Positions 1-64,000 of a stretch of 64,000 nucleotides of DNA are shown here, one piece after another (positions within the stretch are counted from its first letter, which is position 1; every line of letters starts with the position of its first letter). The notes below the pieces were generated by a model, which saw nothing but the letters and a program-made list of their open reading frames with translations, made no database searches and was not told where the DNA came from. The stretch is from a phage. The position numbers and the translations under genes were made by a program. The stretch lies in sequence record PV357172.2; one strand, written 5' to 3'.

Positions 1-627
1 TATTTCTAGGAAGTTAGTGAAAGTTGTAGCCACACAATGGTGAACTTCATCAACTATAACAGTACCGAATACTTTAGAAAGATTATTCGCATGTTTATTC
101 ACTGTTTGAATATTACTGACCACAATTGGTGGATCAATATTGTATTTCCCAGAACCTATGATACCCGGTTCAAACCCAAACCATTTACGAACTTCTGCCG
201 CCCACATTTCACGAATAGATGTGTTAGTACAAATTACTAAAGTTTTCTGGCCAAATTTATACGCAAGTGCAAGGGCTAGGATAGTTTTACCAAATCCAGG
301 TTTACCATTAATAATACAGGTATCATCGCATTCTTCGTATATTGGAAGCTGATCTTCTTCACGCAGTTTGAACTTAGGTTTTGGTATATCTACCGGAGCT
401 AGTGTGCGTTTATCAACTAATTCGTATTTTACTCCTTTAGCATCTAGTAAGTCTAGACGTGTAATAGGAATCCACTTAATCTCTTTGGCAACAACACCAC
501 TATTCTTATACATAATAGGGTATTTACTAGTCATTGTCTCAATGTGATAAGTAGTTTGCTTACTACAATAATCCCAAAGTTCATCATCGGGCTTGAAATA
601 GGCTTTATTAGATATAACAACCTTCAT
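1..627 (-). CDS. SF2 DNA helicase, N-terminal part (gene continues beyond window start)
   Basis: Minus-strand ATG at 627, open to position 1; translation has Walker A GKPGFGKT and DEVHH box; ATGA overlap with upstream ORF stop. Confidence 0.6.
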   Translation of the reverse strand, partial: MKVVISNKAYFKPDDELWDYCSKQTTYHIETMTSKYPIMYKNSGVVAKEIKWIPITRLDLLDAKGVKYELVDKRTLAPVDIPKPKFKLREEDQLPIYEECDDTCIINGKPGFGKTILALALAYKFGQKTLVICTNTSIREMWAAEVRKWFGFEPGIIGSGKYNIDPPIVVSNIQTVNKHANNLSKVFGTVIVDEVHHCVATTFTNFLEI

Positions 628-1121
628 AATTTTATTCTAAGTCTAGGAATTTCAGGCTCCTCTTGATGGACTTGATAAATAACAGGGCTATTATTTACCA
701 GAATATAGCTTATATAAGCTGGAACATAGGATAATACAAATGGATAAGGGACTTTAGCCACATAGCATTGGTATTTTCCGTTATAAATTCTAGCTGAATG
801 CAAAACTTTAGAGGTGACAACATCATAGAACGTAGTTTTCTTCCAGTTAATAAGATTTCCATCAGAATCTATAAATTGGCTACGCTTTGACCCAACTAAT
901 TGAGACAACATTGATATTCTGCCCCTAATAGGATAGAGCTTGTAGGGTAATTCCTTCCGTTTCTCAAATAGAATAAGCCTACGTTGAGAAAACGTGCCAG
1001 GCAACTTCCTGTTATCTAGCACATATTTATTATACCTTGTTGTAATTACGGAATAATCACCTTCTTGCTCAATTGATACAAACGCCCGTAAAGCATATAC
1101 GGGCAATTTGAAATCAAGCAC
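624..1121 (-). CDS. hypothetical protein (165 aa)
   Basis: ORF track; 8-nt overlap with polymerase gene end suggests translational coupling. Confidence 0.45.
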   Translation of the reverse strand: MLDFKLPVYALRAFVSIEQEGDYSVITTRYNKYVLDNRKLPGTFSQRRLILFEKRKELPYKLYPIRGRISMLSQLVGSKRSQFIDSDGNLINWKKTTFYDVVTSKVLHSARIYNGKYQCYVAKVPYPFVLSYVPAYISYILVNNSPVIYQVHQEEPEIPRLRIKL

Positions 1122-3681
1122 CGAGAATCCTTCTCACGTTATCCAAATCTTTACATACAGCAATAAACTTATCATCCTTGTATTTGCTATGATCTGGATG
1201 CTCTTTATCCATTGCAGCTAGTTTCTTATACTCGAATTCTGCATCAAGTAATACACCCTTGACATAACGAGTATATTCATCATCATCAATACAAGCGATT
1301 GATGGATGCTGCTTCTTCATCTTACCACAGGAGTAGTCACGAGAACCTCCAGCCTCAGAATCAGAATCAATACCAATCGGACAGCCAGGAATACTGATAC
1401 CACGGTCTTTCTGAATATTACGAATCAGGATTTCATTGTATTGGTCGATCAAATCCTCACGAACAATAGCAACTACGGAGTCATGAACCAGCATAACAAT
1501 CTTCATCTCGTGTTCTAAGCCAAGAGAAATGATCTCATTATCTGCATCTACAGCACCTAAAAGGAGACTATCAGAAGAAGCAGACTGAATGATTGCGTTA
1601 AATCCAGAACGAATTTCTTCACCCTGAACGCCACGGTCTTCGGAGTGGATATTATGCAGACGACGTTTACGACCAAAGTGACTATAGATAAATCCATGAT
1701 TCTTGATCTGATCGTGGCACTTATCAATCCAACGCTTAAGCTGTGGGAATTGACCAAAGTAAGTCTCAATGTACTCTTTAGCATCTGCAACAGTACATTC
1801 AACAAACGGTTCCCCCGTTTTGGCTGCTTGTTCGAGCAATGCTTCGTTAACAGAATGTGCTACTTTAGCCGGGCCAGAACCGTACAAAATACCAAAGGTA
1901 ATTGCCTTAGCTGCCTGACGCAGAGCTGGGAACAGCTTCTTAACATCACGAGGTTCACATTGCAATTTAAATACCATGTGGGCGATGTTAGAGTGGAAGT
2001 CAGGGTATTTATCAGGTTCATTTCTCATGTTGATAAATACTTGTTGCATATTTCTATCACCAGATAGAACAGCAGCATAATAAACTTCCGCAGTTGTTAA
2101 GTCCCATGCGATTACACGGTATCCAGGTGGTGCAACTACACAACCCTTAATGATAGATTCATCACGAGGTAACTGTTGCAGGTTCAGTTTACCAGAAGAA
2201 CTCAGACGACCAGAAGTAGTCATATGCTCATGGAAGCCAGTACGAATGCAACCATCAGCATCAATGCTCAGAAGAATCTTCTCAACGTAAGTAGAGATCA
2301 GCTTAGTCAGCTTACGAATCTCTAGTAGGGTCTTAGCAATTGGATGCTGCGTAGACAATTCGTTCAGAGCTTCTGCATCTGTAGAGTCCGCTCCAGTATC
2401 TGTCAATTTACCTGTTGGAGTTAACCCAACATAATCAAACAGAAGAACACGTAGCTGCTTAACAGAGTTTGGGTTAAACGCTTCGTTCTGGTCTTTCTCT
2501 AGCTGAACGACTTCTGGATAAGTATACAGTTTCTCACGAGCTTTATTCAGATTATGGGTTAACTGGTACTGAGCTTCTTTTAAACGATCAATAGAAATAG
2601 GTACACCACGATCCTCAACACGTTGCAGGAACACGCAACCAGGCATTAGAACATCATAATACAGACTGCAAAGTTTTTCATTCTTCTCAATTTTTGGTAA
2701 GAAGAAGTTGTGCAAACGTATGGTGGCATCGGTATCTTTTGCAGCGTAAGGCCACATAATATCAAACGGAATTAAATCATAGGTGAAATCTTCTTTCTTG
2801 ATTTTATGTGCTTTGCAATAATCCTCCTTGAACTTATCTAGTTCAAAATCATAGTCACCCATATCGGTATACTTCATTGCTAGAGATTTCAAGCCATGAG
2901 TACCACGACGCTCATCTAGAACATAATGCTGCAACATTGTATCATGGAGCCTGCGTTCTTTATGTGCTTTATCAAAAGTAAGTCCCAGATGGTACTTATA
3001 AAAGTGCATATCAAACTTCAGGTTGTGAAAAACAATAGTGTGGTTTTCACTATCCAGAATTTTCTGGAGATAATATACTGCAACCTCTGTGAGACAATCA
3101 GAATCGATATATACACCCTGATATTCTTGGTGAGACATAGAAACACCAAGCAGATAACCATCTCGACAGTATAGTGCTGAGGTTTCGGAGTCAAATGCTA
3201 CAGGTCCGATAACCATATTATACACCATCTTGATATATTCTTCCGCCTCGTCAGGGTCAGTAATAGGACGGTAATCACCAGCTTTTGCAATCTTCTCACG
3301 ACCATTGATAATATCGTGGATATTCTCTACTGTTGCATCGAAAACTGGTTTCATTTCAGGTTTAAAGTGTAACTGGGCTGGGCTGATGCTCGCAATCCAG
3401 TTAGCATATCCATTATGCTCTACACGTTTACCAGTATAGTCACCAATGCCTTTCTTACCAGCAAAGTACAGGAAAGGTTCGGCACCTACCAGTATAACAA
3501 AATCATAATCATTCGGATCAAATGGGTTTTCCGGAGTCCCGATAGTAATATGCTTTTTGAGCAAACGACCGGATAACTTCTCATTACACATATGGAATAC
3601 ATCAACTTCCTCGCCGTATAGCTGGAAATGTTTATCGTAACGAGTGTTATTTAGAGCTTTATCAACTACTGCGATTTTCAA
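1114..3681 (-). CDS. DNA polymerase, family A (PolI-like)
   Basis: 855-aa ORF; motif B-like RQAAKAITFGILYG and motif C-like LVHDS; apparent TTG start 8 nt after GAGGAG. Confidence 0.8.
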   Translation of the reverse strand: MKIAVVDKALNNTRYDKHFQLYGEEVDVFHMCNEKLSGRLLKKHITIGTPENPFDPNDYDFVILVGAEPFLYFAGKKGIGDYTGKRVEHNGYANWIASISPAQLHFKPEMKPVFDATVENIHDIINGREKIAKAGDYRPITDPDEAEEYIKMVYNMVIGPVAFDSETSALYCRDGYLLGVSMSHQEYQGVYIDSDCLTEVAVYYLQKILDSENHTIVFHNLKFDMHFYKYHLGLTFDKAHKERRLHDTMLQHYVLDERRGTHGLKSLAMKYTDMGDYDFELDKFKEDYCKAHKIKKEDFTYDLIPFDIMWPYAAKDTDATIRLHNFFLPKIEKNEKLCSLYYDVLMPGCVFLQRVEDRGVPISIDRLKEAQYQLTHNLNKAREKLYTYPEVVQLEKDQNEAFNPNSVKQLRVLLFDYVGLTPTGKLTDTGADSTDAEALNELSTQHPIAKTLLEIRKLTKLISTYVEKILLSIDADGCIRTGFHEHMTTSGRLSSSGKLNLQQLPRDESIIKGCVVAPPGYRVIAWDLTTAEVYYAAVLSGDRNMQQVFINMRNEPDKYPDFHSNIAHMVFKLQCEPRDVKKLFPALRQAAKAITFGILYGSGPAKVAHSVNEALLEQAAKTGEPFVECTVADAKEYIETYFGQFPQLKRWIDKCHDQIKNHGFIYSHFGRKRRLHNIHSEDRGVQGEEIRSGFNAIIQSASSDSLLLGAVDADNEIISLGLEHEMKIVMLVHDSVVAIVREDLIDQYNEILIRNIQKDRGISIPGCPIGIDSDSEAGGSRDYSCGKMKKQHPSIACIDDDEYTRYVKGVLLDAEFEYKKLAAMDKEHPDHSKYKDDKFIAVCKDLDNVRRILGA

Positions 3682-3743
3682 ATTTAATCTCCTCTTGGTA
3701 AGTAAGTATAACTTCAGTGTTTCTTCTCTAACTTACCAATATA

Positions 3744-4634
3744 TTATACCAAATCTTTAAGCGATTCAGCAACTAAAATTTCAATACGTTTTGCTAACAT
3801 ATCAATTTCATCTTTGTTTAAATCACCCGGATCTTTGCCTTCGGGCAGAAGAAAGTTAGCAACTACAGGTGTTAAACGCGTTTTTGTACGAATTAACTTG
3901 GCCAATGCTTGTGCAGCTTTATTACCAGAAGCATCATTATCTAGTAAGATAACAACAACTTTTACACCGGCAATAATATAAGGACTGAACTTATCTGCAA
4001 TGTTATCCGAAGTAAACTGATGTGTACCAAAGCAGCAAGAAGCATAGTCTATACCATTATCCTCTAGGTTCAGCATATCAAAGATACCTTCAACTAGAAT
4101 AAGAACTGGAGTATTATATCGTACAGGGAAAATCGGTGGTGAAACTTGTTTTGGTTTTACTAAGTATTTAGGAGGGGCAGAACTGTTTATAGAACGACCC
4201 AAAAATAGGATATTGCGTCCAACAGCATCTGTGATTGGGAATACAATTCTGCCTTCCCAGTCTGCTTGATGTTGGAAAGCAAAATATTTCTTCAAGGTCT
4301 TAGAACTTATACCTCGGAAATCACCTTCGAAAAGGCAAGCAGATTCAGGAATTGCAAGATTCGTTGATCCATTCCTAATCTCTGAAATCTTTTTACGTAC
4401 TTGCGATAGTCTTGGGGACTGTCGGTACTGAGTCTCATTAAAATAATGGTAAATGCTCGGTATACCTTTACCGAAGCCACAACTCAAGCAGTGCATAATA
4501 CCTGTTTCAGGATCAATACGCAAACTTGGGTGTTTATCGTCATGATCTGGATTGAGACAACAGATGAGGATGTCCCCACCTGTGTCTTTATATTCAATGC
4601 CTTTCAGATCAAGTAGTTCTGTTATTCTACTCAT
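3744..4634 (-). CDS. DNA primase (zinc-binding domain plus TOPRIM)
   Basis: N-terminal Cys/His cluster (CCLNPDHDDKHPS...HCLSCG); TOPRIM-like LVEGIFDMLNLEDNG. Confidence 0.65.
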   Translation of the reverse strand: MSRITELLDLKGIEYKDTGGDILICCLNPDHDDKHPSLRIDPETGIMHCLSCGFGKGIPSIYHYFNETQYRQSPRLSQVRKKISEIRNGSTNLAIPESACLFEGDFRGISSKTLKKYFAFQHQADWEGRIVFPITDAVGRNILFLGRSINSSAPPKYLVKPKQVSPPIFPVRYNTPVLILVEGIFDMLNLEDNGIDYASCCFGTHQFTSDNIADKFSPYIIAGVKVVVILLDNDASGNKAAQALAKLIRTKTRLTPVVANFLLPEGKDPGDLNKDEIDMLAKRIEILVAESLKDLV

Positions 4635-6103
4635 ATATCGCTGGCCTGTTCACCTGTTGAATTTTCAGCTTTGTCTTTCTTAGCACGTTTAGGTTGAGCC
4701 GGCTTATCCTTCTCAATAGGGATAACGAACTCAGCTTCCATTTGAGATATATCTTCCATTGCTAGGTTGGTAGTGTTATCCATCTGCAGGGTTTCCCAGT
4801 TCATCTTAGGCATAAACTTCACGCTATCAGAAGAACGGGTCTTAACGAAGTCAAACATAATAGCACCTTGACCATTATCAGCTTTTGCAGCATTAAGATT
4901 AGCAGCCATGTCTGCGGAATCAAGAATCCCCTTTGACATACGTGTTCTACCATCTTGATCGATCTGGTAAGGAGCTACTCCAGCCACGTTATGTTTCTGG
5001 CAGATGGATTTGAAAGATGAACTAACAACCATCTGTTCTTTCCAGTCATACATATCAATGGTCTTTGAATCTGGAAGTCTTGTTTGGTTAATATAGTCTA
5101 GAAGAGCTACAGTAACCTTATCACCATATTTAGCAACTAGTTTATTTAATTCTACGTCAACCGTCGTAATAGACAGTTCAGGATCGTAAACGATGATCAT
5201 AGGAGTGTGAAGCTCATAGCCTTCAAGGAGTTTACTTTCCATATCATAGAAGTCACTCATTTTAGCCATAGTGTATTGCTTAACGAAGTTATCGAAAAGC
5301 TCTTCACCACCATTAAACATTCTAGCCCTAGTTCTGGCTAATCTCAACAGAGCAGCACCTTCAAGAGTGTTATTACGCATTGCTAATGCAGATACTCCAG
5401 CTAACATAGCCAGATTACGTCTAAACACTTCGTGCTCTTTCATCTCAATTGAGAAATATGGAGCAATGTCTCCATTCAAATATTGCTGAACCTGTATGTT
5501 TGAACAGATAATGGATTTACCAGTACCACGCCAACCACCAAGCAGTAACGTTTCTGTGCGAGCTAAACCAATTTGAGCGTCGAACTCATTACAAATACCA
5601 AGAGCGATTAAGTTCAGTTTGGTATCTTCTTCTCTCTGGAAAATACGCATTGTGTCTGCGTTGAATACCTTTCCAGTATTCGTTACTTTCTCTTCTAATT
5701 TTAAGTGAAGGGAGGCAACTCGGTTGAGAATTTCTCCCTGATCCAGCATTGTTAAATCTTGAAGCACGTCTGTTTCTAGAAGCTTCAGGAATAAATCCTG
5801 TGTATATTCGGCCTCTAGGACTTCAAGTGCCTGTTCCATGCTAACTTCTGGAATTTGAGTGTTAGCTAAAACGACTAGAGCTTGAGAAAGGCGGGCGTTC
5901 CTATTAGCCTCAAGCATCAGTGCGTCAATGGATGGCATTGTGTTATATTTTTTATAATAATTCTGGACGGCTTGGTAAATTGAGGAGAAAGCGTCATTAA
6001 AATGATCTTTATGCAGTTTTGAGAATGTTTCCAATGCTATTTGCTTCTGTTCGGAAGCTAGAAGCATCTTCAACACTACAGCTTGCACGTTAAACAAGGT
6101 CAT
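4631..6103 (-). CDS. replicative helicase-like P-loop ATPase (DnaB/RecA fold)
   Basis: Walker A GGWRGTGKS; start moved to ATG at 6103 preceded by AAAGGAGA. Confidence 0.55.
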   Translation of the reverse strand: MTLFNVQAVVLKMLLASEQKQIALETFSKLHKDHFNDAFSSIYQAVQNYYKKYNTMPSIDALMLEANRNARLSQALVVLANTQIPEVSMEQALEVLEAEYTQDLFLKLLETDVLQDLTMLDQGEILNRVASLHLKLEEKVTNTGKVFNADTMRIFQREEDTKLNLIALGICNEFDAQIGLARTETLLLGGWRGTGKSIICSNIQVQQYLNGDIAPYFSIEMKEHEVFRRNLAMLAGVSALAMRNNTLEGAALLRLARTRARMFNGGEELFDNFVKQYTMAKMSDFYDMESKLLEGYELHTPMIIVYDPELSITTVDVELNKLVAKYGDKVTVALLDYINQTRLPDSKTIDMYDWKEQMVVSSSFKSICQKHNVAGVAPYQIDQDGRTRMSKGILDSADMAANLNAAKADNGQGAIMFDFVKTRSSDSVKFMPKMNWETLQMDNTTNLAMEDISQMEAEFVIPIEKDKPAQPKRAKKDKAENSTGEQASDI

Positions 6104-6134
6104 TCTCCTTTGCACGCTTTCGTGCCTTCTAAAT

Positions 6135-6168
6135 GCAAAAAGGGGAAGGAGCATAGCCCCCTCCCCTT
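6135..6168 (-). terminator. rho-independent terminator (minus strand)
   Basis: GC-rich hairpin GGGGAGGGGG...CCTTCCCC followed by TTTTTGCATTT on minus strand, just downstream of gene ending at 6186. Confidence 0.55.
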
Positions 6169-6185
6169 AGGTTTAATTTACCAGA

Positions 6186-6953
6186 TTATTCAGCAGCCGC
6201 AGCTTTTGCATCCAGTTTAGCACGCTTAGCGGCACCATCATAGTCCTTAGCAACCAGACCACGACGAGACAGCATAGATTTAACACCGCGCTCAGATTTA
6301 CCAGTTTTCTCAGCGATCTCAGCAACAGTCATGTTAACCAGATCCAGACCTTCTAACAGATCTTCACGAGTTTTAGCACTCGAGGTTTCCTGTACCGGCA
6401 TAGCGGCGATACGACCTTCACGAAGCAGACTCAGAGCTTTACCACGGATCTGCTTGATATTACGACCGAAGTGAGCAGCGATAGCTTCAATAGTAGCACC
6501 AGCAACAACCTGATTAACAAAATCAGTTTCTTCATCCGGAGTGAAGGAACGAACAGCAGCAGCTTTTTCAGTTGGTTTAACAGAAGCGGTCATTTCCAGA
6601 CTCAGGATCTTACCCTGTACCTGCTTAGCACCGAACTGACCACCAGCTACAGCAGCAGCGATTTCAGCATAGGTATACTGACCAGCATGAGCGTTCAGGA
6701 AATCAACCAGTTCAGCTTCCTGCTCAGGAGTCCACGGAGATTTCTGCACTTCGTTAGCTTTCTGTACTTCAAAACCTTCTTTACGCAGTTTAGAGCCAAC
6801 AGAGCGGGCAGTAACATCTTTGCCAGTTTCAGCAGCCAGTTCAGCAGCAATAGCAGCTACTTGTTCTTGAGAGATTACAGCAACACCCAGAGCAGTGGCT
6901 TTTGCTTTCAGAGACTCGGTTACACCTTCTACGTTCCAGTTCAGTTTAGACAT
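6186..6953 (-). CDS. DNA-binding protein with three HTH-like repeats
   Basis: Three internal repeats (TYAEIAAAVAGG, TIEAIAAHFGRN, TVAEIAEKTGKS); GC-rich, strongly E. coli-like codon bias suggesting high expression. Confidence 0.5.
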   Translation of the reverse strand: MSKLNWNVEGVTESLKAKATALGVAVISQEQVAAIAAELAAETGKDVTARSVGSKLRKEGFEVQKANEVQKSPWTPEQEAELVDFLNAHAGQYTYAEIAAAVAGGQFGAKQVQGKILSLEMTASVKPTEKAAAVRSFTPDEETDFVNQVVAGATIEAIAAHFGRNIKQIRGKALSLLREGRIAAMPVQETSSAKTREDLLEGLDLVNMTVAEIAEKTGKSERGVKSMLSRRGLVAKDYDGAAKRAKLDAKAAAAE

Positions 6954-7728
6954 TATTATTTTTCTCCAATAGTTCTTTAATCGACAGGATTTCTATCCCA
7001 TTCGTTTCGGCTTTCTTATAAGATGAGGAAGAACGTTTTGATTCATCCTCACAGATCAGGTATTTGACGTCTTTGGTAACGGATTTCTTAACCGTATATC
7101 CTAGACCTTCTAAATAGTTTGTTGCATCCGTTCTATTTGCAAAATCTTGCAAAGATCCGGTAATACATACCGTTATTCCGTTTGGTTGGGCTACTAGACC
7201 ATCAGTGATGATGACCTCAGCTTTAGCACCTTTAATACCAGTTGTGAATTTCCACGGTAATTCGATAACATCCTTGCCTTGTGGGGAATTTAGCCAGGCT
7301 TTATAATTTTCTCCAGCCTTGCCGTCAGCCTTCACATCATGGAAGCTAGTGCAATTTTGGGATAATTTCTTTGCTGCAACCTCTCCGATTAGAGGGATTC
7401 CTAAAGAACCGAGAACTGAACCAAAGTCAATGTCTCCGCGAACTTTAGTATTTAATTCGCTAATTAACTTAGCGGCAACCTTGCTACCCACGGCTCTAAC
7501 CAAATCTTCTTCGGTTAGGTAAAATAGTTCTGAAATCTTCGTCAGCTCCAGCTTCTCAATAGTTTTTGGACCAAAGCCCTTTAACTTCATTTTTGAACAG
7601 AAGTTCTCAATTAACTTACTTGATTGCGCTGGACAGTTGGACTTATTCCGACAAAATAATTGTCCGTTGACAAGATCTAGCTTAGAACCACAAGAGGGAC
7701 ATTGTGTTGGAATTTCGATTTTCATCAA
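6946..7728 (-). CDS. NAD-dependent DNA ligase, C-terminal subunit (Zn finger, HhH, BRCT)
   Basis: N-terminal CPSCGSKL...CRNKSNC zinc finger, HhH-like GFGPKTIEKL, BRCT-like C-terminus. Confidence 0.75.
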   Translation of the reverse strand: MMKIEIPTQCPSCGSKLDLVNGQLFCRNKSNCPAQSSKLIENFCSKMKLKGFGPKTIEKLELTKISELFYLTEEDLVRAVGSKVAAKLISELNTKVRGDIDFGSVLGSLGIPLIGEVAAKKLSQNCTSFHDVKADGKAGENYKAWLNSPQGKDVIELPWKFTTGIKGAKAEVIITDGLVAQPNGITVCITGSLQDFANRTDATNYLEGLGYTVKKSVTKDVKYLICEDESKRSSSSYKKAETNGIEILSIKELLEKNNNV

Positions 7729-7929
7729 ATTTCTTCCTTATCAATTTATATAAATATTATAGCAAGTATTTAAGCATTTAGCAACTACAATTTTAACTAA
7801 CTTTGCTTACCCTCGCCATAACTTTCTATCCCTCAACTGAATGATAATAGTATATACCTAAGCGGCGAAAATGTCAATAACCACTTTATAATTCCGATAT
7901 GGTAGATGGGTAGCAAAGGGTTACATATA

Positions 7930-8904
7930 TTAATCGTATACTCGCTCTACTATGCACGGGATTACACCACCAGCACGAATCACTCGAATCTGGCAACCGA
8001 TCTCTAGATCAAGAGAGTTAATATAATCAACGTTATTAAGAGTCGCTTTAACAATTGTAGCGTCATCAATAATTACCGGTTCGAAATATCCAACAGGAGT
8101 TACTTTACCAGAAGCCCCTACCTGCCACTCAACTTTGAGAAGAGTTGTAATTTCGCCTTCTTCATCTTGTTTAATTGCATAAGCACCGCGAGGATGTTTA
8201 TTCGTCCAACCTTCACGGAAGAATTTATTGTTGTCATTAATACGAACAACTTTACCATCCGTTGGATACCAGTTGAAGTAGTTTTTAATGTTCATTACAG
8301 TGATGAAATCTTCGTTAGCCAACCAAGACATATCATCTAAATAAGAACCTGTAATACCTACAGAATCTTCTGAACACTGAATACCATAAGCTACAAAGAT
8401 TAATCCACCTTCCGCAATACGTTCGATGAAATCATCTTCTTCTTTTAAGTTAATAGCACCTGAAGCGTAGTTACGTTTGTTTTCTACTTCTTTAGTGATA
8501 AGAACTTCACCCGTGATTTGAGTTGGTACTTTTTGGGAAATCTTTTTCGGGATGTTCAGCAATCTAACGTTGCTTGTGACATCATTCCCTAGAATACCAT
8601 TACCACGAGTTAACGCTTGAACAAACGTTCCGTCGATGTACAACAGAGAAATTGCGCAACCGTCTAGCTTATCAGTTTCTACGTCTTCAAGAGTAGTGAA
8701 GGGGGCTTTATCACCACGATCGAAGTAAACTTTTTGTAAAGAATACATACGATACAGATGTGGGATATCACCTTTCGGGCCGATAGCATCTTCCGCCGTT
8801 GGGAAACGTTTTAACAGACGGTCATATTCTTCATCAGATATTAAAGACATACCCTGATAATATGCTTCTTGACAGCGTTTAATAAAGTCTTTTACATTAG
8901 TCAT
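7930..8904 (-). CDS. NAD-dependent DNA ligase, N-terminal adenylation/OB subunit
   Basis: KxDG adenylation motif TDKLDGCAISLLY; 324-aa ORF directly upstream of the Zn-finger/BRCT subunit. Confidence 0.75.
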   Translation of the reverse strand: MTNVKDFIKRCQEAYYQGMSLISDEEYDRLLKRFPTAEDAIGPKGDIPHLYRMYSLQKVYFDRGDKAPFTTLEDVETDKLDGCAISLLYIDGTFVQALTRGNGILGNDVTSNVRLLNIPKKISQKVPTQITGEVLITKEVENKRNYASGAINLKEEDDFIERIAEGGLIFVAYGIQCSEDSVGITGSYLDDMSWLANEDFITVMNIKNYFNWYPTDGKVVRINDNNKFFREGWTNKHPRGAYAIKQDEEGEITTLLKVEWQVGASGKVTPVGYFEPVIIDDATIVKATLNNVDYINSLDLEIGCQIRVIRAGGVIPCIVERVYD

Positions 8905-9177
8905 TTATTCTGCCTCATAGTACGTGGGCTGTCTAGTGGACCCGTGCCATGTATAATTTTTGCAAAGATGCAAATATGTAGTTTTTACTAGCCTATCTGA
9001 CAACGGAGAGTATATTTCAGCTGTTAATACTTCTTTTTCGTAATGAAGTGAAATCAGCTTATACCCACTTCTAGTTTTAGTATACTTTTCTCCATTAATC
9101 TTCTCCTCCCACATAAGTATAAGAGGCTGTCCGATACATGGGAAAGGTTTAAGTGTACTTATATTTATCTTTTTCAC
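8905..9177 (-). CDS. hypothetical protein (90 aa)
   Basis: ORF track; abuts ligase subunit start; promoter-like module upstream on minus strand. Confidence 0.45.
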   Translation of the reverse strand: MKKINISTLKPFPCIGQPLILMWEEKINGEKYTKTRSGYKLISLHYEKEVLTAEIYSPLSDRLVKTTYLHLCKNYTWHGSTRQPTYYEAE

Positions 9178-9263
9178 TTTGCAACCCTCTCATTAATTTA
9201 TATAAATATTATATAACAAAACTGAGTTGAAAGCAAATACATTTATAAAGAAAAAGCCAAGAA

Positions 9264-9572
9264 CTAGGCATTCTTGGCTTTGAGTTCTTCAGCTCGTTTC
9301 TGTACTTCATGTAAAACCTCAGATTCGCTAAGAATCTGTGTAAACGCATAGAAAAGCTGTGATGTTGTTTCTAGAGTGTAAGGAAAAGAGAAGCCAGATT
9401 TCGTTGGAAACCATTCATCATTAATATCAAGAAGCCAGTAACGAATACCCATGTATAGATTCCCACGAAATTCAGATACTGTTAATCTTACTTGTTCTCC
9501 CTCCTTCTCCCAAAGTATGATGGACTGGTCATCAACGTGTCCTTCATAGTTTTGATTTACCTGTTCGCTCAT
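9264..9572 (-). CDS. hypothetical protein (102 aa)
   Basis: ORF track; compact operon context. Confidence 0.45.
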   Translation of the reverse strand: MSEQVNQNYEGHVDDQSIILWEKEGEQVRLTVSEFRGNLYMGIRYWLLDINDEWFPTKSGFSFPYTLETTSQLFYAFTQILSESEVLHEVQKRAEELKAKNA

Positions 9573-9622
9573 TTACATATCCCAAATACACAAAAAGCCC
9601 CATATAGGGGCTAATTGGTTTC

Positions 9623-9919
9623 TTATCGGCCTACTGGAGAAGCACGATCTAACTCTGATTGGAGGCTAGTCACACGACGGACTTTCTCGACAGGAATAAA
9701 ACGGAAGCTATCATTAGTGCGAGAGAAGACAAGGATTTCATCATCTTTCGCTTTACGAATACGTTCACGTTTAATACGCTCAGCTAGATATTTATCTTGG
9801 GCTGGGTCAAATTCCATCGTACCCTGAAGGTACGTGGTTCCTTTCTGACGAAGTTTCTCGTAATGAAGATAAAACTCACCAAATTTTTCACATTGTGCGA
9901 TAATTTCAGCTTTGGTCAT
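9623..9919 (-). CDS. hypothetical protein (98 aa)
   Basis: ORF track; antisense ORF 9615-9827 judged spurious. Confidence 0.45.
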   Translation of the reverse strand: MTKAEIIAQCEKFGEFYLHYEKLRQKGTTYLQGTMEFDPAQDKYLAERIKRERIRKAKDDEILVFSRTNDSFRFIPVEKVRRVTSLQSELDRASPVGR

Positions 9920-9955
9920 AACTGTGTTCCTTTTGTTGGTGGATTTATCTAAAAA

Positions 9956-10366
9956 TTACTTAGTGATAGCTCGGATTGCTTCTGCCAGATGAGCAGCCGC
10001 TTTACCGGTCAGTTTGTCGATAATTGCATCATCCAGAAAATCTGGTGCTAAGCCAGCGTCAGAGAATGCTGCGCGAAGGTCGGCATGGGCTTGAGCTTTG
10101 GAGGTACGAGAACCACCGGAAGCTTTTTCTCCAGTAGATGCGCTAGATTTAGAAGTAGAACCAGCAGCTTTCTTGATATACAAACCTGCTTTAGTCAGCT
10201 TCATACGAAAACCGTTCGGAGTTACACCATTTTCCTGGGCAATTTCGCTAACAATTTCCATGCTAACACCCGGACGTTCATCCTCTGGGAATTGCTCCAT
10301 ACGAGCAACATATTCGGAAGACATTTTTTCAAACAGTTCATCAGTCCACTGAGTTGGAGTAGTCAT
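9956..10366 (-). CDS. hypothetical protein (136 aa)
   Basis: ORF track; Ser/Ala/Lys-rich low-complexity middle. Confidence 0.45.
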   Translation of the reverse strand: MTTPTQWTDELFEKMSSEYVARMEQFPEDERPGVSMEIVSEIAQENGVTPNGFRMKLTKAGLYIKKAAGSTSKSSASTGEKASGGSRTSKAQAHADLRAAFSDAGLAPDFLDDAIIDKLTGKAAAHLAEAIRAITK

Positions 10367-10472
10367 ATTTTATATTTCCTTAATTAAGAATTAAACAGAA
10401 TAGTTCTTTCAAACTATGAGAATATTATATCAAGAATTATAGGATTAAGCAACTGAAATTTTTCGGTAACTG

Positions 10473-10709
10473 CTACACATCTAGCTCAACAATCTCCCAA
10501 TCATCCGCTAGAGCTTCGTCTAGAGTTAATTCAACCTCTTCATCACTAGGCAGCAGCGTAGTATCTGAAGGCATCCACACATATTGGCGTACAGTATTGC
10601 TGTCTACATCAAATTTCAATAGTACAGTATACTCTTTATTATTTTCCCAGCTATCCCGCTGGAGATACTTTACATCTCCATCTTTAAGCAAGTCTGTTAG
10701 CTTACTCAC
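10473..10709 (-). CDS. small acidic protein
   Basis: Probable GTG start at 10709 after AAGGAAA, overlapping upstream stop; acidic C-terminus DEEVELTLDEALADDWEIVELDV. Confidence 0.4.
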   Translation of the reverse strand: MSKLTDLLKDGDVKYLQRDSWENNKEYTVLLKFDVDSNTVRQYVWMPSDTTLLPSDEEVELTLDEALADDWEIVELDV

Positions 10710-11406
10710 GGCGTTTTCCTTTTTCTTTATCAAGTTTCAGGGCAGCCTTAACAGCTTCGTTAATCAACGAAATTACTTCTTCCCGGGTCCATTTATACCC
10801 TAGAGATTTTACATCAACCCCCAGCTTTTCCAGATGTTTAACAGAGGCCAACTCGTAATTCATATAATGGACGTTCTGTTGTTTGCCTTCTGATAGGAGC
10901 CATACACGGTAACAACCAACAGGATTATCCATTGCTTTTTTGATTTCACCGATACACTGGTATCCAGGAACCCAAACAAGTTCACCAACTGCAAATTCTT
11001 CTGCTACAGCATCATCAGGAATAATTGGAGGATTCAATGGATCTACAATATCGTTCAAACGAAGCAGAGCACCATATCGTTCCAGAACAGATTTAACCAT
11101 TGCTACAGAGCGGTAATTACGATCGGCAATTTCTTCAAAAGAATCACCAGATAAATACTGCTCAATAACGTTAGCTAACTCAATACCTTCAATGAGTGTG
11201 CCACGTTTCTTTTTCTTCATTTCGGCAACTTGAATCTGGCGGTCTTGCCATTCTTCAATCATCCTTTCCATAGTTGGATTGGATGATACGCCGAGCATTT
11301 CACATGCTGCTTTCTTAGTACCACCGTTCTCCAGATGCTCTATAACTTTTTTAAAGACTTCATCCGGGATTTCATGGATATGTTTCTTTCTGCGAGAACC
11401 AGCCAT
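10702..11406 (-). CDS. putative HTH DNA-binding protein (234 aa)
   Basis: N-terminal GGTKKAACEMLGVSSNPTMERMI resembles an HTH. Confidence 0.45.
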   Translation of the reverse strand: MAGSRRKKHIHEIPDEVFKKVIEHLENGGTKKAACEMLGVSSNPTMERMIEEWQDRQIQVAEMKKKKRGTLIEGIELANVIEQYLSGDSFEEIADRNYRSVAMVKSVLERYGALLRLNDIVDPLNPPIIPDDAVAEEFAVGELVWVPGYQCIGEIKKAMDNPVGCYRVWLLSEGKQQNVHYMNYELASVKHLEKLGVDVKSLGYKWTREEVISLINEAVKAALKLDKEKGKRRE

Positions 11407-11474
11407 ATTTAAACTCCTCTCTCAAATTTATGAATCTATTATACAGAAAAATTTTCCTGAAAGCAAATAAATTT

Positions 11475-11933
11475 TTAATTTGGATAGAGTTCGGACTTAA
11501 AATTAGCCCTAACTTTTTTAGCCTCTTCTATAGTATTGCACTGCTGGTACTTACGAATAGATCCTTTCTGCATTAGCACACAATATTTATCGCCCCTCAT
11601 GTAGATATTAGGCTCGCCCAACTTATTGTCTTTACGCACATTAATATTGTGCATTTGCTTAGATCTATTGGAGTCTTCTAAATTCTCTATAAAGTTGCAA
11701 TCTTTAATCCTGTTTTTGTGGTCTATCTCTTCTGGTATGTACCCCTTATGATATAAGAATACCAGCTGATGCTCTCCCCAGTGCCTACGCTTAAACCCTA
11801 TTCTTATATACCCTTTATGTTTACCCCCGGCAAACTTACCTACTAGACTCTTCTGTCTTGTTTTCTTCCATTTAAGATGGCCTGTTTCAGGATCATACTC
11901 AAAAGCCTCTCTAACCTCTTCCTGTGTTATCAT
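11475..11933 (-). CDS. HNH homing endonuclease
   Basis: HNH motif region HKGYIPEEIDHKNRIKDCNFIENL; paralog of five other HNH genes in window. Confidence 0.7.
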   Translation of the reverse strand: MITQEEVREAFEYDPETGHLKWKKTRQKSLVGKFAGGKHKGYIRIGFKRRHWGEHQLVFLYHKGYIPEEIDHKNRIKDCNFIENLEDSNRSKQMHNINVRKDNKLGEPNIYMRGDKYCVLMQKGSIRKYQQCNTIEEAKKVRANFKSELYPN

Positions 11934-12171
11934 TTTCTTTAATCAATTCTCCTAATTCTCTATAGATTTGATCTAACTCAAAAGATATACGTAGTGATAT
12001 GCTTTGCTTTCTCTGCTTTAGCAACCATGCGCCTATGCCATTTATGGATGCTAGTCTAGCAGGAACCACCCTACATAGCTTCTCCGAAGTATCATAAACA
12101 GGAACTTTGCGTTCTTTTACTGGAAACTTCCTTGTTTCCCATTTTTTATTCTTCACTGTCATTTCTAGCAC
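11911..12171 (-). CDS. hypothetical protein (86 aa)
   Basis: ORF track; overlaps neighbours by a few codons. Confidence 0.4.
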   Translation of the reverse strand: MLEMTVKNKKWETRKFPVKERKVPVYDTSEKLCRVVPARLASINGIGAWLLKQRKQSISLRISFELDQIYRELGELIKENDNTGRG

Positions 12172-15013
12172 CTAGCTCTGACATTGCTTCCTCGTGCATC
12201 TGACGTTCTTCCTCTGTCATGAATTTGAAAGGAATTGGCATACACTCGATTTTACAATAGGTTCTGTACCAGTCTACGATATTCTCCGTGTTCATATCTT
12301 TACCAATACCCATCATACCAAGATACATTCTAGCATATTTTGGGTTAGCACTCTGACCTGTTTTAAGGAAGAAATCTTTCTTCTTACCTTTCAGAGCTTC
12401 TATGAAAGGTTTGATAGTGACATTTGAACACTTCTTAATATCTTCCCAGAACATCTCATGCATCTTATGGAAGAATGCAGCTCGATCATTCGGCTTATCT
12501 TTGATATATTGTTCAACATGCTCAACGGTTACATCTTTAATAGACTCCAGATGATAATAGCGAACAAGAAGTAGTTTAGCTTCATACGCATCCGCATGAC
12601 GTGGAGCACAATAATCAGGAGTTGAGTGCAGAATAGCTTTGATTCGCTCTTCTGTATACTCTTTACCAGCACCTTCAATAGTTCCCCAGCTTTCACTGAA
12701 AATATCAATAGTTGCACCCTGATCAAGTAAGTAATAACGTAAAGTACTAGTATAGTTCCTAGATTCCAGCTCCCTGCGACGTGCGTATAATTGCTGTGCT
12801 AACTCCAGCCAACCCTCATCAATATTATATTGTTCAGAACCTGCGGAGAATCCACTAGTGGATTTATCAATAAAATAATAGATATTCTGAGCACCACGGT
12901 CGCGCCTGATTGCTTGGAAACGCATGTTTGGCGCTTGATTACTGGTTCTAGTAATAACAAATACGTTATCAAAATAGTTGAAGTCAACTCCACTCGTTAC
13001 GGATGGACTACATAATAAGCAATCAATTTGTTGATCAATTAGCTCATTAGTTGTATAATCCAGAATACGTCGAATATCCACATCTGAGGTAGAGTTTGAA
13101 TGGATTTCCTTAACTAACGCACCCGTATTACGACGCAGTGCCATACCCTTCTCATTCAGTTCATCCGGTCCACAGTCAGATACTAGGATAGATTTTTCAC
13201 CCATCTCTAGAGATGTCTGAAGTGCAACCCAAATACTGGATTCATCCGGGAACTCATAAGCATGAGCTTTTGATAGCATTTTACGGTGATGATTATAGAA
13301 TGCAACTGGTTTATCGAACTCAATCAAAGAACCATATGCTTCAATTGTTTCAGCACTAATATCACCATCTGATAGTATAATGATTTTTGCAGTTGCAAGA
13401 ATATCACGAAGAACCTGAATACACTCACGACGTTGTTTAACAACCGGGGCGAATAATAGGTCATTCATTACTGCATCACATTCATCGATAAAGATTGCAT
13501 CAATTTGACCAATAAAACTCTTGAACTTATGCAAAGAGTGAATAGTTGTGGACATACGGTCAATAGCACCACGCTTAAAATTAAGCATATCTACAGACTT
13601 ATCATATTGTCCTGCACTAAATTTCTTGGCATTTGAAGACACCAGTGCTCTAGTATTGGTAATTGCTAAGAAATTACCTTTAATAACTCCTGAATCCAGC
13701 CAACGAACAACAGCCGTTGTTTTACCTGTGCCTAGACTTGCTTTTACAAAAGTCATATAGCCTTCTGGTGGTACAGTATTTAATTTCAAGAAGTTGTCGG
13801 TCTCTAGTGAATTAGTTTCTAGCTTTTTAAGTGGAATACCTTTTAAAATATCCGGTATATCACGTTTAGAATTATTAACAAACGCTTTCAGAGCCTGCTT
13901 ACGACCGTTGTTAAAGTAATCTTGAATATTACGACTATTATCTTTAGTTGCAATATATTCTGATAAGGCTGGACGGATTTCTTTTTCTAGCCATGCGAAG
14001 TCAACACCATCCTCTAAAGCTCTGTGATAGAGTTTAGGTATGATACGTAGGTACACTCCATCCTCAGCTTCTTCTAGTTCGCTGATAGTTTCCTCTACTT
14101 TATCAGAGGCAGCTTTTTTACCTTTAATTTGATCGAGTAAAGAGTAAAACTCCTCTTTAAACTCACCTCTAGTTGTTTCATAATCAACTAGATTATTGGG
14201 TAAGTTTACCTTAGAACCCTTAACAAATACCAGACGTGAAGCACCCTCCGCTTTAAACGGATCTACTATACCATCATTAAATAACGGATCTGCAAAATAA
14301 TGGAGCTGTACGGAAGAGTAATAAGCTAAGTCGGCAATATCAAAGCCATACTTTTGTCTACTACTTTCGTTGATAGATGTAAATAAGAATTTGATTTGAC
14401 CCTGAGTCACTTTAATATTAGATTCTAGTATTAAGTGCATTCGGATACCTGGTTTTAGCCCGGCCGAAGACGATGCATGAGCGATAAACCCTGCATCAAG
14501 AGGAAACATATCCTCACTAATACTATTTAACATTCTAATAATATGTCGAGCCATGCCAACAAGATCAAACTTGTTACAACCACCTGTATCTACAATACCA
14601 TCCACGTCCATTGCGATTATATGACTTGGGTTAGATACATTAAAGTTGCCCTTCTTACGTCGCACATTATTTTTAGGTGCAAGACATCGACCTCGTACCG
14701 CAACGATATGAGGGTCAGACGTTAAACGTCTCATAAGAGGAAGCATTTCTACTAGGGTTTGAGGATCAACTTCATCAATTACATCAAACTTGAAGGGCAT
14801 TGAAGCTGGTTTACCTTCAGGATGCTTTGAGGAAAATCTTTTAGCAAAAAGATAATCTTCTGCTTTAACTTCTCGCCAATTACCTGTGGCTAAATCGCGA
14901 TGAAATCCTGCATGACCTTGTAGGATTGAGAACACAACAATACTCCTGTGTTGGAAATGAAATAAGTTTTCTTTAGGACTATTCAGAAAGAATAGAACAA
15001 CTGTTACTGTCAA
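12146..15013 (-). CDS. large helicase-like ATPase, candidate replication initiator (start uncertain)
   Basis: 955-aa ORF (track start is TTG); Walker A SLGTGKTT and Walker B-like FIDECD; adjacent to TCAC-repeat noncoding region. Confidence 0.55.
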   Translation of the reverse strand: MTVTVVLFFLNSPKENLFHFQHRSIVVFSILQGHAGFHRDLATGNWREVKAEDYLFAKRFSSKHPEGKPASMPFKFDVIDEVDPQTLVEMLPLMRRLTSDPHIVAVRGRCLAPKNNVRRKKGNFNVSNPSHIIAMDVDGIVDTGGCNKFDLVGMARHIIRMLNSISEDMFPLDAGFIAHASSSAGLKPGIRMHLILESNIKVTQGQIKFLFTSINESSRQKYGFDIADLAYYSSVQLHYFADPLFNDGIVDPFKAEGASRLVFVKGSKVNLPNNLVDYETTRGEFKEEFYSLLDQIKGKKAASDKVEETISELEEAEDGVYLRIIPKLYHRALEDGVDFAWLEKEIRPALSEYIATKDNSRNIQDYFNNGRKQALKAFVNNSKRDIPDILKGIPLKKLETNSLETDNFLKLNTVPPEGYMTFVKASLGTGKTTAVVRWLDSGVIKGNFLAITNTRALVSSNAKKFSAGQYDKSVDMLNFKRGAIDRMSTTIHSLHKFKSFIGQIDAIFIDECDAVMNDLLFAPVVKQRRECIQVLRDILATAKIIILSDGDISAETIEAYGSLIEFDKPVAFYNHHRKMLSKAHAYEFPDESSIWVALQTSLEMGEKSILVSDCGPDELNEKGMALRRNTGALVKEIHSNSTSDVDIRRILDYTTNELIDQQIDCLLCSPSVTSGVDFNYFDNVFVITRTSNQAPNMRFQAIRRDRGAQNIYYFIDKSTSGFSAGSEQYNIDEGWLELAQQLYARRRELESRNYTSTLRYYLLDQGATIDIFSESWGTIEGAGKEYTEERIKAILHSTPDYCAPRHADAYEAKLLLVRYYHLESIKDVTVEHVEQYIKDKPNDRAAFFHKMHEMFWEDIKKCSNVTIKPFIEALKGKKKDFFLKTGQSANPKYARMYLGMMGIGKDMNTENIVDWYRTYCKIECMPIPFKFMTEEERQMHEEAMSELGARNDSEE

Positions 15014-15029
15014 TTTCTCAACAAATTAA

Positions 15030-15250
15030 TCGCAAATACTGAAGTGGGGTGGCAACTTCCACTTTCACGCTACACTGCCGCTTCACTATACCGCACAAAT
15101 CCTTGAGGATGGCCGCTAAGCCAGATTTGCTCACCTAATGCTTCATGTACTAGCTCATACTAGATGCAGTATACCTTACGTCATCACTTCTCAGAGTTTT
15201 TCACTCTTCCCGTCTCACTTCACAACCACCTCACACTAGGTTGCTTCGAG
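15030..15250. promoter_or_regulatory. candidate replication origin or regulatory region with iteron-like TCAC/TTCAC repeats
   Basis: ORF-free, GC-richer than surroundings; at least 8 copies of TTCAC/TCACTTCAC-like motifs read in sequence. Confidence 0.35.
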
Positions 15251-15470
15251 GCCTTACCAGGGTTCCTACGGGGTGTAGATCGCTAAGTATTCTATTAACT
15301 ATTTGTTTAAAAACTAACACGTAACAGTTAAAACAACCCTTAATGGGGCAGCCTAACTGTTCCGTATCGCGGATTGTAAACAAGAAAAATTAGCAAAATC
15401 AGTTTTTACTAATGTCTCTCAATTATGGGAATATTATACTATAAAATAATACTCCCTTGCAAATGAAATT

Positions 15471-15923
15471 TTACTGGATTGATTCCCTACCGTATAATTG
15501 ACCTCTAAACATCTTGGCCATAGAACATGCAACCTCATAGTTATCATATGTTCCTTTAACTATACGTTTACGGTTAATAGTAAATACTACTTGCCAGTTC
15601 TTACTACCAGAAGGGTAAACATGCATTCCTTTCTTATACTTGATATTTCTTAGATTACCGGATACTGTCTGCTCTCTAAGATTTTCAATACGATCATCAC
15701 CTTTTACAGTATTCACATGATCTACTAAATCAGGTAAGTATCCGTGATGCATTAAGAAGATAGCTCTGTGTCGGAGCATAGTTCTACTCCCTAGAGAAAT
15801 ACGGTAATAACCATTTCCCGTTGAAACACAACATTCCTTGCCTGCATTTCTTCCTGTAGTTCTAAATAATTTTCCATCTTCATATCGGAAATTATCTAAA
15901 AGTTCCTGTTGTGTGAGCGACAT
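15471..15923 (-). CDS. HNH homing endonuclease
   Basis: HNH motif HHGYLPDLVDHVNTVKGDDRIENL; start set at ATG 15923 preceded by GGAGG. Confidence 0.7.
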   Translation of the reverse strand: MSLTQQELLDNFRYEDGKLFRTTGRNAGKECCVSTGNGYYRISLGSRTMLRHRAIFLMHHGYLPDLVDHVNTVKGDDRIENLREQTVSGNLRNIKYKKGMHVYPSGSKNWQVVFTINRKRIVKGTYDNYEVACSMAKMFRGQLYGRESIQ

Positions 15924-16062
15924 CTTTACCTCCAATACATATATTATTACATAATCCACCCAATTTGTCAATGACAATTTATTCATACTGTCAATTAACT
16001 GGAAAGATTATATAATAATCCGAGCCAAAATGACTCGGTAGTCAGAGTTCAGCTAATAAAAA

Positions 16063-16455
16063 TCATTCATCATTCAGACCTGGAACATAGATCCCAACAT
16101 GGTTTAACTGTTCTTTAGCTTCTTTGAGAATATCTGGAGTGTACTCCCAAATATCATCTTCCACCTGTAAAAGATGGGGCGAACAACCATCATCAGGCAT
16201 ACGACATATAGCCAAACCACGTGGATGGAACAAAGAGAAATTTAGGGCAACAATTAAACCCATAGCAGACAACTCATTCCAATCCAATTCCCATTCCCTA
16301 GCGTAGCCTGATAGGAAAACACCAATACAGGGATCGTCTATTTGCTGCTCCGGAAAAGTGAAGGAGGCTTGTCTTACCCCCAACCAACGTTGTAGCAGCT
16401 TCTCCGCACGCTTCACCAAACTAGGATCAATCTGACGCCAATATACTTGTTCCAT
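16063..16455 (-). CDS. hypothetical protein, tandem paralog A (130 aa)
   Basis: Shares PCIG...ELD...MGL..ALN..LF.P motifs with adjacent ORF. Confidence 0.5.
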   Translation of the reverse strand: MEQVYWRQIDPSLVKRAEKLLQRWLGVRQASFTFPEQQIDDPCIGVFLSGYAREWELDWNELSAMGLIVALNFSLFHPRGLAICRMPDDGCSPHLLQVEDDIWEYTPDILKEAKEQLNHVGIYVPGLNDE

Positions 16456-16464
16456 TCTGCCTCC

Positions 16465-16893
16465 TTAAGCAGTTAAATCTGGGATCATATACCCGAAACG
16501 TCGAAGTTTCTGAATCCCCTCATTTACTTCTTCCGGTGAATAAGACCAACCATAACGTTCATTAACCTGAAAACCAGGAGATTCACTAGTTTTATAGTTA
16601 ACAACTAGGCGATGCTTAGCAGGCATAAACAGCTTATAATTTAACGCAAAAACTAAGCCCATTTCATCTAACTCTTTCCAGCCTACAATCTCTTCAAGAC
16701 CCTCCTCTACCTGAACAATTAAACCAATACAGGGGGCCTCATCAATATCATCTTTAAAAGCAAAGGAGATTTCATTATTCTCACACCATATTTTCAAGGA
16801 GTTAATAGCCTCATTATACAGGCTAGCTGGGAGAGTACGCCAAAAGTTAATCAAAATTGGATTAGCTTCTTTAGAGAATACATTATTGAACAT
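16465..16893 (-). CDS. hypothetical protein, tandem paralog B (142 aa)
   Basis: Paralog of 16063-16455. Confidence 0.5.
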   Translation of the reverse strand: MFNNVFSKEANPILINFWRTLPASLYNEAINSLKIWCENNEISFAFKDDIDEAPCIGLIVQVEEGLEEIVGWKELDEMGLVFALNYKLFMPAKHRLVVNYKTSESPGFQVNERYGWSYSPEEVNEGIQKLRRFGYMIPDLTA

Positions 16894-16895
16894 AT

Positions 16896-17402
16896 TTACA
16901 CCTTAAATTGTTGTAAGGATTTACACATTTCAAGATCTGGGCTAAATTCTAGCATATAGCTAACAGCTTTTAAATCTTGAAGATTTATCCCAGTCCTACC
17001 GTTGACTATAACCGTTGGATACTGATACATCATAGCACCCGCATCATCAAGCACACACCAATGTTTGAGCTTATGCTTTTCAACGAAACGAAGAACAGAA
17101 TTACCCCTAGATAATCCACCCCCCGTAAAATCCGTTGTACCAAGAAAACGATCGATAAGACCTAATCCGGTCATAATCTGAACGTTCTCCATCTCATTTC
17201 TAACAGAGAACCAAGATGATACCCCAACAATCATTATCGGAGAAGGACGAATAAAATCCTGAAAAGCCTTGAGAAGCGGTTTGAAAACCCAGTCACTTCC
17301 AAAGAAAATCTTTTCATTATCAGGTGCATGATGGTGGGAGATGCTCGAATTGAGCACCCCATCAATATCTAGAAAAATAATTGGAGTATTACTTATTTCC
17401 AT
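16896..17402 (-). CDS. HAD-superfamily hydrolase-like protein (putative phosphatase/nucleotidase)
   Basis: HAD motif I IIFLDIDGVL near N-terminus. Confidence 0.5.
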   Translation of the reverse strand: MEISNTPIIFLDIDGVLNSSISHHHAPDNEKIFFGSDWVFKPLLKAFQDFIRPSPIMIVGVSSWFSVRNEMENVQIMTGLGLIDRFLGTTDFTGGGLSRGNSVLRFVEKHKLKHWCVLDDAGAMMYQYPTVIVNGRTGINLQDLKAVSYMLEFSPDLEMCKSLQQFKV

Positions 17403-17571
17403 TTTTGTTCCTTTCTAAGAACGTATCATACTCAACCGTATCAACATATATGACGCCATAGTCATCGGATTTATAGTCCATTTCCCATAACTCACATCGA
17501 TAGCACCAACTACCATCTGCCCATACAAATATATCATCGGGATGTGTATATACAGATTTAACTATGGACAT
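17389..17571 (-). CDS. hypothetical protein (60 aa)
   Basis: ORF track; overlaps flanking genes by 14 nt. Confidence 0.35.
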   Translation of the reverse strand: MSIVKSVYTHPDDIFVWADGSWCYRCELWEMDYKSDDYGVIYVDTVEYDTFLERNKNGNK

Positions 17572-18394
17572 ATCTGTTTACCTTGCTTCTCGACACATAA
17601 GGTCTACCCTCTAAATGAGCTTCTACACGAGCAATAAAATCAGGATCACTGAAAGCATCTACCGCACCTTTACTCCAGTAAGGGATACCACGTTCTTCCA
17701 GCTGGTACATCTCACTACGAGTCATACCTTGATAGCCCGGTTCTGCCGCTAGGCCACTATCATAGTAGTTAACAACCATAAGTTTCGCAGCAGTCAAATT
17801 AAGAACAGGAAATAATTCCCAGTAGAAGTTAATTACTTGGTTAGAGCAACCAACCACAATGATCATATCTTGACTGGTAATACCATCAAAAACATTATAC
17901 ATTTCTGCGTATGCAGGAGCATGTTCTCCAAAGAAGATTACATTAGGTTTAACCCATTTATAATCATCTGGATCAATAGAATTATACCCTACATCAATAA
18001 TCCGTTTATTGCTACTATTGTAGCTATCAGCTACAACAACCTCTTTTAAATATCCGTGAATGTGCAGAATGTCACTATGTGGAACACCAGCACGCTCAAT
18101 AAGGTCATCAACGTTGGTAGTCAAGTTTACTACTTGACCTGGGTATTGTTTATACCATTCACCAATACGCAAATGCGCAAGATTGGGTTCAACAGTTTTT
18201 AGCTCTTCACGACGCTTGTTGTAAAACATATGGGTTTTATGATAAAAATTACCACGAAAGGCATGAATATTACATACTTCTTCTAGATCATAATCATCCC
18301 ACAATGCTTTACCACTAGCAGTATCAGTACGGAAGGCTCGTACACCACTTTCAACGCTCAAACCTGCACCGCTAATAATAATTAATCTACGCAC
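17558..18394 (-). CDS. Sir2-family (sirtuin-like) NAD-binding protein
   Basis: Sirtuin motifs ISGAGLSVESGVRAFR, TTNVDDLIERAG, HIHGYL, FFGE, VVGCS; no obvious Cys4 zinc ribbon. Confidence 0.65.
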   Translation of the reverse strand: MRRLIIISGAGLSVESGVRAFRTDTASGKALWDDYDLEEVCNIHAFRGNFYHKTHMFYNKRREELKTVEPNLAHLRIGEWYKQYPGQVVNLTTNVDDLIERAGVPHSDILHIHGYLKEVVVADSYNSSNKRIIDVGYNSIDPDDYKWVKPNVIFFGEHAPAYAEMYNVFDGITSQDMIIVVGCSNQVINFYWELFPVLNLTAAKLMVVNYYDSGLAAEPGYQGMTRSEMYQLEERGIPYWSKGAVDAFSDPDFIARVEAHLEGRPYVSRSKVNRYVHS

Positions 18395-18588
18395 TATACG
18401 ATTCCTCGCTTAAATCCTTCGATAATATTTCGGAGTAAAATTGCTTCCTCCGGGCGTACCTTTTCTTGCTTAATAAGCATATCCAATCCAGCAATACAAC
18501 TAGTTACACCAGCATTATAACCAGAGTTCCATTGCTCAATGAGCATGTTTTCTAGATTACTTTTTAGATTCTGATTCAAGAAGTCCAT
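18394..18588 (-). CDS. hypothetical protein (64 aa)
   Basis: ORF track. Confidence 0.35.
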   Translation of the reverse strand: MDFLNQNLKSNLENMLIEQWNSGYNAGVTSCIAGLDMLIKQEKVRPEEAILLRNIIEGFKRGIV

Positions 18589-18760
18589 AAAGTCTCTCCT
18601 CTAATTCCATAATACGATTTTCATAAGAGGCACGCAACTTTTCAATTGCCAGCGCACGCACTGTAACCTCATTAGAGTTAATAGCTAATTGGGCCAGATC
18701 TTCTGTTTCCATACGTCCGTTGTAAATTAAGCGATATTTAAGATGTTTTACGTTTTTCAT
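18557..18760 (-). CDS. hypothetical protein (67 aa)
   Basis: ORF track. Confidence 0.35.
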   Translation of the reverse strand: MKNVKHLKYRLIYNGRMETEDLAQLAINSNEVTVRALAIEKLRASYENRIMELEERLYGLLESESKK

Positions 18761-18769
18761 TCTTGTTCC

Positions 18770-19051
18770 TTAGTTCTGTACTGTAAATTCATTCTTATCA
18801 CAGTGAGCGTAATAATACCCATACATGCGATAAATTTTCACAGCCTTAGTAGACCCCTTCGATTCTTCATAATCAATCCAGAGCCACTTGTCTTTACCTA
18901 CATAATGTACCCGAAACTTCTTAACTTTCTTATCATTCCATGTTGCAACAACACGACGATAATCAAATCCACCCAACCAATCTAGAGCCTTACGTTCTTC
19001 ACTAGGCCCTCCAAGATGGGAGACATCTACTTTAGGAAGCAACTCGCTCAT
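18770..19051 (-). CDS. hypothetical protein (93 aa)
   Basis: ORF track; promoter-like module upstream at 19052-19150 on minus strand. Confidence 0.45.
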   Translation of the reverse strand: MSELLPKVDVSHLGGPSEERKALDWLGGFDYRRVVATWNDKKVKKFRVHYVGKDKWLWIDYEESKGSTKAVKIYRMYGYYYAHCDKNEFTVQN

Positions 19052-19150
19052 AGCTTTCTCCTCTCAAATTTATAAATCAATTATACATAAATTTTTGGCT
19101 GAAAGCAAATAAAATAAAAGCCAGGTCGACTAGCAACCTGGCTGATTAGC

Positions 19151-20977
19151 TTACTTAAGATTTAAGTGTTTTACTCTACCAAGTACTTCTTTTTGTTTCC
19201 CAGAATTGAAAGGCCTACTGCCCGGGGATCCCAGGTACCCGCAAACCCTACGTGTAACCTCTATTTCTTCAGATCCACAACTCGGACATACAAACCCACG
19301 TTCAGAGGCAACAGATTCACCCATATACCCACAGTTGAAGCACTCATCAATTGGTATATTAACACCAATATAATGACTACATTCTAGTCCCTTATCTACT
19401 ACGTATTCAAGAGCTTTATGGAACTTTTTCATTTGTGGTAGTTCCACAAACGATATATTACCACCATTAGCTATTTTGGTGAAATGAGCTTCATACTCAA
19501 ATTTAGTATCCGGAGCTACCTTCTCCCTTACGTCCAAATGATGACTATTAGTGAGATAGCCTTTATCTGTTAGCCAAGAATACTCAGGGAACCTACGTTC
19601 CAGTAGTTTATTAAAGCGATTACATAGAGACTCACTAGGAGTAGCATACAAGCTAAACCCAAGATTAGTCTCATTAGCTTTAACTTCGCAACGATTTTTT
19701 AGGTGAGTAAGAACTTCCTCTGTAAATTCAATACAGTCCCTATGAGTCTGCGGTAAACTAAACATTATTTGGCACATCTCATAGACCCCAATATACCCAA
19801 GAGATACAGAAGATCTACCCTCAAAAATTGGCCATACATACTCTTCCCTATCTAAACGCACACCAAAACCACCGTGCATATAAAGAATAGGGGCTTGTTT
19901 AGCCTTCACTTTCTTAAGTCTATCCAAGAAAAAATCATGAGCTTCAAAAGCCTCATCCACATATTTGTCCAGAATATCCCAGAAATCTTCAAAAACCCCA
20001 TCTGCCTCAGCAGCAACCATAGGTAGATTAATAGACACTACACCTAAATTATTGCGCCCTGCAATTTCTCCGGAGGGGATAGCAGATAAAAAGCTACGAC
20101 AACCCATAGGGGCTTTAAAATCACCAGTAACAGCTATAACTTTCTCATAGCTTAAATAGTCTGGGTACATACGGGTAGCAGAACACTCAAGTGCTAGCTG
20201 TTTTATATCATAGTTAGGATCGCCTGGATTTTTATTTAACCCTTCTTTAACTGAGAATACTAGTTTAGGGAAGATAGGGGTTGACTCGGCAGCACCTAAA
20301 CCTTTAATACGATTTTGGAGGATGGCTTTCTGAATCATCCTTTCCTCCCACTCCTGACCTAATCCAAAGCCAAGCGTAACAAAAGGGGTCTGCCCGTTAG
20401 AGTTAAATAATGAATTAGTTTCATACTCTAGAGCTTGGAATGCATCATAACACTCTTTTTCAGTAAGCTCAGTAGCATACACAGCAGCTTTTCTTTCATC
20501 CTTGAGCCAACGTAGCCCACGACCCAGATGTTTATTGTAAGACTTTCTGACATACGGGGCTAGAACCTCGTCGATACGATCAATAGAGGTACCACCATAC
20601 TGAGCACCAGATACTTGGGCAATAATCTGAGCAGTGATTGCACATGCAGTAGTTATGGATTTAGGAGTTTCAATATTTGCATTACCGATTTTAGTACCAT
20701 TCTTCAGCATGCCCCCCAGATCTACTAAACAACAGTTGGTGTACCCTTGTGCTCTGTAGTCCATGTCATGAATGTGTATTTTACCTAGATTATGCGCGTC
20801 TAACAGGTGTTTAGGTAATTCTTGCGATACTAAATACTTGTTAATTTCCCCAGCTAATAAGTCCCTTTGAGTATGGAACATCTCACTAGGCTTATTAGCA
20901 TTATTATGTTGTAAGTCTTTATCCGCAGTTAGAGTGAGCAGACCTTTGCAATTTTCAATTAATTCATTCTCTGTCAT
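19151..20977 (-). CDS. nrdD: anaerobic ribonucleoside-triphosphate reductase (class III)
   Basis: 608-aa ORF; C-terminal glycyl radical motif RVCGYLGS; Cys cluster CFNCGY...CPSCG. Confidence 0.85.
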   Translation of the reverse strand: MTENELIENCKGLLTLTADKDLQHNNANKPSEMFHTQRDLLAGEINKYLVSQELPKHLLDAHNLGKIHIHDMDYRAQGYTNCCLVDLGGMLKNGTKIGNANIETPKSITTACAITAQIIAQVSGAQYGGTSIDRIDEVLAPYVRKSYNKHLGRGLRWLKDERKAAVYATELTEKECYDAFQALEYETNSLFNSNGQTPFVTLGFGLGQEWEERMIQKAILQNRIKGLGAAESTPIFPKLVFSVKEGLNKNPGDPNYDIKQLALECSATRMYPDYLSYEKVIAVTGDFKAPMGCRSFLSAIPSGEIAGRNNLGVVSINLPMVAAEADGVFEDFWDILDKYVDEAFEAHDFFLDRLKKVKAKQAPILYMHGGFGVRLDREEYVWPIFEGRSSVSLGYIGVYEMCQIMFSLPQTHRDCIEFTEEVLTHLKNRCEVKANETNLGFSLYATPSESLCNRFNKLLERRFPEYSWLTDKGYLTNSHHLDVREKVAPDTKFEYEAHFTKIANGGNISFVELPQMKKFHKALEYVVDKGLECSHYIGVNIPIDECFNCGYMGESVASERGFVCPSCGSEEIEVTRRVCGYLGSPGSRPFNSGKQKEVLGRVKHLNLK

Positions 20978-21635
20978 TGATTATTTCCTCGATAAACCTT
21001 GCTACTATTTCTGGCTCAATACTAAAAAATTCTGTAGCACCATCAAAATCTTTGTACTGACAATTATATTCCTTAAACTGTAAATGGGCCTCTCTTTCAA
21101 TACGCATAGCTTTTGATCTATCTGAAAAGCTATATTCCTTAAATATTTTTAAATCATGTATGTTAGAAGAAGTTTTAATATCTCTGAGTCTATCTTTAGT
21201 TCTGCTAGACACCCCTATTTTGGTTCCCACACTACTTATTAAAATATATACGTTAGTAGGATAATTATCCTTCTCTAATAAACATATAGGACAACCAGAA
21301 TTATGATTTCTAACACTATCAAGTGTAGACTCCCATCTATGATTATTCTCACAGCTGAACATAATTTTACTCTTAGAATTGATGTATTTACCTTCCATCT
21401 TTATTCCACGAGCAGCTAAGGATTCATTTACCTCTTTAAGATCTAAAGTACGACTAGCACAATAAGGGCAACCTCTCCCACCTTTTACATTATCTACTCT
21501 AGCCTCCCAGATATGTCCATTAGAGCACTTAAATACAGCATTGGATTTAGCTGATATATACGTGCTTAGCATAATTATTCCTCTGGGAGCAAGTGTTAAG
21601 TTCACATCTTCTGTAGTTATTTTCTTTCTTACCAT
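20964..21635 (-). CDS. T5orf172/GIY-YIG-like domain protein with tandem zinc-ribbon repeats
   Basis: Two N-terminal repeats (FKCSNGHIWEARVDNVKGGRGCPYC / FSCENNHRWESTLDSVRNHNSGCPIC); C-terminal VYILISSVGTKIGVS...R...E GIY-YIG-like core. Confidence 0.5.
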   Translation of the reverse strand: MVRKKITTEDVNLTLAPRGIIMLSTYISAKSNAVFKCSNGHIWEARVDNVKGGRGCPYCASRTLDLKEVNESLAARGIKMEGKYINSKSKIMFSCENNHRWESTLDSVRNHNSGCPICLLEKDNYPTNVYILISSVGTKIGVSSRTKDRLRDIKTSSNIHDLKIFKEYSFSDRSKAMRIEREAHLQFKEYNCQYKDFDGATEFFSIEPEIVARFIEEIINDRE

Positions 21636-21953
21636 TAAATTCTCCTTAATTCACATATTATACACAATTCCACCCCATAAGTCAACTACATTTTTCTAAT
21701 ACTATTTGACTTTTGATTTTTATCAATTTTTATTGATGCTATACAGCATAATATCTTTACATATAAATAAATGATTATCTAGTATCATATTTTTACCTTT
21801 ATAAGCAAGTAAATTTTTTACTTAAAAGCAATATCATAGGTTTATTTAAAATTATACTTGCTTTTTGCTGTAAACCTTGTTATAATATATTTGTAAGTTG
21901 ATAAACAAGATCTCTTTGTTGATCCTCTGTTAGAAGCGAAGTACACTATAGGA
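21636..21953. promoter_or_regulatory. divergent promoter region between leftward and rightward gene blocks
   Basis: AT-rich 318 bp; plus-strand TTGCTT...TGTTATAAT upstream of 21963 and reverse-complement TTGCT/TATAAT elements for the minus strand. Confidence 0.55.
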
Positions 21954-21962
21954 GTGTTATTT

Positions 21963-22715
21963 ATGGGAAAAGCACGTCAAAAAAGAGAGAACCGCAATGG
22001 TTCAAGAAAGCGTGGCAACAAATATGAGAATAACGTAATTCAGGCTGATTTTTCTAATGATTACGCTAACCCAGTTGCTAAATCCCTAGTAGGTAAAAAC
22101 CGCGAGCAAAAATCATATATCAATATGATCAAGAACAACACAGTGACTGTGGGTATCGGTGAGCCAGGTACTGGTAAAACCTTTATTCCGTCCGTTCTTG
22201 CAGCTCAGGAACTCGTAGACATTCACTCAGATATTGAGCAAGTGATTCTCGTACGTCCTAATGAACCTCTAGGTAAGTCTCTTGGTATGCTTCCTGGTGA
22301 TCTGGCGGAAAAGCTAGAGCCTTGGTTAGAGCCAATAGCTGATGGTATGAAATGGGCCATCGGCGATCATGCCTATAAGGGATATGTCGAACGTCAGAAA
22401 ATTAAATTTTTGGCTGTCGAACATGCTCGTGGCAGAACTTTCAACAACTCCTATGTAATTGTCGATGAAGCTCAGAATATTTCCGTTGAGGCAATGATTT
22501 GTCTCCTAACTCGTGTAGGGCAAGACTGCCGTTTAATTATCTGCGGAGATATAGCTCAGAAAGACATTAAAGGTGACTCAGGTCTAGCACTCCTTATGGA
22601 AGTCTATGAGAAATATGAAAATGCCCCATTCTCAATGATCGAATTGATTGATAACGTTCGTTCTGTTGAGTCTAAAGCATTCTATGATATTTTTAAAGAT
22701 ATGGGAAAGGTGTAA
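21963..22715 (+). CDS. phoH: PhoH-like ATPase
   Basis: Walker A GEPGTGKTF; ATG at 21963 after GGAGTG. Confidence 0.7.
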   Translation: MGKARQKRENRNGSRKRGNKYENNVIQADFSNDYANPVAKSLVGKNREQKSYINMIKNNTVTVGIGEPGTGKTFIPSVLAAQELVDIHSDIEQVILVRPNEPLGKSLGMLPGDLAEKLEPWLEPIADGMKWAIGDHAYKGYVERQKIKFLAVEHARGRTFNNSYVIVDEAQNISVEAMICLLTRVGQDCRLIICGDIAQKDIKGDSGLALLMEVYEKYENAPFSMIELIDNVRSVESKAFYDIFKDMGKV

Positions 22716-22716
22716 T

Positions 22717-22959
22717 ATGGGAAACGTCGTTCATCTGAGCCGTAAAACTAAAATACATCGTACTTCACTGAGTGCTGCTAATATGATTACACGTAAGGAA
22801 GGGGAAGAAAGTCCTAAGACAGCCCTAGCGTGGAAAATTGTAACCTCAAATCCAAATAAACCATTCAATTATAACGAGCTGAGCACCTCTATAGATATTC
22901 TATTAAAAGAAGTAGCTAGAGCTAAAGTAATTGAACAAGCTAAAAAGCTAGACTGGTAA
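22717..22959 (+). CDS. hypothetical protein (about 81 aa)
   Basis: ATG at 22717 after GGGAAAGGTG; track ORF begins at upstream TTG. Confidence 0.45.
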   Translation: MGNVVHLSRKTKIHRTSLSAANMITRKEGEESPKTALAWKIVTSNPNKPFNYNELSTSIDILLKEVARAKVIEQAKKLDW

Positions 22960-23080
22960 TATACAGGGCCTGGGTATGAAAATACTCGGGCCTTTTCTAT
23001 CAGAAAATTTTATTTGCCTAATGACAGATAATAAAGTAGAATATTCCTTAAATCCTGATAACTATAAAAAGGAAAGCCAA

Positions 23081-25411
23081 ATGAGCCATCGCATTGAAAA
23101 AGTAATTAAACGTGACGGTACTGTAGAAGACTTTGCTCCTGAAAAACTCAATGGTTGGGCAGAGTATGGTTGCAAAACAGTTGATGTAAGTTGGTCAGCC
23201 ATTACTATGGCTGCTCAAAAAACTCTGCCTAAGGGGGTTGTAGATTCCGACACTCTGATGGACGCATTAATTAAAGCTGCTGAAAGTCTTATCAAAGATA
23301 ACCCAGCATACGATGTGCCAGCAAAGGAATTACGTCTTGCGCAAATGCGTAAACGCCTTTACGACTCTTTCGAACCACCTTCTCTACGCTTCTTCCATGA
23401 CCATATGGTTAGCGTAGGTGCATGGGAAGACATGAGTGCATGGATTACCGATGAGCAGTTCGAAGCTCTGAATCAGGTTATCGACCATGATCGTGACCGT
23501 CTTTTTACTAGTGGTGGACTGAAACAGTTCTTTGATAAGTATTCCCGTCGTAACATAGCCACTGGTGAAATTTATGAAACTCCGCAGTTTGCCTACATGG
23601 GTATGGCAATGGCGATGTTATCTCAACCTAACTGGACAATTCTAGATGCAATCGACCTCTACAACGCAATGTCACTCCACAAAATCAACGTTCCTACGCC
23701 GCCACTGGTTGGTCTGCGCTCTAGTGACCGTGGATTTGCTAGTTGCTGCCTCGTGGATTCCACTGACACGTTGGATTCAATCGACACCGCCGAGCACATC
23801 GTCTTCAAAATGGTCGCAGCCAGAGCGGGAATCGGGTATCATCTTGAAAGCCGATCAATTGCTGATCCGGTGCGAAATGGGGCATTCCCGCATTCCGGAA
23901 AACTGCCATATTATCGACACATTGACCGCTCAGTAAAGGCCAATACTCAGCAAACTCGTGGTGGTTCTGCCACAGTGTCTTATCCGTACTTCGACCCTGA
24001 AATCATTCAATTGATGCAGGTTAAGCAACAACGTGCTACAGATGAGAATAAAATCGATAAGATGGATTATTCTCTGAGCTTCAACAATCTTTTGTTAAAA
24101 CGTTATCTGAAAAATGAAGATATTACGCTAATGTCATACTTCTATGCTCCAGAAGTTCATGAAGCGTTTTATAGTGATGACGAGGCTAAATTTGAAGAAA
24201 TCTATGTGGCAGCGGAGAAACGTGTGGCATCTCTTACAAAGATCGACCATGAAGGAAAAACAGTTCCAGCAGCTCCTAAAGTCTCTGCAAAAGAAATCCT
24301 AGATACTTGGCTACGTATCCGAATGGAAACAGGACGTATGTATGCCCACCACATCGGGGAATCTAATCGTCACGGTAACTTCCTTGATCCGATCCGTATG
24401 ACAAACCTTTGTGTTGAAATTACTCAGCCTACGCGCCCGTTCCACCACATTACAGAGTTGTATAAGACAAAAGAACAACTTGATCAAATGAAGCCGGAGG
24501 ATATTGGTGAAGTATCTCTGTGTAACTTAGGTGGTGTTGTACTTGGACGCATGGAATCTCTGGCTGAGTGGGAAAAAACTTGCTACATCCTCCTGAAATT
24601 CGTTGATACAATTATTGAAATTCAGGATTACCCATTCCCAACTATGGAATATACGGCTAAGAAACGTCGTAATGTTGGTATTGGTCTGATGAACGCAGCA
24701 GGTGCAATGGCAGCAGAAGGTCTGGCTTACGAAGGTATTGAAGCACGTAACTGGATTCATCGTGAAGCTGAAAAATTGTCCTACTTCCTGCATAAAGCCT
24801 CTGTACGTCTAGCCAAAGAGCAAGGTGCATGTGAGTGGTTTGATCGTACTAAACCATCTAAAGGAATTCTGGTAATCGACACGTACAAGAAAACTGTTGA
24901 TGAACTGGTATCCGTAGGTCTAGAAATGGATTGGGAGTCTCTGCGTGCAGATATTCTGAAATACGGTATGCGTAACTCTGTTCTGACTGCGCAGATGCCG
25001 GGAGAAAGTTCTTCCGTTCTATTAGGGGTTACTAACTCTATTGAACCACCTCGTAAGATTGTATCTATCAAGGGTAGTGCAGTGAATAAAGTAATTGCAA
25101 TTGCTCCAGGTGCAACCGACTGGGAAACGTTAATGAGCTATAAACTGGCTTATGATATTGATCGCACTGAGTGGATCAAGTGGAATGCCGTTTACCAAAA
25201 ATTCTTGAGTCAGTCATCAAGTTTCCAGATGTATTATGATTACTCTAAATTCGAGAATGAAATCATCCCTGGCCCAGTAGTAATTCGTGATTTTATGACT
25301 GCGGTTAAGTATGGCATAAAAACCTGGTATTATGCTAACTTTAACACTGCGAATGGTGGAGGAGCTGGTGAGGAAGCAGCGGGTTGTGCTTCTGGTGGTT
25401 GCCAGTTATAA
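23081..25411 (+). CDS. nrdA: ribonucleotide reductase class Ia large subunit
   Basis: ATP-cone-like N-terminus; catalytic region NLCVEIT; ATG at 23081 after AAAAGGAAAG. Confidence 0.85.
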   Translation: MSHRIEKVIKRDGTVEDFAPEKLNGWAEYGCKTVDVSWSAITMAAQKTLPKGVVDSDTLMDALIKAAESLIKDNPAYDVPAKELRLAQMRKRLYDSFEPPSLRFFHDHMVSVGAWEDMSAWITDEQFEALNQVIDHDRDRLFTSGGLKQFFDKYSRRNIATGEIYETPQFAYMGMAMAMLSQPNWTILDAIDLYNAMSLHKINVPTPPLVGLRSSDRGFASCCLVDSTDTLDSIDTAEHIVFKMVAARAGIGYHLESRSIADPVRNGAFPHSGKLPYYRHIDRSVKANTQQTRGGSATVSYPYFDPEIIQLMQVKQQRATDENKIDKMDYSLSFNNLLLKRYLKNEDITLMSYFYAPEVHEAFYSDDEAKFEEIYVAAEKRVASLTKIDHEGKTVPAAPKVSAKEILDTWLRIRMETGRMYAHHIGESNRHGNFLDPIRMTNLCVEITQPTRPFHHITELYKTKEQLDQMKPEDIGEVSLCNLGGVVLGRMESLAEWEKTCYILLKFVDTIIEIQDYPFPTMEYTAKKRRNVGIGLMNAAGAMAAEGLAYEGIEARNWIHREAEKLSYFLHKASVRLAKEQGACEWFDRTKPSKGILVIDTYKKTVDELVSVGLEMDWESLRADILKYGMRNSVLTAQMPGESSSVLLGVTNSIEPPRKIVSIKGSAVNKVIAIAPGATDWETLMSYKLAYDIDRTEWIKWNAVYQKFLSQSSSFQMYYDYSKFENEIIPGPVVIRDFMTAVKYGIKTWYYANFNTANGGGAGEEAAGCASGGCQL

Positions 25412-25492
25412 TAAAAACAAGGAGATCTTCGGGTCTCCTTTTTCTTTGAAATTTTACTTGCTAATCGCTACCTGATTTGCTATAATATCTAT

Positions 25493-25990
25493 ATGAAATT
25501 AACACAGAGTAGATTAAAAGAGCTAATCTCCTATGACCCTGAAACTGGCGAATTTACCTGGCTCCCAAGAAAAACTTTAGCAAAGCATTTATGGAATGCT
25601 AAAGCAGGAACCTACGATAAATTAGGGTATCTTCGTATAAAAGTTGAAGGAGTTCAATATTTAGCTCATCGCCTAGCCTTCTTGTATATGACTGGAGAAA
25701 TACCGGAAGGAAAAATCGACCATAAAGATACTAATCCGTCTAATTGTGCCTGGGATAATCTCCGTGAAGCCACGAGTTCTCAAAATTCTATGAACTCGTG
25801 TGCAAGATCGGATAACCAGCTTGGAATGAAAAATATTCGTGTAAAAGGCACTTCATTTCAGGTTAGGATAGGCAAAGACGGCAAATCTTATACAAAAACT
25901 TTTAAAACCCTAGAAGAAGCTATAGAATGGAGAGACACCAAACTACTAGAACTTCATGGGGACTTTGCAAACAACGGAGAAGCTAAATGA
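25493..25990 (+). CDS. HNH homing endonuclease (between nrdA and nrdB)
   Basis: HNH motif GEIPEGKIDHKDTNPSNCAWDNL; own promoter-like element upstream. Confidence 0.7.
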   Translation: MKLTQSRLKELISYDPETGEFTWLPRKTLAKHLWNAKAGTYDKLGYLRIKVEGVQYLAHRLAFLYMTGEIPEGKIDHKDTNPSNCAWDNLREATSSQNSMNSCARSDNQLGMKNIRVKGTSFQVRIGKDGKSYTKTFKTLEEAIEWRDTKLLELHGDFANNGEAK

Positions 25991-27132
25991 CTACTTTACT
26001 TAACTTAGAATGGGATCATACTAACGCTGACCTTTTCCTGGGAGATTCTCTTGGTATCGCAGACTATGTTCGTGTTGCTCATCCCGAGCTAGAACGACTC
26101 GCCCTACTGCAGAGGAGCCAGTTTTGGACTGAGACAGAAATCAGTTTAGAAGCTGATAAAAAGCAGTGGGGTAATCTCCCGCGTGAAATTCAGGAAATTA
26201 CACTCCTGAACTTAGCATGGCAAACTCAAACTGATTCCTTTATCAGTCGTGCTCCTGAAGCAGCTATTATGCCACTTGTAAGTCGCCCAGAATTGGAAGG
26301 TATGCTCAAGCAGTGGAGCTACTTCGAAGATCTGCATAGCCGTGCATATAGTAATATTATTCGTAATGTGCTGACTGATCCAGCAGAATTTATTGATTCT
26401 GTAACCAAAAACCAGGAAGCATTCGCACGCATCGCTGATTCTGTTGAGCTATTTGATGAGCTATATCAGTTAGGTCAGTATTTCCTAGCAGTACGTGATC
26501 ATCGTGGCGATAATACTTACCCAGAAACCGAGTTTCCTGAAGTTAAACGTGAAACTCAGGCTAAGCTATTAGACGCTTACTTTGCAATCTACGGTCTGGA
26601 AGCAATGCAGTTTTACGCATCCTTTGCATGTACCTTTGCATTAGCGGAGAACGATATTCTGCAAGGTATTGCTAAAAACCTGCAATTAATCGCTAAAGAT
26701 GAAGCTCTGCACACTCAGATGTCCAAAGCAATCATCCAGATTATGTTTCAGCAATTTGACAAAGATCTGGTAGATGAAGCAGTGGCTAAAGCACCAGCAC
26801 AGCTCCTGAAAACTCTGAAAACTGAAATTGAATGGGGTCATTTCATTTTCAAAGGTCGTAGTCTGATTGGTTTAAATGCAGAACTTCTAGAAGAATATCT
26901 GTATTTTGTGGGACGTAATGCATTTATGCACATCGGTGTAGAATGGCCTAGTCATTTACCAGTAATCACCAAAAACCCTATTCCGTGGATCATGAACTGG
27001 TTGGATACCACTTCTTTACAGCCTGCTCCACAAGAAATCCAGATTGGTGCAGCATATCGTGTAGGTCAAGTCACCGAAACCTCTACTGATACTCTGAAAG
27101 ATCTGGGTAATGAATTTGGAGATTTCTTATGA
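25987..27132 (+). CDS. nrdB: ribonucleotide reductase class Ia small subunit
   Basis: 381-aa ORF following nrdA; helical ferritin-like sequence with conserved E/H positions. Confidence 0.75.
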   Translation: MTTLLNLEWDHTNADLFLGDSLGIADYVRVAHPELERLALLQRSQFWTETEISLEADKKQWGNLPREIQEITLLNLAWQTQTDSFISRAPEAAIMPLVSRPELEGMLKQWSYFEDLHSRAYSNIIRNVLTDPAEFIDSVTKNQEAFARIADSVELFDELYQLGQYFLAVRDHRGDNTYPETEFPEVKRETQAKLLDAYFAIYGLEAMQFYASFACTFALAENDILQGIAKNLQLIAKDEALHTQMSKAIIQIMFQQFDKDLVDEAVAKAPAQLLKTLKTEIEWGHFIFKGRSLIGLNAELLEEYLYFVGRNAFMHIGVEWPSHLPVITKNPIPWIMNWLDTTSLQPAPQEIQIGAAYRVGQVTETSTDTLKDLGNEFGDFL

Positions 27133-27662
27133 TTACAGCAATGTATGCAGTTGGGCCGAATGGGGAGTTCGGCCTCCGCGGTAAACTTCCATGGGGTTCC
27201 TTCAAAGAAGAACTAGATGCTTTCTATTCTCAACTGGACGTGTTGAATCCAGATAACATCATCATTGGTGCGGGTACTTATTTAGCACTTCCAGAAGTTG
27301 TTCGGCAACGTATGATTGGAGAATCAGACCTCTTTATTCGTGCGGATCGTCCTCTGCCTGATGATATTAAACAGGGTATCTATACCCCAATTTCAAAGAT
27401 TGGGGATACATTACCTACATTCTTAAAAGATCAGCAAACAGTAGTTCTAGGCGGTGCAACATTACTGTACGAAATGTATATTCATGGGCATATTGAAAGC
27501 GCTTTTGTATCCACAATCTTTAGTAATCAAAAACTAGAGGCAGATGTACATCTGGATAATACGATTCTAGATTACAACTATGAATCTACTCGTTTAGTTT
27601 ACGCAACTGGCGCAAACAGTGATAACAGCCTGCGATTTGTACAGGAATTGGTTACTTATTAA
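27129..27662 (+). CDS. frd: dihydrofolate reductase
   Basis: N-terminal [22 protein letters not shown] motif. Confidence 0.75.
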
Positions 27663-28516
27663 TGGATCAGTATATCGAAGTTGGAAAACGTATTCTATCA
27701 GAGGGTCAGTGGGTAACGAATCCCAGAACAGGGGTTCGTTGCCTCACCATTATTAACGCAGATTTTACTTTTAATGTAGGTGCAGGTGAATTTCCACTTA
27801 TTACTACCCGTAAGGCGTTTGCAAAACAAGCAATAATGGAAATGATTGGGTATCTACGTGGGTATGATTCAGCAGCACAATTCCGCGCTATTGGTGTTAA
27901 CACATGGAATGCTAATGCAAATGAAAACTTAGCTTGGCTAGACAATCCATACCGTAAAGGTGAGGATGATATGGGACGAGTCTATGGTGTTCAAGGACGT
28001 CAGTGGACTAATTCCGATGGTCTTATGTTTGACCAACTAGCCAAGATTTATCATAACCTGAAGAAGGGCATTGATGATCGTGGGGAAATTCTAACGTTCT
28101 GGAATCCTGGAGAGTTCTCGAAAGGTTGCTTACGTCCATGTATGCACACTCATCAGTTCTCTATTTTGGGGGATACATTATACCTGAACTCTTTCCAGAG
28201 ATCTAATGACTTCCTGTTAGGCCAAGTATTTAACATGGTTCAGTGCTACACGCTTCTAGCATTAATGGCACAGATTACAGGCCTTAAACCAGGGATTGCA
28301 CGCCAGAAGATTATCAATCTTCATATCTATGAGGATCAGTATAATGTTTTGATGGAGCATAAGCAATTCGATCGTGAACCTTTTGCACCTCCTACTCTAG
28401 AAATCAACCCAAATATCCGAACTCTAGAGGATGTATTGACCTGGGTAAGCAAGGATGACTTTACTGTTCGTGGTTACGAGCACCACCCTGCTATTGCATA
28501 TCCATTCACTGTGTAA
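27662..28516 (+). CDS. thyA: thymidylate synthase
   Basis: Catalytic region [10 protein letters not shown] and QRSNDF motifs. Confidence 0.85.
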
Positions 28517-28595
28517 TTCAAATAAAATATTACTTGCTTGATGTCTAAATTTATAATATAATATTTCCTATATGTATATTATAGGGGATTTACTT

Positions 28596-29150
28596 ATGAT
28601 TATAAAAGAAGGATGGACAAAAGAGTCCGCACGAGCTAGATTTATATACAACCCTGATACAGGGGAGATTTTTAACAGAGTAAATAGCGGACGTGCTAGA
28701 AAAGGAGAATTAGCCGGGTATATTGATAAATCTACGGGGTATGTTAGACTAGTATTATCTGGTAAAAGGATTAAAGGACATCAGCTAGCCTTCTTATATA
28801 TGGAAGGCTATATACCTGATACCATAGACCATATTAATAGAATAAAATCAGATAATAAATGGACTAATCTAAGGGAATCATCGGCTCAAGAAAATGCTAG
28901 AAATATTAGGGCAAGAAGTAAATCGGGCTATTTAGGTGTTGGTTGGTATAAGCCAACCCAAAACTGGTGTGTTTATACTAAGGATAAAGATGGAGTCCAA
29001 GTTAACGGAGGCTACTTTGCATACAAAGAACTAGAGTTAGCAGTTCAAAAGGCTAATGAACTTCGCTTACAGTTACATGGAGAAAACGCTGTTATAGAAG
29101 CTTTTGATTCCACAAAACCACTTCCCACATTAGAGGATCTTAATAAATGA
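28596..29150 (+). CDS. HNH homing endonuclease (between thyA and RNase H)
   Basis: HNH motif EGYIPDTIDHINRIKSDNKWTNL; start at ATG 28596 after AGGGGA. Confidence 0.7.
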   Translation: MIIKEGWTKESARARFIYNPDTGEIFNRVNSGRARKGELAGYIDKSTGYVRLVLSGKRIKGHQLAFLYMEGYIPDTIDHINRIKSDNKWTNLRESSAQENARNIRARSKSGYLGVGWYKPTQNWCVYTKDKDGVQVNGGYFAYKELELAVQKANELRLQLHGENAVIEAFDSTKPLPTLEDLNK

Positions 29151-29626
29151 GTACATTCCACGTTTACACAGATGGTGCTTGTAAGTCTAATCCGGGTTTA
29201 GGTGCTTGGGGATTTATTGTCTATGATGATAATGATGATCGTTTAGGTTCTAAATCTGGCTATAACCCTAAAACCACAAATAACGAGATGGAACTCACGG
29301 CTATTGTAGAGGCTCTTCGCTGGTCTGTTAAAAAAGATAATAGACCAATTGCTATCTATACTGATTCTGCTTATTGCAAAAATGGTATGGAAAGTTGGAT
29401 GTTTTCTTGGCAAAGGAAAGGCTGGAAGAAAGCAGATGGTGAAGTTCCTCTTAATCTAGAACTTTGGCAGGAAGCATTTAAATTAACACAGCAGTATATC
29501 AACTTTCATAATACTAATCCTACCTTTATTAAGGTTAAAGGACATTCTGGTATTAGTGGTAATGAAGCTGTAGACGCCTTATGTAATACAGTTATTACTG
29601 AAGCTGAAATGGCTGAGATGTTATAA
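29147..29626 (+). CDS. rnh: ribonuclease H
   Basis: RNase HI signature VYTDGACKSNPGLGAWGF...ELTAIVEAL...IYTDSAYC. Confidence 0.8.
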   Translation: MSTFHVYTDGACKSNPGLGAWGFIVYDDNDDRLGSKSGYNPKTTNNEMELTAIVEALRWSVKKDNRPIAIYTDSAYCKNGMESWMFSWQRKGWKKADGEVPLNLELWQEAFKLTQQYINFHNTNPTFIKVKGHSGISGNEAVDALCNTVITEAEMAEML

Positions 29627-29699
29627 ATAAATTAAAAATTTTCTTGCTTAAAGCCCTCTAATTTAGTATAATATTCGTATTGAAAGTGAGGAGGGCTTT

Positions 29700-29978
29700 A
29701 TGCGAATTTATAACTCAAATTCATTAGGATTTAAACCATTGAGAAAACGTGCACAATCACCTCGTCAAATAAGAAAGGCTAATATTGGTGAGCCAGAGAC
29801 ACGCCTTCCACCTCCTCCAGAACAACGTTTAGTTTATCTGGACGAAGAATTAGCTGAACGCGAAAGAAAAGCTCAAGAAGAGATTGAGCGTAAGAAAATG
29901 TGTACTGCTCCAGCGTATAATAAAGGGGCGTATCAATACGTCTCAGATGCCGAACAAGCTAAGATGGTTGGTAGATAA
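29700..29978 (+). CDS. hypothetical protein (92 aa)
   Basis: ORF track; GAGGAGGG RBS; promoter module upstream. Confidence 0.5.
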   Translation: MRIYNSNSLGFKPLRKRAQSPRQIRKANIGEPETRLPPPPEQRLVYLDEELAERERKAQEEIERKKMCTAPAYNKGAYQYVSDAEQAKMVGR

Positions 29979-29984
29979 TTTTTA

Positions 29985-30030
29985 AAAAATTCATTTGCTA
30001 AACGCTTCAAATTCTTGTATAATATACTTC
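29985..30030 (+). promoter_or_regulatory. sigma70-like strong early promoter
   Basis: TTGCTA at 29995-30000, 17-nt spacer, TGTATAAT at 30016-30023, A/T-rich upstream. Confidence 0.6.
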
Positions 30031-30061
30031 ATAAATTGATAAACAAAAAGGAAAACAAATA

Positions 30062-30577
30062 ATGGCTAAGCAGAAAAACGCAAAAACTCAAGCAGCTCCG
30101 GCAGTTAAAACTTTCCCGAAGACTGAGGCTAATCGCAAAGCTCGGCTGGAACGTCACCTGCGTAAGCATCCTACCGATGCTCAGGCTGCGCAAGCACTGA
30201 ATAATCCGGCTCCGATTCGTAAGAAGCCTAAAGCTAAAAATGCCACCCGTAAATCCTACAAAATGGTTATGTATGTAGAAAATTACGGCCACAAATCTGT
30301 CCCAGTTTCCCTGAGCTTCAACGCTGGAGCTGAATTGTTCTCTCGTAATGGTATGTCTATGAAAGACTATGAGAAGGCAGTTAACCAGAAGCGTAAACCA
30401 ACAGCAGATGTATTGCGTGATACTCGTGGACAGTTTGGTTCTGTTAAGCCAAATATCTTTGGCGTAGAGTATAGTAAAGATAATGTTCGTGCTCTGTGTT
30501 ACGGTGTAGGCATTAAGTTCACGGGTGATTCTGCTCGTAAATCTGCTAAACCAGCTCGTAAACGTAAAGCGAAGTAA
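30062..30577 (+). CDS. basic Lys/Arg/Ala-rich protein, possibly nucleic-acid binding
   Basis: 171-aa ORF; strong codon bias; basic termini. Confidence 0.5.
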   Translation: MAKQKNAKTQAAPAVKTFPKTEANRKARLERHLRKHPTDAQAAQALNNPAPIRKKPKAKNATRKSYKMVMYVENYGHKSVPVSLSFNAGAELFSRNGMSMKDYEKAVNQKRKPTADVLRDTRGQFGSVKPNIFGVEYSKDNVRALCYGVGIKFTGDSARKSAKPARKRKAK

Positions 30578-30641
30578 TAGATAAATAGGGGCAGAAGCCC
30601 CTACAATCTACTAATTCTCTAACTAATCAAGGATATTTTTT

Positions 30642-30857
30642 ATGTTCTCTAAGAAACCACGTTCCGTTACTGAAATCGTTGCTTCCTTTACCACTATCAC
30701 TGATGAGCTTCAAGCTCGTATTGAGGCTGATCAAAAAATTGCGGCGGATATTCAGAAACAGCAGGAAGAACTCGCTTTAAAGTTGGCTGAAACCAACAAG
30801 AGTGAAAAATCTGCCCAAACTATTATGGAAAATATTCTTAAACTGCTGGGCGAGTAA
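30642..30857 (+). CDS. hypothetical protein (71 aa)
   Basis: ORF track; flanked by GC hairpins. Confidence 0.45.
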   Translation: MFSKKPRSVTEIVASFTTITDELQARIEADQKIAADIQKQQEELALKLAETNKSEKSAQTIMENILKLLGE

Positions 30858-30899
30858 TTTAAGTTAGGGGGCGAAAGCCCCTCTTAGTTTGGAGAAACT

Positions 30900-31136
30900 A
30901 TGCGTAATTTTGTAGCAAAGAATGATTTTAACCGTGCTAGCACTCATAAGTCCGCTAGAGATTATACACGACTTTCTAGTCACGAGGTAATGGATACCTG
31001 TTATGAAGAGCTGGAAGGTAGCTGGGATGAATGGCCCGACTTCTCTATGGAAGAGAACTGGGATGTCAGTGAGGATATGCTTCCTGGTTTTAAAGACCCC
31101 AAGAAGTGGGAGTCTATTAAAGAGACAGCTCTTTAA
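30900..31136 (+). CDS. hypothetical protein (78 aa)
   Basis: ORF track; GGAGAAACT RBS. Confidence 0.45.
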   Translation: MRNFVAKNDFNRASTHKSARDYTRLSSHEVMDTCYEELEGSWDEWPDFSMEENWDVSEDMLPGFKDPKKWESIKETAL

Positions 31137-31164
31137 TAGTTTTCTACACAGTAAAGGATAAGTT

Positions 31165-31866
31165 ATGAAAGTAAAACCATTTGGTATGCTAGATATTGAA
31201 TCTCTAGGAACTCCAGGAGATTGTGGTACTACTCATATCGTAATGCCTTCTTTCGCTTTTGTGGCTATGCATGGGGTTGATAAAGACCCTGATCTAGTAT
31301 TTGTTACTTTGGATGTGCAGGATCAGCTTAATTCTGGTGCCAAAGTTACAGCATCTACTCTAGCATTCTGGATGGATCAAGCTAAAAATAGCCCGTCTGC
31401 TATCCACATTATGGAAGCTATGAAGGAACGTAATCCAAAACTGATTGCCTTCCAAAATGGTAAACATCATTGCACTAATAAATTAGGCTCAAACTATGCT
31501 GCCTTCTCTATGGCTCAAAATATTATGGAGTTGGCTCTAGGCGAAAATGCTTTGTATTATGGCAATGGCCCAGAGTTTGATATGACTATCTACTCTGCAA
31601 ATACGTTCCATGCTGGAACCAATGAAGAGGTAGTTCCGTGGAAATTCTGGAATTTGGGCAATGTTCGATCTCTTCGTAATCTCTGGATGCAAGCTGGATA
31701 CAGTTATAAGGCTCTAGAGACCGAAGGTATTAGCTGGGCAATAGCTAAAATGGAGAAGATGGACACTATTCGTTATGGGATATATCCGGTTAAGCACGAC
31801 CCAGCATTCGATGCCTTAGTTGAGAGCTATTGTGTTGCGGCTATGATCGAAAAAATGAAAATTTGA
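31165..31866 (+). CDS. putative DEDDh-family 3'-5' exonuclease
   Basis: Exo I-like MLDIESLG and Exo III-like HDPAFDALVESY motifs. Confidence 0.5.
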   Translation: MKVKPFGMLDIESLGTPGDCGTTHIVMPSFAFVAMHGVDKDPDLVFVTLDVQDQLNSGAKVTASTLAFWMDQAKNSPSAIHIMEAMKERNPKLIAFQNGKHHCTNKLGSNYAAFSMAQNIMELALGENALYYGNGPEFDMTIYSANTFHAGTNEEVVPWKFWNLGNVRSLRNLWMQAGYSYKALETEGISWAIAKMEKMDTIRYGIYPVKHDPAFDALVESYCVAAMIEKMKI

Positions 31867-31936
31867 TTTGCTTCCGGCTCCAAAATTCTGTATAATATAT
31901 TCATAAATTTGAGAAAACAATAAAAGGAAAACAAAT

Positions 31937-32119
31937 ATGCCAGTATCTAAAAATGTTCGTAAAAATGGTAAGAAAGCTACTCGTAATCTGGGTATCCGTC
32001 GTATGGCTGAACGTCAATCAGGTATCCAGAAAATCTTTGATCTGTTAAATCGTGCTAATCCTAAAATTGATAACAGTAAAGATACTGTTCTGCGTACCTT
32101 ACTGGCAATGGGTCTGTAA
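31937..32119 (+). CDS. small basic protein (60 aa)
   Basis: ORF track; promoter module and AAAAGGAAAACAAAT leader upstream. Confidence 0.45.
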   Translation: MPVSKNVRKNGKKATRNLGIRRMAERQSGIQKIFDLLNRANPKIDNSKDTVLRTLLAMGL

Positions 32120-32171
32120 TAGACCAACTTTAAACAAATTCAAATCTTAAACTTCATATAAGGAAGAAACA

Positions 32172-32810
32172 ATGACTACTCGTATTTCTAAAACTCGCGA
32201 TCTGGCAACTATCAAATCTCTGGAAGCTAAAATCCGTAAAGCTACTGAACAACAGCTTCTGATCGCTGTTGGTGAAGGTAAGGATAAAAATAAGGTTGTA
32301 GTTGGCGCTGCAATCGAAGTAGACGATCTGTCTGCTCGTATTAAGGCAGATTTCCAATCTCTCCTAGATATGATGTCCCAGCGTGATCGTATCAAAGCTG
32401 CTCTGATTAAGAGCAATGCGGAAACAGTAGTTGAGATTGGTTCTCGTAAAATGACTGTTGCAGAAGCAATTGAAGCTAAGCGTTCTATGGAGCTTAAAGC
32501 TCAGTTGCTGGCTAATATGCGTAAGCAGTTCCATGCCGCTACGGTTAAGTTTAATACGCAGAAAGCACAGTTTGATGCTAAATATGAGCGTTTGCAGGAT
32601 AGCATGGCTACCCGCGATAAGAAAACTTCCGAAGATGAAGTTAAAATGCAGCTCAACCTGCTGGAACTCAAGAATACTCCATTCTTGATTGATCCGCTGG
32701 AGCTGGAGAAGCTGATCAAGCAGCACGACGAAGAATATCAGGACTTTGCAACTAATGTTGACTTTGTTCTGTCTGAGTCTAATGCCTCTACTTTCATTGA
32801 AGTAGAGTAA
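32172..32810 (+). CDS. coiled-coil protein of unknown function (212 aa)
   Basis: ORF track; strong codon bias; heptad-like sequence. Confidence 0.5.
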   Translation: MTTRISKTRDLATIKSLEAKIRKATEQQLLIAVGEGKDKNKVVVGAAIEVDDLSARIKADFQSLLDMMSQRDRIKAALIKSNAETVVEIGSRKMTVAEAIEAKRSMELKAQLLANMRKQFHAATVKFNTQKAQFDAKYERLQDSMATRDKKTSEDEVKMQLNLLELKNTPFLIDPLELEKLIKQHDEEYQDFATNVDFVLSESNASTFIEVE

Positions 32811-33252
32811 TAATTTAAAAGCTAGTAAATCGGTAGACGAAAGCCCAAGCATCTTACCTCGCAGCAGCGGTTGAAATACGAGGTTAAATAAGACCGCTGA
32901 CCATACTATAAAGTATAATCTATTGGAGATTATGTTTATTACATCAGACATTTAATCTGACACGTAAAAACAAAGAGTCGTTGATATTACCGACACAACT
33001 TCAAAGATCAACATTTAAGTATGAAAGCTGAAAAGTTTAAAGAACTCAAACTTCTAAACTTCTAAAGCTAAAAGATGCAAAGTATTCGTTGATGATTCAA
33101 ACCCTAGATCAAAGGTACATGGCTCATAAGATATGGCCTGTGGCGCCTCTAGGCTGTTTATCGGTTTACTAGTTTCACAATTTAAAAATGTATTTGCTAA
33201 TCTACTAAATTATATGTATAATATATTTTTAAATTGATGAAACGAGGCTATT

Positions 33253-34074
33253 ATGGGTAAATTACAAAAACAAATACTACCACATATAGATTATATTCGA
33301 GAAATTATAGAGTATAATCCTTATACTGGTAAATTATTTTATAAGCCTAATAAATACAAGAATAAAACTTGGCACACCCTATATGCTGGGAGAGAAATAT
33401 GTAGTAAGAACTCTGATGGGTATATCAGAGTTAGTTTGCTCTTAGATAATAAACCCACAATTATTTATGGACACCGAATAGCGTGGTTGCTCCATTATGG
33501 TGAAGAGCCTCCTTATATGATCGACCATATAAATACCATACCGTGGGATAACAGAATTGTTAATCTAAGAGAGACAAATTTTAAGTTAAATAGGATTAAT
33601 ACTAATAAAACCGTAGGTGTAGAACTCCTCCCCGAGGGTTTTGTGTATAGCATTACATTAGGTGGAAAGTTTTTCGTATCTCCTGGCTTCACCACTTTCG
33701 AACAAGCTAAAGGGGAAAGAGAAAAACTAGTAAATGGTTTATGTAATGCAGAAATTGGGAAGCAGACCAATATTCTAATAGACGATGTTAGAGATCTACC
33801 TGAAATGTCCATTATTTGTCGTACAGTTATAGGTGCGCTGGAACTATCAGATATGTTTAGTTTTACTGGTTCCTACCTATTTATGGACTCAGATCTAGGA
33901 GACCCAGAAGTACAAGGAAAAGACTTATTAGATTATATACTCTTTTTAGGTCAAAGACCTTTGAAAGTAGTTCTAGTAACATCCAACCCTGTTGACGCAG
34001 AGTACATGAGAGGTACTCTTACGTCTTATGGTTATCGAGAAAATCCCAATAGGTTAGAATATGACCTATTTTAA
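33253..34074 (+). CDS. HNH endonuclease with C-terminal extension
   Basis: HNH motif YGHRIAWLLHYGEEPPYMIDHINTIPWDNRIVNL in N-terminal half. Confidence 0.65.
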   Translation: MGKLQKQILPHIDYIREIIEYNPYTGKLFYKPNKYKNKTWHTLYAGREICSKNSDGYIRVSLLLDNKPTIIYGHRIAWLLHYGEEPPYMIDHINTIPWDNRIVNLRETNFKLNRINTNKTVGVELLPEGFVYSITLGGKFFVSPGFTTFEQAKGEREKLVNGLCNAEIGKQTNILIDDVRDLPEMSIICRTVIGALELSDMFSFTGSYLFMDSDLGDPEVQGKDLLDYILFLGQRPLKVVLVTSNPVDAEYMRGTLTSYGYRENPNRLEYDLF

Positions 34075-34086
34075 GGAGTAAAAAGA

Positions 34087-34536
34087 ATGAAGGCAGCTTT
34101 GCTTTTAGTAGCTGCCCTTACCTTCAGCTTTAGTAGTCAGGCATCGCACGATGCAAAAGAAATAGATTGCATTGCTAAAAATATCTATTTTGAAAGTCGT
34201 GGTGAGGGCATAAATGGAATGATGGCGATTGCACATGTTACTAAAAACCGTGTAAACTCCGGTAAATTCCCAGATTCCTACTGTAAAGTAGTATATCAGT
34301 CTACCCAGTTCTCTTGGGTATCTAAGAGACCAAAAGTTGATAAAACGGATGAGGCTTGGCAAACCGCTAAGAATTTAGCTAGAGTGATATACTACGTTGA
34401 TTTACCACAAGATCCAACACATGGAGCACTATACTTCCATAGTGGTAAAGATAAACCTTACTGGACAAAGAAGTTTAAGAAAACAACGAAGATTCAAGGC
34501 CATACGTTCTACAAGCCTGCGGTCACTAAAACTTAA
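34087..34536 (+). CDS. secreted SleB-like cell wall hydrolase
   Basis: Signal peptide MKAALLLVAALTFSFSSQA; motif NIYFESRGEG...AIAHVTKNR typical of the SleB/Hydrolase_2 family. Confidence 0.55.
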   Translation: MKAALLLVAALTFSFSSQASHDAKEIDCIAKNIYFESRGEGINGMMAIAHVTKNRVNSGKFPDSYCKVVYQSTQFSWVSKRPKVDKTDEAWQTAKNLARVIYYVDLPQDPTHGALYFHSGKDKPYWTKKFKKTTKIQGHTFYKPAVTKT

Positions 34537-34605
34537 AAATTTATTTGCTTAAATACTTAAACTTCTGTATAATACTTTCATAAATTAATGAGAGGAAGCG
34601 AAATA

Positions 34606-34776
34606 TGAAGAACTTGATCGTCATTGGTGTTAACACTCGCGGTATTCGTACTACGAAAACTATTAAAACTTCTAACGTTGCTGAAATCACTACGAACCCT
34701 AAAAAGTTTGATTTCGCCAAAGTCTCAGCAGTTATGACGGAGCAATCTTTTAACCAAGCGTTAGGACTGAAATAAT
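34606..34776 (+). CDS. small protein (about 56 aa)
   Basis: Below track threshold; ATG at 34606 directly after promoter module and GAGAGGAAG RBS. Confidence 0.4.
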
Positions 34777-35218
34777 GGAAGAGAATATTTTAGATGTTTT
34801 GCGTAGAGCTTTGCAGGATTCTAAGTTTAATGGTTCTGATAAAGAAGTCGCTAAAAGCTATCAGACCATAATCGGGGATCTTCAGCGTATTGATAAAGAT
34901 TTCATCACTTCTGAACAATTTGTGTCTTATCTCAAAGCTCAACTAAAAAGCATTAACCAGATGAAAGCTAAACTTCATGGTCAAGATCTTGATAGTTATA
35001 GCTTGCAGTCCGCTCAGTATGAATACATTCTAAATAAGTGGTTGCAGGAGTATCTGCCTCCTCAGTTATCTGATACTGAGATTCGTAAATACTTTGCAGA
35101 ATTAGTTAAGCTAAACCCTGGAATTACAAAAGGTATGCTGATGAAAGCGATTAAGGAAGAATTTCCTGGGCGTTATGATGGTGGTACTGCTGCTCAGATT
35201 GCTGGCGAATTTAATTAA
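34775..35218 (+). CDS. hypothetical protein (147 aa)
   Basis: ORF track; ATGA start-stop overlap with preceding small ORF. Confidence 0.5.
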   Translation: MEENILDVLRRALQDSKFNGSDKEVAKSYQTIIGDLQRIDKDFITSEQFVSYLKAQLKSINQMKAKLHGQDLDSYSLQSAQYEYILNKWLQEYLPPQLSDTEIRKYFAELVKLNPGITKGMLMKAIKEEFPGRYDGGTAAQIAGEFN

Positions 35219-35478
35219 AAATTTACTTGCTAAATGCTTATAAATTCTGTATAATATATTCATAAATTAGGGAACAGCGAGCCGATTACGCTGAGTGCAG
35301 AATCCCAACCGGAGCGCATTGAATAGAGTCGGTGGGTTAGTTGTAAAACTAGTACACAGGGGGCGGCAATCCCGGTTAGTGGCTAGAACGTGTAAAATGA
35401 GGCGTCTGAAACCTCTCCCCTAAACTCTTCTCTAATTTATAAATAGTGGGGTGTGGAAATCACTTATGTAGTAACACT

Positions 35479-35550
35479 GCCGTCCTAGTATAATTGGTAT
35501 TATCAAGCCGTAACTGGTGGAAGATGTAGGTTCGAATCCTACGGTCGGTA
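35479..35550 (+). tRNA. tRNA-like element (possibly degenerate; anticodon not resolved)
   Basis: T-arm GTAGG-TTCGAAT-CCTAC and a 7-bp acceptor with one mismatch; anticodon stem does not fold cleanly. Confidence 0.3.
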
Positions 35551-36052
35551 AGAACTGGATAACTGATGCTTTTAACGTAAAAGCTTCCGAGGTTAGTTGC
35601 GCACTGCCTAAACCACGCGGTAGTTGGTTCCAGACTAACCAACCAGTCTGCTGAATAGTTTTATTACGATTTAACTATGCCCAGGCTAAAGAAGAACTTT
35701 AGAAGGTATTCTAGGATAGTGAAGTTCTTTCTCCATATCGGAGTAGTTTTTCAAGCTATCCACAAAGTGGGAAATGCTGACATGAGAGATGTCACTAATG
35801 GTGCACAATAGCACAGGTAATTCGCGATAACCCCTGTTGAGTAGCAGCAAAAGGCGGGAAGTCATGACCCCAAGCCTAACCGAGTCCTCAATATACCGCA
35901 GGACATAACCACTAAGTCCCCCTGACTTAAACTGGAAAATAATAGACGTTACTGTATTTTGTCTTGAAATACTTAATGAGTGAGACTTATGACTCTCCCG
36001 GTATCGTCTGTATTTTTAAGAGTTTTTACGAGAGTTCTTAAAAATACTTAAA

Positions 36053-36127
36053 CGGGGTGTAGTCTAAGGGAGAGGCAGGAGTCTTCTAAATTCCTTTATG
36101 CAGGTTCGAATCCTGTCACCTCGGCCA
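36053..36127 (+). tRNA. tRNA-Arg (anticodon TCT)
   Basis: Hand-folded cloverleaf: acceptor CGGGGTG/CACCTCG, anticodon loop CTTCTAA, T-arm GCAGG-TTCGAAT-CCTGT, encoded CCA. Confidence 0.65.
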
Positions 36128-36161
36128 ATTTTATTAACTGTAGCTAAAACAAAGGAAATAT

Positions 36162-37109
36162 ATGTTTAATACTAAAAATATGAAAGAACTGACTTCTGAG
36201 CAGAAAGTAATTCGTACTATTAAACGTTGGGGTATTGGTGCTGTAGTTGGTTTAGCAGGTTTAATCCTAGCTTTTAATTCATATACTGTTGTTCAAGACG
36301 GTACTGTTAAAACCCAGACTTTCCTGGGTAAAGTTGACCCTAGCCCAGTATTACCCGGCTTTCATATTGTAAATCCTTTTGCTTCTTTCGATACTTTTAG
36401 TACTAAAGATATTGCCCTAAAATTAGATAAACTTCAGGTTCCTAGCCAGGATAAGTTTAAATCCACTGTTGACCTGACTGTTATGTTGCAGTTTGATGGT
36501 TCTAAGGCACCAATTAACCGTATTAACGCAGGTACTCAGGATCAGGCGTTAGACAAGTATGTAACTGAAAAATTACTGTCTACTATTCGTGAGTTTGGTA
36601 AGTCTGTACCTAAAGCACAAGATTTGTTTGATGCTAAAATTCAGGCTCAATTGCAAACTGCAATTCAACAGGAAGTTGAAGAGTATGCACGCCCATATGG
36701 TTACACAGTTAAGCAGGTATTCCTTCAGGATATTACTTTGCCACCGGTAATCATGGAACAGGTACAGAATACCAAAGTTCGTGAAGAGCAAGTTAATGCT
36801 GCGAAAGCTGAACTGGCCCGCGTTGAACAAGAAGCGCAGCAAAAGGTTAAACAAGCAGAAGCAGACCGTGAAGCTCGCAACAACCAAGCTATTGCTAATG
36901 AACGTGACGCAGATGCTAAACTGTACGCAGCTAAGAAAGAAGCTGAAGCTAACGCCGCATTGCAACGTACCATTACTCCTGAGATGATTCGCTGGAAGCA
37001 ACTGGAAGTTGAAATGCTTCGTGCTGAAAAATACCAAGGTGGTGTACCGCAAACAGTAGTGGGAACTGGTTACGATGGCCAGATGATCATGGATATGCGT
37101 AATAAGTAA
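36162..37109 (+). CDS. SPFH/band-7 (prohibitin/HflK-like) membrane protein
   Basis: N-terminal TM segment, SPFH-like core, Ala/Glu/Gln-rich coiled-coil tail. Confidence 0.55.
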   Translation: MFNTKNMKELTSEQKVIRTIKRWGIGAVVGLAGLILAFNSYTVVQDGTVKTQTFLGKVDPSPVLPGFHIVNPFASFDTFSTKDIALKLDKLQVPSQDKFKSTVDLTVMLQFDGSKAPINRINAGTQDQALDKYVTEKLLSTIREFGKSVPKAQDLFDAKIQAQLQTAIQQEVEEYARPYGYTVKQVFLQDITLPPVIMEQVQNTKVREEQVNAAKAELARVEQEAQQKVKQAEADREARNNQAIANERDADAKLYAAKKEAEANAALQRTITPEMIRWKQLEVEMLRAEKYQGGVPQTVVGTGYDGQMIMDMRNK

Positions 37110-37145
37110 TATCCGCATGTAATCTCTGAAGTAAGCCCTGTGTTC

Positions 37146-37175
37146 CCTGGAGAGCGCAGGGCTTTTCTGTATTTA
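37146..37175 (+). terminator. rho-independent terminator
   Basis: Hairpin CCCTG-GAGAGCG-CAGGG followed by CTTTTCTGTATTT. Confidence 0.55.
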
Positions 37176-37299
37176 AGGCAAAAGAAAAAGCCCATAAGTT
37201 ATTCAACTAAGGTCTTTAGTATTTAATTCTTTAGAATCATATAATATTATTGCAGCAACAACGTGCTAACCTTAAGTGCCCTGCAATTTTCCTCTAAAA

Positions 37300-37350
37300 A
37301 GTTAAAAAATTCGATTGCTTGAATGCTAAATTCTCTGTATAATATATTTA
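37300..37350 (+). promoter_or_regulatory. sigma70-like strong early promoter
   Basis: TTGCTT at 37315-37320, 17-nt spacer, TGTATAAT ending at 37343. Confidence 0.6.
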
Positions 37351-37373
37351 TAAATTTGAGAGAGGAATCAAAT

Positions 37374-38429
37374 ATGATTAAGACTGGTCTAGTAATTGGT
37401 AAGTTCGCACCATTAACGCGTGGTCATATTAACCTAATAAACACAGCAGCAACTATGTGTGAACGAGTTATTGTTGTAGTTAGTCATGATAATCGTTGGC
37501 TGGATAAGCAGAACACACGTGATCAGGAAGTATTACAGTTAAAGAATCGACTTCGTTGGTTAGAACAAACTTACGCGGATATTGAGCACATTTCGGTAGA
37601 GTACATTATTGAAGATGATATTCCTGAATATCCGAATGGTTGGCCGGAATATGCTAGAATCCTTAATGAAAATTACGGACATTTGCCTGAGATCACCGTT
37701 TTCTCTAGCGAACTAGACTATGATGCAGAATATAAGAAATATCTGCCGAAGTTTGGTCATTATATTGTAGATTCTGATCGGACTCGTGTTCCAATCTCAG
37801 CTACAATGATTCGTAATGATCTTATGAAGTATTGGGAGTTTCTTCCTAGCTTAGTTCGTAAAGATTACGTGCGTAAGGTTGTAATCATTGGGACTGAAAG
37901 CTCGGGAAAGACTACTTTAACAAAATACCTTGCGAAGCTATACAACACTTCGTGGGTAGAAGAATATGGCCGAACGTATTGTGAAGTTGATCTAGTTGGT
38001 AACGAAAATCTACTTACCAGTGAAGATTACAGTAAAATTGCGTTCAGACACAAAGAGCTAGAGTTTGAAGCAGAACGTACTGCAAATAAGATCATGTTTG
38101 TGGATACAAATGCTTTTATTACTGAGTTCTACCACAGACTTTATGAACATAGTAAGAACCCTGTGGTTACAGCAATTGCAAAAGTAGAACATTACGATTT
38201 AGTAATTGTTCTAGCGCCTACTGTCAAGTGGGTAGATGATGATTTACGTATTAACTCCGATCGTTCAATTACTTCTGAACTGTTCGAGCAGATGAAGAAA
38301 GAATTTCCAAATCAGTTCCCTGAAGGGCGTACTGTTTACATCGACTCTCCGGACTACAAAGTTCGTATGGACGAAGCAGTAAACGCAGTAGACTGGCTGA
38401 TTCATCACTTTAACGTTGGAGAGTTTTAA
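37374..38429 (+). CDS. NadR-like bifunctional NMN adenylyltransferase / ribosylnicotinamide kinase
   Basis: N-terminal nucleotidyltransferase motif GKFAPLTRGHINLI; C-terminal P-loop IIGTESSGKTTL. Confidence 0.65.
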   Translation: MIKTGLVIGKFAPLTRGHINLINTAATMCERVIVVVSHDNRWLDKQNTRDQEVLQLKNRLRWLEQTYADIEHISVEYIIEDDIPEYPNGWPEYARILNENYGHLPEITVFSSELDYDAEYKKYLPKFGHYIVDSDRTRVPISATMIRNDLMKYWEFLPSLVRKDYVRKVVIIGTESSGKTTLTKYLAKLYNTSWVEEYGRTYCEVDLVGNENLLTSEDYSKIAFRHKELEFEAERTANKIMFVDTNAFITEFYHRLYEHSKNPVVTAIAKVEHYDLVIVLAPTVKWVDDDLRINSDRSITSELFEQMKKEFPNQFPEGRTVYIDSPDYKVRMDEAVNAVDWLIHHFNVGEF

Positions 38430-38430
38430 T

Positions 38431-39108
38431 ATGACTAACTATCTCGTAAATGACTTTAAAAACTGGAAACCTCTGGAATATCTGTGGCTGCTCATAGCGG
38501 TTGTCTTCATTAGTTTAGCAAACTATAATGGTACAGCTCTAGATTGGGCTACTGCAATAACCAATGTGGTTTGTGTTATTCTGGTTGCAAAAGGACGTGT
38601 TTCCAACTATATTTGGGGCTTAGTGGGTGTTCTTACATATGGTATTACAGCTTTAAACGCAGATCTTTATGGTAACGCTGCACTAAACCTGCTATACTAC
38701 GTTCCTATGCAGTTTTATGGAATGTACTTATGGCATAAAAATAAACCAAGTAATCTGCCAGACGTTCCAACTAAGGTTCTGACTAAAGCTCAGGCTTTAT
38801 TAACTCTTGGGATTCTAGCAGTAGCTACTCTAGGCTATGGCAGCTTCCTCGCTACCACAGCAGATCCGTTCCCAATGCTCGATGCATTTACTGCGGTTGG
38901 TAGTGTAATTGCTATGTGGCTTATGGTCAAGCAGTATGCTGAACAATGGCTAATCTGGATTGCCATTAATATTGGTACTGTATACATTTGGTTTGTAACT
39001 GCTCAGTCTACAGGTGCTTCTTATGCAATCCTAGCAATGTGGCTGGTATTCTTTGGTAACTCTGTACTTGGAGCCTATAAAGGGTACTTTGTACGCGTTA
39101 ACAAATAA
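38431..39108 (+). CDS. PnuC-like nicotinamide riboside transporter
   Basis: Multi-TM protein immediately downstream of NadR-like gene; ATG at 38431 after GGAGAG. Confidence 0.55.
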   Translation: MTNYLVNDFKNWKPLEYLWLLIAVVFISLANYNGTALDWATAITNVVCVILVAKGRVSNYIWGLVGVLTYGITALNADLYGNAALNLLYYVPMQFYGMYLWHKNKPSNLPDVPTKVLTKAQALLTLGILAVATLGYGSFLATTADPFPMLDAFTAVGSVIAMWLMVKQYAEQWLIWIAINIGTVYIWFVTAQSTGASYAILAMWLVFFGNSVLGAYKGYFVRVNK

Positions 39109-39116
39109 AATAGTTA

Positions 39117-39150
39117 TAGCCCTCAAAGCGAGGGCTATTATCCAGAAAAT
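39117..39150 (+). terminator. rho-independent terminator (weak U-tract)
   Basis: Hairpin AGCCCTC-AAAGC-GAGGGCT followed by ATTATCC. Confidence 0.4.
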
Positions 39151-39151
39151 T

Positions 39152-39192
39152 TCACTTGCTAAATGCCGAGATTTTCTGTATAATATATTTAT
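39152..39192 (+). promoter_or_regulatory. sigma70-like promoter driving tRNA transcription
   Basis: TTGCTA at 39156-39161, 17-nt spacer, TGTATAAT ending at 39184; tRNA-Ser begins about 15 nt downstream. Confidence 0.6.
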
Positions 39193-39198
39193 AAATTC

Positions 39199-39290
39199 GG
39201 AAGATTAACCCTAATTGGTAAGGGAGCATCTTGCTAAGTTGCCAGTAGCTGTGGAAACACGGTGTATCGGTTCAAGTCCGATATCTTCCT
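39199..39290 (+). tRNA. tRNA-Ser (anticodon GCT), long variable arm
   Basis: Perfect acceptor GGAAGAT/ATCTTCC, anticodon loop TTGCTAA, variable-arm hairpin, T-arm ATCGG-TTCAAGT-CCGAT, encoded CCA. Confidence 0.7.
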
Positions 39291-39298
39291 CCAAATTT

Positions 39299-39373
39299 GG
39301 TTCTCAAGCTCATTTGGTATGAGCCGTCGCCTCATAAGCGAAAGGTAGGTAGGTTCGAATCCTCCGGGAGCCA
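39299..39373 (+). tRNA. tRNA with CAT anticodon (Met or Ile2)
   Basis: Acceptor GGTTCTC/GGGAGCC with G-U pairs, D-stem GCTC/GAGC, anticodon loop CTCATAA, T-loop TTCGAAT, encoded CCA. Confidence 0.65.
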
Positions 39374-39393
39374 CCAGATAACTAGGAGACTTT

Positions 39394-39582
39394 ATGTCAC
39401 GCTTTCACGAAATTAAGCAAGAACTGGAAGAACTCGCCTGTCCTGAATGCTTTGGGACAGGTGAATGGAATGATGCTGAACCCGGGGATACGCGGTTTAA
39501 CACTTACGTTTGCACTCACTGTGAAGGTACTGGTGTAAACCCTCTTTACACTATTTCTCTTTTTGTAGGGGTTGCTAAATAA
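39394..39582 (+). CDS. small zinc-ribbon protein (62 aa)
   Basis: CPECFGTGEW...CTHCEGTG DnaJ-like Cys motifs. Confidence 0.45.
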   Translation: MSRFHEIKQELEELACPECFGTGEWNDAEPGDTRFNTYVCTHCEGTGVNPLYTISLFVGVAK

Positions 39583-39588
39583 TGCACT

Positions 39589-39936
39589 TTGAAGATGATG
39601 AAAAAAGAAGCGTTCTACACTGTCCCAGCAATTAATCTGCTCGGTACTGTACTATTTCAGATTAAGTTCTACCTGCGAGACGACTACACTGAAGTGGTAA
39701 ACGCTATTGTACCTGAGTTCTTCGTAAATAATTTCCAAAAGGACTTTAAGTTCTTTATTGATGATGTTTACGATGGTGTGGTTGATCCGGCAGTAGCTCC
39801 AGCTATATACAATGTATTTAATTCTCTGCCAGATCTAGATTTTGATCTAGGACTTATTGAGTCTGGTGAGATTATCTGGGCACTTAATGTTCCAGTGACT
39901 GGATTCCCTGGTTGGCTGCAAGGTTACGAACTCTAA
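39589..39936 (+). CDS. hypothetical protein (115 aa)
   Basis: ORF track. Confidence 0.45.
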   Translation: MKMMKKEAFYTVPAINLLGTVLFQIKFYLRDDYTEVVNAIVPEFFVNNFQKDFKFFIDDVYDGVVDPAVAPAIYNVFNSLPDLDFDLGLIESGEIIWALNVPVTGFPGWLQGYEL

Positions 39937-39944
39937 CAAAATTT

Positions 39945-40027
39945 GGATCTGTGGTGGAATTGGCAATACACACCATGCTTAAAACGTGGCGCTTAAATGA
40001 TTGAGGGTTCGAGCCCCTCCAGATCCA
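39945..40027 (+). tRNA. tRNA-Leu (anticodon TAA), long variable arm
   Basis: Perfect acceptor GGATCTG/CAGATCC, anticodon arm CCATG-CTTAAAA-CGTGG, T-arm GAGGG-TTCGAGC-CCCTC, encoded CCA. Confidence 0.7.
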
Positions 40028-40182
40028 CCAAATTAAGGAAGTAAAAATGAAATCTATTAAGAAAGCACTGCGTAAATTTATGTATTGTCGTTTTCATAGC
40101 ATCAAGGCTTCAACTAATGGTACTACTTACGATCGCTATGATCCTAAGTTTGGCTTACATTCTAAATAACTGGAGAAAACAA

Positions 40183-40389
40183 ATGGCTAATCCTGAAATT
40201 ACGGCACAACGCTTTATGCTGAAAGGAATTATTGCTGAAGCAGGCATGACAGAAGAAGTTGCAGATTTTCAAAAGCAATTCCTCAATATTCTCACTCAAG
40301 CCAAAGAGCTAGGAGAGAAAGAACATGGCGCGGCTATTATGGCAATCACATTGGTTGGGCTTGATCTGGCTGAAGAATCAGGAGTTTAA
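40183..40389 (+). CDS. hypothetical protein (about 68 aa)
   Basis: ATG at 40183 after GGAGAAAACAA; track ORF starts upstream. Confidence 0.45.
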   Translation: MANPEITAQRFMLKGIIAEAGMTEEVADFQKQFLNILTQAKELGEKEHGAAIMAITLVGLDLAEESGV

Positions 40390-40478
40390 CTCCTCCAAGC
40401 AGAAATTTTAAAAATGTACTTGCTTTTTACTTAAGATTTCTGCTATAATAGTTATATAAGTTGATGAGAGGAATCAGA

Positions 40479-40754
40479 ATGTTAAAACGTTTTGCAGCAA
40501 CTGGTATTGAAAGCTCAGTATGTAAATCCTGGGGTGGTTGGGAAGGTGAGATCGAGTGGCTTTATTTCTACAATGTAGAACTTCTTCCAGAGATCAAAGC
40601 TCAATGTATTGAGGCTGGTATGGCTCCTGATGCTACGGCTGATGTTGAAATCAGCATGAATAAGCTAGAGGGTCGAGTAGTCACTGTTACTGATGAAGGT
40701 GAAGAGGTATTCGAACTTCCATTCACTTTGAAAGTCACTCCTTCATTTGATTAA
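40479..40754 (+). CDS. hypothetical protein (about 91 aa)
   Basis: ATG at 40479 after promoter module and GAGAGG. Confidence 0.5.
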   Translation: MLKRFAATGIESSVCKSWGGWEGEIEWLYFYNVELLPEIKAQCIEAGMAPDATADVEISMNKLEGRVVTVTDEGEEVFELPFTLKVTPSFD

Positions 40755-40882
40755 CTGATACAGCACTGAGCAAGTTCTTTAAAATTTGACTTGCTCAGTA
40801 CCTTAAAACTTGGTATAATAGTTATCTAATTTGGAAACATATTTAAAAGTATTCAAATACTAGTTTAAACACTTTTAAATGT

Positions 40883-40966
40883 ACATCGTTGGCAGAATGG
40901 CTATTGTAGCGGTCTGTAAATCCGTGCCCTTCGGGATTGGTGGTTCGAATCTTACACGGCCCGCCA
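40883..40966 (+). tRNA. tRNA-Tyr-like element (GTA anticodon loop), possibly degenerate
   Basis: D-arm and anticodon arm (loop CTGTAAA) fold, variable-arm hairpin GCCC-TTC-GGG, TTCGAAT T-loop, CCA present; T-stem and acceptor pair poorly in my reading. Confidence 0.3.
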
Positions 40967-41068
40967 AATTCTGTGTAGAGTTAAGTAAACCGGTAGCCAA
41001 CCAGCTATCATTGCTGACATCGAATTCAGCCACAGATACCATTTTCATTAATAACTGAGGAAATAGAT

Positions 41069-41254
41069 ATGACAACTCGTGCAATTGCTCGACTAGAAGC
41101 TGATCGTGATAATCTGATTAATAATATTAAGGTTCGTGGTAATATTATTAAGGCTCTGAAAGCTGAACTTCTTGAAGAACTTCAAGGTCAAGTAGAGCGT
41201 CGTGAAGCTCTAAAAGAGGTTGAGGAAGCTATCGAAAAACTCAAAGCTGAGTAA
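41069..41254 (+). CDS. small coiled-coil protein (61 aa)
   Basis: ORF track; GAGGAAATAGAT RBS. Confidence 0.45.
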   Translation: MTTRAIARLEADRDNLINNIKVRGNIIKALKAELLEELQGQVERREALKEVEEAIEKLKAE

Positions 41255-41257
41255 ATT

Positions 41258-41839
41258 ATGCACGGAATATCCTTACCAATTCCAGGGTTTGAGGAGTACT
41301 TAGTAAGTTTGGATGGGTTAGTATTTAGTATCAAATCAAACAAAATACTAACCCCAATAACCAGTAATTACGGATACTTATCTATACGTCTCCATAAAAA
41401 TGGTCAACAGAGAAATACCGGTGTACATAGGATTTTAGCATGTGCATTTAAGAAATTACCAAGTCTAGACTCTGAACTAGAAGTTGACCATATTAACACA
41501 GACATTACTTATTGGGGTCTTAATAACTTACAAGTGCTCACAAAAGAGCAGCATCTAGAAAAGACTTTAAAAGATAAAGGATTTAGTAAACTAAACCATG
41601 ATAATTGTTGTAAGGATTGTGGTAAAGCTATTTCTTTAAAAGCTGAAAAATGTCAGGAGTGCTCTTCACATAAACCAAAAGATATCTCTATAACTAAAGA
41701 AATAATCGAGGTTACAGTAAGAGAGCTAGGCTGGTCAGGTGCAGGGAGAAAGTTAAGTTATTCAGATAATGGGTTGCGTAAAAGATACACTTCTTTAGGA
41801 GGCAATCCTAAAGAACTTAAAAAGTTAAAGGTACTATAG
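41258..41839 (+). CDS. HNH endonuclease with zinc finger and C-terminal HTH
   Basis: HNH region ELEVDHINTDITYWGLNNLQVLTKEQH; CKDCG...CQEC zinc finger; paralog of 43929-44513. Confidence 0.65.
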   Translation: MHGISLPIPGFEEYLVSLDGLVFSIKSNKILTPITSNYGYLSIRLHKNGQQRNTGVHRILACAFKKLPSLDSELEVDHINTDITYWGLNNLQVLTKEQHLEKTLKDKGFSKLNHDNCCKDCGKAISLKAEKCQECSSHKPKDISITKEIIEVTVRELGWSGAGRKLSYSDNGLRKRYTSLGGNPKELKKLKVL

Positions 41840-41901
41840 TCTAACGGTTAGGATACTCCCCTGTCACGGGAGAGGTAGGGTTTCGATTACCCTTAGTACC
41901 G
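41830..41901 (+). tRNA. tRNA-Asp (anticodon GTC)
   Basis: Perfect acceptor GGTACTA/TAGTACC, anticodon arm CTCCC-CTGTCAC-GGGAG, T-arm AGGGT-TTCGATT-ACCCT, CCA; 5' end overlaps HNH stop codon. Confidence 0.7.
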
Positions 41902-41910
41902 CCAAATTAT

Positions 41911-41984
41911 ACATCCATAGCTCAATTGGTTAGAGCTACCGCCTCTTAAGCGGTAGGTTCTAGGTTCAAGTCCTAGTGGGTGTA
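41911..41984 (+). tRNA. tRNA-Lys (anticodon CTT)
   Basis: Acceptor ACATCCA/TGGGTGT, D-stem GCTC/GAGC, anticodon arm ACCGC-CTCTTAA-GCGGT, T-arm CTAGG-TTCAAGT-CCTAG, CCA. Confidence 0.7.
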
Positions 41985-41987
41985 CCA

Positions 41988-42200
41988 AACATCAGAGCAG
42001 CGTGATGTACTGCAAAGACCCAAAGTCCGGGGTGGACTTCTTGATTCAAAGGAGCAGGCACTAATTATCATTCTAGCGTGGTGGAGAGGGGACACCAGCT
42101 TGCCGAGGGTAGAAGCTCGTTCGATTCGAGTGAAAGAATGGTTCTCGTAAATCCGCACAAGTGATAGCAGGTTCAAGTCCTGCCTAGATTGACTTATTAT
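41988..42200 (+). ncRNA. structured noncoding segment with two orphan T-arm-like hairpins (pseudo-tRNAs or small RNA)
   Basis: GCTCG-TTCGATT-CGAGT and GCAGG-TTCAAGT-CCTGC T-arm-like elements with no pairing acceptor stems found; no credible ORF. Confidence 0.3.
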
Positions 42201-42271
42201 GCGTTCGTAGTTAAAAGGTATAATTTTTGGTTGCCAACCAGAAGTTGAGGGTTCGATTCCCTCCGACCGCA
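42201..42271 (+). tRNA. tRNA-Gly (anticodon GCC)
   Basis: Acceptor GCGTTCG/CGACCGC (one mismatch), anticodon arm TTTGG-TTGCCAA-CCAGA, T-arm GAGGG-TTCGATT-CCCTC, CCA. Confidence 0.65.
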
Positions 42272-42587
42272 CCAAATTTAGGTTTCTGCTTCCTAGAGAA
42301 CGGACTCCTAGATAAACAAGGCGATGAGTTTCCGGCCGGTTCTAGTCGCTGAAAATCCTCCCGACCAGGTAGGTGTAAGTAAATGAAAGTTTACTTATTG
42401 AGTAGGTTCCGATAGACCGGCGGGTCTATTCTGGCATTTAAGAGAGGTCTCGCAAACTTCTTTGTCAGCCGTGGGGTTGGTAGCCTCCAGGTGGCCTACA
42501 CAATAAGTAAATTTATTAAAAATTCATTTGCTATTCTGCTTAATTCTCTGTATAATATATTTTATAAAGTGAGTTAACAAAAATTAA

Positions 42588-42660
42588 CAGTGCGTAGCGC
42601 AGTTGGTAGCGTGGGAGCCTTGGGTGCTTCGGGTCGCAGGTTCGAGTCCTGCCGCACTGA
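42588..42660 (+). tRNA. tRNA-Pro (anticodon TGG)
   Basis: Perfect acceptor CAGTGCG/CGCACTG, anticodon arm GGAGC-CTTGGGT-GCTTC, T-arm GCAGG-TTCGAGT-CCTGC, CCA; directly after promoter module. Confidence 0.7.
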
Positions 42661-42669
42661 CCAAACAAT

Positions 42670-42744
42670 TGCGGGTTAGATCTCTGGTAGAGATCGCTAG
42701 TCTCATAAGCTAGAAAGAGGTAGGTTCGATTCCTGCACCCGCTT
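42670..42744 (+). tRNA. tRNA with CAT anticodon (Met/fMet or Ile2)
   Basis: Anticodon loop CTCATAA, T-arm GTAGG-TTCGATT-CCTGC, CCA; position 1-72 appears unpaired (U-U) in my fold. Confidence 0.6.
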
Positions 42745-42767
42745 CCATTTTAATAGAGGATTTCGAA

Positions 42768-42931
42768 ATGAAAGTATTTCGATTAGTAGTAAGTGACAAA
42801 CGGTTAGGTAAGAATACATCAAAATCCTTACTTGCTCATTATGGTAAAAATTGGGATGAAGTAATGGCAGAGTTTAATACTAATCACCCTTACTTGAAAG
42901 TTCACTCTATTAAGGAAGTTTATGCTTATTA
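42768..42931 (+). CDS. small protein (about 54 aa)
   Basis: Below track threshold; ATG at 42768 after AGAGGA; overlaps start of next gene. Confidence 0.35.
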
Positions 42932-43395
42932 ACAGGGTGCTTCAAGCTCTAGATCTTCCAGAGCTCTTTACTATTACCGACCCCTTAATACATCGGTATA
43001 TGGAAAAGTATAATGAAATCTCTGGTAAAAAAGGGAAACTAAAATCCTCAGAATTTAAGTTCTGTTATAGAATGGCAGCATTAAACCTCTTAAAGTACAA
43101 GAGGGAGCATAAAATCCCTATAACAGAAGGATTTGTCTATGTAATAGGTAGTCCAGCATGGCCTGGACTATATAAGATAGGTATGACAGTAGATGTGAAT
43201 GAAAGACTGTCTAGTTATCAAACATATTCGCCTTATCGTGATTACAAGTTATACCATTTCAGATTCTCCTCGGACAAGAGAAGAACTGAAAAAGCATTAC
43301 ATAACCTTCTGAAGGACTACAAAGTATCAGGAGAATGGTTTGAAGTACCTCTGTTAGACGCCTTCAAACTATTAGTAGAAAATTTGGATTGCTAA
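42922..43395 (+). CDS. T5orf172/GIY-YIG-like domain protein
   Basis: Motif GFVYVIGSPAWPGLYKIGMT...R...E; AAGGAAG RBS. Confidence 0.5.
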   Translation: MLINRVLQALDLPELFTITDPLIHRYMEKYNEISGKKGKLKSSEFKFCYRMAALNLLKYKREHKIPITEGFVYVIGSPAWPGLYKIGMTVDVNERLSSYQTYSPYRDYKLYHFRFSSDKRRTEKALHNLLKDYKVSGEWFEVPLLDAFKLLVENLDC

Positions 43396-43460
43396 CTCAA
43401 CTGGATAAGAGTACCGGACCTTTAATCCGTCAGTTCTGGGTTCGAATCCCAGGCAATCCA
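43386..43460 (+). tRNA. tRNA-Lys (anticodon TTT)
   Basis: Perfect acceptor GGATTGC/GCAATCC, anticodon loop CCTTTAA, T-arm CTGGG-TTCGAAT-CCCAG, CCA; 5' end overlaps last codons of upstream CDS. Confidence 0.65.
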
Positions 43461-43748
43461 CCAATTTCAAGAAAAACTCAGTTGCTTGATGCTTAATTTC
43501 TTGTTATAATATTTATATAAATTGATGAGGAGAAATCCTCATCATAGTTCACTAAGGTATTAGCTCGACCTAGGACTGGCTGCCAAAAAGCACGATCCCT
43601 ACGATTTGGGAGAAGTTCTAGATTAGTCCACTAGATTCAGCGGCAACTGAATAGTGTATCGGTTTTGCGAGATGACGCGGTTCCTTCCGCTCGAAGCGAA
43701 GGTGCTGTAGTTACGCCGAGCTAATAGCCTTAGTAAACTAAGGAATTT

Positions 43749-43819
43749 GGGGATATAGTTTAATGGTAGAACATCTGCTTTGCACGCAGAAGACGAGGGT
43801 TCAACTCCCTCTTTCTCCA
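43749..43819 (+). tRNA. tRNA-Ala (anticodon TGC)
   Basis: Acceptor GGGGATA/TTTCTCC (one mismatch), anticodon arm TCTGC-TTTGCAC-GCAGA, T-arm GAGGG-TTCAACT-CCCTC, CCA. Confidence 0.65.
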
Positions 43820-43827
43820 CCAAATTT

Positions 43828-43909
43828 GGGGCTATGCTGGAACTGGTAGACAATACGGCCTTAGATTCCGTAGCTTAAATGCGTGGGAGTTCGAGTCTCC
43901 CTAGCCCCA
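43828..43909 (+). tRNA. tRNA-Leu (anticodon TAG), long variable arm
   Basis: Perfect acceptor GGGGCTA/TAGCCCC, anticodon loop CTTAGAT, T-arm GGGAG-TTCGAGT-CTCCC, CCA. Confidence 0.65.
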
Positions 43910-43928
43910 CCAACTTATAGGGTAATGT

Positions 43929-44513
43929 ATGCAGTTTGTACCAATAAAAGATGCACCAGGGTATTTAGTAAATGAAACAGGGGATGTGTTATCTACATTT
44001 ACTAATAAAATCTTATCAAGATATATAGTTGATGGGTACCCTGCTGTAAAATTACAGATAAATGGTAAGCAAACTTCGGTACTTATACACCGAATTATTT
44101 CTCATGTATTTGGGGACTTATATAATCTATTTGACCCTGAATTAGAAGTAGATCACAAGGATAGAGATAGGCTGAATCTATCTAAAGATAATCTTCAAGT
44201 TTTATCAAAAATAGAACATCAGAAGAAAACTAATAAAGATAATGGATGGTCTGATAGTAGAGTACCTTGCCCCTTATGTGGAAATCTAATGCTTCAGAGA
44301 TCAGTAACATGTACAAATTGTAAGCCAAAACCTACAGGAAAGTTAATAAAACCAGAATTGTCCTTAGAAGACATAACTGAAAAGGTTTTATTAATGGGGT
44401 GGGTTAAGGCAGCTAAAGATCTAGAAGTATCAGAGTCCACTTTACGTAGACGATATACTAAACTAACCGGATTAAGCCCGAAAGTATTAACAGAACAACG
44501 GAAAAGCAAATAG
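43929..44513 (+). CDS. HNH endonuclease with zinc finger and C-terminal HTH
   Basis: HNH region ELEVDHKDRDRLNLSKDNLQVL; CPLCG...CTNC zinc finger; paralog of 41258-41839. Confidence 0.65.
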   Translation: MQFVPIKDAPGYLVNETGDVLSTFTNKILSRYIVDGYPAVKLQINGKQTSVLIHRIISHVFGDLYNLFDPELEVDHKDRDRLNLSKDNLQVLSKIEHQKKTNKDNGWSDSRVPCPLCGNLMLQRSVTCTNCKPKPTGKLIKPELSLEDITEKVLLMGWVKAAKDLEVSESTLRRRYTKLTGLSPKVLTEQRKSK

Positions 44514-44590
44514 ACTGGTGACTAAACCCGATTGGAAATCGGTTGAGTGGTAGCAATACCGCCTTATGGGTTCAACTCCCATCTTTTCCG
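44500..44590 (+). tRNA. tRNA-Ser (anticodon GGA), long variable arm
   Basis: Perfect acceptor GGAAAAG/CTTTTCC, anticodon loop TTGGAAA, T-arm ATGGG-TTCAACT-CCCAT, CCA; 5' end lies inside last codons of HNH gene. Confidence 0.6.
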
Positions 44591-44605
44591 CCAAACAATT
44601 TATAT

Positions 44606-44697
44606 GGTAGGTCAATCCAATGGCTGGCGCTGGACTCCGACTTGAAATCGGTTGATCGTAGTGATACGGTGTAAGGGTTCGATCCCCTTACCTACCT
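44606..44697 (+). tRNA. tRNA-Ser (anticodon TGA), long variable arm
   Basis: Perfect acceptor GGTAGGT/ACCTACC, anticodon loop CTTGAAA, T-arm AAGGG-TTCGATC-CCCTT, CCA. Confidence 0.65.
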
Positions 44698-44955
44698 CCA
44701 AATCTTGAAGTATGCCGGAATCGGTAGACGGGGCTGCCTAAAAGGTTTATAGGGAACATCCACTCCCTGCAACATACCTCATAAAGCGGCTGAGATAAAT
44801 GGTCTATCTCGTGAAGGTTCAAGTCCTTCTGCTTCTTGATACATCTATGGCTCAAAGTGTAACGGTGCTATTTGATGCTCTTGGTAAGACTTCCCCGACA
44901 TGCGTTCGGGAGTAAGCTGCTAAGACTAGAGTAGAAGAGTTTCTGAGAGCCGCCA

Positions 44956-45070
44956 CAATTGAAAATTCGTACTCGTCTTGAGCTGCGTGCAATAGGAGAT
45001 AACTTGATTAGTATTCTAGAACATGCTAATTGAGGATGGTTTCGCTAACCCTGCGAGTTTTCAATTGTGG
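44956..45070. repeat. 14-bp perfect inverted repeat GCCACAATTGAAAA / TTTTCAATTGTGGC separated by about 88 nt
   Basis: Read directly; distal arm overlaps the 5' acceptor of tRNA-His. Confidence 0.5.
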
Positions 45071-45140
45071 CTATATCATAATTGGTTAATGATCCTGATT
45101 GTGAATCAGGCCTATGTGGATTCGAATTCCACTAGCCACC
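45067..45140 (+). tRNA. tRNA-His (anticodon GTG)
   Basis: Perfect acceptor GTGGCTA/TAGCCAC, anticodon arm CCTGA-TTGTGAA-TCAGG, T-arm GTGGA-TTCGAAT-TCCAC, C discriminator, CCA. Confidence 0.65.
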
Positions 45141-45168
45141 CCAAATTAACTTAAATAGGAAATAAAAT

Positions 45169-45369
45169 ATGGCTGATTTCTGCAAGCAATGCTCCCTTGA
45201 TATGTGGGGCAGAGATACTGGTGACTTATCTGGTCTGATTACAGAAGCCGAAGTCAAAGAAGGTTATAGTGCAGTTGTGATTTGTGAAGGCTGCGGTGTT
45301 ATCCGTGTAGACCACACCGGTAAGCGTTTGGAAGAACCAGTTCCAATTGCGCAAGTTCCTGTAGAATAA
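45169..45369 (+). CDS. hypothetical protein (66 aa)
   Basis: ORF track; Cys pairs CKQC...CEGC suggest a zinc ribbon. Confidence 0.45.
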   Translation: MADFCKQCSLDMWGRDTGDLSGLITEAEVKEGYSAVVICEGCGVIRVDHTGKRLEEPVPIAQVPVE

Positions 45370-45377
45370 AAAATTAT

Positions 45378-45450
45378 TGGAGTGTAGCTCAACTGGCAGA
45401 GCGACGGTTTCTGACACCGTAGGTTTCTAGTTCGATCCTAGACATTCCAG
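45378..45450 (+). tRNA. tRNA-Gln (anticodon CTG)
   Basis: Acceptor TGGAGTG/CATTCCA, D-stem GCTC/GAGC, anticodon arm ACGGT-TTCTGAC-ACCGT, T-arm TCTAG-TTCGATC-CTAGA, CCA. Confidence 0.65.
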
Positions 45451-45459
45451 CCAAACAAT

Positions 45460-45534
45460 TGGGGATTAGCTTAGCTTGGCCTAAAGCTTCGGCCTTTGAA
45501 GTCGAGATCATTGGTTCAAATCCAATATCCCCTG
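45460..45534 (+). tRNA. tRNA-Gln (anticodon TTG)
   Basis: Anticodon arm TCGGC-CTTTGAA-GTCGA, T-arm ATTGG-TTCAAAT-CCAAT, CCA; first acceptor pair mismatched in my fold. Confidence 0.6.
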
Positions 45535-45545
45535 CCAAACAATAA

Positions 45546-45618
45546 GCGATTAAGCACACGGGTTGTGCCGCAGGCCTTCCAAGCCCCGCTGAGTAGGGTT
45601 CGATTCCCTCTAGCCGCT
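45546..45618 (+). tRNA. tRNA, anticodon uncertain (possibly TCC, Gly)
   Basis: T-arm with TTCGATT loop, acceptor with one mismatch, CCA; anticodon stem weak in my fold. Confidence 0.4.
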
Positions 45619-45638
45619 CCAACTTTAAGGAAACATTT

Positions 45639-45860
45639 ATGCACGTTTTTGAGTTTCGTGATAAAAGTAACAATAAACGAGTTATTGTTATTGGAGAAAC
45701 ATACCTAGCATACGAACAAACTGATGGCTCTGTTATCTTGAATGATGAGAAAGCAAATTTTAGCTTTTATCCAGAAGAACCTTATGAAGAGTTTCGTACT
45801 AAGTTTCTTTTACCAGACTGGCTAGCAGTAGCCGAGCAACGAGAATCCGAAGATGGCTGA
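45639..45860 (+). CDS. hypothetical protein (73 aa)
   Basis: ORF track; AAGGAAACATTT RBS. Confidence 0.45.
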   Translation: MHVFEFRDKSNNKRVIVIGETYLAYEQTDGSVILNDEKANFSFYPEEPYEEFRTKFLLPDWLAVAEQRESEDG

Positions 45861-46014
45861 TAACCTAAAATTAAGGGTTGACAAACAAAAGAAATACGTT
45901 GAGGTTGAATTAGGCGAAGAACGCTTAAAGCTAACTTTCGAGTTTCTTCAGCAGTTGGCTATGACAGTCATGACTGATAAGTCTCCTGTTATTGAAAAAG
46001 AAATCCCGTTGAAA
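45853..46014 (+). CDS. small protein (about 53 aa)
   Basis: Below track threshold; ATG overlaps upstream stop (ATGGCTGA). Confidence 0.35.
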
Positions 46015-46025
46015 TAGGAAGCAAC

Positions 46026-46418
46026 ATGGAGTTTACTTGTTTAAATTGCGGAATCACAAAACCTAAAAGTAGGGGTTCCGCAGGTAAGTATTGTGGTGCT
46101 GCTTGTCAGCAGGAGTACCAGACAAAGCAAAAAGTATTAAAGTGGCTGGCAGGTGAAGAACCTGGTTATACTGGTAAAGCTGCACAATTAAAACCTTTTG
46201 TTAGGAAGTGGCTGTGGGATACTCGTGGTACTGCTTGTGAAGTATGTGGTTGGGATGGGAAACATCCAATTGACGGAGCAGTTTTAACTGAGGTAGATCA
46301 TATAGATGGAGATGCAACTAACTGTTCTCCAGAAAATCTAAAGATTCTCTGCCCTAACTGTCACTCTATGACACCTACGCATAGGGCCAGAAATAGAGTT
46401 TCAACAAGACAACGATAG
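46026..46418 (+). CDS. small HNH endonuclease (130 aa)
   Basis: HNH/zinc motifs TEVDHIDGDATNCSPENLKILCPNCH. Confidence 0.6.
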   Translation: MEFTCLNCGITKPKSRGSAGKYCGAACQQEYQTKQKVLKWLAGEEPGYTGKAAQLKPFVRKWLWDTRGTACEVCGWDGKHPIDGAVLTEVDHIDGDATNCSPENLKILCPNCHSMTPTHRARNRVSTRQR

Positions 46419-46489
46419 CTCTTAAAGCATTGCTGGCGATGCAACGGTCTTGTAAACCGTGGAACCGGGTTCGATTCCTGGTGGGAGCA
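46418..46489 (+). tRNA. tRNA-Thr (anticodon TGT)
   Basis: Acceptor GCTCTTA/TGGGAGC, D-stem GCAT/ATGC, anticodon arm ACGGT-CTTGTAA-ACCGT, T-arm CCGGG-TTCGATT-CCTGG, CCA; first base is last base of HNH stop codon. Confidence 0.7.
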
Positions 46490-46567
46490 CCAAAATTAAA
46501 AAATTCATTTGCCTTCTCTCTTATTTCTTGTTATAATATTTATATAAATTAATGAGAGGGAAACCAA

Positions 46568-46861
46568 ATGAAACGTTATCTTTCTGTCGTGTTCCAAACT
46601 GGTGGTCAACGCTACACTTATGAATTTCCTGAGTCCTGGAAAATTAAAGAAGGTGATCAAGTTGTTGTATTAACACCTCGTGAAGGCTTCAAAGTAGTAA
46701 CGGTTAAACAAGTATTTCCAAAAGATCACGAACCATCTAAGGCTATTCAGTACAAGATGATTCATGGTCTGGTACGAAAAGTACCTAGAACAGAAGTCGA
46801 AGTAGATAAAACTGGGGAAGCTAAATACCAGTATACCTCTTACTTAGATGAAATGATGTAA
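46568..46861 (+). CDS. hypothetical protein (97 aa)
   Basis: ORF track; promoter module and GAGAGGGAAACC RBS upstream. Confidence 0.5.
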   Translation: MKRYLSVVFQTGGQRYTYEFPESWKIKEGDQVVVLTPREGFKVVTVKQVFPKDHEPSKAIQYKMIHGLVRKVPRTEVEVDKTGEAKYQYTSYLDEMM

Positions 46862-46862
46862 T

Positions 46863-46935
46863 GCTCTGATAGTTCAACAGGTTAGAACAGACGACCGATA
46901 ATCGTCAAATCTTGGTTCGATCCCAAGTCGGAGTA
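46863..46935 (+). tRNA. tRNA-Ile (anticodon GAT)
   Basis: Acceptor GCTCTGA/TCGGAGT, D-stem GTTC/GAAC, anticodon arm GACGA-CCGATAA-TCGTC, T-arm CTTGG-TTCGATC-CCAAG, CCA. Confidence 0.7.
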
Positions 46936-46944
46936 CCAAATTAT

Positions 46945-47017
46945 AGTTAGTTGGCAGAGTGGTTATGCACCTCCTTCATACGGAGCGACTACAGTGGTTC
47001 AAATCCACTACTAACTA
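46945..47017 (+). tRNA. tRNA with CAT anticodon (Met or Ile2)
   Basis: Perfect acceptor AGTTAGT/ACTAACT, anticodon loop TTCATAC, T-arm AGTGG-TTCAAAT-CCACT, CCA. Confidence 0.6.
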
Positions 47018-47023
47018 CCAAAC

Positions 47024-47062
47024 AGAGGATCTGGTCATTGTACCAGATCTCTGTGTTTATTA
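47024..47062 (+). terminator. rho-independent terminator closing the tRNA cluster
   Basis: Hairpin GATCTGGT-CATTGT-ACCAGATC followed by TCTGTGTTTATT. Confidence 0.55.
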
Positions 47063-47203
47063 AACTGAATGGGACTATCAATCCACAAGCCGGACTACGA
47101 GCGATTATCGGGTATTCACTTAATAAACAGCCTGCCCCCCAGTTTTTATCTTGCTTCTGGGTTAACAAAAAGCTGAGCCAAATTCTAATATCAGGGAGAT
47201 CTA

Positions 47204-47572
47204 ATGAAAGCATATCAAAATCTTAAATCCGGCGTAATTAACCTTGTTCATGAAAATCAGATCATTCAGCTATACTCTAAAGACGGTGAACTTAAACAGA
47301 AAGTTCTAGTTGAAGATCTAGAAGGTATCACACCTCACTTTGACCCTGAAGCCTTTCGCATTGTAGATGTGGAAGTGGTTCCCCAAGTCGAGGGTGGTCA
47401 GCACCTAAATGTCAATGTGTTAAGCCGTGATCAGCTTTTAGATGCACAGAAACATCCTGAAAAATATCCTCAGTTGACCATCCGTGTCTCTGGCTATGCT
47501 GTTCGATTTAACGCATTGACGCGTGAACAACAGAACGACGTTATTAGTCGTACATTTACTCAGGCGATATAA
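47204..47572 (+). CDS. autonomous glycyl radical cofactor (GrcA/YfiD-like)
   Basis: C-terminal glycyl radical signature [29 protein letters not shown]; size 122 aa. Confidence 0.65.
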
Positions 47573-47653
47573 TGGGGTTTGGATACGATTTCTCCCAGCT
47601 ACGCAAGGTAGTCGAGCAAACTCCGTTTATCTCCCAAGTTTTAGGAGAAATGT

Positions 47654-47968
47654 GTGGATCGAGCATTAAGACGCCATCACCGGCAACGTGTGAAGAACAA
47701 CCGCAAGAAGTATTGGACAGTCTTTCCACATGAAGAAAGCCCTAAGCGATTAGGTATTATCACTACTACTCCTTGCATCTGTTCTTGCTGGATGTGTGGG
47801 AACCCTCGCAAATATTATAAGAATAGTAAAGCAGGTATGAAAACCTCGGAGATCAGGAAAATGGGAGCAATGATTATGGGCATCTCAAATGATGAATTTG
47901 ATGGCTTTGTAGGATTCGGAGAAGGAACTAGCTCAGGCTGTTTCGAATATGAACTCCCCGATCTGTGA
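47654..47968 (+). CDS. Cys-rich hypothetical protein (104 aa)
   Basis: ORF track (GTG start); my reading differs from the track by 2 nt here, so boundaries follow the track. Confidence 0.4.
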   Translation: MDRALRRHHRQRVKNNRKKYWTVFPHEESPKRLGIITTTPCICSCWMCGNPRKYYKNSKAGMKTSEIRKMGAMIMGISNDEFDGFVGFGEGTSSGCFEYELPDL

Positions 47969-48089
47969 TTAACAACAAACCCCAGCTATGGAATAAGTAG
48001 TCTGGGGTTTTTCTATATACAGGTAAATAATTTATGTATAATAAAATTCACCCACATTAGGTTAATTCAAAAGACTTAATGGAGGTAAT

Positions 48090-48437
48090 ATGAGCCGTAC
48101 TTATCGTAGACAAACTGGTGATCAGTGGTGGAAGTCTAAAGCTAATTACACCCAGGGGTATACTTTCCTCAAAGCAAGTGGCTACTGGATTCGTGTTATT
48201 TATGCTAAATCCTGGGATGATGTAGAACAGGAAATGAAGGAAGCAACTGTTCGTAATGAGAAAAAGGATGGTTATAACTGGAATTCTATTAGTAAGAATG
48301 TTAAGTGGCATTCTAATAAAATGGTTCGTCAAGGGAATCGTCAAGAACTCCACCGCGTGATGAAAGATCCAGAAAATTATGATTATAATCGCGATCATGA
48401 CATGCGTAAGCGTGGATTATGGTGGTGCTATGACTAA
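48090..48437 (+). CDS. hypothetical protein (115 aa)
   Basis: ATG at 48090 after GGAGGTAAT. Confidence 0.5.
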   Translation: MSRTYRRQTGDQWWKSKANYTQGYTFLKASGYWIRVIYAKSWDDVEQEMKEATVRNEKKDGYNWNSISKNVKWHSNKMVRQGNRQELHRVMKDPENYDYNRDHDMRKRGLWWCYD

Positions 48438-48513
48438 ATTCTGAAATAATTCATTTGCTAAACCTCTCTTTTCTTGCTATAATATATTTATAAATTGATG
48501 AGAGAGGTTTGAA

Positions 48514-48795
48514 ATGAAAACTCGTCTAGACTGTGCTGTTCATGTTCTTGAACATGATGTTGTGGGAACCTGTATGTCTTACCACGAAGCAGGTCGTTTA
48601 ATTAAAGAACGTGTGGCAGATGTGTGCGGATTGAAGATTACTGCTGAGGAAGCTGATGATCTTTTAGGTCAAGCACTAGAGAAAACCGAAATGTTTCTCT
48701 GCGATTCTTGTTCTTGGTGGTGTGAAGCTCACGAACGTTCTTTCAACGATTATGATGTATGTCGTGATTGTAGTGGGGAGGATGAAGATGAATAA
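48514..48795 (+). CDS. Cys-rich small protein with acidic tail (93 aa)
   Basis: Promoter module upstream; CDSCSWWC...CRDC motifs; tail GEDEDE. Confidence 0.5.
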   Translation: MKTRLDCAVHVLEHDVVGTCMSYHEAGRLIKERVADVCGLKITAEEADDLLGQALEKTEMFLCDSCSWWCEAHERSFNDYDVCRDCSGEDEDE

Positions 48796-49087
48796 GTTTA
48801 TTATTGCACTGATGATCTCCGCAGTTAGTTTCGGTTCTCTGGCATCTACCAAAGTTTCTATGAAAAATGGTAATGTTAAAGTCCAACAGAACGGCATTAT
48901 TACTGAGTATGGTAAAGTTCGTGATGTTAAGGAACGTAACGGCAGAGTAGAAATATATACTAATAAAAACTTCTCTACTCCGGCTGTTACTGTTAGCAAA
49001 CGTGGTGAGATAACTACTCAACGTACTAATAGCTCTAGTTCTTTTACTTGTCGTTATGATTGCGACTTTGAAGGTGAAGATGAATAA
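48782..49087 (+). CDS. secreted small protein (about 101 aa)
   Basis: ATG after GGGGAGG; signal-peptide-like MKMNKFIIALMISAVSFGSLAS; tail FEGEDE. Confidence 0.45.
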   Translation: MKMNKFIIALMISAVSFGSLASTKVSMKNGNVKVQQNGIITEYGKVRDVKERNGRVEIYTNKNFSTPAVTVSKRGEITTQRTNSSSSFTCRYDCDFEGEDE

Positions 49088-49475
49088 TTTAGATCCTAGA
49101 ATTAAATTTGCAATTACAGAAATCCAAGATCAAATTGATGAGGATTTCACTGTTTGGTCAAGGTCTGGTAATGGAGAATATTGCCAGCTTTATAGCATGA
49201 AAATGGGTATCTCAATTGAGCTTAATATCAACTCTGAAGGTAGAGTAGAAGCCCAACCCATGTTCAGTGTTCCAGGCTTCTCTGGGTTTGTTGCGGGTAT
49301 GAAATTATGCCTACCAAATAACCATCTTCATCGAGTTATTTGTCAGCTAGAGACTATTAAGCATTTCTTGCCAGAAGATAATATTAATGACTACTATCAT
49401 GAAGTTGTAGCAGCTCATATGATGAAAGAATGCAAACGTCGGAGAGAAGAGCGTGAAAAAGCTAAACATCAATAG
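49080..49475 (+). CDS. hypothetical protein (about 131 aa)
   Basis: ATG at 49080 after GAAGGTGAAG; overlaps upstream stop. Confidence 0.45.
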   Translation: MNNLDPRIKFAITEIQDQIDEDFTVWSRSGNGEYCQLYSMKMGISIELNINSEGRVEAQPMFSVPGFSGFVAGMKLCLPNNHLHRVICQLETIKHFLPEDNINDYYHEVVAAHMMKECKRRREEREKAKHQ

Positions 49476-49749
49476 CACAGTGCAGATTCCAGCAACTAAG
49501 GACATCTTAACATTCCTGCGTAGTGAGAATGCACAATTTTGGCATGATCATGTTACAAAGAATGGTAGCACTCCAGATGTAGTTGCCTTTGCTAAAAAAC
49601 GTATCGAGGAGTATAAAGATCCAGAGATTAAAGATGGCATGATTACTATGCAGTTGTGGGTAGCTATGCAAACTTTTGGCCCCACCATGTGTTTAGGAAA
49701 TACTCCATTATTTACAAATATTTTAATTAATGAAAAGGATCTGAAATGA
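49453..49749 (+). CDS. hypothetical protein (98 aa)
   Basis: GTG start after GGAGAGAAGAGC. Confidence 0.4.
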   Translation: MKKLNINSTVQIPATKDILTFLRSENAQFWHDHVTKNGSTPDVVAFAKKRIEEYKDPEIKDGMITMQLWVAMQTFGPTMCLGNTPLFTNILINEKDLK

Positions 49750-50030
49750 TTGTTTCTCCATTTGCTCTTTGGTTCGTCATTGGATCTGTGGTTGCTATTT
49801 ACAGTCTAATAGATGATTTATTCATCTCCAAGAATAAAGATGTAATATTATACGTTATACATAAAACTCGACCGTTAGATCTGCCACCTCTTGATGACAA
49901 AACATTACTCAGATGTGCTAGATCTGTGATATTTATTGTGGATATTCTTCTAGGCCCAACATCTGTGTTTTTCTTTTATAGAAAAACTCGTAATATGAAA
50001 AAATTTAAAGCTGAAATGCAGAATACTTAA
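49746..50030 (+). CDS. small membrane protein (94 aa)
   Basis: Hydrophobic N-terminus; ATGA overlap with upstream gene. Confidence 0.45.
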   Translation: MIVSPFALWFVIGSVVAIYSLIDDLFISKNKDVILYVIHKTRPLDLPPLDDKTLLRCARSVIFIVDILLGPTSVFFFYRKTRNMKKFKAEMQNT

Positions 50031-50140
50031 AGAACTCGCGTAGGACCGAGTTGCGTCACCTGCAACTGTTACGGATAAGGGAGTCGTGCCCCTTAGTGCG
50101 GTAAGTGGTGAGGTGGCTGCTAGCCCTAACTGGAGATAAT

Positions 50141-50485
50141 ATGACTATATTACTAATTCTTGTTACAACTTGGTTTTTAATCGGTGCTGGATATGCAATA
50201 GCTATTATTAGACATTTGGATGAACATTCTGCTGAATGGTTTGTTAAATATCTACGCATTGATGATCAAGAACAGAAGTTTAAAGATGAAAAGCAGAAAA
50301 AAGCAGTAAATAATATGACAGCCAAAGAATGCTTGTTCTACATGCGTATTGTAGGGTTCTTTGGACTATTAGTTGCTGGCCCAATTGGTTCTACCATTGC
50401 TCCATATAAAGAAACAGTTGCTGACATCAAGTTGTGGAGAAATGCAGGGGTACTACGCAAAGCTAGAGAAACTAATATTACATAA
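50141..50485 (+). CDS. small membrane protein (about 114 aa)
   Basis: ATG at 50141 after CTGGAGATAAT; predicted TM helices. Confidence 0.45.
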   Translation: MTILLILVTTWFLIGAGYAIAIIRHLDEHSAEWFVKYLRIDDQEQKFKDEKQKKAVNNMTAKECLFYMRIVGFFGLLVAGPIGSTIAPYKETVADIKLWRNAGVLRKARETNIT

Positions 50486-50527
50486 GATTGACACTAAGTC
50501 AGCTTACTAGCAAAAGCAAATAATGAC

Positions 50528-50570
50528 AAAGCCCAGCCTGCACTTTTGCGACTGGGCTATTTTTATAATA
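50528..50570 (+). terminator. rho-independent terminator
   Basis: Hairpin GCCCAGCC...GACTGGGC followed by TATTTTTA. Confidence 0.45.
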
Positions 50571-50639
50571 AAATTTTAGTTGCTTAGATGCCCAAACTTT
50601 TGTATAATATGTTTATAGATTGAGGCAAGAGGATTAAAT

Positions 50640-51338
50640 ATGAGGATTATTTCTAAGTTCGCCGATGTGTATGATTTGCAGAACAGTTTGTTCGACCCAG
50701 ATCGTGTGTGGGAACGTAAAACTGAGGAGTTGCTGGTTAAAGTAACCGATGATGCAGAAAAGAATATTGTGCATACTCGCCAGGTATTTCGTGATGGTTC
50801 GCTATCTTTCCGTGGTGATTTCGAATACTTCGTAAACCCCCTATTTGTTGCAGGTGAAGTTTACTGGTTACATGAGCTGTACTGCTGGCATCCAGCATTT
50901 AGCTTCAAAACGTTCGACCTCGACACTATGTTCGATAAAATGGAAGAGATGGGATTGCATGCTCGCTCTTACTTAATGGATAAGAGTCGTGGAGATGTTC
51001 GTGAAACAATGCGTGATCTGCTCGCTGAAGCAAAACCTAAAGCAGAACGTATCTTATCCGAACTGCGTGTACCGATTGCATATGTGAAAGGTATTAAAAA
51101 GAACGATAACGATGATGTTCGTAACTTCGTAATTCAGACTAACATTCGTTTCCATCAGTCCGGTATTCCGTGGCAGGAAATTGAAAGTAACTTATACCGT
51201 TTACACCAAGTTCTCGAACAGTATATCTTCGGTGTACTAGGAACTGGTGAGCCTGATATGATTAAAGTATCAGATAAAGACAGGTTAGCAGCGCATGGAT
51301 TTGATACAAAAACTTCTTTCAGGAATATGGCACGGTAA
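50640..51338 (+). CDS. hypothetical protein (232 aa)
   Basis: Promoter module and GAGGATTAAAT leader upstream. Confidence 0.5.
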   Translation: MRIISKFADVYDLQNSLFDPDRVWERKTEELLVKVTDDAEKNIVHTRQVFRDGSLSFRGDFEYFVNPLFVAGEVYWLHELYCWHPAFSFKTFDLDTMFDKMEEMGLHARSYLMDKSRGDVRETMRDLLAEAKPKAERILSELRVPIAYVKGIKKNDNDDVRNFVIQTNIRFHQSGIPWQEIESNLYRLHQVLEQYIFGVLGTGEPDMIKVSDKDRLAAHGFDTKTSFRNMAR

Positions 51339-51744
51339 GTGGTATATCCTGGGAGCAGGTCTAGCGATAGGCATCGGGTTCGGTGCTTATCACTTAGTAG
51401 ATAAAGTGGAGACTTTAGCAGGAGATCTTGCGGTAGCTACTAAAAAGATTTCTTCTCTAGAGACTTCCCTCAATAAGGTGAAAGCTGAAAGCGAACTTCG
51501 TGAGACTAGAATGAATCAGTATTTCACAATGAATAATATTTTGCAAGCAGATCTAGACAAAAAGATTAAGCAGTTAGACAAAGCTCTTAGTCGCCAAGAT
51601 ATTATAGCTGCAAAGCCTGGATTGGTAACATTAATTGCTAAAAAGCAGAGTAAAGAGTTCGAGGAAAGATTAGCGTGTTTAACTGGAAACTTGGAATACT
51701 GCTCGCAGCCGCAATCACAATCACAGGCTGTGCAGAAGAAATAA
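51295..51744 (+). CDS. putative i-spanin (inner-membrane spanin component)
   Basis: N-terminal TM WYILGAGLAIGIGFGAYHLV followed by coiled coil; overlaps downstream lipoprotein gene; start uncertain. Confidence 0.45.
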   Translation: MDLIQKLLSGIWHGKWYILGAGLAIGIGFGAYHLVDKVETLAGDLAVATKKISSLETSLNKVKAESELRETRMNQYFTMNNILQADLDKKIKQLDKALSRQDIIAAKPGLVTLIAKKQSKEFEERLACLTGNLEYCSQPQSQSQAVQKK

Positions 51745-52028
51745 AACCAGAGCCATCTCATGAGTTAAAGCAAGCTCATGTAGACTGGCCTAAAGGACTT
51801 CAGCCTTGTAGCTTTGATTTCAAATTCGAAAAGAAATTAGCTACAAATGGCGAAGATGGCGTAGTAGTTGTTGTACCATATAAAGATTGGAATGCAAAAG
51901 CAAAATGTGAGGAAGCAGTTTACTCTTACATTTCACGACTGACTGGTATGGTCTGCTTCTATCGTCAAGATTTACAAGAAAAACGTTGCTTAGTTTACTA
52001 TCCACCCATTACAAATAGGAAAGATTAA
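51675..52028 (+). CDS. putative o-spanin (outer-membrane lipoprotein)
   Basis: Signal peptide with lipobox ITGC (LLAAAITITGCAEE); overlaps 3' end of preceding gene in another frame. Confidence 0.5.
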   Translation: MFNWKLGILLAAAITITGCAEEIKPEPSHELKQAHVDWPKGLQPCSFDFKFEKKLATNGEDGVVVVVPYKDWNAKAKCEEAVYSYISRLTGMVCFYRQDLQEKRCLVYYPPITNRKD

Positions 52029-52699
52029 TGTCAGTATTAGTCGGTTTACATGGTGAAGCTGGTTCGGGAAAAGATACCGTTGCAAAATTAATTATCGATT
52101 GGTGTAATGACACGTATCCAACGTGTTTACCCCGTCGTTACAGTTTTGCTAAGCCCGTTTATGAACTTGCATCCGTAATCCTCGGTGTAACTCCAGAGTT
52201 TCTAGGAGAGCGCAGGGGAAAAGAGATTGATCAATGGTTTACGGTCACACAATCTCAATTGGAGCGAGCCAGAGATGTGTGGTTTAAGTACGGTATCGAT
52301 AAGTTTGAAGACTTCTCGTACGTTTGGCCTATTTTTGAGGAAAAATATCTTAATCCCCAACAACTTATCTCAGAGAGTAAAGAAGACGGACTTTATAGTT
52401 TATTTATTTCTCCGAGAAAAATGTTACAGCTCGTAGGAACAGAGCTAGGAAGGCAGCTGGTGCATGAACGCATTTGGCTCATAATTCTGGAGCAATCCAT
52501 CGCTAAAGACGACCCAGACGTCGCCGTAATAACAGATGTTAGATTCCCCAATGAAGGAAAGCTACTCAGAGAAACAAACCATTTAGATATGGATTCTTTG
52601 ATAGTAAATGTAGTACCGCTGAGCAGAAGTTTACTATTAAATCAGATCATCCATCTGAAAGTGGTATTCCTGCAAATATATTACTCACGAATTAGTTAA
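52028..52699 (+). CDS. deoxynucleoside monophosphate kinase-like P-loop kinase
   Basis: N-terminal P-loop GLHGEAGSGKDTVAKL. Confidence 0.55.
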   Translation: MSVLVGLHGEAGSGKDTVAKLIIDWCNDTYPTCLPRRYSFAKPVYELASVILGVTPEFLGERRGKEIDQWFTVTQSQLERARDVWFKYGIDKFEDFSYVWPIFEEKYLNPQQLISESKEDGLYSLFISPRKMLQLVGTELGRQLVHERIWLIILEQSIAKDDPDVAVITDVRFPNEGKLLRETNHLDMDSLIVNVVPLSRSLLLNQIIHLKVVFLQIYYSRIS

Positions 52700-52790
52700 T
52701 AAATTCGATGGTATCAATAACCTTAAACTAGAAGTTTATAACTTCTGTGACTTAGAGCTAGAACCACTAGTTGGATAATCAAGGATCGCT

Positions 52791-53390
52791 ATGACTAATA
52801 AAAAAGAAGAAAAGACTAACCTGTTTCACTCCATTCGCCAATCTAACGAGTATACCTTTTTCTTTGATGAAGAGTTAGGCCCGCCGGATGAATACCGTGA
52901 TTTATCAATGGTACTTATGCAGGCACATGAGGACGACGAAATTAATCTGATGATTAATGGCCCGGGTGGTTATGTTGATACTGCTGCACAGTTATCTAAC
53001 TTAATTGCTAATTGCCGTGGAACAGTTATAGGACACCTGATTGGTCCTAGTGCTTCTGCTTACTGCACAATTTTCCTATCCTGTCATGGATGGGTAGTAC
53101 ATCCACATGCTACGCTAATGGGACACACGTTCTCTGGCGGATTCTGTGAGAAGGGTCAAGAAATCAAGAAAGCCTATGAATCTTACAACAAGTTCGTAGA
53201 AGATATGATGCTAGATGTCTACTATCCGTTCTTCTCAATAGACGAAATCGACGAGATGGTAAAAGACAACAAAAATATCTATCTAGATAGCAAAGAAATC
53301 CATAAGCGTATTGAAATCTTGGCAAAATATCGATCTGAGCAATATAATAAAGCCCAGTTACCTCAATCAGAGGAGCATAACGAAGAGTAA
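52791..53390 (+). CDS. ClpP-like (S14 family) serine peptidase
   Basis: ClpP-like core INGPGGYVDTA...IGPSASAYCTIF...HPHATLMGH. Confidence 0.45.
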   Translation: MTNKKEEKTNLFHSIRQSNEYTFFFDEELGPPDEYRDLSMVLMQAHEDDEINLMINGPGGYVDTAAQLSNLIANCRGTVIGHLIGPSASAYCTIFLSCHGWVVHPHATLMGHTFSGGFCEKGQEIKKAYESYNKFVEDMMLDVYYPFFSIDEIDEMVKDNKNIYLDSKEIHKRIEILAKYRSEQYNKAQLPQSEEHNEE

Positions 53391-53401
53391 GTAATTTTAA
53401 G

Positions 53402-53436
53402 CCAGGGTTTAACGACCCTGGCTTTTCTTTTATCTA
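53402..53436 (+). terminator. rho-independent terminator
   Basis: Hairpin GCCAGGGTT-TAACGA-CCCTGGC followed by TTTTCTTTT. Confidence 0.6.
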
Positions 53437-53546
53437 AAATTCTTCTTGACAACGACAAAATTTTATGCTCCAGAAGTGATCTTTAAAAACACATTGTAAT
53501 TTTCCTCCAAAATTAGTATAATGGTACTGGTTAGAGGAGGTTACAA

Positions 53547-54203
53547 TTGGAAAAGTTCTTACAATTATTAACGGTACTGCTCCAAGAAGCGAAAGATCCA
53601 GCATCGCTTCTTAAACGTCTGCTAACTATCTTAGTTGCTGTCATTATTTTCTTATTTGTTAGTAATACTAGCGAGGTGATGTCATTCTTAAAGACTTTCT
53701 CCACGTCTGCGGTTCTACAGGATGTTCAAACTCAAAGGATAGATAACTTTCCTAATGTAGCTAGAGAAAAGAGCATGGTACTTTTTTCTCAAACGGGTGC
53801 GGATGCTGTTTTTGTCGTCAAGTATAAACCAGATGCTATTAATGATTATTCTAACATTATTGCATGGGAAAGCAATGCGCAATTAGATAGGGCTGACTTG
53901 GCCGATAAAGCGGTAAATAAAACGTCTGAGCTATATAGACGTCACTTGGAGGGCTTTAACTACGCATCGGATTTAAGTGTAAAAGTAAATAAATACATGG
54001 GGTTAAATATACCTGCGTTTAAGAACGTTACTTTTAATTACATATACACTTGTCCGTATTTCAATCTAAACAATATCTATGCTGGATATATTGGTATTGC
54101 TTGGAAAGATAACCCTGTAGATGCAGCCGATTCTGAGAAATTTAAGGAATATTTAACAAAGCTCTGTTCACCACAACAGAGATCTTTAGGTAGATCAATA
54201 TGA
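53547..54203 (+). CDS. putative T-type holin (single N-terminal TM, large periplasmic domain)
   Basis: 218 aa, one TM (LLTILVAVIIFLFV); TTG start after GAGGAGGT; immediately precedes endolysin with ATGA overlap. Confidence 0.5.
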   Translation: MEKFLQLLTVLLQEAKDPASLLKRLLTILVAVIIFLFVSNTSEVMSFLKTFSTSAVLQDVQTQRIDNFPNVAREKSMVLFSQTGADAVFVVKYKPDAINDYSNIIAWESNAQLDRADLADKAVNKTSELYRRHLEGFNYASDLSVKVNKYMGLNIPAFKNVTFNYIYTCPYFNLNNIYAGYIGIAWKDNPVDAADSEKFKEYLTKLCSPQQRSLGRSI

Positions 54204-54613
54204 GTTTTAAATTTGGTAAAAATAGCGAAAAACAATTAGCTACCGTTAAGCCAGAGCTACAAAAAGTAGCTCGTAGAGCTTTAGAATTATCTCCATATGA
54301 TTTCACGATCGTACAAGGTATTCGTACAGTAGCACAAAGTGCCCAGAATATTGCTAATGGTACTTCATTTTTAAAAGATCCTAGTAAAAGTAAGCATATT
54401 ACTGGGGATGCCCTTGATTTTGCTCCATACATTAATGGCAAAATTGATTGGAATGACTTAGAAGCATTTTGGGCAGTTAAAAAGGCTTTTGAACAGGCCG
54501 GTAAAGAACTAGGCGTTAAACTTCGTTTTGGTGCTGATTGGAATGCTTCGGGAGATTATCACGATGAAATAAAACGTGGTACCTATGATGGCGGTCATGT
54601 CGAACTAGTTTAA
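54200..54613 (+). CDS. endolysin, zinc L-alanyl-D-glutamate peptidase (M15 family)
   Basis: 137 aa; metal-binding motifs SKHITGDALDF and DGGHVE. Confidence 0.7.
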   Translation: MSFKFGKNSEKQLATVKPELQKVARRALELSPYDFTIVQGIRTVAQSAQNIANGTSFLKDPSKSKHITGDALDFAPYINGKIDWNDLEAFWAVKKAFEQAGKELGVKLRFGADWNASGDYHDEIKRGTYDGGHVELV

Positions 54614-54623
54614 TTAATAACTG

Positions 54624-54648
54624 AGGCGGGAATACTCCCGCCTTTTTA
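54624..54648 (+). terminator. rho-independent terminator
   Basis: Hairpin GGCGGGA-ATAC-TCCCGCC followed by TTTTT. Confidence 0.65.
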
Positions 54649-54690
54649 GGCAAAGGGGGCTTTAATAATTTTTAAAGATAGGAGAAAGCC

Positions 54691-55107
54691 ATGTTTGCAG
54701 AACTATTCACTATGATGCTGCTAGGTATCTGGAAAATAAGTCTAGTAGTATTCGTTTTAATGATAGTCTTTACTATCCTTGCATTAACTACCCGAAATAG
54801 CTTATTAATAAAGGTTATTCACGGACTAGAGTATATAATTATGGGTTCATTCGGCGTTTGTAAATGCAATTGCCATAGAGATACGAAATATTGTTGGTTA
54901 TGGATGGAACTAGAGAATCCTATATCCATAGCTTTGGCTGTTTCATTCGGTATGATTCTTATGGCCCTTACTCTAGCATTAATACCTTTGATGTTAGCTG
55001 GGGGAGTTACAGCGTATTTCACCCTTTTCTCCCCGATACTTATGTACTCAATTTACCCAATAACTATGTATCTAGTTAGGAAAAGATTTATACATGCAGT
55101 AGATTAA
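54691..55107 (+). CDS. multi-pass membrane protein (138 aa)
   Basis: ATG after AGGAGAAAGCC; three to four hydrophobic segments. Confidence 0.45.
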   Translation: MFAELFTMMLLGIWKISLVVFVLMIVFTILALTTRNSLLIKVIHGLEYIIMGSFGVCKCNCHRDTKYCWLWMELENPISIALAVSFGMILMALTLALIPLMLAGGVTAYFTLFSPILMYSIYPITMYLVRKRFIHAVD

Positions 55108-55182
55108 GATAAAAAAGTAGTTGACTTTTAGCCCTAGTTATTATATAATATATACATAAATTAGTTAAGAGAGGTATATATT

Positions 55183-55614
55183 ATGTCTGATCGTTTCTAT
55201 ACTCAAATGGCGGAACATTTTCGTATACCACATTACGAGCTAAACATTGCACTCCGTGATCATGACTCTCCTGAGTACAAAAAGCTCGAAAAGAAAGCGG
55301 AAAAATCTATTGATACAAAGGTAGGTGCATCTATGTCTAAGGGCAAAAAGTTAACTCGTCTTGATCTTAATAAAATTTTAACTGAACTTTTGGGTACTGA
55401 TATTGAAGGTGCTAAATTACCGCTTCTTGTACTAGAGACTATGATTAAAAAGGTCAAAAATAAAGAGTATAAAAAGGTAGAAGTCCCAGAAGGCAGATTG
55501 AAAGCTCCTTATCAGGAGGCATTAACCGAGTGTTTGGGTGTAAATCTTGATCTAAGCACCGCAACCGTAAAAACTATGAGAAACTTCTTAGAGGCCATTA
55601 ATAACTATGAGTAA
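55183..55614 (+). CDS. hypothetical protein (143 aa)
   Basis: TTGACT/TATAAT promoter upstream; GAGAGG RBS. Confidence 0.5.
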   Translation: MSDRFYTQMAEHFRIPHYELNIALRDHDSPEYKKLEKKAEKSIDTKVGASMSKGKKLTRLDLNKILTELLGTDIEGAKLPLLVLETMIKKVKNKEYKKVEVPEGRLKAPYQEALTECLGVNLDLSTATVKTMRNFLEAINNYE

Positions 55615-55897
55615 ATTAGTATATCTATTAAAAGGTTCCACCTGTAACCCGTGTAAACTTTTCGAGCCAGTATTTGATAAAGTAGTCAATGAATATAATT
55701 TGGAAGTCCATAAAGAGACTGATAATACAGAATTAATGCAGAAATTTGGCGTACGCCAAGTTCCTGTAGTAGTTCTGGCGGATCGCTTACCTAATGGTCG
55801 AGTAGAAGCTAATCATATTTTGATTGGACGTCAGCTTCGTAAAGAAACTATGCACGAAGCTATTAAAAATTTCCTGGATGATAATCCAGAGGATTAA
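55607..55897 (+). CDS. thioredoxin/glutaredoxin-like redoxin
   Basis: CxxC active-site-like CNPC near N-terminus; 96 aa. Confidence 0.5.
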   Translation: MSKLVYLLKGSTCNPCKLFEPVFDKVVNEYNLEVHKETDNTELMQKFGVRQVPVVVLADRLPNGRVEANHILIGRQLRKETMHEAIKNFLDDNPED

Positions 55898-55928
55898 TAA
55901 ACCAAGCCTGATCTTAGCGGATCAGGCT
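55894..55928 (+). terminator. rho-independent terminator
   Basis: Hairpin AAGCCTGATC-TTAGCG-GATCAGGCTT followed by TTATTTT. Confidence 0.6.
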
Positions 55929-55994
55929 TTTATTTTACTTGCTTTCAGCTAAAAATTTTGGTATAATACTTATATAAATTGATAGGAGGATTAA

Positions 55995-56240
55995 ATGTTA
56001 GCGGAACAAGCAAAACGTTTAGCTAGGATAAATAGAGCCGCGTCCCTCAAGAGCCGAAAGAAAACGTATAGATGGGTTAAGCGGAGGATAGTATCTTCTG
56101 TCGAGATTGGAGGTTCTTTTGTACAGCTTAATCGTGACGAAATTAGTTATGAAGCTATAAAAGCCCTCAATAAAGAGGGTTATACTCTCAAACTATCAAA
56201 TAATTATGGTACAACTATTTTAAATGTTATTTGGGAATAA
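55995..56240 (+). CDS. hypothetical protein (81 aa)
   Basis: Promoter module upstream; GGAGGATTAA RBS. Confidence 0.45.
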   Translation: MLAEQAKRLARINRAASLKSRKKTYRWVKRRIVSSVEIGGSFVQLNRDEISYEAIKALNKEGYTLKLSNNYGTTILNVIWE

Positions 56241-56242
56241 TT

Positions 56243-57106
56243 ATGAAAAAAGAATTTAATGTGCATAAAACACTAGTAGTACCTGATGATGTTAACTTAT
56301 TCTTTGTTGGTGATATTCATGGATGCAACGATTTACTAGAAGATGCACTACAATTAGCTGGCTATAACGGCAAGAAAGATTGCGTTGTATGCGTGGGAGA
56401 TTTAATTGATCGAGGCACGCAGAACCTACAAGTTTTAGCCAAATTCCTGTATAATCCACGCTTTATCAGTGTACGTGGTAATCATGACCAATTTATGATT
56501 GTGGGAGATTGGGCTAACTGGATGTATAACGGTGGTATGTGGGCCATGAATGAACTAGATGCAGATACCATTAAAAATATTGCTGAAGACATGGCTGAAA
56601 AAATGCCAGTATTTCTGACTGTATTGCATCGTGGTAAAAAGTATGGTGTTGTTCATGGTGGTGTACCTTTTACGTACAAAGAATGCGGTAACGAAGTAGA
56701 AACCCCAGTATGGGATAGCCTTATTGCACAAGTAGAAGCAGCTAAGGAAGACCCACATGACCATCCTGGATACCATGTTGAGCCATACTTATGGGATCGA
56801 GATGTAATCCAAGAAATAGGTTTTCACTTAGCTAAAAATGGTGAAGAACACTCACATTTCCAGCGTTATGCAGGGTTTAAAGAGAAATACATGGTAGAAG
56901 TACCTCCGGTTAATGGAGTAGACTTTGTATTTCATGGGCATACCGGAGTACCTTACCCGATTTTATACCAGAACCGTGTTTACCTAGATACTGGCGGTGT
57001 TTTCAACGGGCAGTTGACGGTTGCGCAGGTTAACGATGAAACTGGCAAAATCACCACATTTACCACAGACAAAAATGATAGCTGCGGTGTACAGAGGATC
57101 CTTTAA
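56243..57106 (+). CDS. Ser/Thr protein phosphatase (calcineurin-like metallophosphoesterase)
   Basis: Motifs GDIHG, GDLIDRG, GNHD; ATG at 56243. Confidence 0.7.
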   Translation: MKKEFNVHKTLVVPDDVNLFFVGDIHGCNDLLEDALQLAGYNGKKDCVVCVGDLIDRGTQNLQVLAKFLYNPRFISVRGNHDQFMIVGDWANWMYNGGMWAMNELDADTIKNIAEDMAEKMPVFLTVLHRGKKYGVVHGGVPFTYKECGNEVETPVWDSLIAQVEAAKEDPHDHPGYHVEPYLWDRDVIQEIGFHLAKNGEEHSHFQRYAGFKEKYMVEVPPVNGVDFVFHGHTGVPYPILYQNRVYLDTGGVFNGQLTVAQVNDETGKITTFTTDKNDSCGVQRIL

Positions 57107-57393
57107 TGAATGATAGAATGAAAGAAGTACAAGAAGAATTACGAGCAATGCGTATTGATGCCCTTCGTTGGAGGGCATTAGTTAATGCTTTCGTCAAAGG
57201 AGATACCGGAGTAATATATTCTGGAATAGCAGTCAATTTTTGTTTTAATTCTCCTGCTGAAATAGAGATAGAAACAAGGCTTACTACCTACCTTAATGAG
57301 GTAGACCTTAAGGAAGGAGAGACTCCCGAGGAGTTTAAAACTAGAGTATTAACTACCTGGGTTGATAATTTAATACAAAAAAGGAGTAAGTGA
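57106..57393 (+). CDS. hypothetical protein (95 aa)
   Basis: ORF track; start and stop overlaps with neighbours. Confidence 0.4.
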   Translation: MNDRMKEVQEELRAMRIDALRWRALVNAFVKGDTGVIYSGIAVNFCFNSPAEIEIETRLTTYLNEVDLKEGETPEEFKTRVLTTWVDNLIQKRSK

Positions 57394-57983
57394 TGAAGGT
57401 TAAATTCTGGTCAGACTTGCACTTAGACCACCCTGGAGCACTACGTTTCCGTCCGTGGTTTAAGAACATGAAAGAGCACGATGAGTATATTCTAGATACT
57501 TTGTCCAAGCATATTGGTAAACGAACAAAACTTATTTTGCTAGGAGATATTGCAGTAGGTCGTGAAGGTCTGGCCAAATTAAAGTCGGTTATCCACAATG
57601 TCCCTAATCAACTCATTATGGGTAATCATGATGCGGAGCGTCAAGGACTGAGTATTAGGGACTTAGCGGAAGTTTATGATGATATTCAGGCTCTAGGTAA
57701 ACAGACTGGAGGTGGCAAAAAGTTTTGGCTATCTCACTGCCCTTTGCATCCCAATGAACTTCGTGGCAAACTAAATATTCATGGACACGTACATACTACT
57801 TCTCTACGTGATCCACGTTATATCAATGTTTCATTTGAAATGAGTAAAACTCCAATTCCTCTAGAGGATATTGTGTCTGGTAAGTTTACTAGCTATGATA
57901 AAGTAGTTAATTGTACTACCGGCGAGGTATTACAAATAGGGGAAGACGTAGCTGCTGTATTACGTGGGGATATAAATGTCTGA
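57393..57983 (+). CDS. calcineurin-like metallophosphoesterase (second copy)
   Basis: Motifs DLHLDHP, GDIAVG, GNHD, GHVH; ATG at 57393 after AAGGAG. Confidence 0.6.
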   Translation: MKVKFWSDLHLDHPGALRFRPWFKNMKEHDEYILDTLSKHIGKRTKLILLGDIAVGREGLAKLKSVIHNVPNQLIMGNHDAERQGLSIRDLAEVYDDIQALGKQTGGGKKFWLSHCPLHPNELRGKLNIHGHVHTTSLRDPRYINVSFEMSKTPIPLEDIVSGKFTSYDKVVNCTTGEVLQIGEDVAAVLRGDINV

Positions 57984-58150
57984 GTATATAGCTGAGGCTA
58001 TTATTAAACGAATCATACAAGCGATAGCAATACTTATAATCATTTGTATTGCTATTGGTACAGGATTAGGCATTTTAATTAAAAGTTTTATTTGCTAAAA
58101 TGCTTAAGTTTCTGTATAATTACTTTATAAATTGATGAGAAGGAATCAAA

Positions 58151-58582
58151 ATGAACAAAGTTGATAAAGCTCTAGTTTTCGCAGCAGCAGATAAGTTTGA
58201 ACAAGTTAAGGCAACTTTCCGAACCTTGTTCCAGTCTTACGTTCAGGATAAGTCTAATCCTATCTCTGAACGTTTGATGGTCTGGGAATGTCATGCTTGC
58301 AATGCCCTATTAATTGCGGATTATCGTAGCGATATAGATAAAGATCTGTGCGAAATTCTTATCGCTGAGGAGGCAGAACGTTATCAGTTAATCTCTTTCC
58401 AAGATTTGGCGGAGCATATCATTCCTGATGATCTTTGGGATAAATACTACGGTGATCCTGAGGACGAAGGATTGACTCCAGAAGCCTGTATTGAGCTAAT
58501 CTGCAAAGATCATCCTGAAATTGCAGAGAAATTTGAAAAAGTTTTTGCTTCTGAGTTCTCCGGCGTTGTTAACGATTGGTAA
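58151..58582 (+). CDS. hypothetical acidic protein (143 aa)
   Basis: Promoter module and GAGAAGGAATC leader upstream. Confidence 0.5.
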   Translation: MNKVDKALVFAAADKFEQVKATFRTLFQSYVQDKSNPISERLMVWECHACNALLIADYRSDIDKDLCEILIAEEAERYQLISFQDLAEHIIPDDLWDKYYGDPEDEGLTPEACIELICKDHPEIAEKFEKVFASEFSGVVNDW

Positions 58583-58660
58583 GTAATTAAAAAATTCAGT
58601 TGCTTTAAGCCTTAAAATTCTGTATAATAAGTTCATAAATTAATGAGAGAGGAAATTCTA

Positions 58661-58939
58661 ATGGAAAACATGACTAAAGACTTCGACGCCTCTAACCTTA
58701 CCAAGACTGAAATGGCCAATGTATTAGCAATTCTCCTCGACATGCAAGGATTTGAGGGGCAACTGATGAAAATGTCTATTCCGGCGATGAAGAAGATGTA
58801 TGATTCTCTTAACAAGAACGCTATGGCCTTTAACTTAGCAAAACAAGAGGCACGCTTTGCTAAGGAGCATCAAGCAGTGGCAGAACGCCGAGCAGCTAGC
58901 TTTGAGCGTGAAGTCAAGCAATTAAAGAAAAAATGCTAA
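58661..58939 (+). CDS. hypothetical protein (about 92 aa)
   Basis: ATG at 58661 after GAGAGAGGAAATTCT. Confidence 0.45.
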   Translation: MENMTKDFDASNLTKTEMANVLAILLDMQGFEGQLMKMSIPAMKKMYDSLNKNAMAFNLAKQEARFAKEHQAVAERRAASFEREVKQLKKKC

Positions 58940-59466
58940 CACAAGAAAGATTAAAAGAGTTATTTGAATACCGCCCGGAAACGGGCGAGTTTATAAGGAA
59001 AGTCAGTAGAGGACGAGGTAAAGCAGGTAGTATTGCTGGTAGTCCTGATAGGGATGGTTATATATTTATTGGGATAAATAGAAAAAGATATGCAGCCCAT
59101 AGGTTAGCCTTTTTGTACATGGAGGGGTATATTCCAAATCTAGTACACCACTTAAATAATATAAGAAAAGATAATAGATGGTGTAATTTAAAAGATTGTA
59201 CGTCCCAAGAAAATAATCGTAGCAAAATCGCTCAATCTAATTCGGGGTACTTAGGAGTTACCTGGAAAAAGATCGACAACAATGGAGAGTCCAGGCCAGA
59301 AGCGCCGAAAGCATTACAGTACACGGAGGCTATTTTAGGTATCTAGATTTAGAGTTGGCAGTTCAAAGAGCTAATGAACTACGTTTAGAACTACATGGGC
59401 CTAATGCTGTTATAGAAACTTTTGATCATACAAAACCCTTACCTACTTTAGAGGACTTAAATAAAT
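58933..59466 (+). pseudogene. HNH homing endonuclease, frameshifted
   Basis: Residues 1-113 match the HNH paralogs in one frame; the conserved C-terminus GGYF..LELAVQ.ANELRL.LHG.NAVIE.F..TKPLPTLEDLNK continues in a different frame from about 59290 to 59463. Confidence 0.55.
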
Positions 59467-59746
59467 GATTACAGAAATTCTCATTGGATTGCTAGTTCTT
59501 ACTACACTAGTAGCGATTGGCGGAGTTATTGGGATTGTGAATGCACGAAAAAGCATGGAAAATATGCTTATTACTAATGATGGACTACACCACCGTTTGC
59601 TAGAGCAAGAGCAGGATATTGAATTAGCACAAAGACGCTCGGATATTCTTAAGGAAAAATTAAATAATATAGAAGCAATAGTTGGGAATAATAAATTACC
59701 TGCTAAAGTAATGCGTACCCAGATAATCACGGAGATTAAAAAATGA
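59465..59746 (+). CDS. small membrane protein (93 aa)
   Basis: N-terminal TM; coiled-coil C-terminus. Confidence 0.4.
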   Translation: MITEILIGLLVLTTLVAIGGVIGIVNARKSMENMLITNDGLHHRLLEQEQDIELAQRRSDILKEKLNNIEAIVGNNKLPAKVMRTQIITEIKK

Positions 59747-59988
59747 TGATGTTTATTCTAGCACTTTACCTAATCGTGGTGGGAGTTCTAGTTACTAAGT
59801 ATCACACATGGACACCAAAGAATATAGCTAAGGTAGCATTATTTGTTATTCCAGTACCACTTATTATCTTTTCTATGTTACTGGTGATGTTAATTGGTAG
59901 AGTAACAAAGACCGATGTTAAGCGCATTGCTGACGAATTGCAACAGTCCTGTGATATGATTGAGGATATTATTAAAGATGAAACTTAA
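59743..59988 (+). CDS. small membrane protein (81 aa)
   Basis: Two hydrophobic segments; ATGA overlap. Confidence 0.4.
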   Translation: MMMFILALYLIVVGVLVTKYHTWTPKNIAKVALFVIPVPLIIFSMLLVMLIGRVTKTDVKRIADELQQSCDMIEDIIKDET

Positions 59989-60304
59989 TTTCAATGAGTT
60001 AAATACTTTGCATGAGCTGTTACAGTTTGTAAATAATAATATTAGTATTCCAGATGATACACTAGAAGTTCTCATGTTAATCGAGAAAAAGGTAGGGGTT
60101 GAAATTGAGGATTCTTGGAAACCACTTTCTACATTAACACCTCTTAATATGAAAGTGATTGTTAAAAATATTCATACTGGTGAAGAGTATGAAATGACTC
60201 GTAAAGAATTAGCTAACAGCTATTCACCAGAGTCTGTAGTGATGCACCATAGTGATACCCCTACGGTTCTACAGACAGCTAATTACGTATGGCGTCTCCC
60301 ATGA
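59978..60304 (+). CDS. hypothetical protein (about 108 aa)
   Basis: ATG at 59978 overlapping upstream stop. Confidence 0.4.
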   Translation: MKLNFNELNTLHELLQFVNNNISIPDDTLEVLMLIEKKVGVEIEDSWKPLSTLTPLNMKVIVKNIHTGEEYEMTRKELANSYSPESVVMHHSDTPTVLQTANYVWRLP

Positions 60305-60403
60305 TTGATTTAGTACCAATTACTGCGGGGCTAATAGCACTATTAGTGCTCACAGTTTTCATTATTGTGGAGCAGGCCAAAGTAATAAGGAGACTTAAAA
60401 ACA

Positions 60404-60604
60404 ATGATAAAACGTCTTGTTTATCAGGCACCAAAGATTGTAACTGAGTATTTTGTATTACTGCCTCAGATTGTATTTCTAACAGCGTTATTTAACATAC
60501 TTTTTCGACATCTAGGAATAACGGAAAATATATTCTATACTTCTGGGTTACTTCCTTTTATGTATGAAGGCATTATCATGGCAATTAACGGGGTTCGTAA
60601 ATGA
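60404..60604 (+). CDS. small membrane protein (66 aa)
   Basis: ORF track; AAGGAGACTTAAAAACA RBS. Confidence 0.4.
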   Translation: MIKRLVYQAPKIVTEYFVLLPQIVFLTALFNILFRHLGITENIFYTSGLLPFMYEGIIMAINGVRK

Positions 60605-61062
60605 CAGCACTACAACAACTACAGAATTACTGGTTTGATAACCAATTTAACGATCTTTTCATCCAGTTGTTTGTCGAAACGAACGGACGCTTCAACTACC
60701 GATTCTTTAATAAGTTTCATGAAACAAAATTCTCACATACGGAAATTAACGCAGCGATCCAAGACCTAACTGGTTCTAAAGTAGTTCAATATCGCGAAGT
60801 AGACTTTACTCCAGATTGTTTTGGATTTGAATTGTTTAAGAAAGCATATAAATTTGGTAAGTTTGAAGATGCTCGTCAATGGGTTCACGATTTTTGGTAT
60901 AACACCGATATTGTTCCTAGTCGCGTGCTGATTCTTAACTGGATTGCTAAGCAACATCCACCTAAAACGCAATCATCCTTCTTACCGACTGACACAGGAA
61001 ACCTCTACCATGACAGAAAAGAAAAATCCATTATTGGAGCAGATGAAGGAGTGGGAGAGTAA
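60601..61062 (+). CDS. hypothetical protein (153 aa)
   Basis: ATGA overlap with upstream gene. Confidence 0.45.
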   Translation: MTALQQLQNYWFDNQFNDLFIQLFVETNGRFNYRFFNKFHETKFSHTEINAAIQDLTGSKVVQYREVDFTPDCFGFELFKKAYKFGKFEDARQWVHDFWYNTDIVPSRVLILNWIAKQHPPKTQSSFLPTDTGNLYHDRKEKSIIGADEGVGE

Positions 61063-61381
61063 TATTGAAACTGGTCTAATAGACGGTGAAGATATTGTCA
61101 ACTCCATGCTAGAAGTAACAGTAGATAATATTAATCCTATTTTGGCCGGAGAAACCTCAGATCTTATAGGACTCTCTAGCACATTTGATTCTTTGGCTAA
61201 ATTAGCTTTAGACGATGAAGAGATAACCAAAGAAGATCTCGCTACAGCTATGAATATGGCTATTAATGCTTACATCAGTAAACGTACTGATGAACTTGGT
61301 AAACAGATCAATAAGCGTGATGCTACGCTAGGTCTTATGGAAACGGCCACTATGTTAAGAAGTGGTAAACAACTTCATTAA
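61010..61381 (+). CDS. hypothetical protein (about 123 aa)
   Basis: ATG at 61010 after AGGAAACC; overlaps previous gene in another frame. Confidence 0.4.
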   Translation: MTEKKNPLLEQMKEWESNIETGLIDGEDIVNSMLEVTVDNINPILAGETSDLIGLSSTFDSLAKLALDDEEITKEDLATAMNMAINAYISKRTDELGKQINKRDATLGLMETATMLRSGKQLH

Positions 61382-61388
61382 TTTTAGG

Positions 61389-61425
61389 AGGCCAGGACTT
61401 ATTTGTTCTGGCCTTTTATGTTTTC
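61389..61425 (+). terminator. rho-independent terminator
   Basis: Hairpin GGCCAGGAC-TTATTTGTT-CTGGCC followed by TTTTATGTTTT. Confidence 0.55.
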
Positions 61426-61437
61426 AAGGAACTTCAA

Positions 61438-61641
61438 ATGCAAGTATATGTCCTTACCAGAGATATAAATGAGTATAATCAGGATGGTGAGTATTTTGTA
61501 AAAGTATTCGCTGAAAAGCCAAGTAAACAACAGTTATTAGATGCTGGAGTACCGGAAGACCAAGCTAAGTGTTTACTACAAGATAAAGAGTTTACTGGAG
61601 ATGCTTACGAATGCTTCTACCTTAACTGTGAGACTATTTAA
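61438..61641 (+). CDS. hypothetical protein (67 aa)
   Basis: ORF track; AAGGAACTTCAA RBS. Confidence 0.45.
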   Translation: MQVYVLTRDINEYNQDGEYFVKVFAEKPSKQQLLDAGVPEDQAKCLLQDKEFTGDAYECFYLNCETI

Positions 61642-61642
61642 T

Positions 61643-62089
61643 ATGAGAGAGAAAGTAAATGAATTATTAATCGAGGAAGCTAACAACTTTCCAATAAATA
61701 GGTTCATTAAATCGGATGGTTCTATTAATAGAACTAAGATTAAGCAGCTACATCCCGACTTTCAACAAGAAGCGCTAAACCTTATATTTATCAAGAAAGC
61801 TGTTGCAGCTCATGGGGCTTTCTTCGGGTATGAGCGTGTAAATTATAAGACAATGCAACAGCAAGTCGAGATCTATTGTCCAGACCATGATGGCTATTAC
61901 TGGCAAACTGCTAGATCTCATTTAGAAGGGCATGGTTGTCGACTGTGTGCACACAAGGTTGTGCAGCGTGTCACGGATTATGGAACTTATACCGTACCAG
62001 CATGTTACCATAAATTTGTAATTGACGATAATCACATAGTTTGGTATAATAAGTTTTCAAAGCTAAGAATGGAGATAAGTAGTGAGTAG
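61643..62089 (+). CDS. zinc-finger protein (about 148 aa)
   Basis: ATG at 61643; Cys/His cluster CPDHDGYYWQTARSHLEGHGCRLCAHK. Confidence 0.45.
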   Translation: MREKVNELLIEEANNFPINRFIKSDGSINRTKIKQLHPDFQQEALNLIFIKKAVAAHGAFFGYERVNYKTMQQQVEIYCPDHDGYYWQTARSHLEGHGCRLCAHKVVQRVTDYGTYTVPACYHKFVIDDNHIVWYNKFSKLRMEISSE

Positions 62090-62372
62090 CTATATTATAT
62101 GGTCAAATCCATTAGCAGCACTTAGTAACAAACTATTTAAAACAACGTGGGGGTATAATGAAATAGACTTAGGTAGTCGCCCAATACCAAACAAACACCC
62201 CTTAGTTCCAGAGCTGTATAGGGTAGTAATAAATGACACAGAGTATTTGGTTGATAAATTTGACAGAAAACGTTTACTAGAGGGTATCTACGATAATTCT
62301 ATATCGATAAATGAATTAGTAGAACATGCCCAAATATACGATAAGAGCTGGATGTTAATATGGAGATCATAG
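62082..62372 (+). CDS. hypothetical protein (96 aa)
   Basis: ORF track. Confidence 0.4.
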   Translation: MSSYIIWSNPLAALSNKLFKTTWGYNEIDLGSRPIPNKHPLVPELYRVVINDTEYLVDKFDRKRLLEGIYDNSISINELVEHAQIYDKSWMLIWRS

Positions 62373-62593
62373 TAATTATTTTAGCAGTTATGTTATTTAT
62401 TGTAACATTAGTATCGTTTGCTATTATGCGCAGAGCTAAAGAACTAGCGGAAGATCTAACAAAATTACGCGGTGAGTTAGCTGCTCTTAAATTACAGCGT
62501 GAGGCTTTAAAGTTGTTTGTGGTTCAGGGTAGCGTAGAACATACAACGGAAGACTTCATCACGTATCTCAAACGTTACATGGGAATTAAATAA
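62360..62593 (+). CDS. small membrane protein (77 aa)
   Basis: N-terminal TM IVIILAVMLFIVTLVSFAIM. Confidence 0.4.
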   Translation: MEIIVIILAVMLFIVTLVSFAIMRRAKELAEDLTKLRGELAALKLQREALKLFVVQGSVEHTTEDFITYLKRYMGIK

Positions 62594-62778
62594 TGGAAAC
62601 TCTTTTTCTTTTAATGCTAGTAGGTTCCTTGCTAGTTATATTAGCACTTCTACTGATCTGCAATATTCTTAATAATAAGAATCTAGAGCTAAAGTGTGAA
62701 AACCAAATCCTTAATCGTGAACTTAAACAATATAACATAGCAGCGCACAAGCTACTAGACAAATTGGAGAATAAGTAA
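62593..62778 (+). CDS. small membrane protein (61 aa)
   Basis: N-terminal TM LFLLMLVGSLLVILALLLI; ATGA overlap. Confidence 0.4.
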   Translation: METLFLLMLVGSLLVILALLLICNILNNKNLELKCENQILNRELKQYNIAAHKLLDKLENK

Positions 62779-63383
62779 TGACTTTATATGCACAACAACC
62801 TGTTCAAGTAGTACCAGACCATGAATTAAATACATGGGATTATGATTTTAAAGACTTAACTGCCACTGTACAGTTCAAATCTATGAAATTAACCTTTGCG
62901 CACACTGATATTAAAGCCTGTAAAGATCTTGAGCATAAATTAAAAGAAGCTCGTAAGATCTTTGGCAAGGCTCGGATTCCAGCTGATAACCTTATTAACG
63001 CATTAATAGATGCTGGTTATAAACTCGTAAAGACTGAGGTGAACCGCCCTAGTACTCCTGTGACTGTTGGAGGTTCCTGGACCAAAAGTGGTATCGCATT
63101 TAATCCTAAAATAACGTCGGATTTGCACAATGTTCCATGTGGTGGCGTTATAGAAAATAATTCCTCATATCGAGTTGGTGAAGATTACGGCCCTTCTGTA
63201 CAGTTGCAACATACTCAAGAAGCTTTTGAATCTGATATGCGAAGCGTAGCACCTGTGGATACTGAAGGTTTTAGAAGTCCCAGCTATGTTACTCACTTTA
63301 ATAATCTTAGGCCTGGGAGTATAAATGATACTATCCTTGAGGCGTTGGGAGCTGCTCTTAACGAAGATAAGAGAGGTAGTTAA
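62778..63383 (+). CDS. hypothetical protein (201 aa)
   Basis: ORF track; ATGA overlap with previous gene. Confidence 0.45.
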   Translation: MTLYAQQPVQVVPDHELNTWDYDFKDLTATVQFKSMKLTFAHTDIKACKDLEHKLKEARKIFGKARIPADNLINALIDAGYKLVKTEVNRPSTPVTVGGSWTKSGIAFNPKITSDLHNVPCGGVIENNSSYRVGEDYGPSVQLQHTQEAFESDMRSVAPVDTEGFRSPSYVTHFNNLRPGSINDTILEALGAALNEDKRGS

Positions 63384-63460
63384 TCCTCTAATACATGAGC
63401 CTCTACAGAGGCTCTAAAATAAAAAGAAGGTCGTCCAGACCTTAAAAACGGGAGATAATA

Positions 63461-64000
63461 ATGTATAACTTTAAAGATAAACTAAGACAAAATGCTGGTA
63501 AAACAAAACCTAAAGAGAACAATAATGTTCCTAATGCCAAAGTATTACCATTTCCAGAACTATCCCAAGAAGAAAAAGATAAGTTAGCATTTATGTTTGA
63601 TGCACTTATAGGGCTAAATGGACGTTTATATTCCTCTCTCAATATTAATGAGAAACGTTTAGTAGAGATGTTTTGTAAACGTTACCAAGTTACTTCAAAG
63701 GGCAATTCTTATAAAGAAGGTGAGAAAGCATTTACAGTCTTAAAGATTAGCGCATATGCACATCGTTTCTTAGTTTATGGGTTGCAAATGGAATACTTTA
63801 CTATCCCATCATTTAGCTCTTTCCATATCTTTGAAGATGAACGAATGAATATTGATGATCTCTACGGGGATACATACAAATACTCAGGAAGTCCATTCCA
63901 CGATGCATTAAGGAGTTACCCATCTAACTATTTACCCATTAGAGCATCTCAAGGTAAAGCTAGCATCTTTGCTGTATACTCAGGATCTAAAGCATCGGAT
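63461..64000 (+). CDS. hypothetical protein, 5' part (continues beyond window end)
   Basis: ATG at 63461 after GGGAGATAAT; open frame with no stop to position 64000. Confidence 0.45.
   Translation, partial: MYNFKDKLRQNAGKTKPKENNNVPNAKVLPFPELSQEEKDKLAFMFDALIGLNGRLYSSLNINEKRLVEMFCKRYQVTSKGNSYKEGEKAFTVLKISAYAHRFLVYGLQMEYFTIPSFSSFHIFEDERMNIDDLYGDTYKYSGSPFHDALRSYPSNYLPIRASQGKASIFAVYSGSKASD

What the first reader, a model, noticed from the sequence alone, without database searches (positions are those of the whole stretch)
16063..16893. Tandem pair of divergent paralogous genes of unknown function
Adjacent ORFs of 130 and 142 aa share a conserved core (PCIG, EL-D/E, MGL, ALN, LF-P, GY..P-L) but are otherwise diverged. 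Tandem duplication with divergence in a phage accessory region is typical of genes under host-interaction pressure, such as anti-defence or superinfection functions.
Basis: seen in the sequence. Interest (0 to 1): 0.45.

Follow-up and report, generated by a model that had tools for sequence, protein, structure and literature searches.

The report
Conserved T5-phage DUF7415 paralogue pair
Two neighbouring small genes in a T5-like phage are true, ancient duplicates from an uncharacterised phage-only protein family (DUF7415); one copy keeps the family's signature residues and the other has lost them, they are a fixed part of the phage's early gene set rather than a variable accessory cassette, and what they do is still unknown.

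Summary
ORFs 16063-16455 (A, 130 aa) and 16465-16893 (B, 142 aa), both on the minus strand, are paralogues (BLASTP E=3e-18, 31% identity, z=27 against shuffles). The window is a T5-like phage, and the genes are orthologues of T5.107 and T5.106. Both belong to Pfam DUF7415 and PHROG 2502, which have no known function.

They are the last two, translationally coupled cistrons of an early operon (small ORFs, Sir2, orf60, HAD, B, A, terminator) that lies between nrdD and the replication-origin-binding protein gene. About 513 of 526 matching phage records carry both copies.

A keeps the family signature (66 bits against a single-module profile). B has lost most near-invariant residues (25 bits). T5-like lineages with a single copy keep the canonical form. 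Both genes are under purifying selection (dN/dS 0.08-0.24) but accumulate amino-acid changes 2.5-4 times faster than their neighbours.

My best guess, with low confidence, is an intact/degenerate heteromer that binds or processes a nucleotide-type ligand. An anti-defence role is neither supported nor excluded.

The parts
16465..16893 (-). Gene B (142 aa). Orthologue of T5.106. DUF7415 paralogue with a degenerate family signature.
   Evidence: ORF. Pfam DUF7415 at 123 bits. PHROG 2502. 91% amino-acid identity to T5.106. Only 25 bits against the single-module profile.
16063..16455 (-). Gene A (130 aa). Orthologue of T5.107. DUF7415 paralogue with the intact family signature.
   Evidence: ORF. 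Pfam DUF7415 at 108 bits. 66 bits against the single-module profile. AlphaFold2 pLDDT 96, pTM 0.89.
16129..16287 (-). Canonical DUF7415 core in A (aa 57-109): LDWNELSAMGLIVALNFSLFHPRGLAICRMPDDGCSPHLLQVEDDIWEYTPDI.
   Evidence: hmmsearch alignment to a profile of 113 single-module proteins. Family consensus IDWNxLSxxGLIxRINxEILHPLGLAxxRxPxTGxSxGxLVxxDGxWEY.
16531..16689 (-). Degenerate core in B (aa 69-121): IVGWKELDEMGLVFALNYKLFMPAKHRLVVNYKTSESPGFQVNERYGWSYSPE. Substitutions at conserved family positions include N to K, S to D and H to M, and the G-L-A, R and G positions are also lost.
16456..16464 (-). Junction between B and A. The mRNA reads TAA-GGAGGCAGA-ATG, so a GGAGG Shine-Dalgarno sequence sits directly after the B stop codon, 4 nt before the A start codon.
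   Evidence: Read from the sequence.
16891..16898 (-). Junction between HAD and B. The HAD stop TAA is separated from the B start ATG by 2 nt, which is consistent with translational coupling.
   Evidence: Read from the sequence.
16020..16038 (-). Terminator-like hairpin 25 nt downstream of the A stop codon, marking the end of the operon.
   Evidence: T5 has an annotated rho-independent terminator at the equivalent place.
16896..17402 (-). Upstream cistron: HAD-family phosphatase (HAD_SAK_2), orthologue of T5.105.
   Evidence: Pfam PF18143, E=7e-20.
17389..17571 (-). 60-aa ORF (orthologue of T5.104) that overlaps both of its neighbours.
   Evidence: PHROG 5116.
17558..18394 (-). Sir2-family (CobB-like) protein, orthologue of T5.102. 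It lies upstream of the DUF7415 gene or genes in every T5-like lineage examined.
   Evidence: Pfam SIR2, E=8e-25. NCBIfam deacylase models match below their thresholds. Synteny.
18394..19051 (-). Three small ORFs of unknown function at the start of the operon (93, 67 and 64 aa).
19119..19143 (-). Strong terminator-like hairpin (10 bp stem followed by a T tract) upstream of the operon, downstream of nrdD.
   Evidence: T5 annotation has a terminator after nrdD.

Best explanation
SHOWN. A and B are the T5.107 and T5.106 orthologues of a T5-like phage. They are an ancient, fixed tandem duplication of a DUF7415-family gene. They form the last two, tightly coupled cistrons of an early operon (Sir2, orf60, HAD, B, A, terminator) that lies between nrdD and the origin-binding protein gene. 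The downstream copy A keeps all near-invariant residues of the family's roughly 50-residue alpha+beta core. The upstream copy B has lost most of them, yet it is itself strongly conserved. T5-like lineages with a single copy keep the canonical form.

INFERRED. A is the functional ligand-binding or catalytic unit. B is a degenerate ('pseudo') partner that has taken on a new structural or regulatory role, most likely within an A-B hetero-oligomer made in fixed proportion through translational coupling.

The ligand is most likely a nucleotide-type small molecule. The reasons are as follows. Elsewhere the module is fused to nucleotide-handling domains (PUA-like DUF3850/ASCH, PF04447 dATP/dGTP pyrophosphohydrolase, thymidylate kinase). 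It sits among nucleotide and nucleic-acid metabolism genes. It carries many invariant polar residues that are conserved across phages of very different hosts. It is uniformly acidic, which argues against direct DNA or RNA binding.

The function is auxiliary or conditional rather than essential for growth on a laboratory host.
For: Paralogy. Orthology and operon structure: and the junction sequences. Near-universal presence of two copies: (1039 places in 526 records).

Asymmetry: the single-module profile scores A at 66 bits and B at 25 bits. Across lineages, canonical, A-type and single-copy proteins score 52-77 bits and B-type proteins score 10-33 bits. Single-copy T5-like contigs and DU_PP_V carry canonical copies. 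The tree separates an A clade from a B clade, each containing a Sugarlandvirus member.

B is not decaying: its dN/dS is 0.08-0.12, lower than that of A at 0.23-0.24.

Fusions: DUF3850/ASCH, PF04447, Tmk. Of 80 IMG/VR loci, 20 are DUF3850-type fusions.

Genomic contexts: after nrdD, after rnlA, near NUDIX, and after the P2 replication gene A.

Acidity: pI 4.0-5.2 in all two-repeat proteins tested.

Not among the Fit genes in the T5 CRISPRi-ART screen (bioRxiv 10.1101/2023.09.18.558157, supplementary text S3).
Against: There is no direct evidence for any ligand, for an A-B interaction or for catalysis.

The fusion partners are few in number and are mostly small prophage domains that are themselves uncharacterised. 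The gene contexts may reflect inherited gene order within phage families rather than a functional link. Outside T5-like phages, Sir2 is never within 5-6 kb of the module, and HAD is only once, in Aeh1.

Acidity together with early expression fits protein-binding inhibitors equally well.

dS is near saturation, so the dN/dS values are rough. The neighbour-joining tree has no support values.
Confidence: 0.35

Rival explanations
1. Anti-defence or host-takeover inhibitors. A and/or B are small acidic early proteins that bind and block a host protein, such as an immune sensor or effector or a DNA-binding factor, or that sequester an immune signalling nucleotide. The paralogues would have diverged to cover different targets.
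Against: The pair is fixed in the lineage and syntenic, not patchy. Gene-wide selection is purifying. There is no PADLOC hit, and no similarity to solved Acr, Tad, Acb or Ocr-type structures. Ten or so polar residues are conserved from Vibrio to Klebsiella phages, which is unusual for inhibitors of fast-evolving host proteins. The known anti-defence island of T5-like phages is elsewhere.
Confidence: 0.25
2. Replication-initiation accessory factors. DUF7415 proteins would work with the phage replication initiator (T5.108 origin-binding protein, or gpA in P2-like phages), for example by modulating origin loading or recruiting host replication proteins.
For: The pair lies directly upstream of the origin-binding protein gene in all T5-like lineages examined. 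In 46 of 80 IMG/VR loci the module lies just downstream of a Phage_GPA replication protein, at offset -1 in 38 of them and at -2 or +2 in the rest, on the same strand.
Against: In T5 and in this window a terminator, and in this window also an HNH homing-endonuclease gene, separates the pair from the origin-binding gene. In T4-like phages the module is not next to replication genes. P2 itself has only DUF3850 in that slot and still replicates. The adjacency may simply be inherited gene order. The genes are not Fit in the T5 knock-down screen, whereas replication genes are.
Confidence: 0.1
3. B is a decaying, redundant duplicate on its way to becoming a pseudogene, and only A matters.
For: B has lost most of the family's near-invariant residues.
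Against: B is intact in more than 500 genomes. Its dN/dS of 0.08-0.12 is lower than that of A. It has its own strongly conserved motifs, and its C-terminal tail is shared with the Sugarlandvirus B-type copy. It folds confidently in AlphaFold2 (pLDDT 88).
Confidence: 0.03

Closest known systems
Phage T5 genes T5.106 (YP_006934) and T5.107 (YP_006935)
   Same: These are the direct orthologues (91% and 95% amino-acid identity). They have the same order, the same operon (T5.100 to T5.107, with Sir2 as T5.102 and HAD as T5.105) and the same terminator.
   Different: This window has an HNH homing-endonuclease gene (15471-15986) inserted between A and the origin-binding protein gene, which T5 lacks at this site. 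Neither T5 gene has a described function.
Pfam DUF7415 (PF24187), with PHROG 2502 (two-part form) and PHROG 3954 (single module)
   Same: Both proteins score far above the Pfam threshold. A carries the full family signature.
   Different: Most family members are single-module proteins of 70-110 aa or fusion proteins. The T5-like proteins have an extra N-terminal half (only weakly similar to the core, hhalign P=7e-4) and a C-terminal helix and tail. B is a degenerate member.
The P2 'Orf91' slot (DUF3850/ASCH, PUA-like proteins downstream of replication gene A)
   Same: In many P2-like prophages the protein in this slot is a DUF3850-DUF7415 fusion or a DUF7415 protein on its own. The T5 record itself notes similarity of T5.106 to an 'ORF91'.
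   Different: P2's own Orf91 is DUF3850 only. The window proteins contain no DUF3850 domain.
Active enzyme or binder paired with a degenerate paralogue (the pseudoenzyme-partner principle)
   Same: One copy keeps all signature residues. The tandem copy has lost them but remains under purifying selection and is co-translated.
   Different: This is an analogy only. No activity or interaction has been shown for either protein.
Phage nucleotide sponges (Tad1, Tad2/DUF2829, Acb2)
   Same: They too are small, acidic, early, phage-restricted proteins spread across unrelated phages. This resemblance is recalled from my own knowledge and was not tested here.
   Different: There is no sequence or fold similarity to any solved structure, and no binding data exist.

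Membership tests
Pfam DUF7415 (PF24187) | HMM score above the gathering threshold (27 bits) | tested here: met
   A scores 108.2 bits and B scores 123.1 bits, each with two matched stretches.
Pfam DUF7415 (PF24187) | Family-wide core signature W-N-x-x-S-x-x-G-L...N...L-H-P-x-G-L-A..R...G-x-S...D-G-x-W-E-Y | tested here: met
   This is met for A (66 bits against a profile of 113 single-module proteins, with all near-invariant residues present). It is NOT met for B (25 bits; N to K, S to D, H to M, and the G, A, R and G positions lost).
PHROG 2502 (two-part T5-type form) | Full-length profile match | tested here: met
   E=7.6e-61 for A and 1.2e-61 for B, covering nearly the whole 134-position profile.
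VOC / glyoxalase superfamily (considered because of a weak Glyoxalase_4 hit) | Paired beta-alpha-beta-beta-beta modules recognisable by profile or fold | tested here: not met
Exonuclease / tail tube protein (names carried by some GenBank records) | Any sequence or fold similarity to nucleases or tail tube proteins | tested here: not met
Acb1 / 2H phosphoesterase (name given to a single-module homologue in Klebsiella phage Roth27) | Two H-x-T/S motifs and the 2H fold | tested here: not met
Known defence and anti-defence families | Match to PADLOC models or to solved Acr, Tad, Acb or Ocr-type folds | tested here: not met
Nucleotide-binding or nucleotide-processing protein (functional class, not a sequence family) | Demonstrated binding or turnover of a nucleotide ligand | not testable with these tools
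   This is inferred only from domain fusions and gene contexts.
Hetero-oligomer of A and B | Physical interaction between the two proteins | not testable with these tools
   Only co-inheritance and translational coupling are shown. No multimer prediction was available.

The most novel reading that the evidence does not exclude
DUF7415 is a new fold class of phage-encoded small-ligand binder or enzyme. It could, for example, be a sponge or hydrolase for an NAD-derived or cyclic-nucleotide immune signal, or for a Sir2 reaction product. In this reading the T5-type pair is a heteromer of one intact and one pseudo-site subunit, and the family is a widespread, so far unrecognised counter-defence or nucleotide-pool-control module found in T5-like, T4-like and P2-like phages.
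Probability: 0.15. Interest if true: 0.65.

Novelty: new member of a known kind. Interest (0 to 1): 0.3.

Why it matters
In practical terms this instance is ordinary. It is a near-identical copy of two catalogued hypothetical T5 genes in a conserved early operon.

The wider value lies in the family. DUF7415 is a phage-restricted module of about 50 residues with an unusually strict polar signature. It gives very confident structure predictions that match no solved structure, it recurs across unrelated phage groups, and it is fused to nucleotide-handling domains.

The T5-type pair offers a natural contrast for experiments: an intact copy next to a degenerate but constrained copy, with single-copy lineages as controls. 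If the ligand or partner were identified, this would assign a function to a gene set present in more than 500 sequenced T5-like phages, many of them candidates for therapy or biocontrol, and in many prophages. It would also correct misleading database names such as 'exonuclease', 'tail tube protein', 'Sir2' for the HAD gene, and 'Acb1'.

Tried and rejected

(2) Internal duplication of the core within each protein. Pfam reports two stretches per protein, and the order of secondary-structure elements repeats. However, pairwise BLAST of the two halves finds nothing, the single-module HMM does not hit the N-terminal halves, and hhalign gives only P=7e-4 with probability 27%. I keep this as weakly supported only.

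(3) The 185-aa P2-like variant has an N-terminus with an EEVGE motif that looks MazG-like to me. Pfam, PDB and PHROG did not confirm this.

(4) Functional linkage to Sir2 or HAD beyond T5-like phages. Sir2 is found within 5-6 kb of the module in none of 94 other loci, and HAD only in Aeh1.

(5) Literature searches for DUF7415, T5.106/T5.107 and their accession numbers found nothing relevant. The Rad anti-retron gene and the anti-defence island of T5-like phages are at a different locus.

(6) The afdb50 fold library was unavailable. BFVD returned only other DUF7415 proteins.

(7) The search for related loci with the broad core alignment failed because no stretch was conserved enough. The genome-contig scan returned only 8 loci.

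(8) Searches for solved relatives by sequence profile found none.

Full report
OBSERVATION. BLASTP between them gives E=3e-18, with 31% identity and 45% positives over 124 residues and one gap. A Smith-Waterman score of 150 compares with 27.4 +/- 4.5 for 1000 shuffles, so z=27. The paralogy is real. No third copy exists in the window.

WHAT THE LOCUS IS. The region is 95-96% identical to T5-like phages of the genus Tequintavirus, such as Kenya-K15 and JLBYU40. In phage T5 itself the orthologues are T5.106 (B) and T5.107 (A). They are annotated as hypothetical proteins and end an early operon: promoter, T5.100, T5.101, Sir2 (T5.102), T5.103, T5.104, T5.105, T5.106, T5.107, rho-independent terminator. 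The replication-origin-binding protein gene T5.108 follows.

The window has the same layout:
- Terminator-like hairpin at 19143-19119, downstream of nrdD.
- Three small ORFs.
- Sir2 (17558-18394).
- A 60-aa ORF.
- A HAD_SAK_2 phosphatase (16896-17402).
- B, then A.
- Terminator-like hairpin at 16038-16020.

The HAD stop and the B start are 2 nt apart. The B stop is followed directly by GGAGG and, 4 nt later, the A start codon. The three genes are therefore probably translated in a coupled way. In this window an HNH homing-endonuclease gene (15471-15986) sits between A and the origin-binding gene.

HOW FIXED THE PAIR IS. A tblastn search with B finds 526 phage records with 1039 matching places, so about 513 records carry both copies. 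The order Sir2, DUF7415, origin-binding protein holds in several lineages:
- Epseptimavirus.
- Sugarlandvirus IME260, with two copies and no HAD.
- Pectobacterium phage DU_PP_V, with one copy and no HAD.
- Metagenomic T5-like contigs. L101 has Sir2, orf60, HAD, one copy, then an unrelated 86-aa ORF. L103 has Sir2 followed by one copy whose start overlaps the Sir2 stop. L104 has a pair.

This is not a variable accessory region. The documented deletable anti-defence island of T5-like phages is in the tRNA region (bioRxiv 10.1101/2023.03.15.532788; PMC10644984).

THE FAMILY. Both proteins belong to Pfam DUF7415 (108 and 123 bits) and PHROG 2502, neither of which has a known function. An exhaustive profile search of 1.84 billion representative proteins found 153 hits at E up to 0.001. 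Most hits match only the C-terminal core and are short stand-alone proteins of 70-110 aa. An alignment of 126 cores gives the signature IDWNxLSxxGLIxRINxEILHPLGLAxxRxPxTGxSxGxLVxxDGxWEY, with G, L, N, H, P, G, A, G, S and Y nearly invariant.

Fusion partners found by Pfam are DUF3850/ASCH (PUA-like), the PF04447 dATP/dGTP pyrophosphohydrolase, thymidylate kinase, Cox, DUF551, PGDYG and a ClpX-type zinc finger.

Among 80 IMG/VR loci:
- 46 have the gene just downstream of a P2-type replication protein gpA, on the same strand.
- 20 are DUF3850-type fusions.
- 11 have another N-terminal domain carrying an EEVGE motif.
- 25 are stand-alone.

P2's own Orf91, which occupies that slot, is DUF3850 alone. 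In T4-like phages the module follows nrdD (KP17), follows rnlA with a HAD gene 2 kb upstream (Aeh1), or lies two genes after a NUDIX gene (Slopekvirus). Outside T5-like phages, Sir2 is never nearby and HAD is nearby only once.

ASYMMETRY OF THE TWO COPIES. A profile built only from single-module proteins scores A at 66 bits and B at 25 bits. A keeps every near-invariant residue. B has N to K, S to D and H to M, and has lost the G-L-A, R and G positions. The pattern is general. A-type and single-copy T5-like proteins score 52-77 bits, and every upstream B-type copy scores 10-33 bits. A neighbour-joining tree separates an A clade from a B clade, each with a Sugarlandvirus member. The canonical single-copy proteins P0048, P0050 and P0051 sit at the base of the B clade. 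The tree has no support values. The duplication therefore predates the divergence of these genera, and one copy lost the signature afterwards.

SELECTION. I compared the window with Eps7 using the Nei-Gojobori method.

| Gene | dN | dN/dS |
|---|---|---|
| B | 0.15 | 0.12 |
| A | 0.24 | 0.23 |
| HAD | 0.059 | 0.056 |
| Origin-binding protein | 0.061 | 0.068 |

Both genes are under purifying selection but accumulate amino-acid changes 2.5-4 times faster than their neighbours. B is more constrained than A, so it is not a decaying copy. dS is about 1, which is near saturation, so the ratios are rough. In A, variation concentrates in an indel-prone loop in the N-terminal half.

FUNCTION: WHAT CAN BE SAID. 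The following points are shown:
- Placement in an early operon.
- Translational coupling.
- Co-inheritance of the two copies.
- One intact and one degenerate copy.
- Acidity throughout the family: pI is 4.6-4.7 for A and B and 4.0-5.2 for all two-repeat relatives.
- Restriction to phages and prophages.
- Fusions to nucleotide-handling domains.
- No PADLOC or NCBIfam match.

In the genome-wide T5 CRISPRi-ART knock-down screen, neither T5.106 nor T5.107 is among the 17 Fit genes or the named Semi-Fit genes, whereas Sir2 (T5.102) and T5.108 are Semi-Fit. The authors caution that precision outside the pre-early region is low (bioRxiv 10.1101/2023.09.18.558157, supplementary text S3).

From this I infer, with low confidence (about 0.35), that A is the working unit. 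It would bind or process a conserved small ligand, most plausibly a nucleotide derivative, and B would be a degenerate partner in a heteromer. The function would be auxiliary rather than essential.

A role with the replication initiator (about 0.1) rests only on adjacency.

COMPARISON WITH WHAT IS KNOWN. The genes are members of a catalogued but uncharacterised family. I found no paper that mentions DUF7415 or these T5 genes. Names attached to homologues in GenBank have no support: 'exonuclease (ACLAME 70)', 'tail tube protein' and 'anti-CBASS Acb1'.

VERDICT. This is an ordinary, already catalogued pair of hypothetical early genes. The modestly interesting feature is an intact and degenerate paralogue pair from a phage-only family that has no solved structural relative. 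Interest is 0.3.

Noticed in passing
window 15471-15986 (minus strand): An HNH_3 homing-endonuclease gene lies between gene A and the origin-binding protein gene. T5 has no gene at this site, only about 0.6 kb of intergenic DNA with a promoter, while JLBYU40 and several other relatives do have one. This is a typical mobile insertion. The mechanical ORF (171 aa) is longer than the 150 aa annotated in JLBYU40.
   Followed up: partly
window 16896-17402; T5 record T5.105; PHROG 18062: This HAD-family phosphatase (Pfam HAD_SAK_2, E=7e-20) is labelled 'Sir2 (NAD-dependent deacetylase)' in the RefSeq T5 record and in PHROG 18062. The label was apparently carried over from the true Sir2 gene two genes upstream.
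   Followed up: partly
GenBank records of relatives (JLBYU40, T5_ev219, ESCO40, GEC_vB_N5, DU_PP_V, Roth27): Orthologues of A are named 'tail tube protein' and orthologues of B are named 'exonuclease (ACLAME 70)'. A single-module homologue in Klebsiella phage Roth27 is named 'anti-CBASS protein acb1'. None of these names is supported by any search done here.
   Followed up: yes
L089 (Klebsiella phage IME260) 4375-4854: The B-type gene is annotated as only 96 aa (4567-4854), but the open frame and the homology extend upstream to give a protein of about 133 aa. The annotated start is probably wrong.
   Followed up: partly
L091 (phage Eps7) 4865-5679: The Sir2 gene appears as two overlapping CDS ('putative transferase' and 'putative Sir2-like protein'). 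This suggests a frameshift or sequencing error in that record.
   Followed up: no
window 17389-17571 (minus strand): This 60-aa ORF (orthologue of T5.104, PHROG 5116) overlaps the end of Sir2 by 14 nt and the start of HAD by 14 nt. It is conserved wherever HAD is present (T5, L101) and absent where HAD is absent (IME260, L103), so it may be functionally tied to the HAD gene.
   Followed up: no
L031, L033, L045-L051, L061, L085 and others (P2-like prophage contigs), gene at about 5659-6216: This 185-aa protein consists of an N-terminal domain with an EEVGE motif (PHROG 24212, no Pfam or PDB match; it looks MazG-like to me) followed by a DUF7415 core. It lies downstream of gpA and upstream of a Dam-like methyltransferase gene.
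   Followed up: partly
window 12146-15013 (minus strand): The mechanical ORF for the origin-binding protein starts at a TTG and is 955 aa long. The T5 and Eps7 orthologues are 928-929 aa, so the real start is probably about 27 codons downstream.
   Followed up: no

What the first reader, a model, noticed from the sequence alone, without database searches (positions are those of the whole stretch)
17558..18394. Sir2-like protein lacking an obvious zinc ribbon in the replication module
Core sirtuin motifs are present (GAGxS..SG..FR, NVDxL..RAG, HG, FGE, VVGxS) but no Cys4 zinc-binding module is evident. In bacterial immunity, Sir2 domains without the zinc ribbon often act as NADases, so in a phage this could be a deacylase, an ADP-ribosyltransferase or an NAD-consuming effector. 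Its coexistence with the NAD salvage genes is notable.
Basis: partly seen in the sequence, partly recalled or inferred. Interest (0 to 1): 0.6.

Follow-up and report, generated by a model that had tools for sequence, protein, structure and literature searches.

The report
Zinc-free phage sirtuin, already catalogued
This is the well-known but never-assayed Sir2-like gene of T5-type phages: an intact CobB-like NAD-using enzyme that has lost its zinc-binding cysteines, a loss already described in the literature, and its real substrate is still unknown.

Summary
ORF 17558-18394 (-) encodes a 278-aa protein matching Pfam SIR2 end to end (E 8e-25) and the phage family phrog_2162 (E 5e-121). There is no Cys or His where the zinc ribbon should be.

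The window is a T5-like phage, and this gene is T5.102, annotated as Sir2 since the T5 genome was deposited. At least 1000 phage records carry a homologue.

By sequence and fold it is a canonical class III (CobB/SIRT5-like) sirtuin, not a defence-type SIR2 NADase:
- There is no PADLOC hit.

The zinc-less state is shared by the whole clade. It tracks a Gln-to-Thr change in the TQNxD active-site motif.

Zinc loss and the link to NAD salvage were noted in 2016 for Vibrio phage homologues. A Tpt1-like RNA-repair role was proposed in 2022. I found no biochemical test.

Gene context favours nucleic-acid end repair: a HAD_SAK_2 phosphatase here, and RNA ligase, cREC and a kinase in other phages. That is inference only, and lysine deacylation is a near-equal rival. 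The NadR/PnuC genes (NARP3) lie 19 kb away and occur in fewer phage records than sir2.

The parts
17558..18394 (-). sir2 gene (278 aa, GTG start), orthologue of T5.102. It is a zinc-free, class III-derived phage sirtuin.
   Evidence: ORF. Pfam SIR2 E 8e-25. phrog_2162 E 5e-121. AF2 model pLDDT 86.8 with CobB as best fold match. T5 annotation.
18403..18407 (-). GAGGA ribosome-binding site 8 nt upstream of the GTG start. The start overlaps the upstream stop codon by 1 nt (TAGTG).
   Evidence: Sequence read.
18056..18058 (-). Codon of His113, the catalytic histidine of the HG motif.
   Evidence: Invariant in the clade and aligned to the CobB HG motif.
18107..18121 (-). T92-T93-N94-V95-D96, the nicotinamide-ribose motif. 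Canonical sirtuins have TQNxD; here the Gln is replaced by Thr93.
18212..18223 (-). Y58-N-K-R61, the class III YxxR anion-binding motif. It aligns to the FYNARR segment of CobB.
   Evidence: Alignment to CobB. Invariant in the clade. YR in 37 of 46 Thr-type representatives.
17951..18052 (-). Residues 115-148, the remnant of the zinc ribbon. No Cys or His. Predicted to keep the three-stranded sheet. Carries the clade motifs DVGY and W147.
   Evidence: Strands E114-122, E131-134 and E147-152, with 10-residue block pLDDT means of 88-97 across residues 111-150.
17389..17571 (-). 60-aa ORF between sir2 and the HAD gene (phrog_5116, function unknown). It overlaps both neighbours.
   Evidence: The same arrangement is seen in Salmonella phage gmork.
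16896..17402 (-). HAD_SAK_2 phosphatase (168 aa), orthologue of T5.105. Catalytic D12/D14, S62-S63 and D119-D120 are intact.
   Evidence: Pfam PF18143 E 7e-20. Alignment A2. AF2 pLDDT 94.5.
16465..16893 (-). DUF7415 protein (142 aa, pI 4.7), orthologue of T5.106.
16063..16455 (-). Second DUF7415 paralogue (130 aa, pI 4.6), orthologue of T5.107. Last gene of the operon.
18394..19051 (-). Three small ORFs upstream of sir2 in the same transcription unit: 93 aa, 67 aa and 64 aa. The 64-aa ORF matches phrog_5827, function unknown.
   Evidence: The same three ORFs precede sir2 in gmork.
19119..19143 (-). Terminator-like hairpin after nrdD. It marks the upstream boundary of the sir2 operon.
   Evidence: T5 has an annotated terminator and promoter at the same place.
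16020..16038 (-). Terminator-like hairpin after the second DUF7415 gene. It marks the downstream boundary of the operon.
   Evidence: T5 has an annotated terminator at 58952-58976.

Best explanation
The gene is the T5.102-type phage sirtuin.

Shown by sequence and predicted fold: it is a stand-alone, catalytically intact NAD+-binding sirtuin descended from class III (CobB/SIRT5-like) enzymes. It keeps the following:
- GAGxS and the FR motif.
- The Asn/Asp of the nicotinamide pocket.
- The catalytic His113, plus FGE, GxS and Asn209.
- The class III Tyr58/Arg61 anion-binding pair.

It has lost every zinc ligand while keeping the small beta-sheet module. It has also replaced the ribose-contacting Gln of TQNxD with Thr.

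Inferred chemistry: it performs standard sirtuin catalysis. An oxygen of an anionic group held by Tyr58/Arg61 attacks C1' of NAD+ and nicotinamide leaves. The His113-activated ribose 2'-OH then resolves the ADP-ribosyl intermediate.

Inferred role, from gene context only: the acceptor is most likely a phosphate on a damaged RNA end, i.e. a Tpt1/KptA-like removal of a 2'-phosphate as proposed by Iyer et al. 2022. In that scheme it works in an early operon with the HAD_SAK_2 phosphatase to heal tRNA or mRNA cut by host nucleases. T5-like phages would have to borrow a host ligase for sealing.

I put about 0.9 on the identity and chemistry part and about 0.35-0.4 on the RNA-repair substrate. Lysine deacylation is a near-equal rival.
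For: Identity:
- Pfam SIR2 and phrog_2162.
- CobB, Af1 and SIRT5 are the best sequence and fold matches.
- The motifs are invariant across a clade down to 55% identity.

Departure from canonical enzymes:
- No zinc ligands anywhere in the clade.
- Thr replaces Gln. Among 145 family representatives, Gln goes with >=3 Cys in 77 of 85 and non-Gln with <3 Cys in 42 of 60. Fisher p is 2e-14, uncorrected for phylogeny.
- CobB-type NCBIfam models score far below their cutoffs (99.7 vs 243 bits).

Context:
- Here sir2 shares a terminator-bounded operon with HAD_SAK_2.
- The same pair occurs in reversed order in Erwinia phage KEY, and 2.4 kb apart in a 46%-identical lineage (L063).
- In Raoultella phage Ro1 the tightly packed run is RNA_lig_T4_1, cREC, AAA_33 kinase, SIR2, DNA ligase. 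Six of seven lineages of that synteny group keep the RNA ligase and the kinase.
- A 607-kb megaphage contig with a 35%-identical Sir2 has an RNA_lig_T4_1 gene 1.2 kb upstream.
- In phage DT57C a natural deletion removed sir2 and the HAD gene together.
- The window also encodes a cREC domain.

The published proposal is in PMC9503650, section 3.7.3. Tpt1 and sirtuins both work in two steps, attack on NAD+ C1' followed by ribose 2'-OH transesterification; this comparison is from established knowledge.
Against: - No assay exists.
- Every residue needed for ordinary lysine deacylation is retained.
- I did not pick out any clade-specific conserved basic residue that would suggest RNA binding; this is my reading of alignment A1, not a systematic test.
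- All 28 clade members are acidic (median pI 5.2, net charge -6 to -19).
- By tblastn with the phage Ro1 RNA-ligase and AAA_33 kinase proteins as queries, the 64-kb window shows no homologue of either, so the pathway would be incomplete in T5-like phages.
- The HAD_SAK_2 family is not specific to RNA-repair contexts. In Serratia phage ChuuTotoro and in a JGI contig it is the first gene of a HAD, Prs, NadV (Nampt) run, and in ChuuTotoro the Sir2 slot before the DNA ligase is empty.
- Five lineages (ECO340P2-like) have no recognisable RNA-repair neighbour.
- The RNA-ligase linkage within one synteny group is a single inherited arrangement, not independent evidence.
- The HAD fold search did not discriminate polynucleotide phosphatases from small-molecule phosphatases.
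- The sirtuin substrate tunnel is built for a long lysine side chain (established knowledge).
Confidence: 0.38

Rival explanations
1. Phage CobB analogue. It is an NAD+-dependent protein lysine deacylase, probably a desuccinylase/demalonylase as well as a deacetylase. It would strip acyl groups from host or phage proteins (for example Acs, or transcription, translation or replication factors) to tune metabolism during infection. Zinc loss would be only a structural simplification.
For: - All canonical deacylase residues are conserved, including His113, Asn94, Asp96 and FGE.
- The class III Y58/R61 pair, which in SIRT5 and CobB binds the succinyl carboxylate, is also kept.
- The acidic pI resembles the CobB core.
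- Every characterised His-containing PF02146 member that I know of is a deacylase (prior knowledge).
- This role was proposed for the Vibrio phage homologues (PMC5107563).
Against: - Gln to Thr in TQNxD, loss of zinc, and VYP changed to VIN in the peptide-binding strand.
- Scores are far below all CobB equivalog cutoffs.
- No acyltransferase or metabolic partner is found in any neighbourhood.
- The recurrent neighbours are nucleic-acid end-processing or NAD-salvage genes.
- The host already has CobB.
Confidence: 0.33
2. ADP-ribosyltransferase for host takeover or conflict. The sirtuin would mono-ADP-ribosylate a host protein or nucleic acid, as T4 Alt/ModA/ModB or class M sirtuins do, rather than remove a group.
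For: - T5-like phages have no recognised ART-fold enzyme in this window.
- Some sirtuins ADP-ribosylate, for example SirTM (PMC4518038).
- The active-site Gln-to-Thr change could disfavour the second, deacylation step. This is inference.
- A NADAR gene lies 5-6 kb from sir2 in Ro1-type phages.
Against: - The SirTM hallmarks are absent: it has HG, not QG, and there is no macrodomain neighbour.
- The catalytic His, which drives the second step, is invariant.
Confidence: 0.12
3. NAD-metabolite enzyme working with the HAD phosphatase. Sir2 and HAD_SAK_2 would process NAD+ or an NAD-derived small molecule (an ADPR-phosphate species, or an immune signal) as part of the phage's NAD economy or counter-defence, rather than act on a macromolecule.
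For: - HAD_SAK_2 is operonic with Prs and NadV in Vequintavirinae and with Sir2 in T5-like phages.
- Prs and NadV lie 2.5-5 kb from sir2 in Ro1-type and L010-type phages.
- NARP3 is in the same genome here.
Against: - No sirtuin is known to act on free small-molecule acceptors apart from the disputed CobB/CobT substitution.
- The peptide-cleft elements (FGE, YxxR) are conserved.
- The HAD is a cap-less type, which usually takes large substrates (together with established knowledge).
Confidence: 0.08
4. NADase effector. A zinc-less SIR2 that simply hydrolyses NAD+, as in ThsA, DSR or SIR2-HerA, used for example for superinfection exclusion or host shut-off.
For: The Asn and His needed for NAD+ hydrolysis are present.
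Against: - It is not related to the defence family: no PADLOC hit and no SIR2_2 hit.
- It has no sensor or oligomerisation partner.
- The phage depends on NAD+ for its own NAD-dependent DNA ligase and carries NARP3 to rebuild NAD+ (PMC13464706).
- It is expressed from an early operon of a virulent phage.
Confidence: 0.05

Closest known systems
Phage T5 gene T5.102 / PHROG phrog_2162 ('Sir2, NAD-dependent deacetylase') in Demerecviridae, Vequintavirinae and KVP40-like phages
   Same: It is the same gene. The 2-kb region holding it is 94-98% identical at nucleotide level to many T5-like phages. It has the same position between nrdD and the origin-binding helicase, the same operon, and a full-length match to phrog_2162. 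The protein cluster at 97% identity holds 649 sequences.
   Different: Nothing substantive. The C-terminal tail is 6 residues longer than in T5. The family has never been assayed, as far as the searchable literature shows.
E. coli CobB and other class III sirtuins (Sir2Af1, SIRT5, PfSir2A)
   Different: - No zinc ligands, where CobB has four Cys in the aligned segment.
- Thr instead of Gln in TQNxD.
- Cys41 where CobB has Ala in the aligned VATPEGF loop.
- VIN instead of VYP after GxS.
- Only about 25% identity, and far below NCBIfam CobB cutoffs.
Sir2/CobB of Vibrio phages KVP40, phiSt2 and phiGrn1 (Skliros et al. 2016, PMC5107563)
   Same: It is a homologous phage sirtuin (36-41% identity to Vibrio phage hits). 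The absence of the zinc site, the co-occurrence with phage NAD salvage, and the presence of a homologue in T5 were all reported there.
   Different: That work rests on homology modelling and transcript profiling only. It proposed Acs deacetylation. The NAD salvage there is NadV/NatV rather than NadR/PnuC.
'Distinct clade of viral sirtuins' predicted to act in RNA repair like KptA/Tpt1 (Iyer, Burroughs, Anantharaman, Aravind 2022, PMC9503650)
   Same: The third neighbourhood type they describe (Escherichia phage SP15: sirtuin plus Swiss-army-knife HAD) is the arrangement in this window. I reproduced their type 2 (RNA ligase, cREC, kinase) in phage Ro1.
   Different: It is a prediction only. They do not mention the zinc loss or the Gln-to-Thr change. 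My survey adds that HAD_SAK_2 also sits with Prs and NadV, which weakens the inference for the T5-type context.
Defence-type SIR2 NADases (ThsA, DSR1/2, SIR2-HerA/Nezha, KomC, Avs5, SPARSA)
   Same: They share the Rossmann-type NAD+-binding sirtuin superfamily, the lack of a Cys4 ribbon, and the Asn and His in the active site.
   Different: - Different family: no PADLOC or SIR2_2 match.
- No sensor domain or partner ATPase.
- Encoded by a virulent phage rather than a defence island.
Tpt1/KptA RNA 2'-phosphotransferase
   Same: Possible functional analogue. It is NAD+-dependent and works in two steps (attack on C1'', then ribose 2''-OH transesterification). It occurs in the same kind of gene neighbourhood as RNA ligase, cyclic phosphodiesterase and kinase. 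This rests on established knowledge.
   Different: Unrelated fold (ART superfamily). It has a basic RNA-binding surface and an Arg-His-Arg-Arg tetrad. No homology to this protein. The analogy is untested.
Class M sirtuins (SirTM)
   Same: They are sirtuin-fold enzymes with a non-deacylase (ADP-ribosylating) activity, which shows the fold can change chemistry.
   Different: SirTM has QG in place of HG, keeps the zinc domain, and is always linked to a macrodomain. Here there is HG, no zinc and no macrodomain.

Membership tests
Sirtuin family (Pfam PF02146 SIR2) | Profile match above the curated gathering score over the whole domain | tested here: met
   88.2 bits against a cutoff of 24, E 8.2e-25, model positions 1-178 of 180.
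Sirtuin family (Pfam PF02146 SIR2) | Rossmann domain plus small domain, superposable on solved sirtuins | tested here: met
Sirtuin family (Pfam PF02146 SIR2) | Catalytic and NAD-binding motifs: GAGxS, FR, (T)QNxD, HG, FGE, GxS, Asn | tested here: met
   All are present and invariant in the clade, except that the Gln of TQNxD is Thr93.
Sirtuin family (Pfam PF02146 SIR2) | Cys4 zinc-binding ribbon in the small domain | tested here: not met
   No Cys or His in residues 115-148. Only C41 and C183 in the whole protein. No conserved Cys in this segment in 28 clade members.
Sirtuin family (Pfam PF02146 SIR2) | NAD+-dependent deacylase activity | not testable with these tools
   No biochemical report was found for any phage member.
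Class III sirtuins (CobB/SIRT5 type) | YxxR motif in the acyl pocket | tested here: met
   Y58 and R61 align to the FYNARR segment of CobB and are invariant in the clade. The assignment as CobB Y92/R95 is from memory of the literature.
Class III sirtuins (CobB/SIRT5 type) | Closest relatives among solved sirtuins are class III | tested here: met
Class III sirtuins (CobB/SIRT5 type) | Reaches the NCBIfam CobB equivalog or subfamily cutoffs | tested here: not met
   Best score is 99.7 bits against a cutoff of 243. All seven models score below their cutoffs.
Phage sirtuin clade (phrog_2162 / T5.102) | Full-length match to the family profile | tested here: met
   E 4.6e-121, residues 1-268 on profile positions 10-276 of 277.
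Phage sirtuin clade (phrog_2162 / T5.102) | Conserved position and operon in T5-like genomes (nrdD, small ORFs, sir2, HAD, DUF7415 x2, origin-binding protein) | tested here: met
Defence-type SIR2 NADases (ThsA, DSR, SIR2-HerA, SPARSA, Avs5, KomC) | Match to a defence-system SIR2 profile | tested here: not met
   No PADLOC family at E <= 1. No Pfam family other than PF02146 at E <= 1.
Defence-type SIR2 NADases (ThsA, DSR, SIR2-HerA, SPARSA, Avs5, KomC) | Fusion to, or operon with, a sensor or partner (SLOG, HerA, pAgo, STAND, KomB) | tested here: not met
   It is a 278-aa single domain. The neighbours are small ORFs, a HAD phosphatase and DUF7415.
Defence-type SIR2 NADases (ThsA, DSR, SIR2-HerA, SPARSA, Avs5, KomC) | Structure closer to defence SIR2 than to deacylases | tested here: not met
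Class M sirtuins (SirTM) | QG replaces the catalytic HG | tested here: not met
   H113-G114 is invariant. The definition comes from PMC4518038.
Class M sirtuins (SirTM) | Adjacent or fused macrodomain | tested here: not met
   No macrodomain was found among the four downstream operon genes and one upstream ORF scanned with Pfam, or among the six ORFs scanned with PHROGs. The 67-aa ORF was not scanned.
Tpt1/KptA RNA 2'-phosphotransferase (functional analogy only) | ART-superfamily fold with the Arg-His-Arg-Arg tetrad | tested here: not met
   The protein has a sirtuin fold and no Tpt1/KptA structure appears among the fold matches listed. It is not a member, so only 'works like' is at issue.
Tpt1/KptA RNA 2'-phosphotransferase (functional analogy only) | NAD+-dependent removal of RNA 2'-phosphate | not testable with these tools
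   It is a prediction from gene neighbourhoods only.

The most novel reading that the evidence does not exclude
The zinc-free, Thr-for-Gln sirtuin clade of large virulent phages is not a protein deacylase. Instead it is a new sirtuin chemistry: NAD+-dependent removal of a phosphate from damaged RNA or DNA ends, a non-homologous Tpt1 analogue. It would cooperate with a cap-less HAD phosphatase that is itself wired into phage NAD salvage (HAD, Prs, NadV). Together these would form an NAD-fuelled repair and counter-defence module against host anticodon and HEPN nucleases.
Probability: 0.3. Interest if true: 0.7.

Novelty: already known. Interest (0 to 1): 0.3.

Why it matters
The finding itself adds little. 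The gene has carried a Sir2 annotation since the T5 genome was deposited. Its zinc-less state and its association with NAD salvage were described in 2016. A specific functional hypothesis has been in print since 2022.

What stays open is worthwhile. At least 1000 sequenced phages, including the model phage T5, carry an intact NAD-consuming sirtuin that nobody has assayed.

- If it is a Tpt1-like RNA-repair enzyme, that would be a new reaction for the sirtuin fold and a new phage answer to tRNA-cutting defences.
- If it is a deacylase, it would be a rare case of a phage rewriting the host acylome, and the first natural zinc-free active sirtuin of the canonical family.

Either result is reachable with simple assays, and a natural deletion control already exists (DT57C against DT571/2).

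Tried and rejected
2. SirTM reading. Rejected: HG is present and there is no macrodomain.
3. Search of the window for an RNA ligase, an AAA_33 kinase or a Ro1-type cREC by tblastn. Nothing found, so a complete RNA-repair pathway could not be shown for this phage.
4. HAD_SAK_2 and DUF7415 against PDB sequences. No meaningful hit.
5. AF2 model of the HAD (pLDDT 94.5) against PDB by Foldseek. Only weak, non-discriminating hits to cap-less HAD phosphatases (MDP-1, KdsC, AQ2171 at E 0.006-0.012; PNKP at E 0.14-0.4). This could not separate a polynucleotide phosphatase from a small-molecule phosphatase.
6. The AFDB50 fold library was unavailable.
7. I tried to place the nearest zinc-containing relatives (e.g. 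P0139) in cultured phages. The best phage hits are just the zinc-less sirtuins at <50% identity, so their origin stays unknown.
8. Literature searches for any biochemical or genetic test of a phage-encoded canonical sirtuin found none.
9. A strict functional coupling of sir2 to NARP3 is rejected. The genes are 19 kb apart on opposite strands, the NARP3 region is in 266 phage records against 446 for the sir2 region, and JLBYU40 has sir2 without NARP3 at the syntenic site.
10. The Gln/Cys co-variation test is not corrected for phylogeny. Treat it as descriptive.
Full report
**What the window is.** The 2-kb stretch around the finding is 94-98% identical to many T5-like phages, including Salmonella phage SP01, Escherichia phage JLBYU40 and T5_ev219. 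In all, 446 phage records match it. The gene order is that of the T5 early region: DNA polymerase, primase, helicase, split NAD-dependent DNA ligase, origin-binding protein, the region of interest, nrdD, then the divergently transcribed phoH and nrdAB. The window is therefore a member of the Demerecviridae/Markadamsvirinae.

**Checking the observation.**
- ORF 17558-18394 on the minus strand encodes 278 aa.
- Its GTG start overlaps the stop of the upstream ORF by one base and has a GAGGA site 8 nt upstream. Every homologue starts MRR.
- The protein matches Pfam PF02146 SIR2 over the whole model (E 8e-25, 88 bits against a cutoff of 24). It also matches the phage family phrog_2162 over its whole length (E 5e-121).
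- It has two cysteines in total (C41, C183). There is no Cys or His in residues 115-148, the segment that aligns with the Cys-bearing zinc module of E. coli CobB.

**Which kind of Sir2.**
- Sequence: there is no PADLOC model hit at E <= 1 and no Pfam hit other than PF02146. The best solved relatives are CobB (E 2e-17), Sir2Af1/Af2 and SIRT5.
- Structure: an AlphaFold2 model built on a 28-sequence clade alignment is confident (pLDDT 86.8, pTM 0.85).
- Foldseek ranks E. coli CobB first (TM 0.81-0.84), then Af1, SIRT5, Sir2Tm and SIRT2.

The protein is therefore a canonical, class III-like sirtuin that has lost its zinc ligands. It is not a member of the zinc-less immune SIR2 family. In the model the former zinc module keeps its three strands (E114-122, E131-134, E147-152). 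Ten-residue block pLDDT means run 88-97 across residues 111-150. The ribbon fold seems to persist without metal.

**What is conserved and what is not.** Across 28 clade members at 55-97% identity to the query, the invariant residues include the following:
- GAGxS, F21-R22, W32 and C41.
- Y58 and R61.
- T92-T93-N94-V95-D96.
- H113-G114, K149-P150, F155, E157, G182, S184 and N209.

Y58/R61 align to the FYNARR segment of CobB. This is the class III YxxR pair that binds the carboxylate of succinyl- or malonyl-lysine in SIRT5 and CobB (established knowledge).

Three things depart from canonical sirtuins:
- No zinc ligands anywhere in the clade.
- Thr in place of the Gln of TQNxD.
- VIN(F) in place of the VYP(A) strand after GxS.

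All seven NCBIfam CobB-type models hit, but far below their cutoffs (best 99.7 against 243 bits).

**How wide is the zinc-less state.** A profile of the clade was searched against 1.84 billion representative proteins. It found 5366 relatives at E <= 1e-3 and 105 at E <= 1e-30. I aligned the best 150 to the profile, and 145 could be scored:

| Residue at the TQNxD Gln position | >=3 Cys in the module | <3 Cys in the module |
|---|---|---|
| Gln | 77 | 8 |
| Not Gln (mostly Thr) | 18 | 42 |

Fisher p is 2e-14. This is not corrected for shared ancestry, so it is descriptive only. Twelve of the first 16 scorable top-ranked representatives have Thr, and the other four have Cys, Ser or Ala at that position. 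None of the 16 has three or more Cys in the module. The wider family, zinc-containing members included, shares the VC(N) loop signature with C41. In the alignment C41 falls on the Ala of CobB's VATPEGF loop. My reading is that zinc loss happened inside a distinct subfamily of small sirtuins and went along with a change at the nicotinamide-ribose contact.

**Gene context in the window.** Terminator-like hairpins at 19143-19119 and 16038-16020 bracket one minus-strand unit. T5 has an annotated promoter and terminators at the equivalent places. The unit holds:
- Three small ORFs.
- sir2.
- A 60-aa ORF.
- A 168-aa HAD_SAK_2 phosphatase (PF18143, E 7e-20).
- Two DUF7415 paralogues.

The HAD has an intact DxD nucleophile motif, the SS motif and the DD motif. 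The window also encodes a cREC (cyclic-phosphate-processing receiver) domain, in an ORF that also has an HNH domain, at 33253-34074. By tblastn with the phage Ro1 proteins as queries, the window shows no homologue of the RNA ligase or the AAA_33 kinase.

**Gene context elsewhere.** I collected 62 loci encoding clade members and reduced them to 24 lineages at 80% Sir2 identity.
- T5-like group (7 lineages): HAD_SAK_2 is next to sir2 in 4 and DUF7415 in 6. In Erwinia phage KEY the order is reversed (HAD, a 118-aa ORF, SIR2), so the linkage has survived rearrangement.
- Mydo/rV5-like group (7 lineages): the run is Metallophos ... RNA_lig_T4_1, cREC, AAA_33, SIR2, DNA ligase, with overlapping or abutting genes. 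Six lineages keep the RNA ligase and the kinase, and all seven keep the DNA ligase.
- ECO340P2-like group (5 lineages): the neighbours have no known domains.
- A 607-kb megaphage contig with a 35%-identical Sir2 has an RNA_lig_T4_1 gene 1.2 kb upstream.
- A 46%-identical lineage (L063) has a HAD_SAK_2 gene 2.4 kb downstream.
- Phage DT57C carries a natural deletion. It leaves a 90-aa 'defective' sir2 remnant and removes T5.103 to T5.105 (HAD included), while the DUF7415 genes remain. Shivani lacks a Sir2-like gene (PMC4342426). The gene is therefore dispensable in the laboratory.

**A complication I did not expect.** Homologues of the HAD_SAK_2 protein in Serratia phage ChuuTotoro (Vequintavirinae) and in a 152-kb JGI contig are the first gene of a HAD, Prs, NadV (Nampt) run. 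In ChuuTotoro the HAD and Prs genes overlap by 4 nt, while the JGI contig has a 116-aa ORF between them. In ChuuTotoro the slot before the DNA ligase, where related phages have sir2, is empty. In sir2-bearing relatives, Prs and NadV lie only 2.5-5 kb from sir2. So HAD_SAK_2 is tied to NAD salvage as well as to Sir2. This weakens the argument that a HAD next to Sir2 means RNA repair. A Foldseek search with a confident HAD model (pLDDT 94.5) found only weak matches to cap-less HAD phosphatases, with PNKP no better than the others. It does not settle the HAD's substrate.

**NAD salvage in this window.** ORFs 37323-38429 (cytidylyltransferase-like plus AAA_28, i.e. a NadR without its HTH domain) and 38416-39108 (PnuC) are the two-gene NARP3 pathway. 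NARP3 was shown in August 2026 to import nicotinamide riboside and rebuild NAD+ against Sir2-HerA defence (PMC13464706). They are 19 kb from sir2 on the other strand. The NARP3 region matches 266 phage records, against 446 for the sir2 region. JLBYU40 has sir2 but other genes at the NARP3 site. The coexistence is real but not obligatory.

**What is already known.**
- T5.102 is annotated as a Sir2 'NAD-dependent deacetylase, ADP-ribosylase, transcription regulator' in the T5 record.
- tblastn finds homologues in at least 1000 phage records from Escherichia, Salmonella, Klebsiella, Vibrio, Erwinia and others.
- Skliros et al. 2016 reported that the Sir2/CobB of Vibrio phages phiSt2, phiGrn1 and KVP40 lacks the zinc site. 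They discussed it together with phage NAMPT/NMNAT, proposed Acs deacetylation, and listed T5 as carrying the homologue (PMC5107563).
- Iyer et al. 2022 defined 'a distinct clade' of viral sirtuins and described the SP15-type sirtuin plus Swiss-army-knife HAD neighbourhood. They proposed a KptA-like removal of RNA 2'-phosphates (PMC9503650).
- I found no experimental test.

**How it most likely works.** Shown: it is an intact sirtuin active site on a CobB-like fold without zinc. Inferred: it follows the sirtuin two-step mechanism, with Y58/R61 holding an anionic group.

For the substrate I weigh two readings almost equally.
- The context slightly favours a nucleic-acid end-repair role, Tpt1-like, at about 0.38. 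The support is the RNA ligase, cREC and kinase neighbours in one synteny group and again in a distant megaphage, the HAD in several T5-like lineages, and the loss of sir2 together with the HAD in DT57C.
- The rival is a CobB-like lysine deacylase at about 0.33. All deacylase residues are retained, the protein is acidic (median clade pI 5.2), I did not pick out clade-specific conserved basic residues in the alignment, the window has no detected ligase, and HAD_SAK_2 is also linked to NAD salvage.
- A protein or nucleic-acid ADP-ribosyltransferase (0.12), a small-molecule NAD-metabolite role with the HAD (0.08) and a plain NADase (0.05) follow.

**Verdict.** But it is a long-annotated, widespread phage gene, and its two 'notable' features are already in the literature. 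The analogy to immune SIR2 NADases does not hold. Interest is low to moderate as a finding. The unassayed function remains a fair experimental target.

Noticed in passing
window 37323-39108 (+): A NadR-like bifunctional enzyme (cytidylyltransferase-like plus AAA_28, no HTH domain) overlaps a PnuC transporter gene. This is the NARP3 NAD+-rebuilding pathway published in August 2026 (Bas30_86/87). An SPFH/Band_7 gene (36162-37109) sits immediately upstream. Band_7 genes also lie 2.8-4.7 kb downstream of sir2 in Ro1-type and L010-type phages.
   Followed up: partly
window 16896-17402 (-); T5 record NC_005859 57588-58094 (T5.105): PHROG family phrog_18062 is labelled 'Sir2 (NAD-dependent deacetylase)'. 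It matches the C-terminal half of the HAD_SAK_2 protein (E 6e-58, full profile) and only faintly matches the real Sir2 (E 4e-6). This probably explains why RefSeq annotates T5.105 and its orthologues as a second 'Sir2', the 'Sir2 (x2)' seen in many records. It is very likely an annotation error that keeps propagating.
   Followed up: partly
L067 5001-8217; L068 5001-8569; L069 15889-19105 (Serratia phage ChuuTotoro): HAD_SAK_2 homologues (37-39% identical to the window's) form a run with ribose-phosphate pyrophosphokinase and nicotinamide phosphoribosyltransferase. In ChuuTotoro the HAD and Prs genes overlap by 4 nt. In L068 a 116-aa ORF lies between them. A tRNA array sits next to the ChuuTotoro run. 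In ChuuTotoro the slot before the DNA ligase, where related phages carry sir2, holds a 99-aa ORF instead. This suggests the 'RNA repair' HAD may have an NAD-metabolism role.
   Followed up: partly
L008 2480-2752 (Escherichia phage DT57C): A natural deletion leaves a 90-aa 'defective' sir2 remnant and removes T5.103 to T5.105 (HAD included), while both DUF7415 genes stay. The sister phage DT571/2 has the full gene. This is a ready-made genetic control, and it shows the pair is dispensable.
   Followed up: yes
window 16063-16893 (-): Two tandem, acidic (pI 4.6-4.7) DUF7415 paralogues end the sir2 operon. DUF7415 is adjacent to sir2 in 6 of 7 T5-like lineages, including one (Slocum-like, L009) that has no HAD. 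There is no PDB relative by sequence. Function is unknown.
   Followed up: partly
window 33253-34074 (+): A single 273-aa ORF combines an HNH_3 endonuclease domain (residues 73-107) with a cREC cyclic-phosphate-processing receiver domain (173-257). It may be a homing endonuclease fused in frame to, or read through into, a cREC gene. JLBYU40 has a 104-aa hypothetical gene at about this place.
   Followed up: no
L065 3582-6708 (607-kb IMG/VR contig): In a megaphage, an RNA_lig_T4_1 gene, an arginase-family gene and a 109-aa ORF precede a distant (35% identical) member of the sirtuin clade.
   Followed up: partly
L064 6001-7198 (279-kb IMG/VR contig): A 37%-identical Sir2 homologue is followed directly by a nucleoside 2-deoxyribosyltransferase-like (PF15891) gene.
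   Followed up: no
L004 1940-2215 (Escherichia phage ECO340P2): An Acb2/Tad1-type anti-CBASS/anti-Thoeris sponge domain gene lies 4 kb upstream of sir2, in a lineage whose sir2 neighbours are otherwise unannotated.
   Followed up: no
family-wide (proteins P0121-P0270): Among the 145 scorable relatives, Gln in TQNxD goes with an intact Cys-rich zinc module and Thr (or another non-Gln residue) with its loss (77/8 against 18/42). Eleven Thr-type proteins still have >=3 Cys, so the Gln-to-Thr change may have preceded zinc loss. This is not corrected for phylogeny.
   Followed up: partly
window 20964-21635 (-): A 223-aa ORF overlaps the end of nrdD. It has two CPxC-type cysteine pairs and a C-terminal region that looks like a homing-endonuclease or T5orf172-type domain. 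It was not examined.
   Followed up: no

What the first reader, a model, noticed from the sequence alone, without database searches (positions are those of the whole stretch)
20964..21635. GIY-YIG/T5orf172-like domain proteins, one fused to tandem zinc ribbons next to nrdD
Two proteins (20964-21635 and 42922-43395) carry a GIY-YIG-like core (VYIL..KIG / YVIG..YKIGMT with downstream R and E). The first also has two repeated Cys4 zinc-ribbon modules and sits where an NrdG activase might be expected beside nrdD; no NrdG-like radical SAM CxxxCxxC motif was found in the window. Either the host activase is used, or NrdD activation is unconventional.
Basis: partly seen in the sequence, partly recalled or inferred. 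Interest (0 to 1): 0.45.

Follow-up and report, generated by a model that had tools for sequence, protein, structure and literature searches.

The report
Homing endonuclease gene beside phage nrdD
The gene next to the anaerobic ribonucleotide reductase of this T5-like phage is an ordinary, already described kind of selfish "homing endonuclease" gene (zinc-finger DNA-binding modules plus a T5orf172/GIY-YIG nuclease domain), not a replacement for the missing reductase activator, which the phage most likely borrows from its host.

Summary

The slot upstream of nrdD is polymorphic among close relatives:
- empty in T5 and Shin27
- a 3-module allele in Shivani
- a deletion remnant lacking the catalytic core in Kenya-K44
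- the 2-module allele here

The gene also lies at the edge of a mosaic segment carrying a divergent nrdD allele. This is the behaviour of a free-standing homing endonuclease gene. Barth et al. 2023 described the class, including zinc-finger repeats, abundance in T5-like phages and location near RNR genes.

No NrdG exists in the window or in the whole VAH1 genome. nrdD without nrdG is already documented for T5 and many other phages, so host NrdG is the parsimonious activator. The finding is real but known, and the link to NrdD activation is not supported.

The parts
21657..21685 (-). Near-consensus sigma-70 promoter (TTGACT-17 nt-TATAAT) that drives the endonuclease gene and nrdD as one unit
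   Evidence: It matches 11 of 12 consensus positions and is the best site in the region. The sequence can be read. T5, Shivani and K44 each have a promoter at the analogous position.
21453..21635 (-). Zinc module 1 of P1 (residues 1-61). It is a helix plus beta-hairpin treble-clef finger with C37, H41, C56 and C59
   Evidence: Pfam DUF4379 matches in two stretches, the best at residues 30-61. AF2 pLDDT is 73-92. The ligand residues are invariant.
21276..21452 (-). Zinc module 2 of P1 (residues 62-120), a repeat of module 1 with C95, H99, C115 and C118. It matches the CapR homology domain
   Evidence: Pfam CapR matches residues 80-118. The AF2 secondary structure repeats that of module 1.
20964..21275 (-). 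T5orf172 / GIY-YIG-fold nuclease domain of P1 (residues 121-223, plus the stop codon). Conserved residues are Y130, K139-I-G141, R149, E180, H184 and E202. The last 14 nt overlap nrdD, and the nrdD ribosome-binding site GAGGA lies inside this coding sequence
19151..20977 (-). nrdD, the class III ribonucleotide reductase (608 aa), with an intact C-terminal zinc ribbon and the glycyl-radical motif RVCGYLG. It is a divergent allele relative to T5
   Evidence: Pfam NRDD scores 1.4e-157. NCBIfam NF006732 scores 794 bits against a cut-off of 657. It is 57% aa identical to T5 NrdD and 52% to E. coli NrdD. Only 51 phage records carry a NrdD at 95% identity or more.
19119..19143 (-). Intrinsic terminator that closes the endonuclease-nrdD unit
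   Evidence: Ten-pair stem followed by a T-run. The same feature is annotated in VAH1.
21749..21769 (.). Left recombination boundary. Beyond it, on the phoH side, the window is 94-98% identical to T5, Shivani and K44. Inside it, similarity is lost
   Evidence: Pairwise blastn breakpoints and the four-way alignment.
21077..21078 (.). Inner boundary inside the endonuclease gene (codon ~186). From here through nrdD the window is 94-96% identical to the Shivani and K44 alleles. Upstream, the two endonuclease alleles share only ~46% aa identity
42922..43395 (+). Second T5orf172/MUG113 protein (157 aa) in the tRNA gene region. The nuclease-like domain spans residues ~68-150 (Y73, Y84-K-I-G87, R95, E123). 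The N-terminal ~65 residues match no known family
   Evidence: Pfam. PHROG 5032 scores 2.9e-51 with unknown function. The gene lies between tRNA-Met 42670-42747 and tRNA-Lys 43386-43463. It is patchy among relatives: 62 of 513 records cover 80% or more.

Best explanation
ORF 20964-21635 is a free-standing homing-endonuclease-type gene of the T5orf172 branch of the GIY-YIG superfamily. Two 'beads-on-a-string' CHCC zinc fingers (DUF4379/CapR type) would supply DNA target recognition, and the C-terminal T5orf172 domain would supply cleavage.

The gene is inserted between the nrdD promoter and nrdD, so it is transcribed with nrdD. Its 3' end carries the nrdD ribosome-binding site.

By analogy with characterised relatives, the protein would cut the allele that lacks it in a co-infecting T5-like phage. 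Likely targets are the T5-type nrdD or the nrdD-phoH intergenic region. Recombinational repair would then copy the endonuclease gene and linked flanking sequence, here a divergent nrdD allele, into the recipient. Where selection for mobility lapses, the gene decays by deletion.

ORF 42922-43395 is a second, smaller member of the same nuclease family in the tRNA region, which is also rich in homing endonuclease genes.

Neither protein has anything to do with activating NrdD. The phage NrdD is most likely activated by the host's own NrdG radical-SAM activase.

Shown: the domain content, the fold, the conserved residues, the allelic series, the mosaic boundaries, and the absence of NrdG.

Inferred: nuclease activity, the target, homing, and the use of host NrdG.
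For: Domains and fold:
- Pfam T5orf172, MUG113, DUF4379 (two stretches) and CapR all score above their cut-offs.
- PHROG 681 'endonuclease' scores 1e-49.
- The AF2 model has pLDDT 82.6 and shows three separate domains.
- The family's Tyr, KIG, Arg, Glu and His are conserved in four diverged paralogues.

Experimental precedent:
- A T5orf172 protein, ICP1 Odn/Gp88, is an experimentally shown site-directed nuclease. It is killed by mutating the conserved Glu (PMC8263062).

Allelic series at one site:
- T5 and Shin27 are empty, with the promoter directly before nrdD.
- Shivani has a 287-aa allele with three zinc modules.
- Kenya-K44 has a 67-codon remnant that lost the start codon and the Tyr/KIG/Arg core but kept the promoter and the nrdD RBS.
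- The 2-module allele occurs at 90% identity or more in only 21 records.

Mosaicism and composition:
- Flanks are 89-94% identical to T5, while the segment carrying the endonuclease gene and nrdD is 66-69% identical or unalignable.
- Window-type NrdD occurs in 51 records, against about 415 records with a NrdD 60-80% identical to it, a band that includes the T5-type alleles seen in the sampled rows.
- GC is lower in the endonuclease gene (31-35%) than in its neighbours.

Family context:
- Paralogues sit next to the T5 terminase gene, and four HNH endonuclease genes lie in the same window.
- Barth et al. 2023 describe exactly this class. They report T5orf172 homing endonuclease genes with repeated CapR-type zinc fingers, abundant in T5-like phages. 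In their survey 33% lie in RNR neighbourhoods, and the genes sit at boundaries of genetic exchange (PMC10448857).

NrdG:
- None is found in the window or in the whole VAH1 genome.
- Across the phage collection there are 2748 records with NrdD and 2273 with NrdG.
- RNRdb lists 30 phage NrdD against 21 NrdG (PMC2795772).
- The phage NrdD's glycyl-radical C-terminus is nearly identical to that of E. coli.
- The phage also carries a GrcA-like glycyl-radical protein and, again, no activase.
Against: - No cleavage, target site or homing has been shown for this protein or for any T5-like T5orf172 gene. I found no such experiment in the papers read.
- The second 'YIG' tyrosine of canonical GIY-YIG enzymes is a lysine in P1 (the KIG motif). 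The equivalence of R149 and E180 to I-TevI R27 and E75 rests on family alignment and topology, not on a residue-level structural superposition.
- The linked nrdD allele is too diverged (66% nt) to be explained by simple co-conversion from a T5-type genome. The cassette may have arrived by ordinary illegitimate or homologous exchange, with the endonuclease as a passenger.
- Activation of the phage NrdD by host NrdG has not been tested.
Confidence: 0.78

Rival explanations
1. The protein is a domesticated derivative that no longer homes. It would be a sequence-specific DNA-binding regulator of the divergent nrdD/phoH promoter region, as I-TevI autorepresses and as satellite CapR represses a capsid promoter. 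Alternatively it would be a weapon nuclease aimed at competing phages or satellites, like ICP1 Odn.
For: - CapR-type zinc modules have been co-opted as a repressor, and a T5orf172 nuclease (Odn) as an anti-satellite weapon (PMC10448857; PMC8263062).
- The gene is the first cistron after a strong promoter and is translationally tied to nrdD.
- The ORF is intact with all conserved residues.
- Weak PADLOC hits to candidate defence family PDC-S57.
Against: - The slot is empty or decayed in most relatives that keep the same promoter architecture and nrdD, so no conserved regulatory role is needed.
- No satellite or target is known for T5-like phages.
- The PADLOC hits cover only the shared nuclease domain.
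Confidence: 0.14
2. The ORF is an inactive relic. It would be an intact-looking but functionally dead endonuclease gene, kept only because its 3' end provides the nrdD ribosome-binding site and its 5' flank provides the promoter.
For: - The K44-type remnants keep exactly the promoter and the last 67 codons. This shows that those parts are what selection retains.
- The allele is rare, with 21 records.
Against: The full 223-codon frame is open, and every family-conserved residue is present. Copies in other phages are 94-97% identical without frameshifts.
Confidence: 0.06
3. The zinc-module/T5orf172 protein is an unconventional partner or activator of the phage NrdD that replaces NrdG.
For: Only position supports this. 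The gene is adjacent to and co-transcribed with nrdD, it is Cys-rich, and no NrdG is encoded.
Against: - There is no radical-SAM motif or homology. The metal sites are CX3H...CX2C treble clefs.
- The fold of the C-terminal domain is GIY-YIG nuclease.
- The gene is absent or truncated next to intact nrdD genes.
- Paralogues occur at the terminase gene and at other loci.
Confidence: 0.02

Closest known systems
T5orf172 homing endonuclease genes with CapR/DUF723/DUF4397 zinc-finger repeats (ICP1 and T5-like phages; Barth, Dunham & Seed 2023, PMC10448857)
   Same: - Same Pfam nuclease domain.
- Same repeated zinc-finger 'beads on a string' N-terminus, with variable repeat number.
- Same host lineage (T5-like phages).
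- Same preference for ribonucleotide-reductase neighbourhoods.
- Same position at boundaries of recombinational mosaics.
   Different: The zinc modules here score best with DUF4379, plus CapR. The specific allelic series at the nrdD promoter (empty, 2-module, 3-module, deletion remnant) and the linkage to a minority nrdD allele were worked out here. As far as I read that paper, it does not describe them.
ICP1 Odn (Gp88), an origin-directed T5orf172 nuclease (PMC8263062)
   Same: T5orf172 domain with the conserved catalytic Arg and Glu. The modular design pairs an N-terminal DNA-binding domain with a C-terminal nuclease.
   Different: Odn uses a RepA_N domain and targets a satellite's replication origin. 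P1 uses zinc fingers, and its target is unknown. Odn's activity is experimentally shown; P1's is not.
T4 free-standing GIY-YIG/HNH homing endonucleases at nrd genes (Seg and Mob proteins, e.g. mobC next to nrdG; I-TevI)
   Same: They are free-standing, intergenic, co-transcribed with neighbours, clustered at nucleotide-metabolism genes, and polymorphic between related phages (PMC2988022 listed).
   Different: T4 enzymes carry canonical GIY-YIG or HNH motifs, with helix-turn-helix, NUMOD or single zinc-finger DNA-binding parts. P1 belongs to the T5orf172 branch (KIG instead of YIG), which T4 lacks (PMC10448857).
NrdG, the class III RNR activase (radical SAM)
   Same: Only the genomic neighbourhood (next to nrdD) and the presence of cysteine-based metal sites.
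   Different: P1 has no CX3CX2C motif, no sequence or fold similarity to NrdG, and is not conserved together with nrdD.

Membership tests
T5orf172 (PF10544) / GIY-YIG superfamily | Profile match above the curated threshold | tested here: met
   P1 scores 41.6 bits and P2 53.8 bits against a cut-off of 20. MUG113 scores 39.8 and 69.9 bits against a cut-off of 22.3.
T5orf172 (PF10544) / GIY-YIG superfamily | GIY-YIG alpha/beta fold (beta1-beta2-alpha1-beta3-alpha2) | tested here: met
T5orf172 (PF10544) / GIY-YIG superfamily | Conserved catalytic Arg and Glu, plus the first-strand Tyr | tested here: met
   P1 has Y130, R149 and E180; P2 has Y73, R95 and E123. These are conserved across P1, P2, Shivani gp141 and T5p150. 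Their equivalence to I-TevI R27 and E75 is inferred from the family alignment and PMC8263062.
T5orf172 (PF10544) / GIY-YIG superfamily | Canonical second Tyr ('YIG') | tested here: not met
   P1 has K139-I-G and P2 has Y84-K-I-G. This is the hallmark of the T5orf172 branch rather than a disqualification from the superfamily.
T5orf172 (PF10544) / GIY-YIG superfamily | Endonuclease activity | not testable with these tools
   Needs a biochemical assay. It has been shown only for the relative Odn (PMC8263062).
Free-standing homing endonuclease gene | Presence/absence polymorphism at one locus among close relatives with conserved flanks | tested here: met
   Empty in T5 and Shin27, occupied here and in Shivani, and a remnant in K44.
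Free-standing homing endonuclease gene | Modular DNA-binding part plus nuclease part, with shuffling | tested here: met
   The zinc modules number two here and three in Shivani. The same modules are fused to a DUF559/Vsr-type nuclease in P0006.
Free-standing homing endonuclease gene | Cleavage of the endonuclease-less allele and gene conversion in mixed infection | not testable with these tools
   Requires cleavage mapping and phage crosses.
DUF4379 / CapR treble-clef zinc finger | Profile match and invariant metal ligands | tested here: met
NrdG (class III RNR activase, radical SAM) | CX3CX2C [4Fe-4S]/SAM cluster motif | tested here: not met
   Absent from P1 and P2. A six-frame scan finds it in only one long frame, 47654-47968, which is an unrelated 104-aa ORF.
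NrdG (class III RNR activase, radical SAM) | Sequence similarity to NrdG / Radical_SAM profiles | tested here: not met
   Pfam gives no radical-SAM family for P1. The NrdG profile's best hit in the window and in whole VAH1 is E 0.2, against a control of 142 bits.
NrdG (class III RNR activase, radical SAM) | Co-conservation with nrdD | tested here: not met
   Intact nrdD occurs without the gene in T5 and Shin27, and with only a remnant in K44.

The most novel reading that the evidence does not exclude
The endonuclease gene and the minority nrdD allele form one mobile cassette. The endonuclease would cut T5-type genomes in or just upstream of nrdD, and repair would replace the recipient's promoter-proximal nrdD with the donor's diverged allele, which is cleavage-immune. 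A selfish nuclease would then be actively driving allelic replacement of a core nucleotide-metabolism enzyme across T5-like phages. In addition, its 3' end would have become an obligatory part of nrdD translation initiation.
Probability: 0.3. Interest if true: 0.35.

Novelty: already known. Interest (0 to 1): 0.15.

Why it matters
It matters little beyond correct annotation.

- The gene should be named a T5orf172-family (GIY-YIG superfamily) putative homing endonuclease, not a candidate NrdD cofactor.
- The locus is a tidy natural series: empty site, two alleles with different numbers of zinc modules, and a deletion remnant that keeps only the promoter and the neighbour's ribosome-binding site. 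That series could serve as a model for the life cycle of T5orf172 endonuclease genes and for how they mark recombination boundaries.
- It also illustrates that T5-like phages carry two glycyl-radical proteins (NrdD and a GrcA-like protein) while depending on host radical-SAM activases.

Tried and rejected
- **NrdG hidden elsewhere:** I looked with tblastn, a five-sequence NrdG profile with filters off, and a six-frame CX3CX2C scan over the window and the whole VAH1 genome. Nothing was found.
- **The only long-frame CX3CX2C match:** ORF 47654-47968 has no Pfam family and is only 104 aa, too short for a radical-SAM activase.
- **Best NrdG-like hit:** in both searches this was the 93-aa ORF just downstream of nrdD (E 0.06 and 0.2). 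It has one cysteine, no Pfam or NCBIfam match, and the motif spacing does not fit, so I treated it as chance.
- **PDB sequence search with P1:** no meaningful hit.
- **Single-sequence AlphaFold of P2:** pLDDT 45, unusable, so the N-terminal 65 residues of P2 remain unassigned.
- **NCBIfam:** no model for P1 or P2.
- **PADLOC:** only weak domain-level hits to candidate family PDC-S57.
- **The word-indexed protein search:** only 7 relatives were returned, so the structure alignment was shallow. The exhaustive representative search was not used.
- **Literature on phage T5 together with nrdD and nrdG:** one full-text search for papers mentioning nrdD, nrdG and 'bacteriophage T5' returned no papers.
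Full report
**What the window is.** A 4-kb stretch around the finding is 96% identical to Escherichia phage vB_EcoS_VAH1 (Demerecviridae, Tequintavirus). It matches 446 T5-like phage records. In VAH1 the same ORF is already annotated 'T5orf172 domain protein'. Other records call its relatives 'endonuclease' or 'GIY-YIG nuclease family protein'.

**Checking the observation.** ORF 20964-21635(-) encodes 223 aa (P1), and ORF 42922-43395(+) encodes 157 aa (P2).
- Both match Pfam T5orf172 and MUG113 above the gathering scores.
- P1 also matches DUF4379 ('probable treble clef zinc finger', two stretches) and the CapR homology domain.
- PHROGs places P1 in family 681, 'endonuclease' (1.2e-49).
- The two N-terminal modules are clear repeats of each other and of the three modules in the Shivani homologue.
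- Their metal ligands are Cys-x3-His...Cys-x2-Cys, not four cysteines. C37, H41, W43, C56, P57 and C59 are invariant in the homologue alignment.

**Fold and catalytic residues.** An AlphaFold2 model of P1 was built from an 8-sequence alignment and has mean pLDDT 82.6. It shows two helix/beta-hairpin zinc modules and a C-terminal beta-beta-alpha-beta-alpha domain.
- Across four diverged paralogues, the positions that stay conserved are the first-strand Tyr (Y130), Lys-Ile/Val-Gly (139-141), Arg149, Glu180, His184 and Glu202.
- For the T5orf172 nuclease Odn of phage ICP1, the authors note that the catalytic Arg and Glu are retained. They show that purified protein cuts its target in vitro and that mutating the Glu abolishes cutting (PMC8263062).
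- Nuclease activity of P1 itself is inferred, not shown.

**Anatomy of the locus.**
- A near-consensus promoter (TTGACT-17-TATAAT, 21685-21657) precedes P1.
- P1's stop lies 14 nt inside nrdD (20977-19151).
- The nrdD Shine-Dalgarno sequence GAGGA is within P1's last codons.
- A strong terminator follows nrdD at 19143-19119.
- So P1 and nrdD form one transcription unit, with P1 wedged between the promoter and nrdD.
- P1's GC content (31-35%) is lower than that of its neighbours (about 38-44%).

**The slot is polymorphic.**
- In T5 and in Shin27, the promoter is followed directly by nrdD. This is an empty site.
- Shivani carries a 287-aa allele with three zinc modules.
- Kenya-K44 carries a 67-codon remnant that is a deletion derivative of the Shivani allele. 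It has lost the start codon and the Tyr/KIG/Arg core but keeps the promoter and the nrdD ribosome-binding site.
- The 2-module allele of the window is present at 90% identity or more in only 21 records.
- Window and Shivani alleles are about 96% identical from codon ~186 through nrdD but only ~46% identical (aa) upstream. Recombination has therefore swapped the DNA-binding part.

**The gene sits at a mosaic boundary.**
- Against T5, the flanks are 89-94% identical, and similarity stops at window 21769.
- nrdD itself is only 66-69% identical at the nucleotide level and 57% at the amino-acid level.
- NrdD at 95% identity or more to the window's occurs in 51 phage records. About 415 records hold a NrdD 60-80% identical to it. 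That band includes the T5-type alleles of other T5-like phages seen in the sampled rows.
- The same left boundary is seen against Shin27.
- The endonuclease gene thus marks the edge of an exchanged segment that carries a minority nrdD allele.

**Family context.**
- Relatives with the same architecture occur in 421 phage records, at several loci per genome. One is T5p150, next to the terminase large subunit gene.
- The window also holds four HNH endonuclease genes, one of them between nrdA and nrdB.
- P2 lies among tRNA genes and is itself patchy among relatives.

**Published description of the class.** Barth, Dunham and Seed (2023) describe precisely this class:
- T5orf172 homing endonuclease genes are abundant in T5-like phages.
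- 87% carry CapR, DUF723 or DUF4397 zinc fingers, often repeated.
- Repeat number changes by recombination.
- 33% lie in ribonucleotide-reductase neighbourhoods.
- They lie at boundaries of genetic exchange (PMC10448857).

**The NrdG question.** No NrdG is encoded in the window.
- tblastn with E. coli NrdG gives nothing better than E 0.06.
- I built a profile from E. coli, T4, Enterococcus-phage, C. difficile-phage and Citrobacter-phage NrdGs. I searched it, with filters off, against every open frame of the window and of the complete VAH1 genome. The best hit was E 0.2, whereas a left-out NrdG scored 142 bits.
- VAH1's annotation lists no activase either.

This is a known state of affairs.
[quoted passage not shown] - RNRdb counts 30 phage NrdD against 21 NrdG (PMC2795772).
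- In the phage collection used here, 2748 records hold NrdD and 2273 hold NrdG. The gap is about the size of the T5-like group. This is a rough comparison only.

The window's NrdD looks functional and host-compatible.
- It passes the NCBIfam equivalog cut-off.
- It keeps the C-terminal zinc ribbon and the RVCGYLG glycyl-radical loop almost exactly as in E. coli NrdD.
- Its hosts, E. coli and Salmonella, encode nrdG next to nrdD (and general knowledge).
- The phage also encodes a GrcA-like glycyl-radical protein (RVSGYAV motif), again without an activase. Reliance on host radical-SAM activases therefore seems to be the lineage's habit.

Host activation of the phage NrdD is an inference; I found no experiment.

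**Why P1 is not an NrdD partner.**
- Its metal sites are treble-clef CHCC fingers.
- Its C-terminal fold is a nuclease.
- It is absent or truncated beside intact nrdD genes.
- Its paralogues sit at unrelated loci.
- In E. coli, nrdG lies downstream of nrdD, not upstream.

**Verdict.** The thing itself is a putative free-standing homing endonuclease gene of an already described class, in a lineage and neighbourhood where that class is known to be common. The proposed link to unconventional NrdD activation is not supported. The only mildly new material is the clean allelic series at this site and the linkage of the endonuclease gene to a divergent nrdD allele. Interest is low.

Noticed in passing
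window 47204-47572 (+): A 122-aa GrcA-like 'autonomous glycyl radical cofactor' with the motif RVSGYAV. NCBIfam TIGR04365 scores 118 bits, below its cut-off of 170. It is annotated as such in VAH1. It is a second glycyl-radical protein in a genome with no radical-SAM activase, so it presumably needs host PflA.
   Followed up: partly
window 47654-47968 (+): A 104-aa ORF immediately after the GrcA-like gene has a Cys cluster, PCICSCWMCGNPRK. This is the only CX3CX2C match in a long open frame of the window. It matches PHROG 4499 (unknown function) and no Pfam family. It is too short for a radical-SAM enzyme, and its function is unknown.
   Followed up: partly
window 18770-19051 (-): A 93-aa ORF directly downstream of nrdD was the top, though insignificant, hit for NrdG in both tblastn (E 0.06, 'GKDKWLWIDY' against 'GKDIWVWTGY') and the NrdG profile (E 0.2). 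It has one cysteine and no family match apart from PHROG 7953. It is present in 250 T5-like records, and T5 itself has a different gene there. Probably chance.
   Followed up: partly
window 15471-15986 (-), 25493-25990 (+), 41258-41839 (+), 43929-44513 (+): Four HNH (HNH_3, one with NUMOD4) homing-endonuclease-type genes. One lies between nrdA and nrdB, and two lie among the tRNA genes. The nrd and tRNA regions are hot spots for selfish nuclease genes.
   Followed up: partly
window 19151-20977 (-): The nrdD here is a minority allele. Only 51 phage records have a NrdD at 95% identity or more. T5's NrdD is 57% identical (574 aa against 608 aa), and Klebsiella T5-like phages have NrdDs about 71% identical. 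The origin of this allele was not traced.
   Followed up: partly
protein P0006 (metagenomic relative): The same DUF4379/CapR zinc modules are fused there to a DUF559/MTES_1575 (Vsr-like) nuclease domain instead of T5orf172. This is an example of shuffling between nuclease types.
   Followed up: no
window 16063-18394 (-): Downstream of the nrdD unit lie a Sir2-family protein (17558-18394), a HAD domain of the 'Swiss Army Knife RNA repair' type (16896-17402) and two DUF7415 proteins (16063-16455, 16465-16893). None of them was examined further.
   Followed up: no
phage records MG065692.1, MG065642.1, OR848495.1: Records labelled Campylobacter phage or Listeria phage carry T5-like sequence at 88-98% identity. 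The host labels in those records look doubtful.
   Followed up: no
window 36053-47020 (+): Nineteen tRNA genes are interspersed with small ORFs and endonuclease genes, as is typical of T5-like phages.
   Followed up: no
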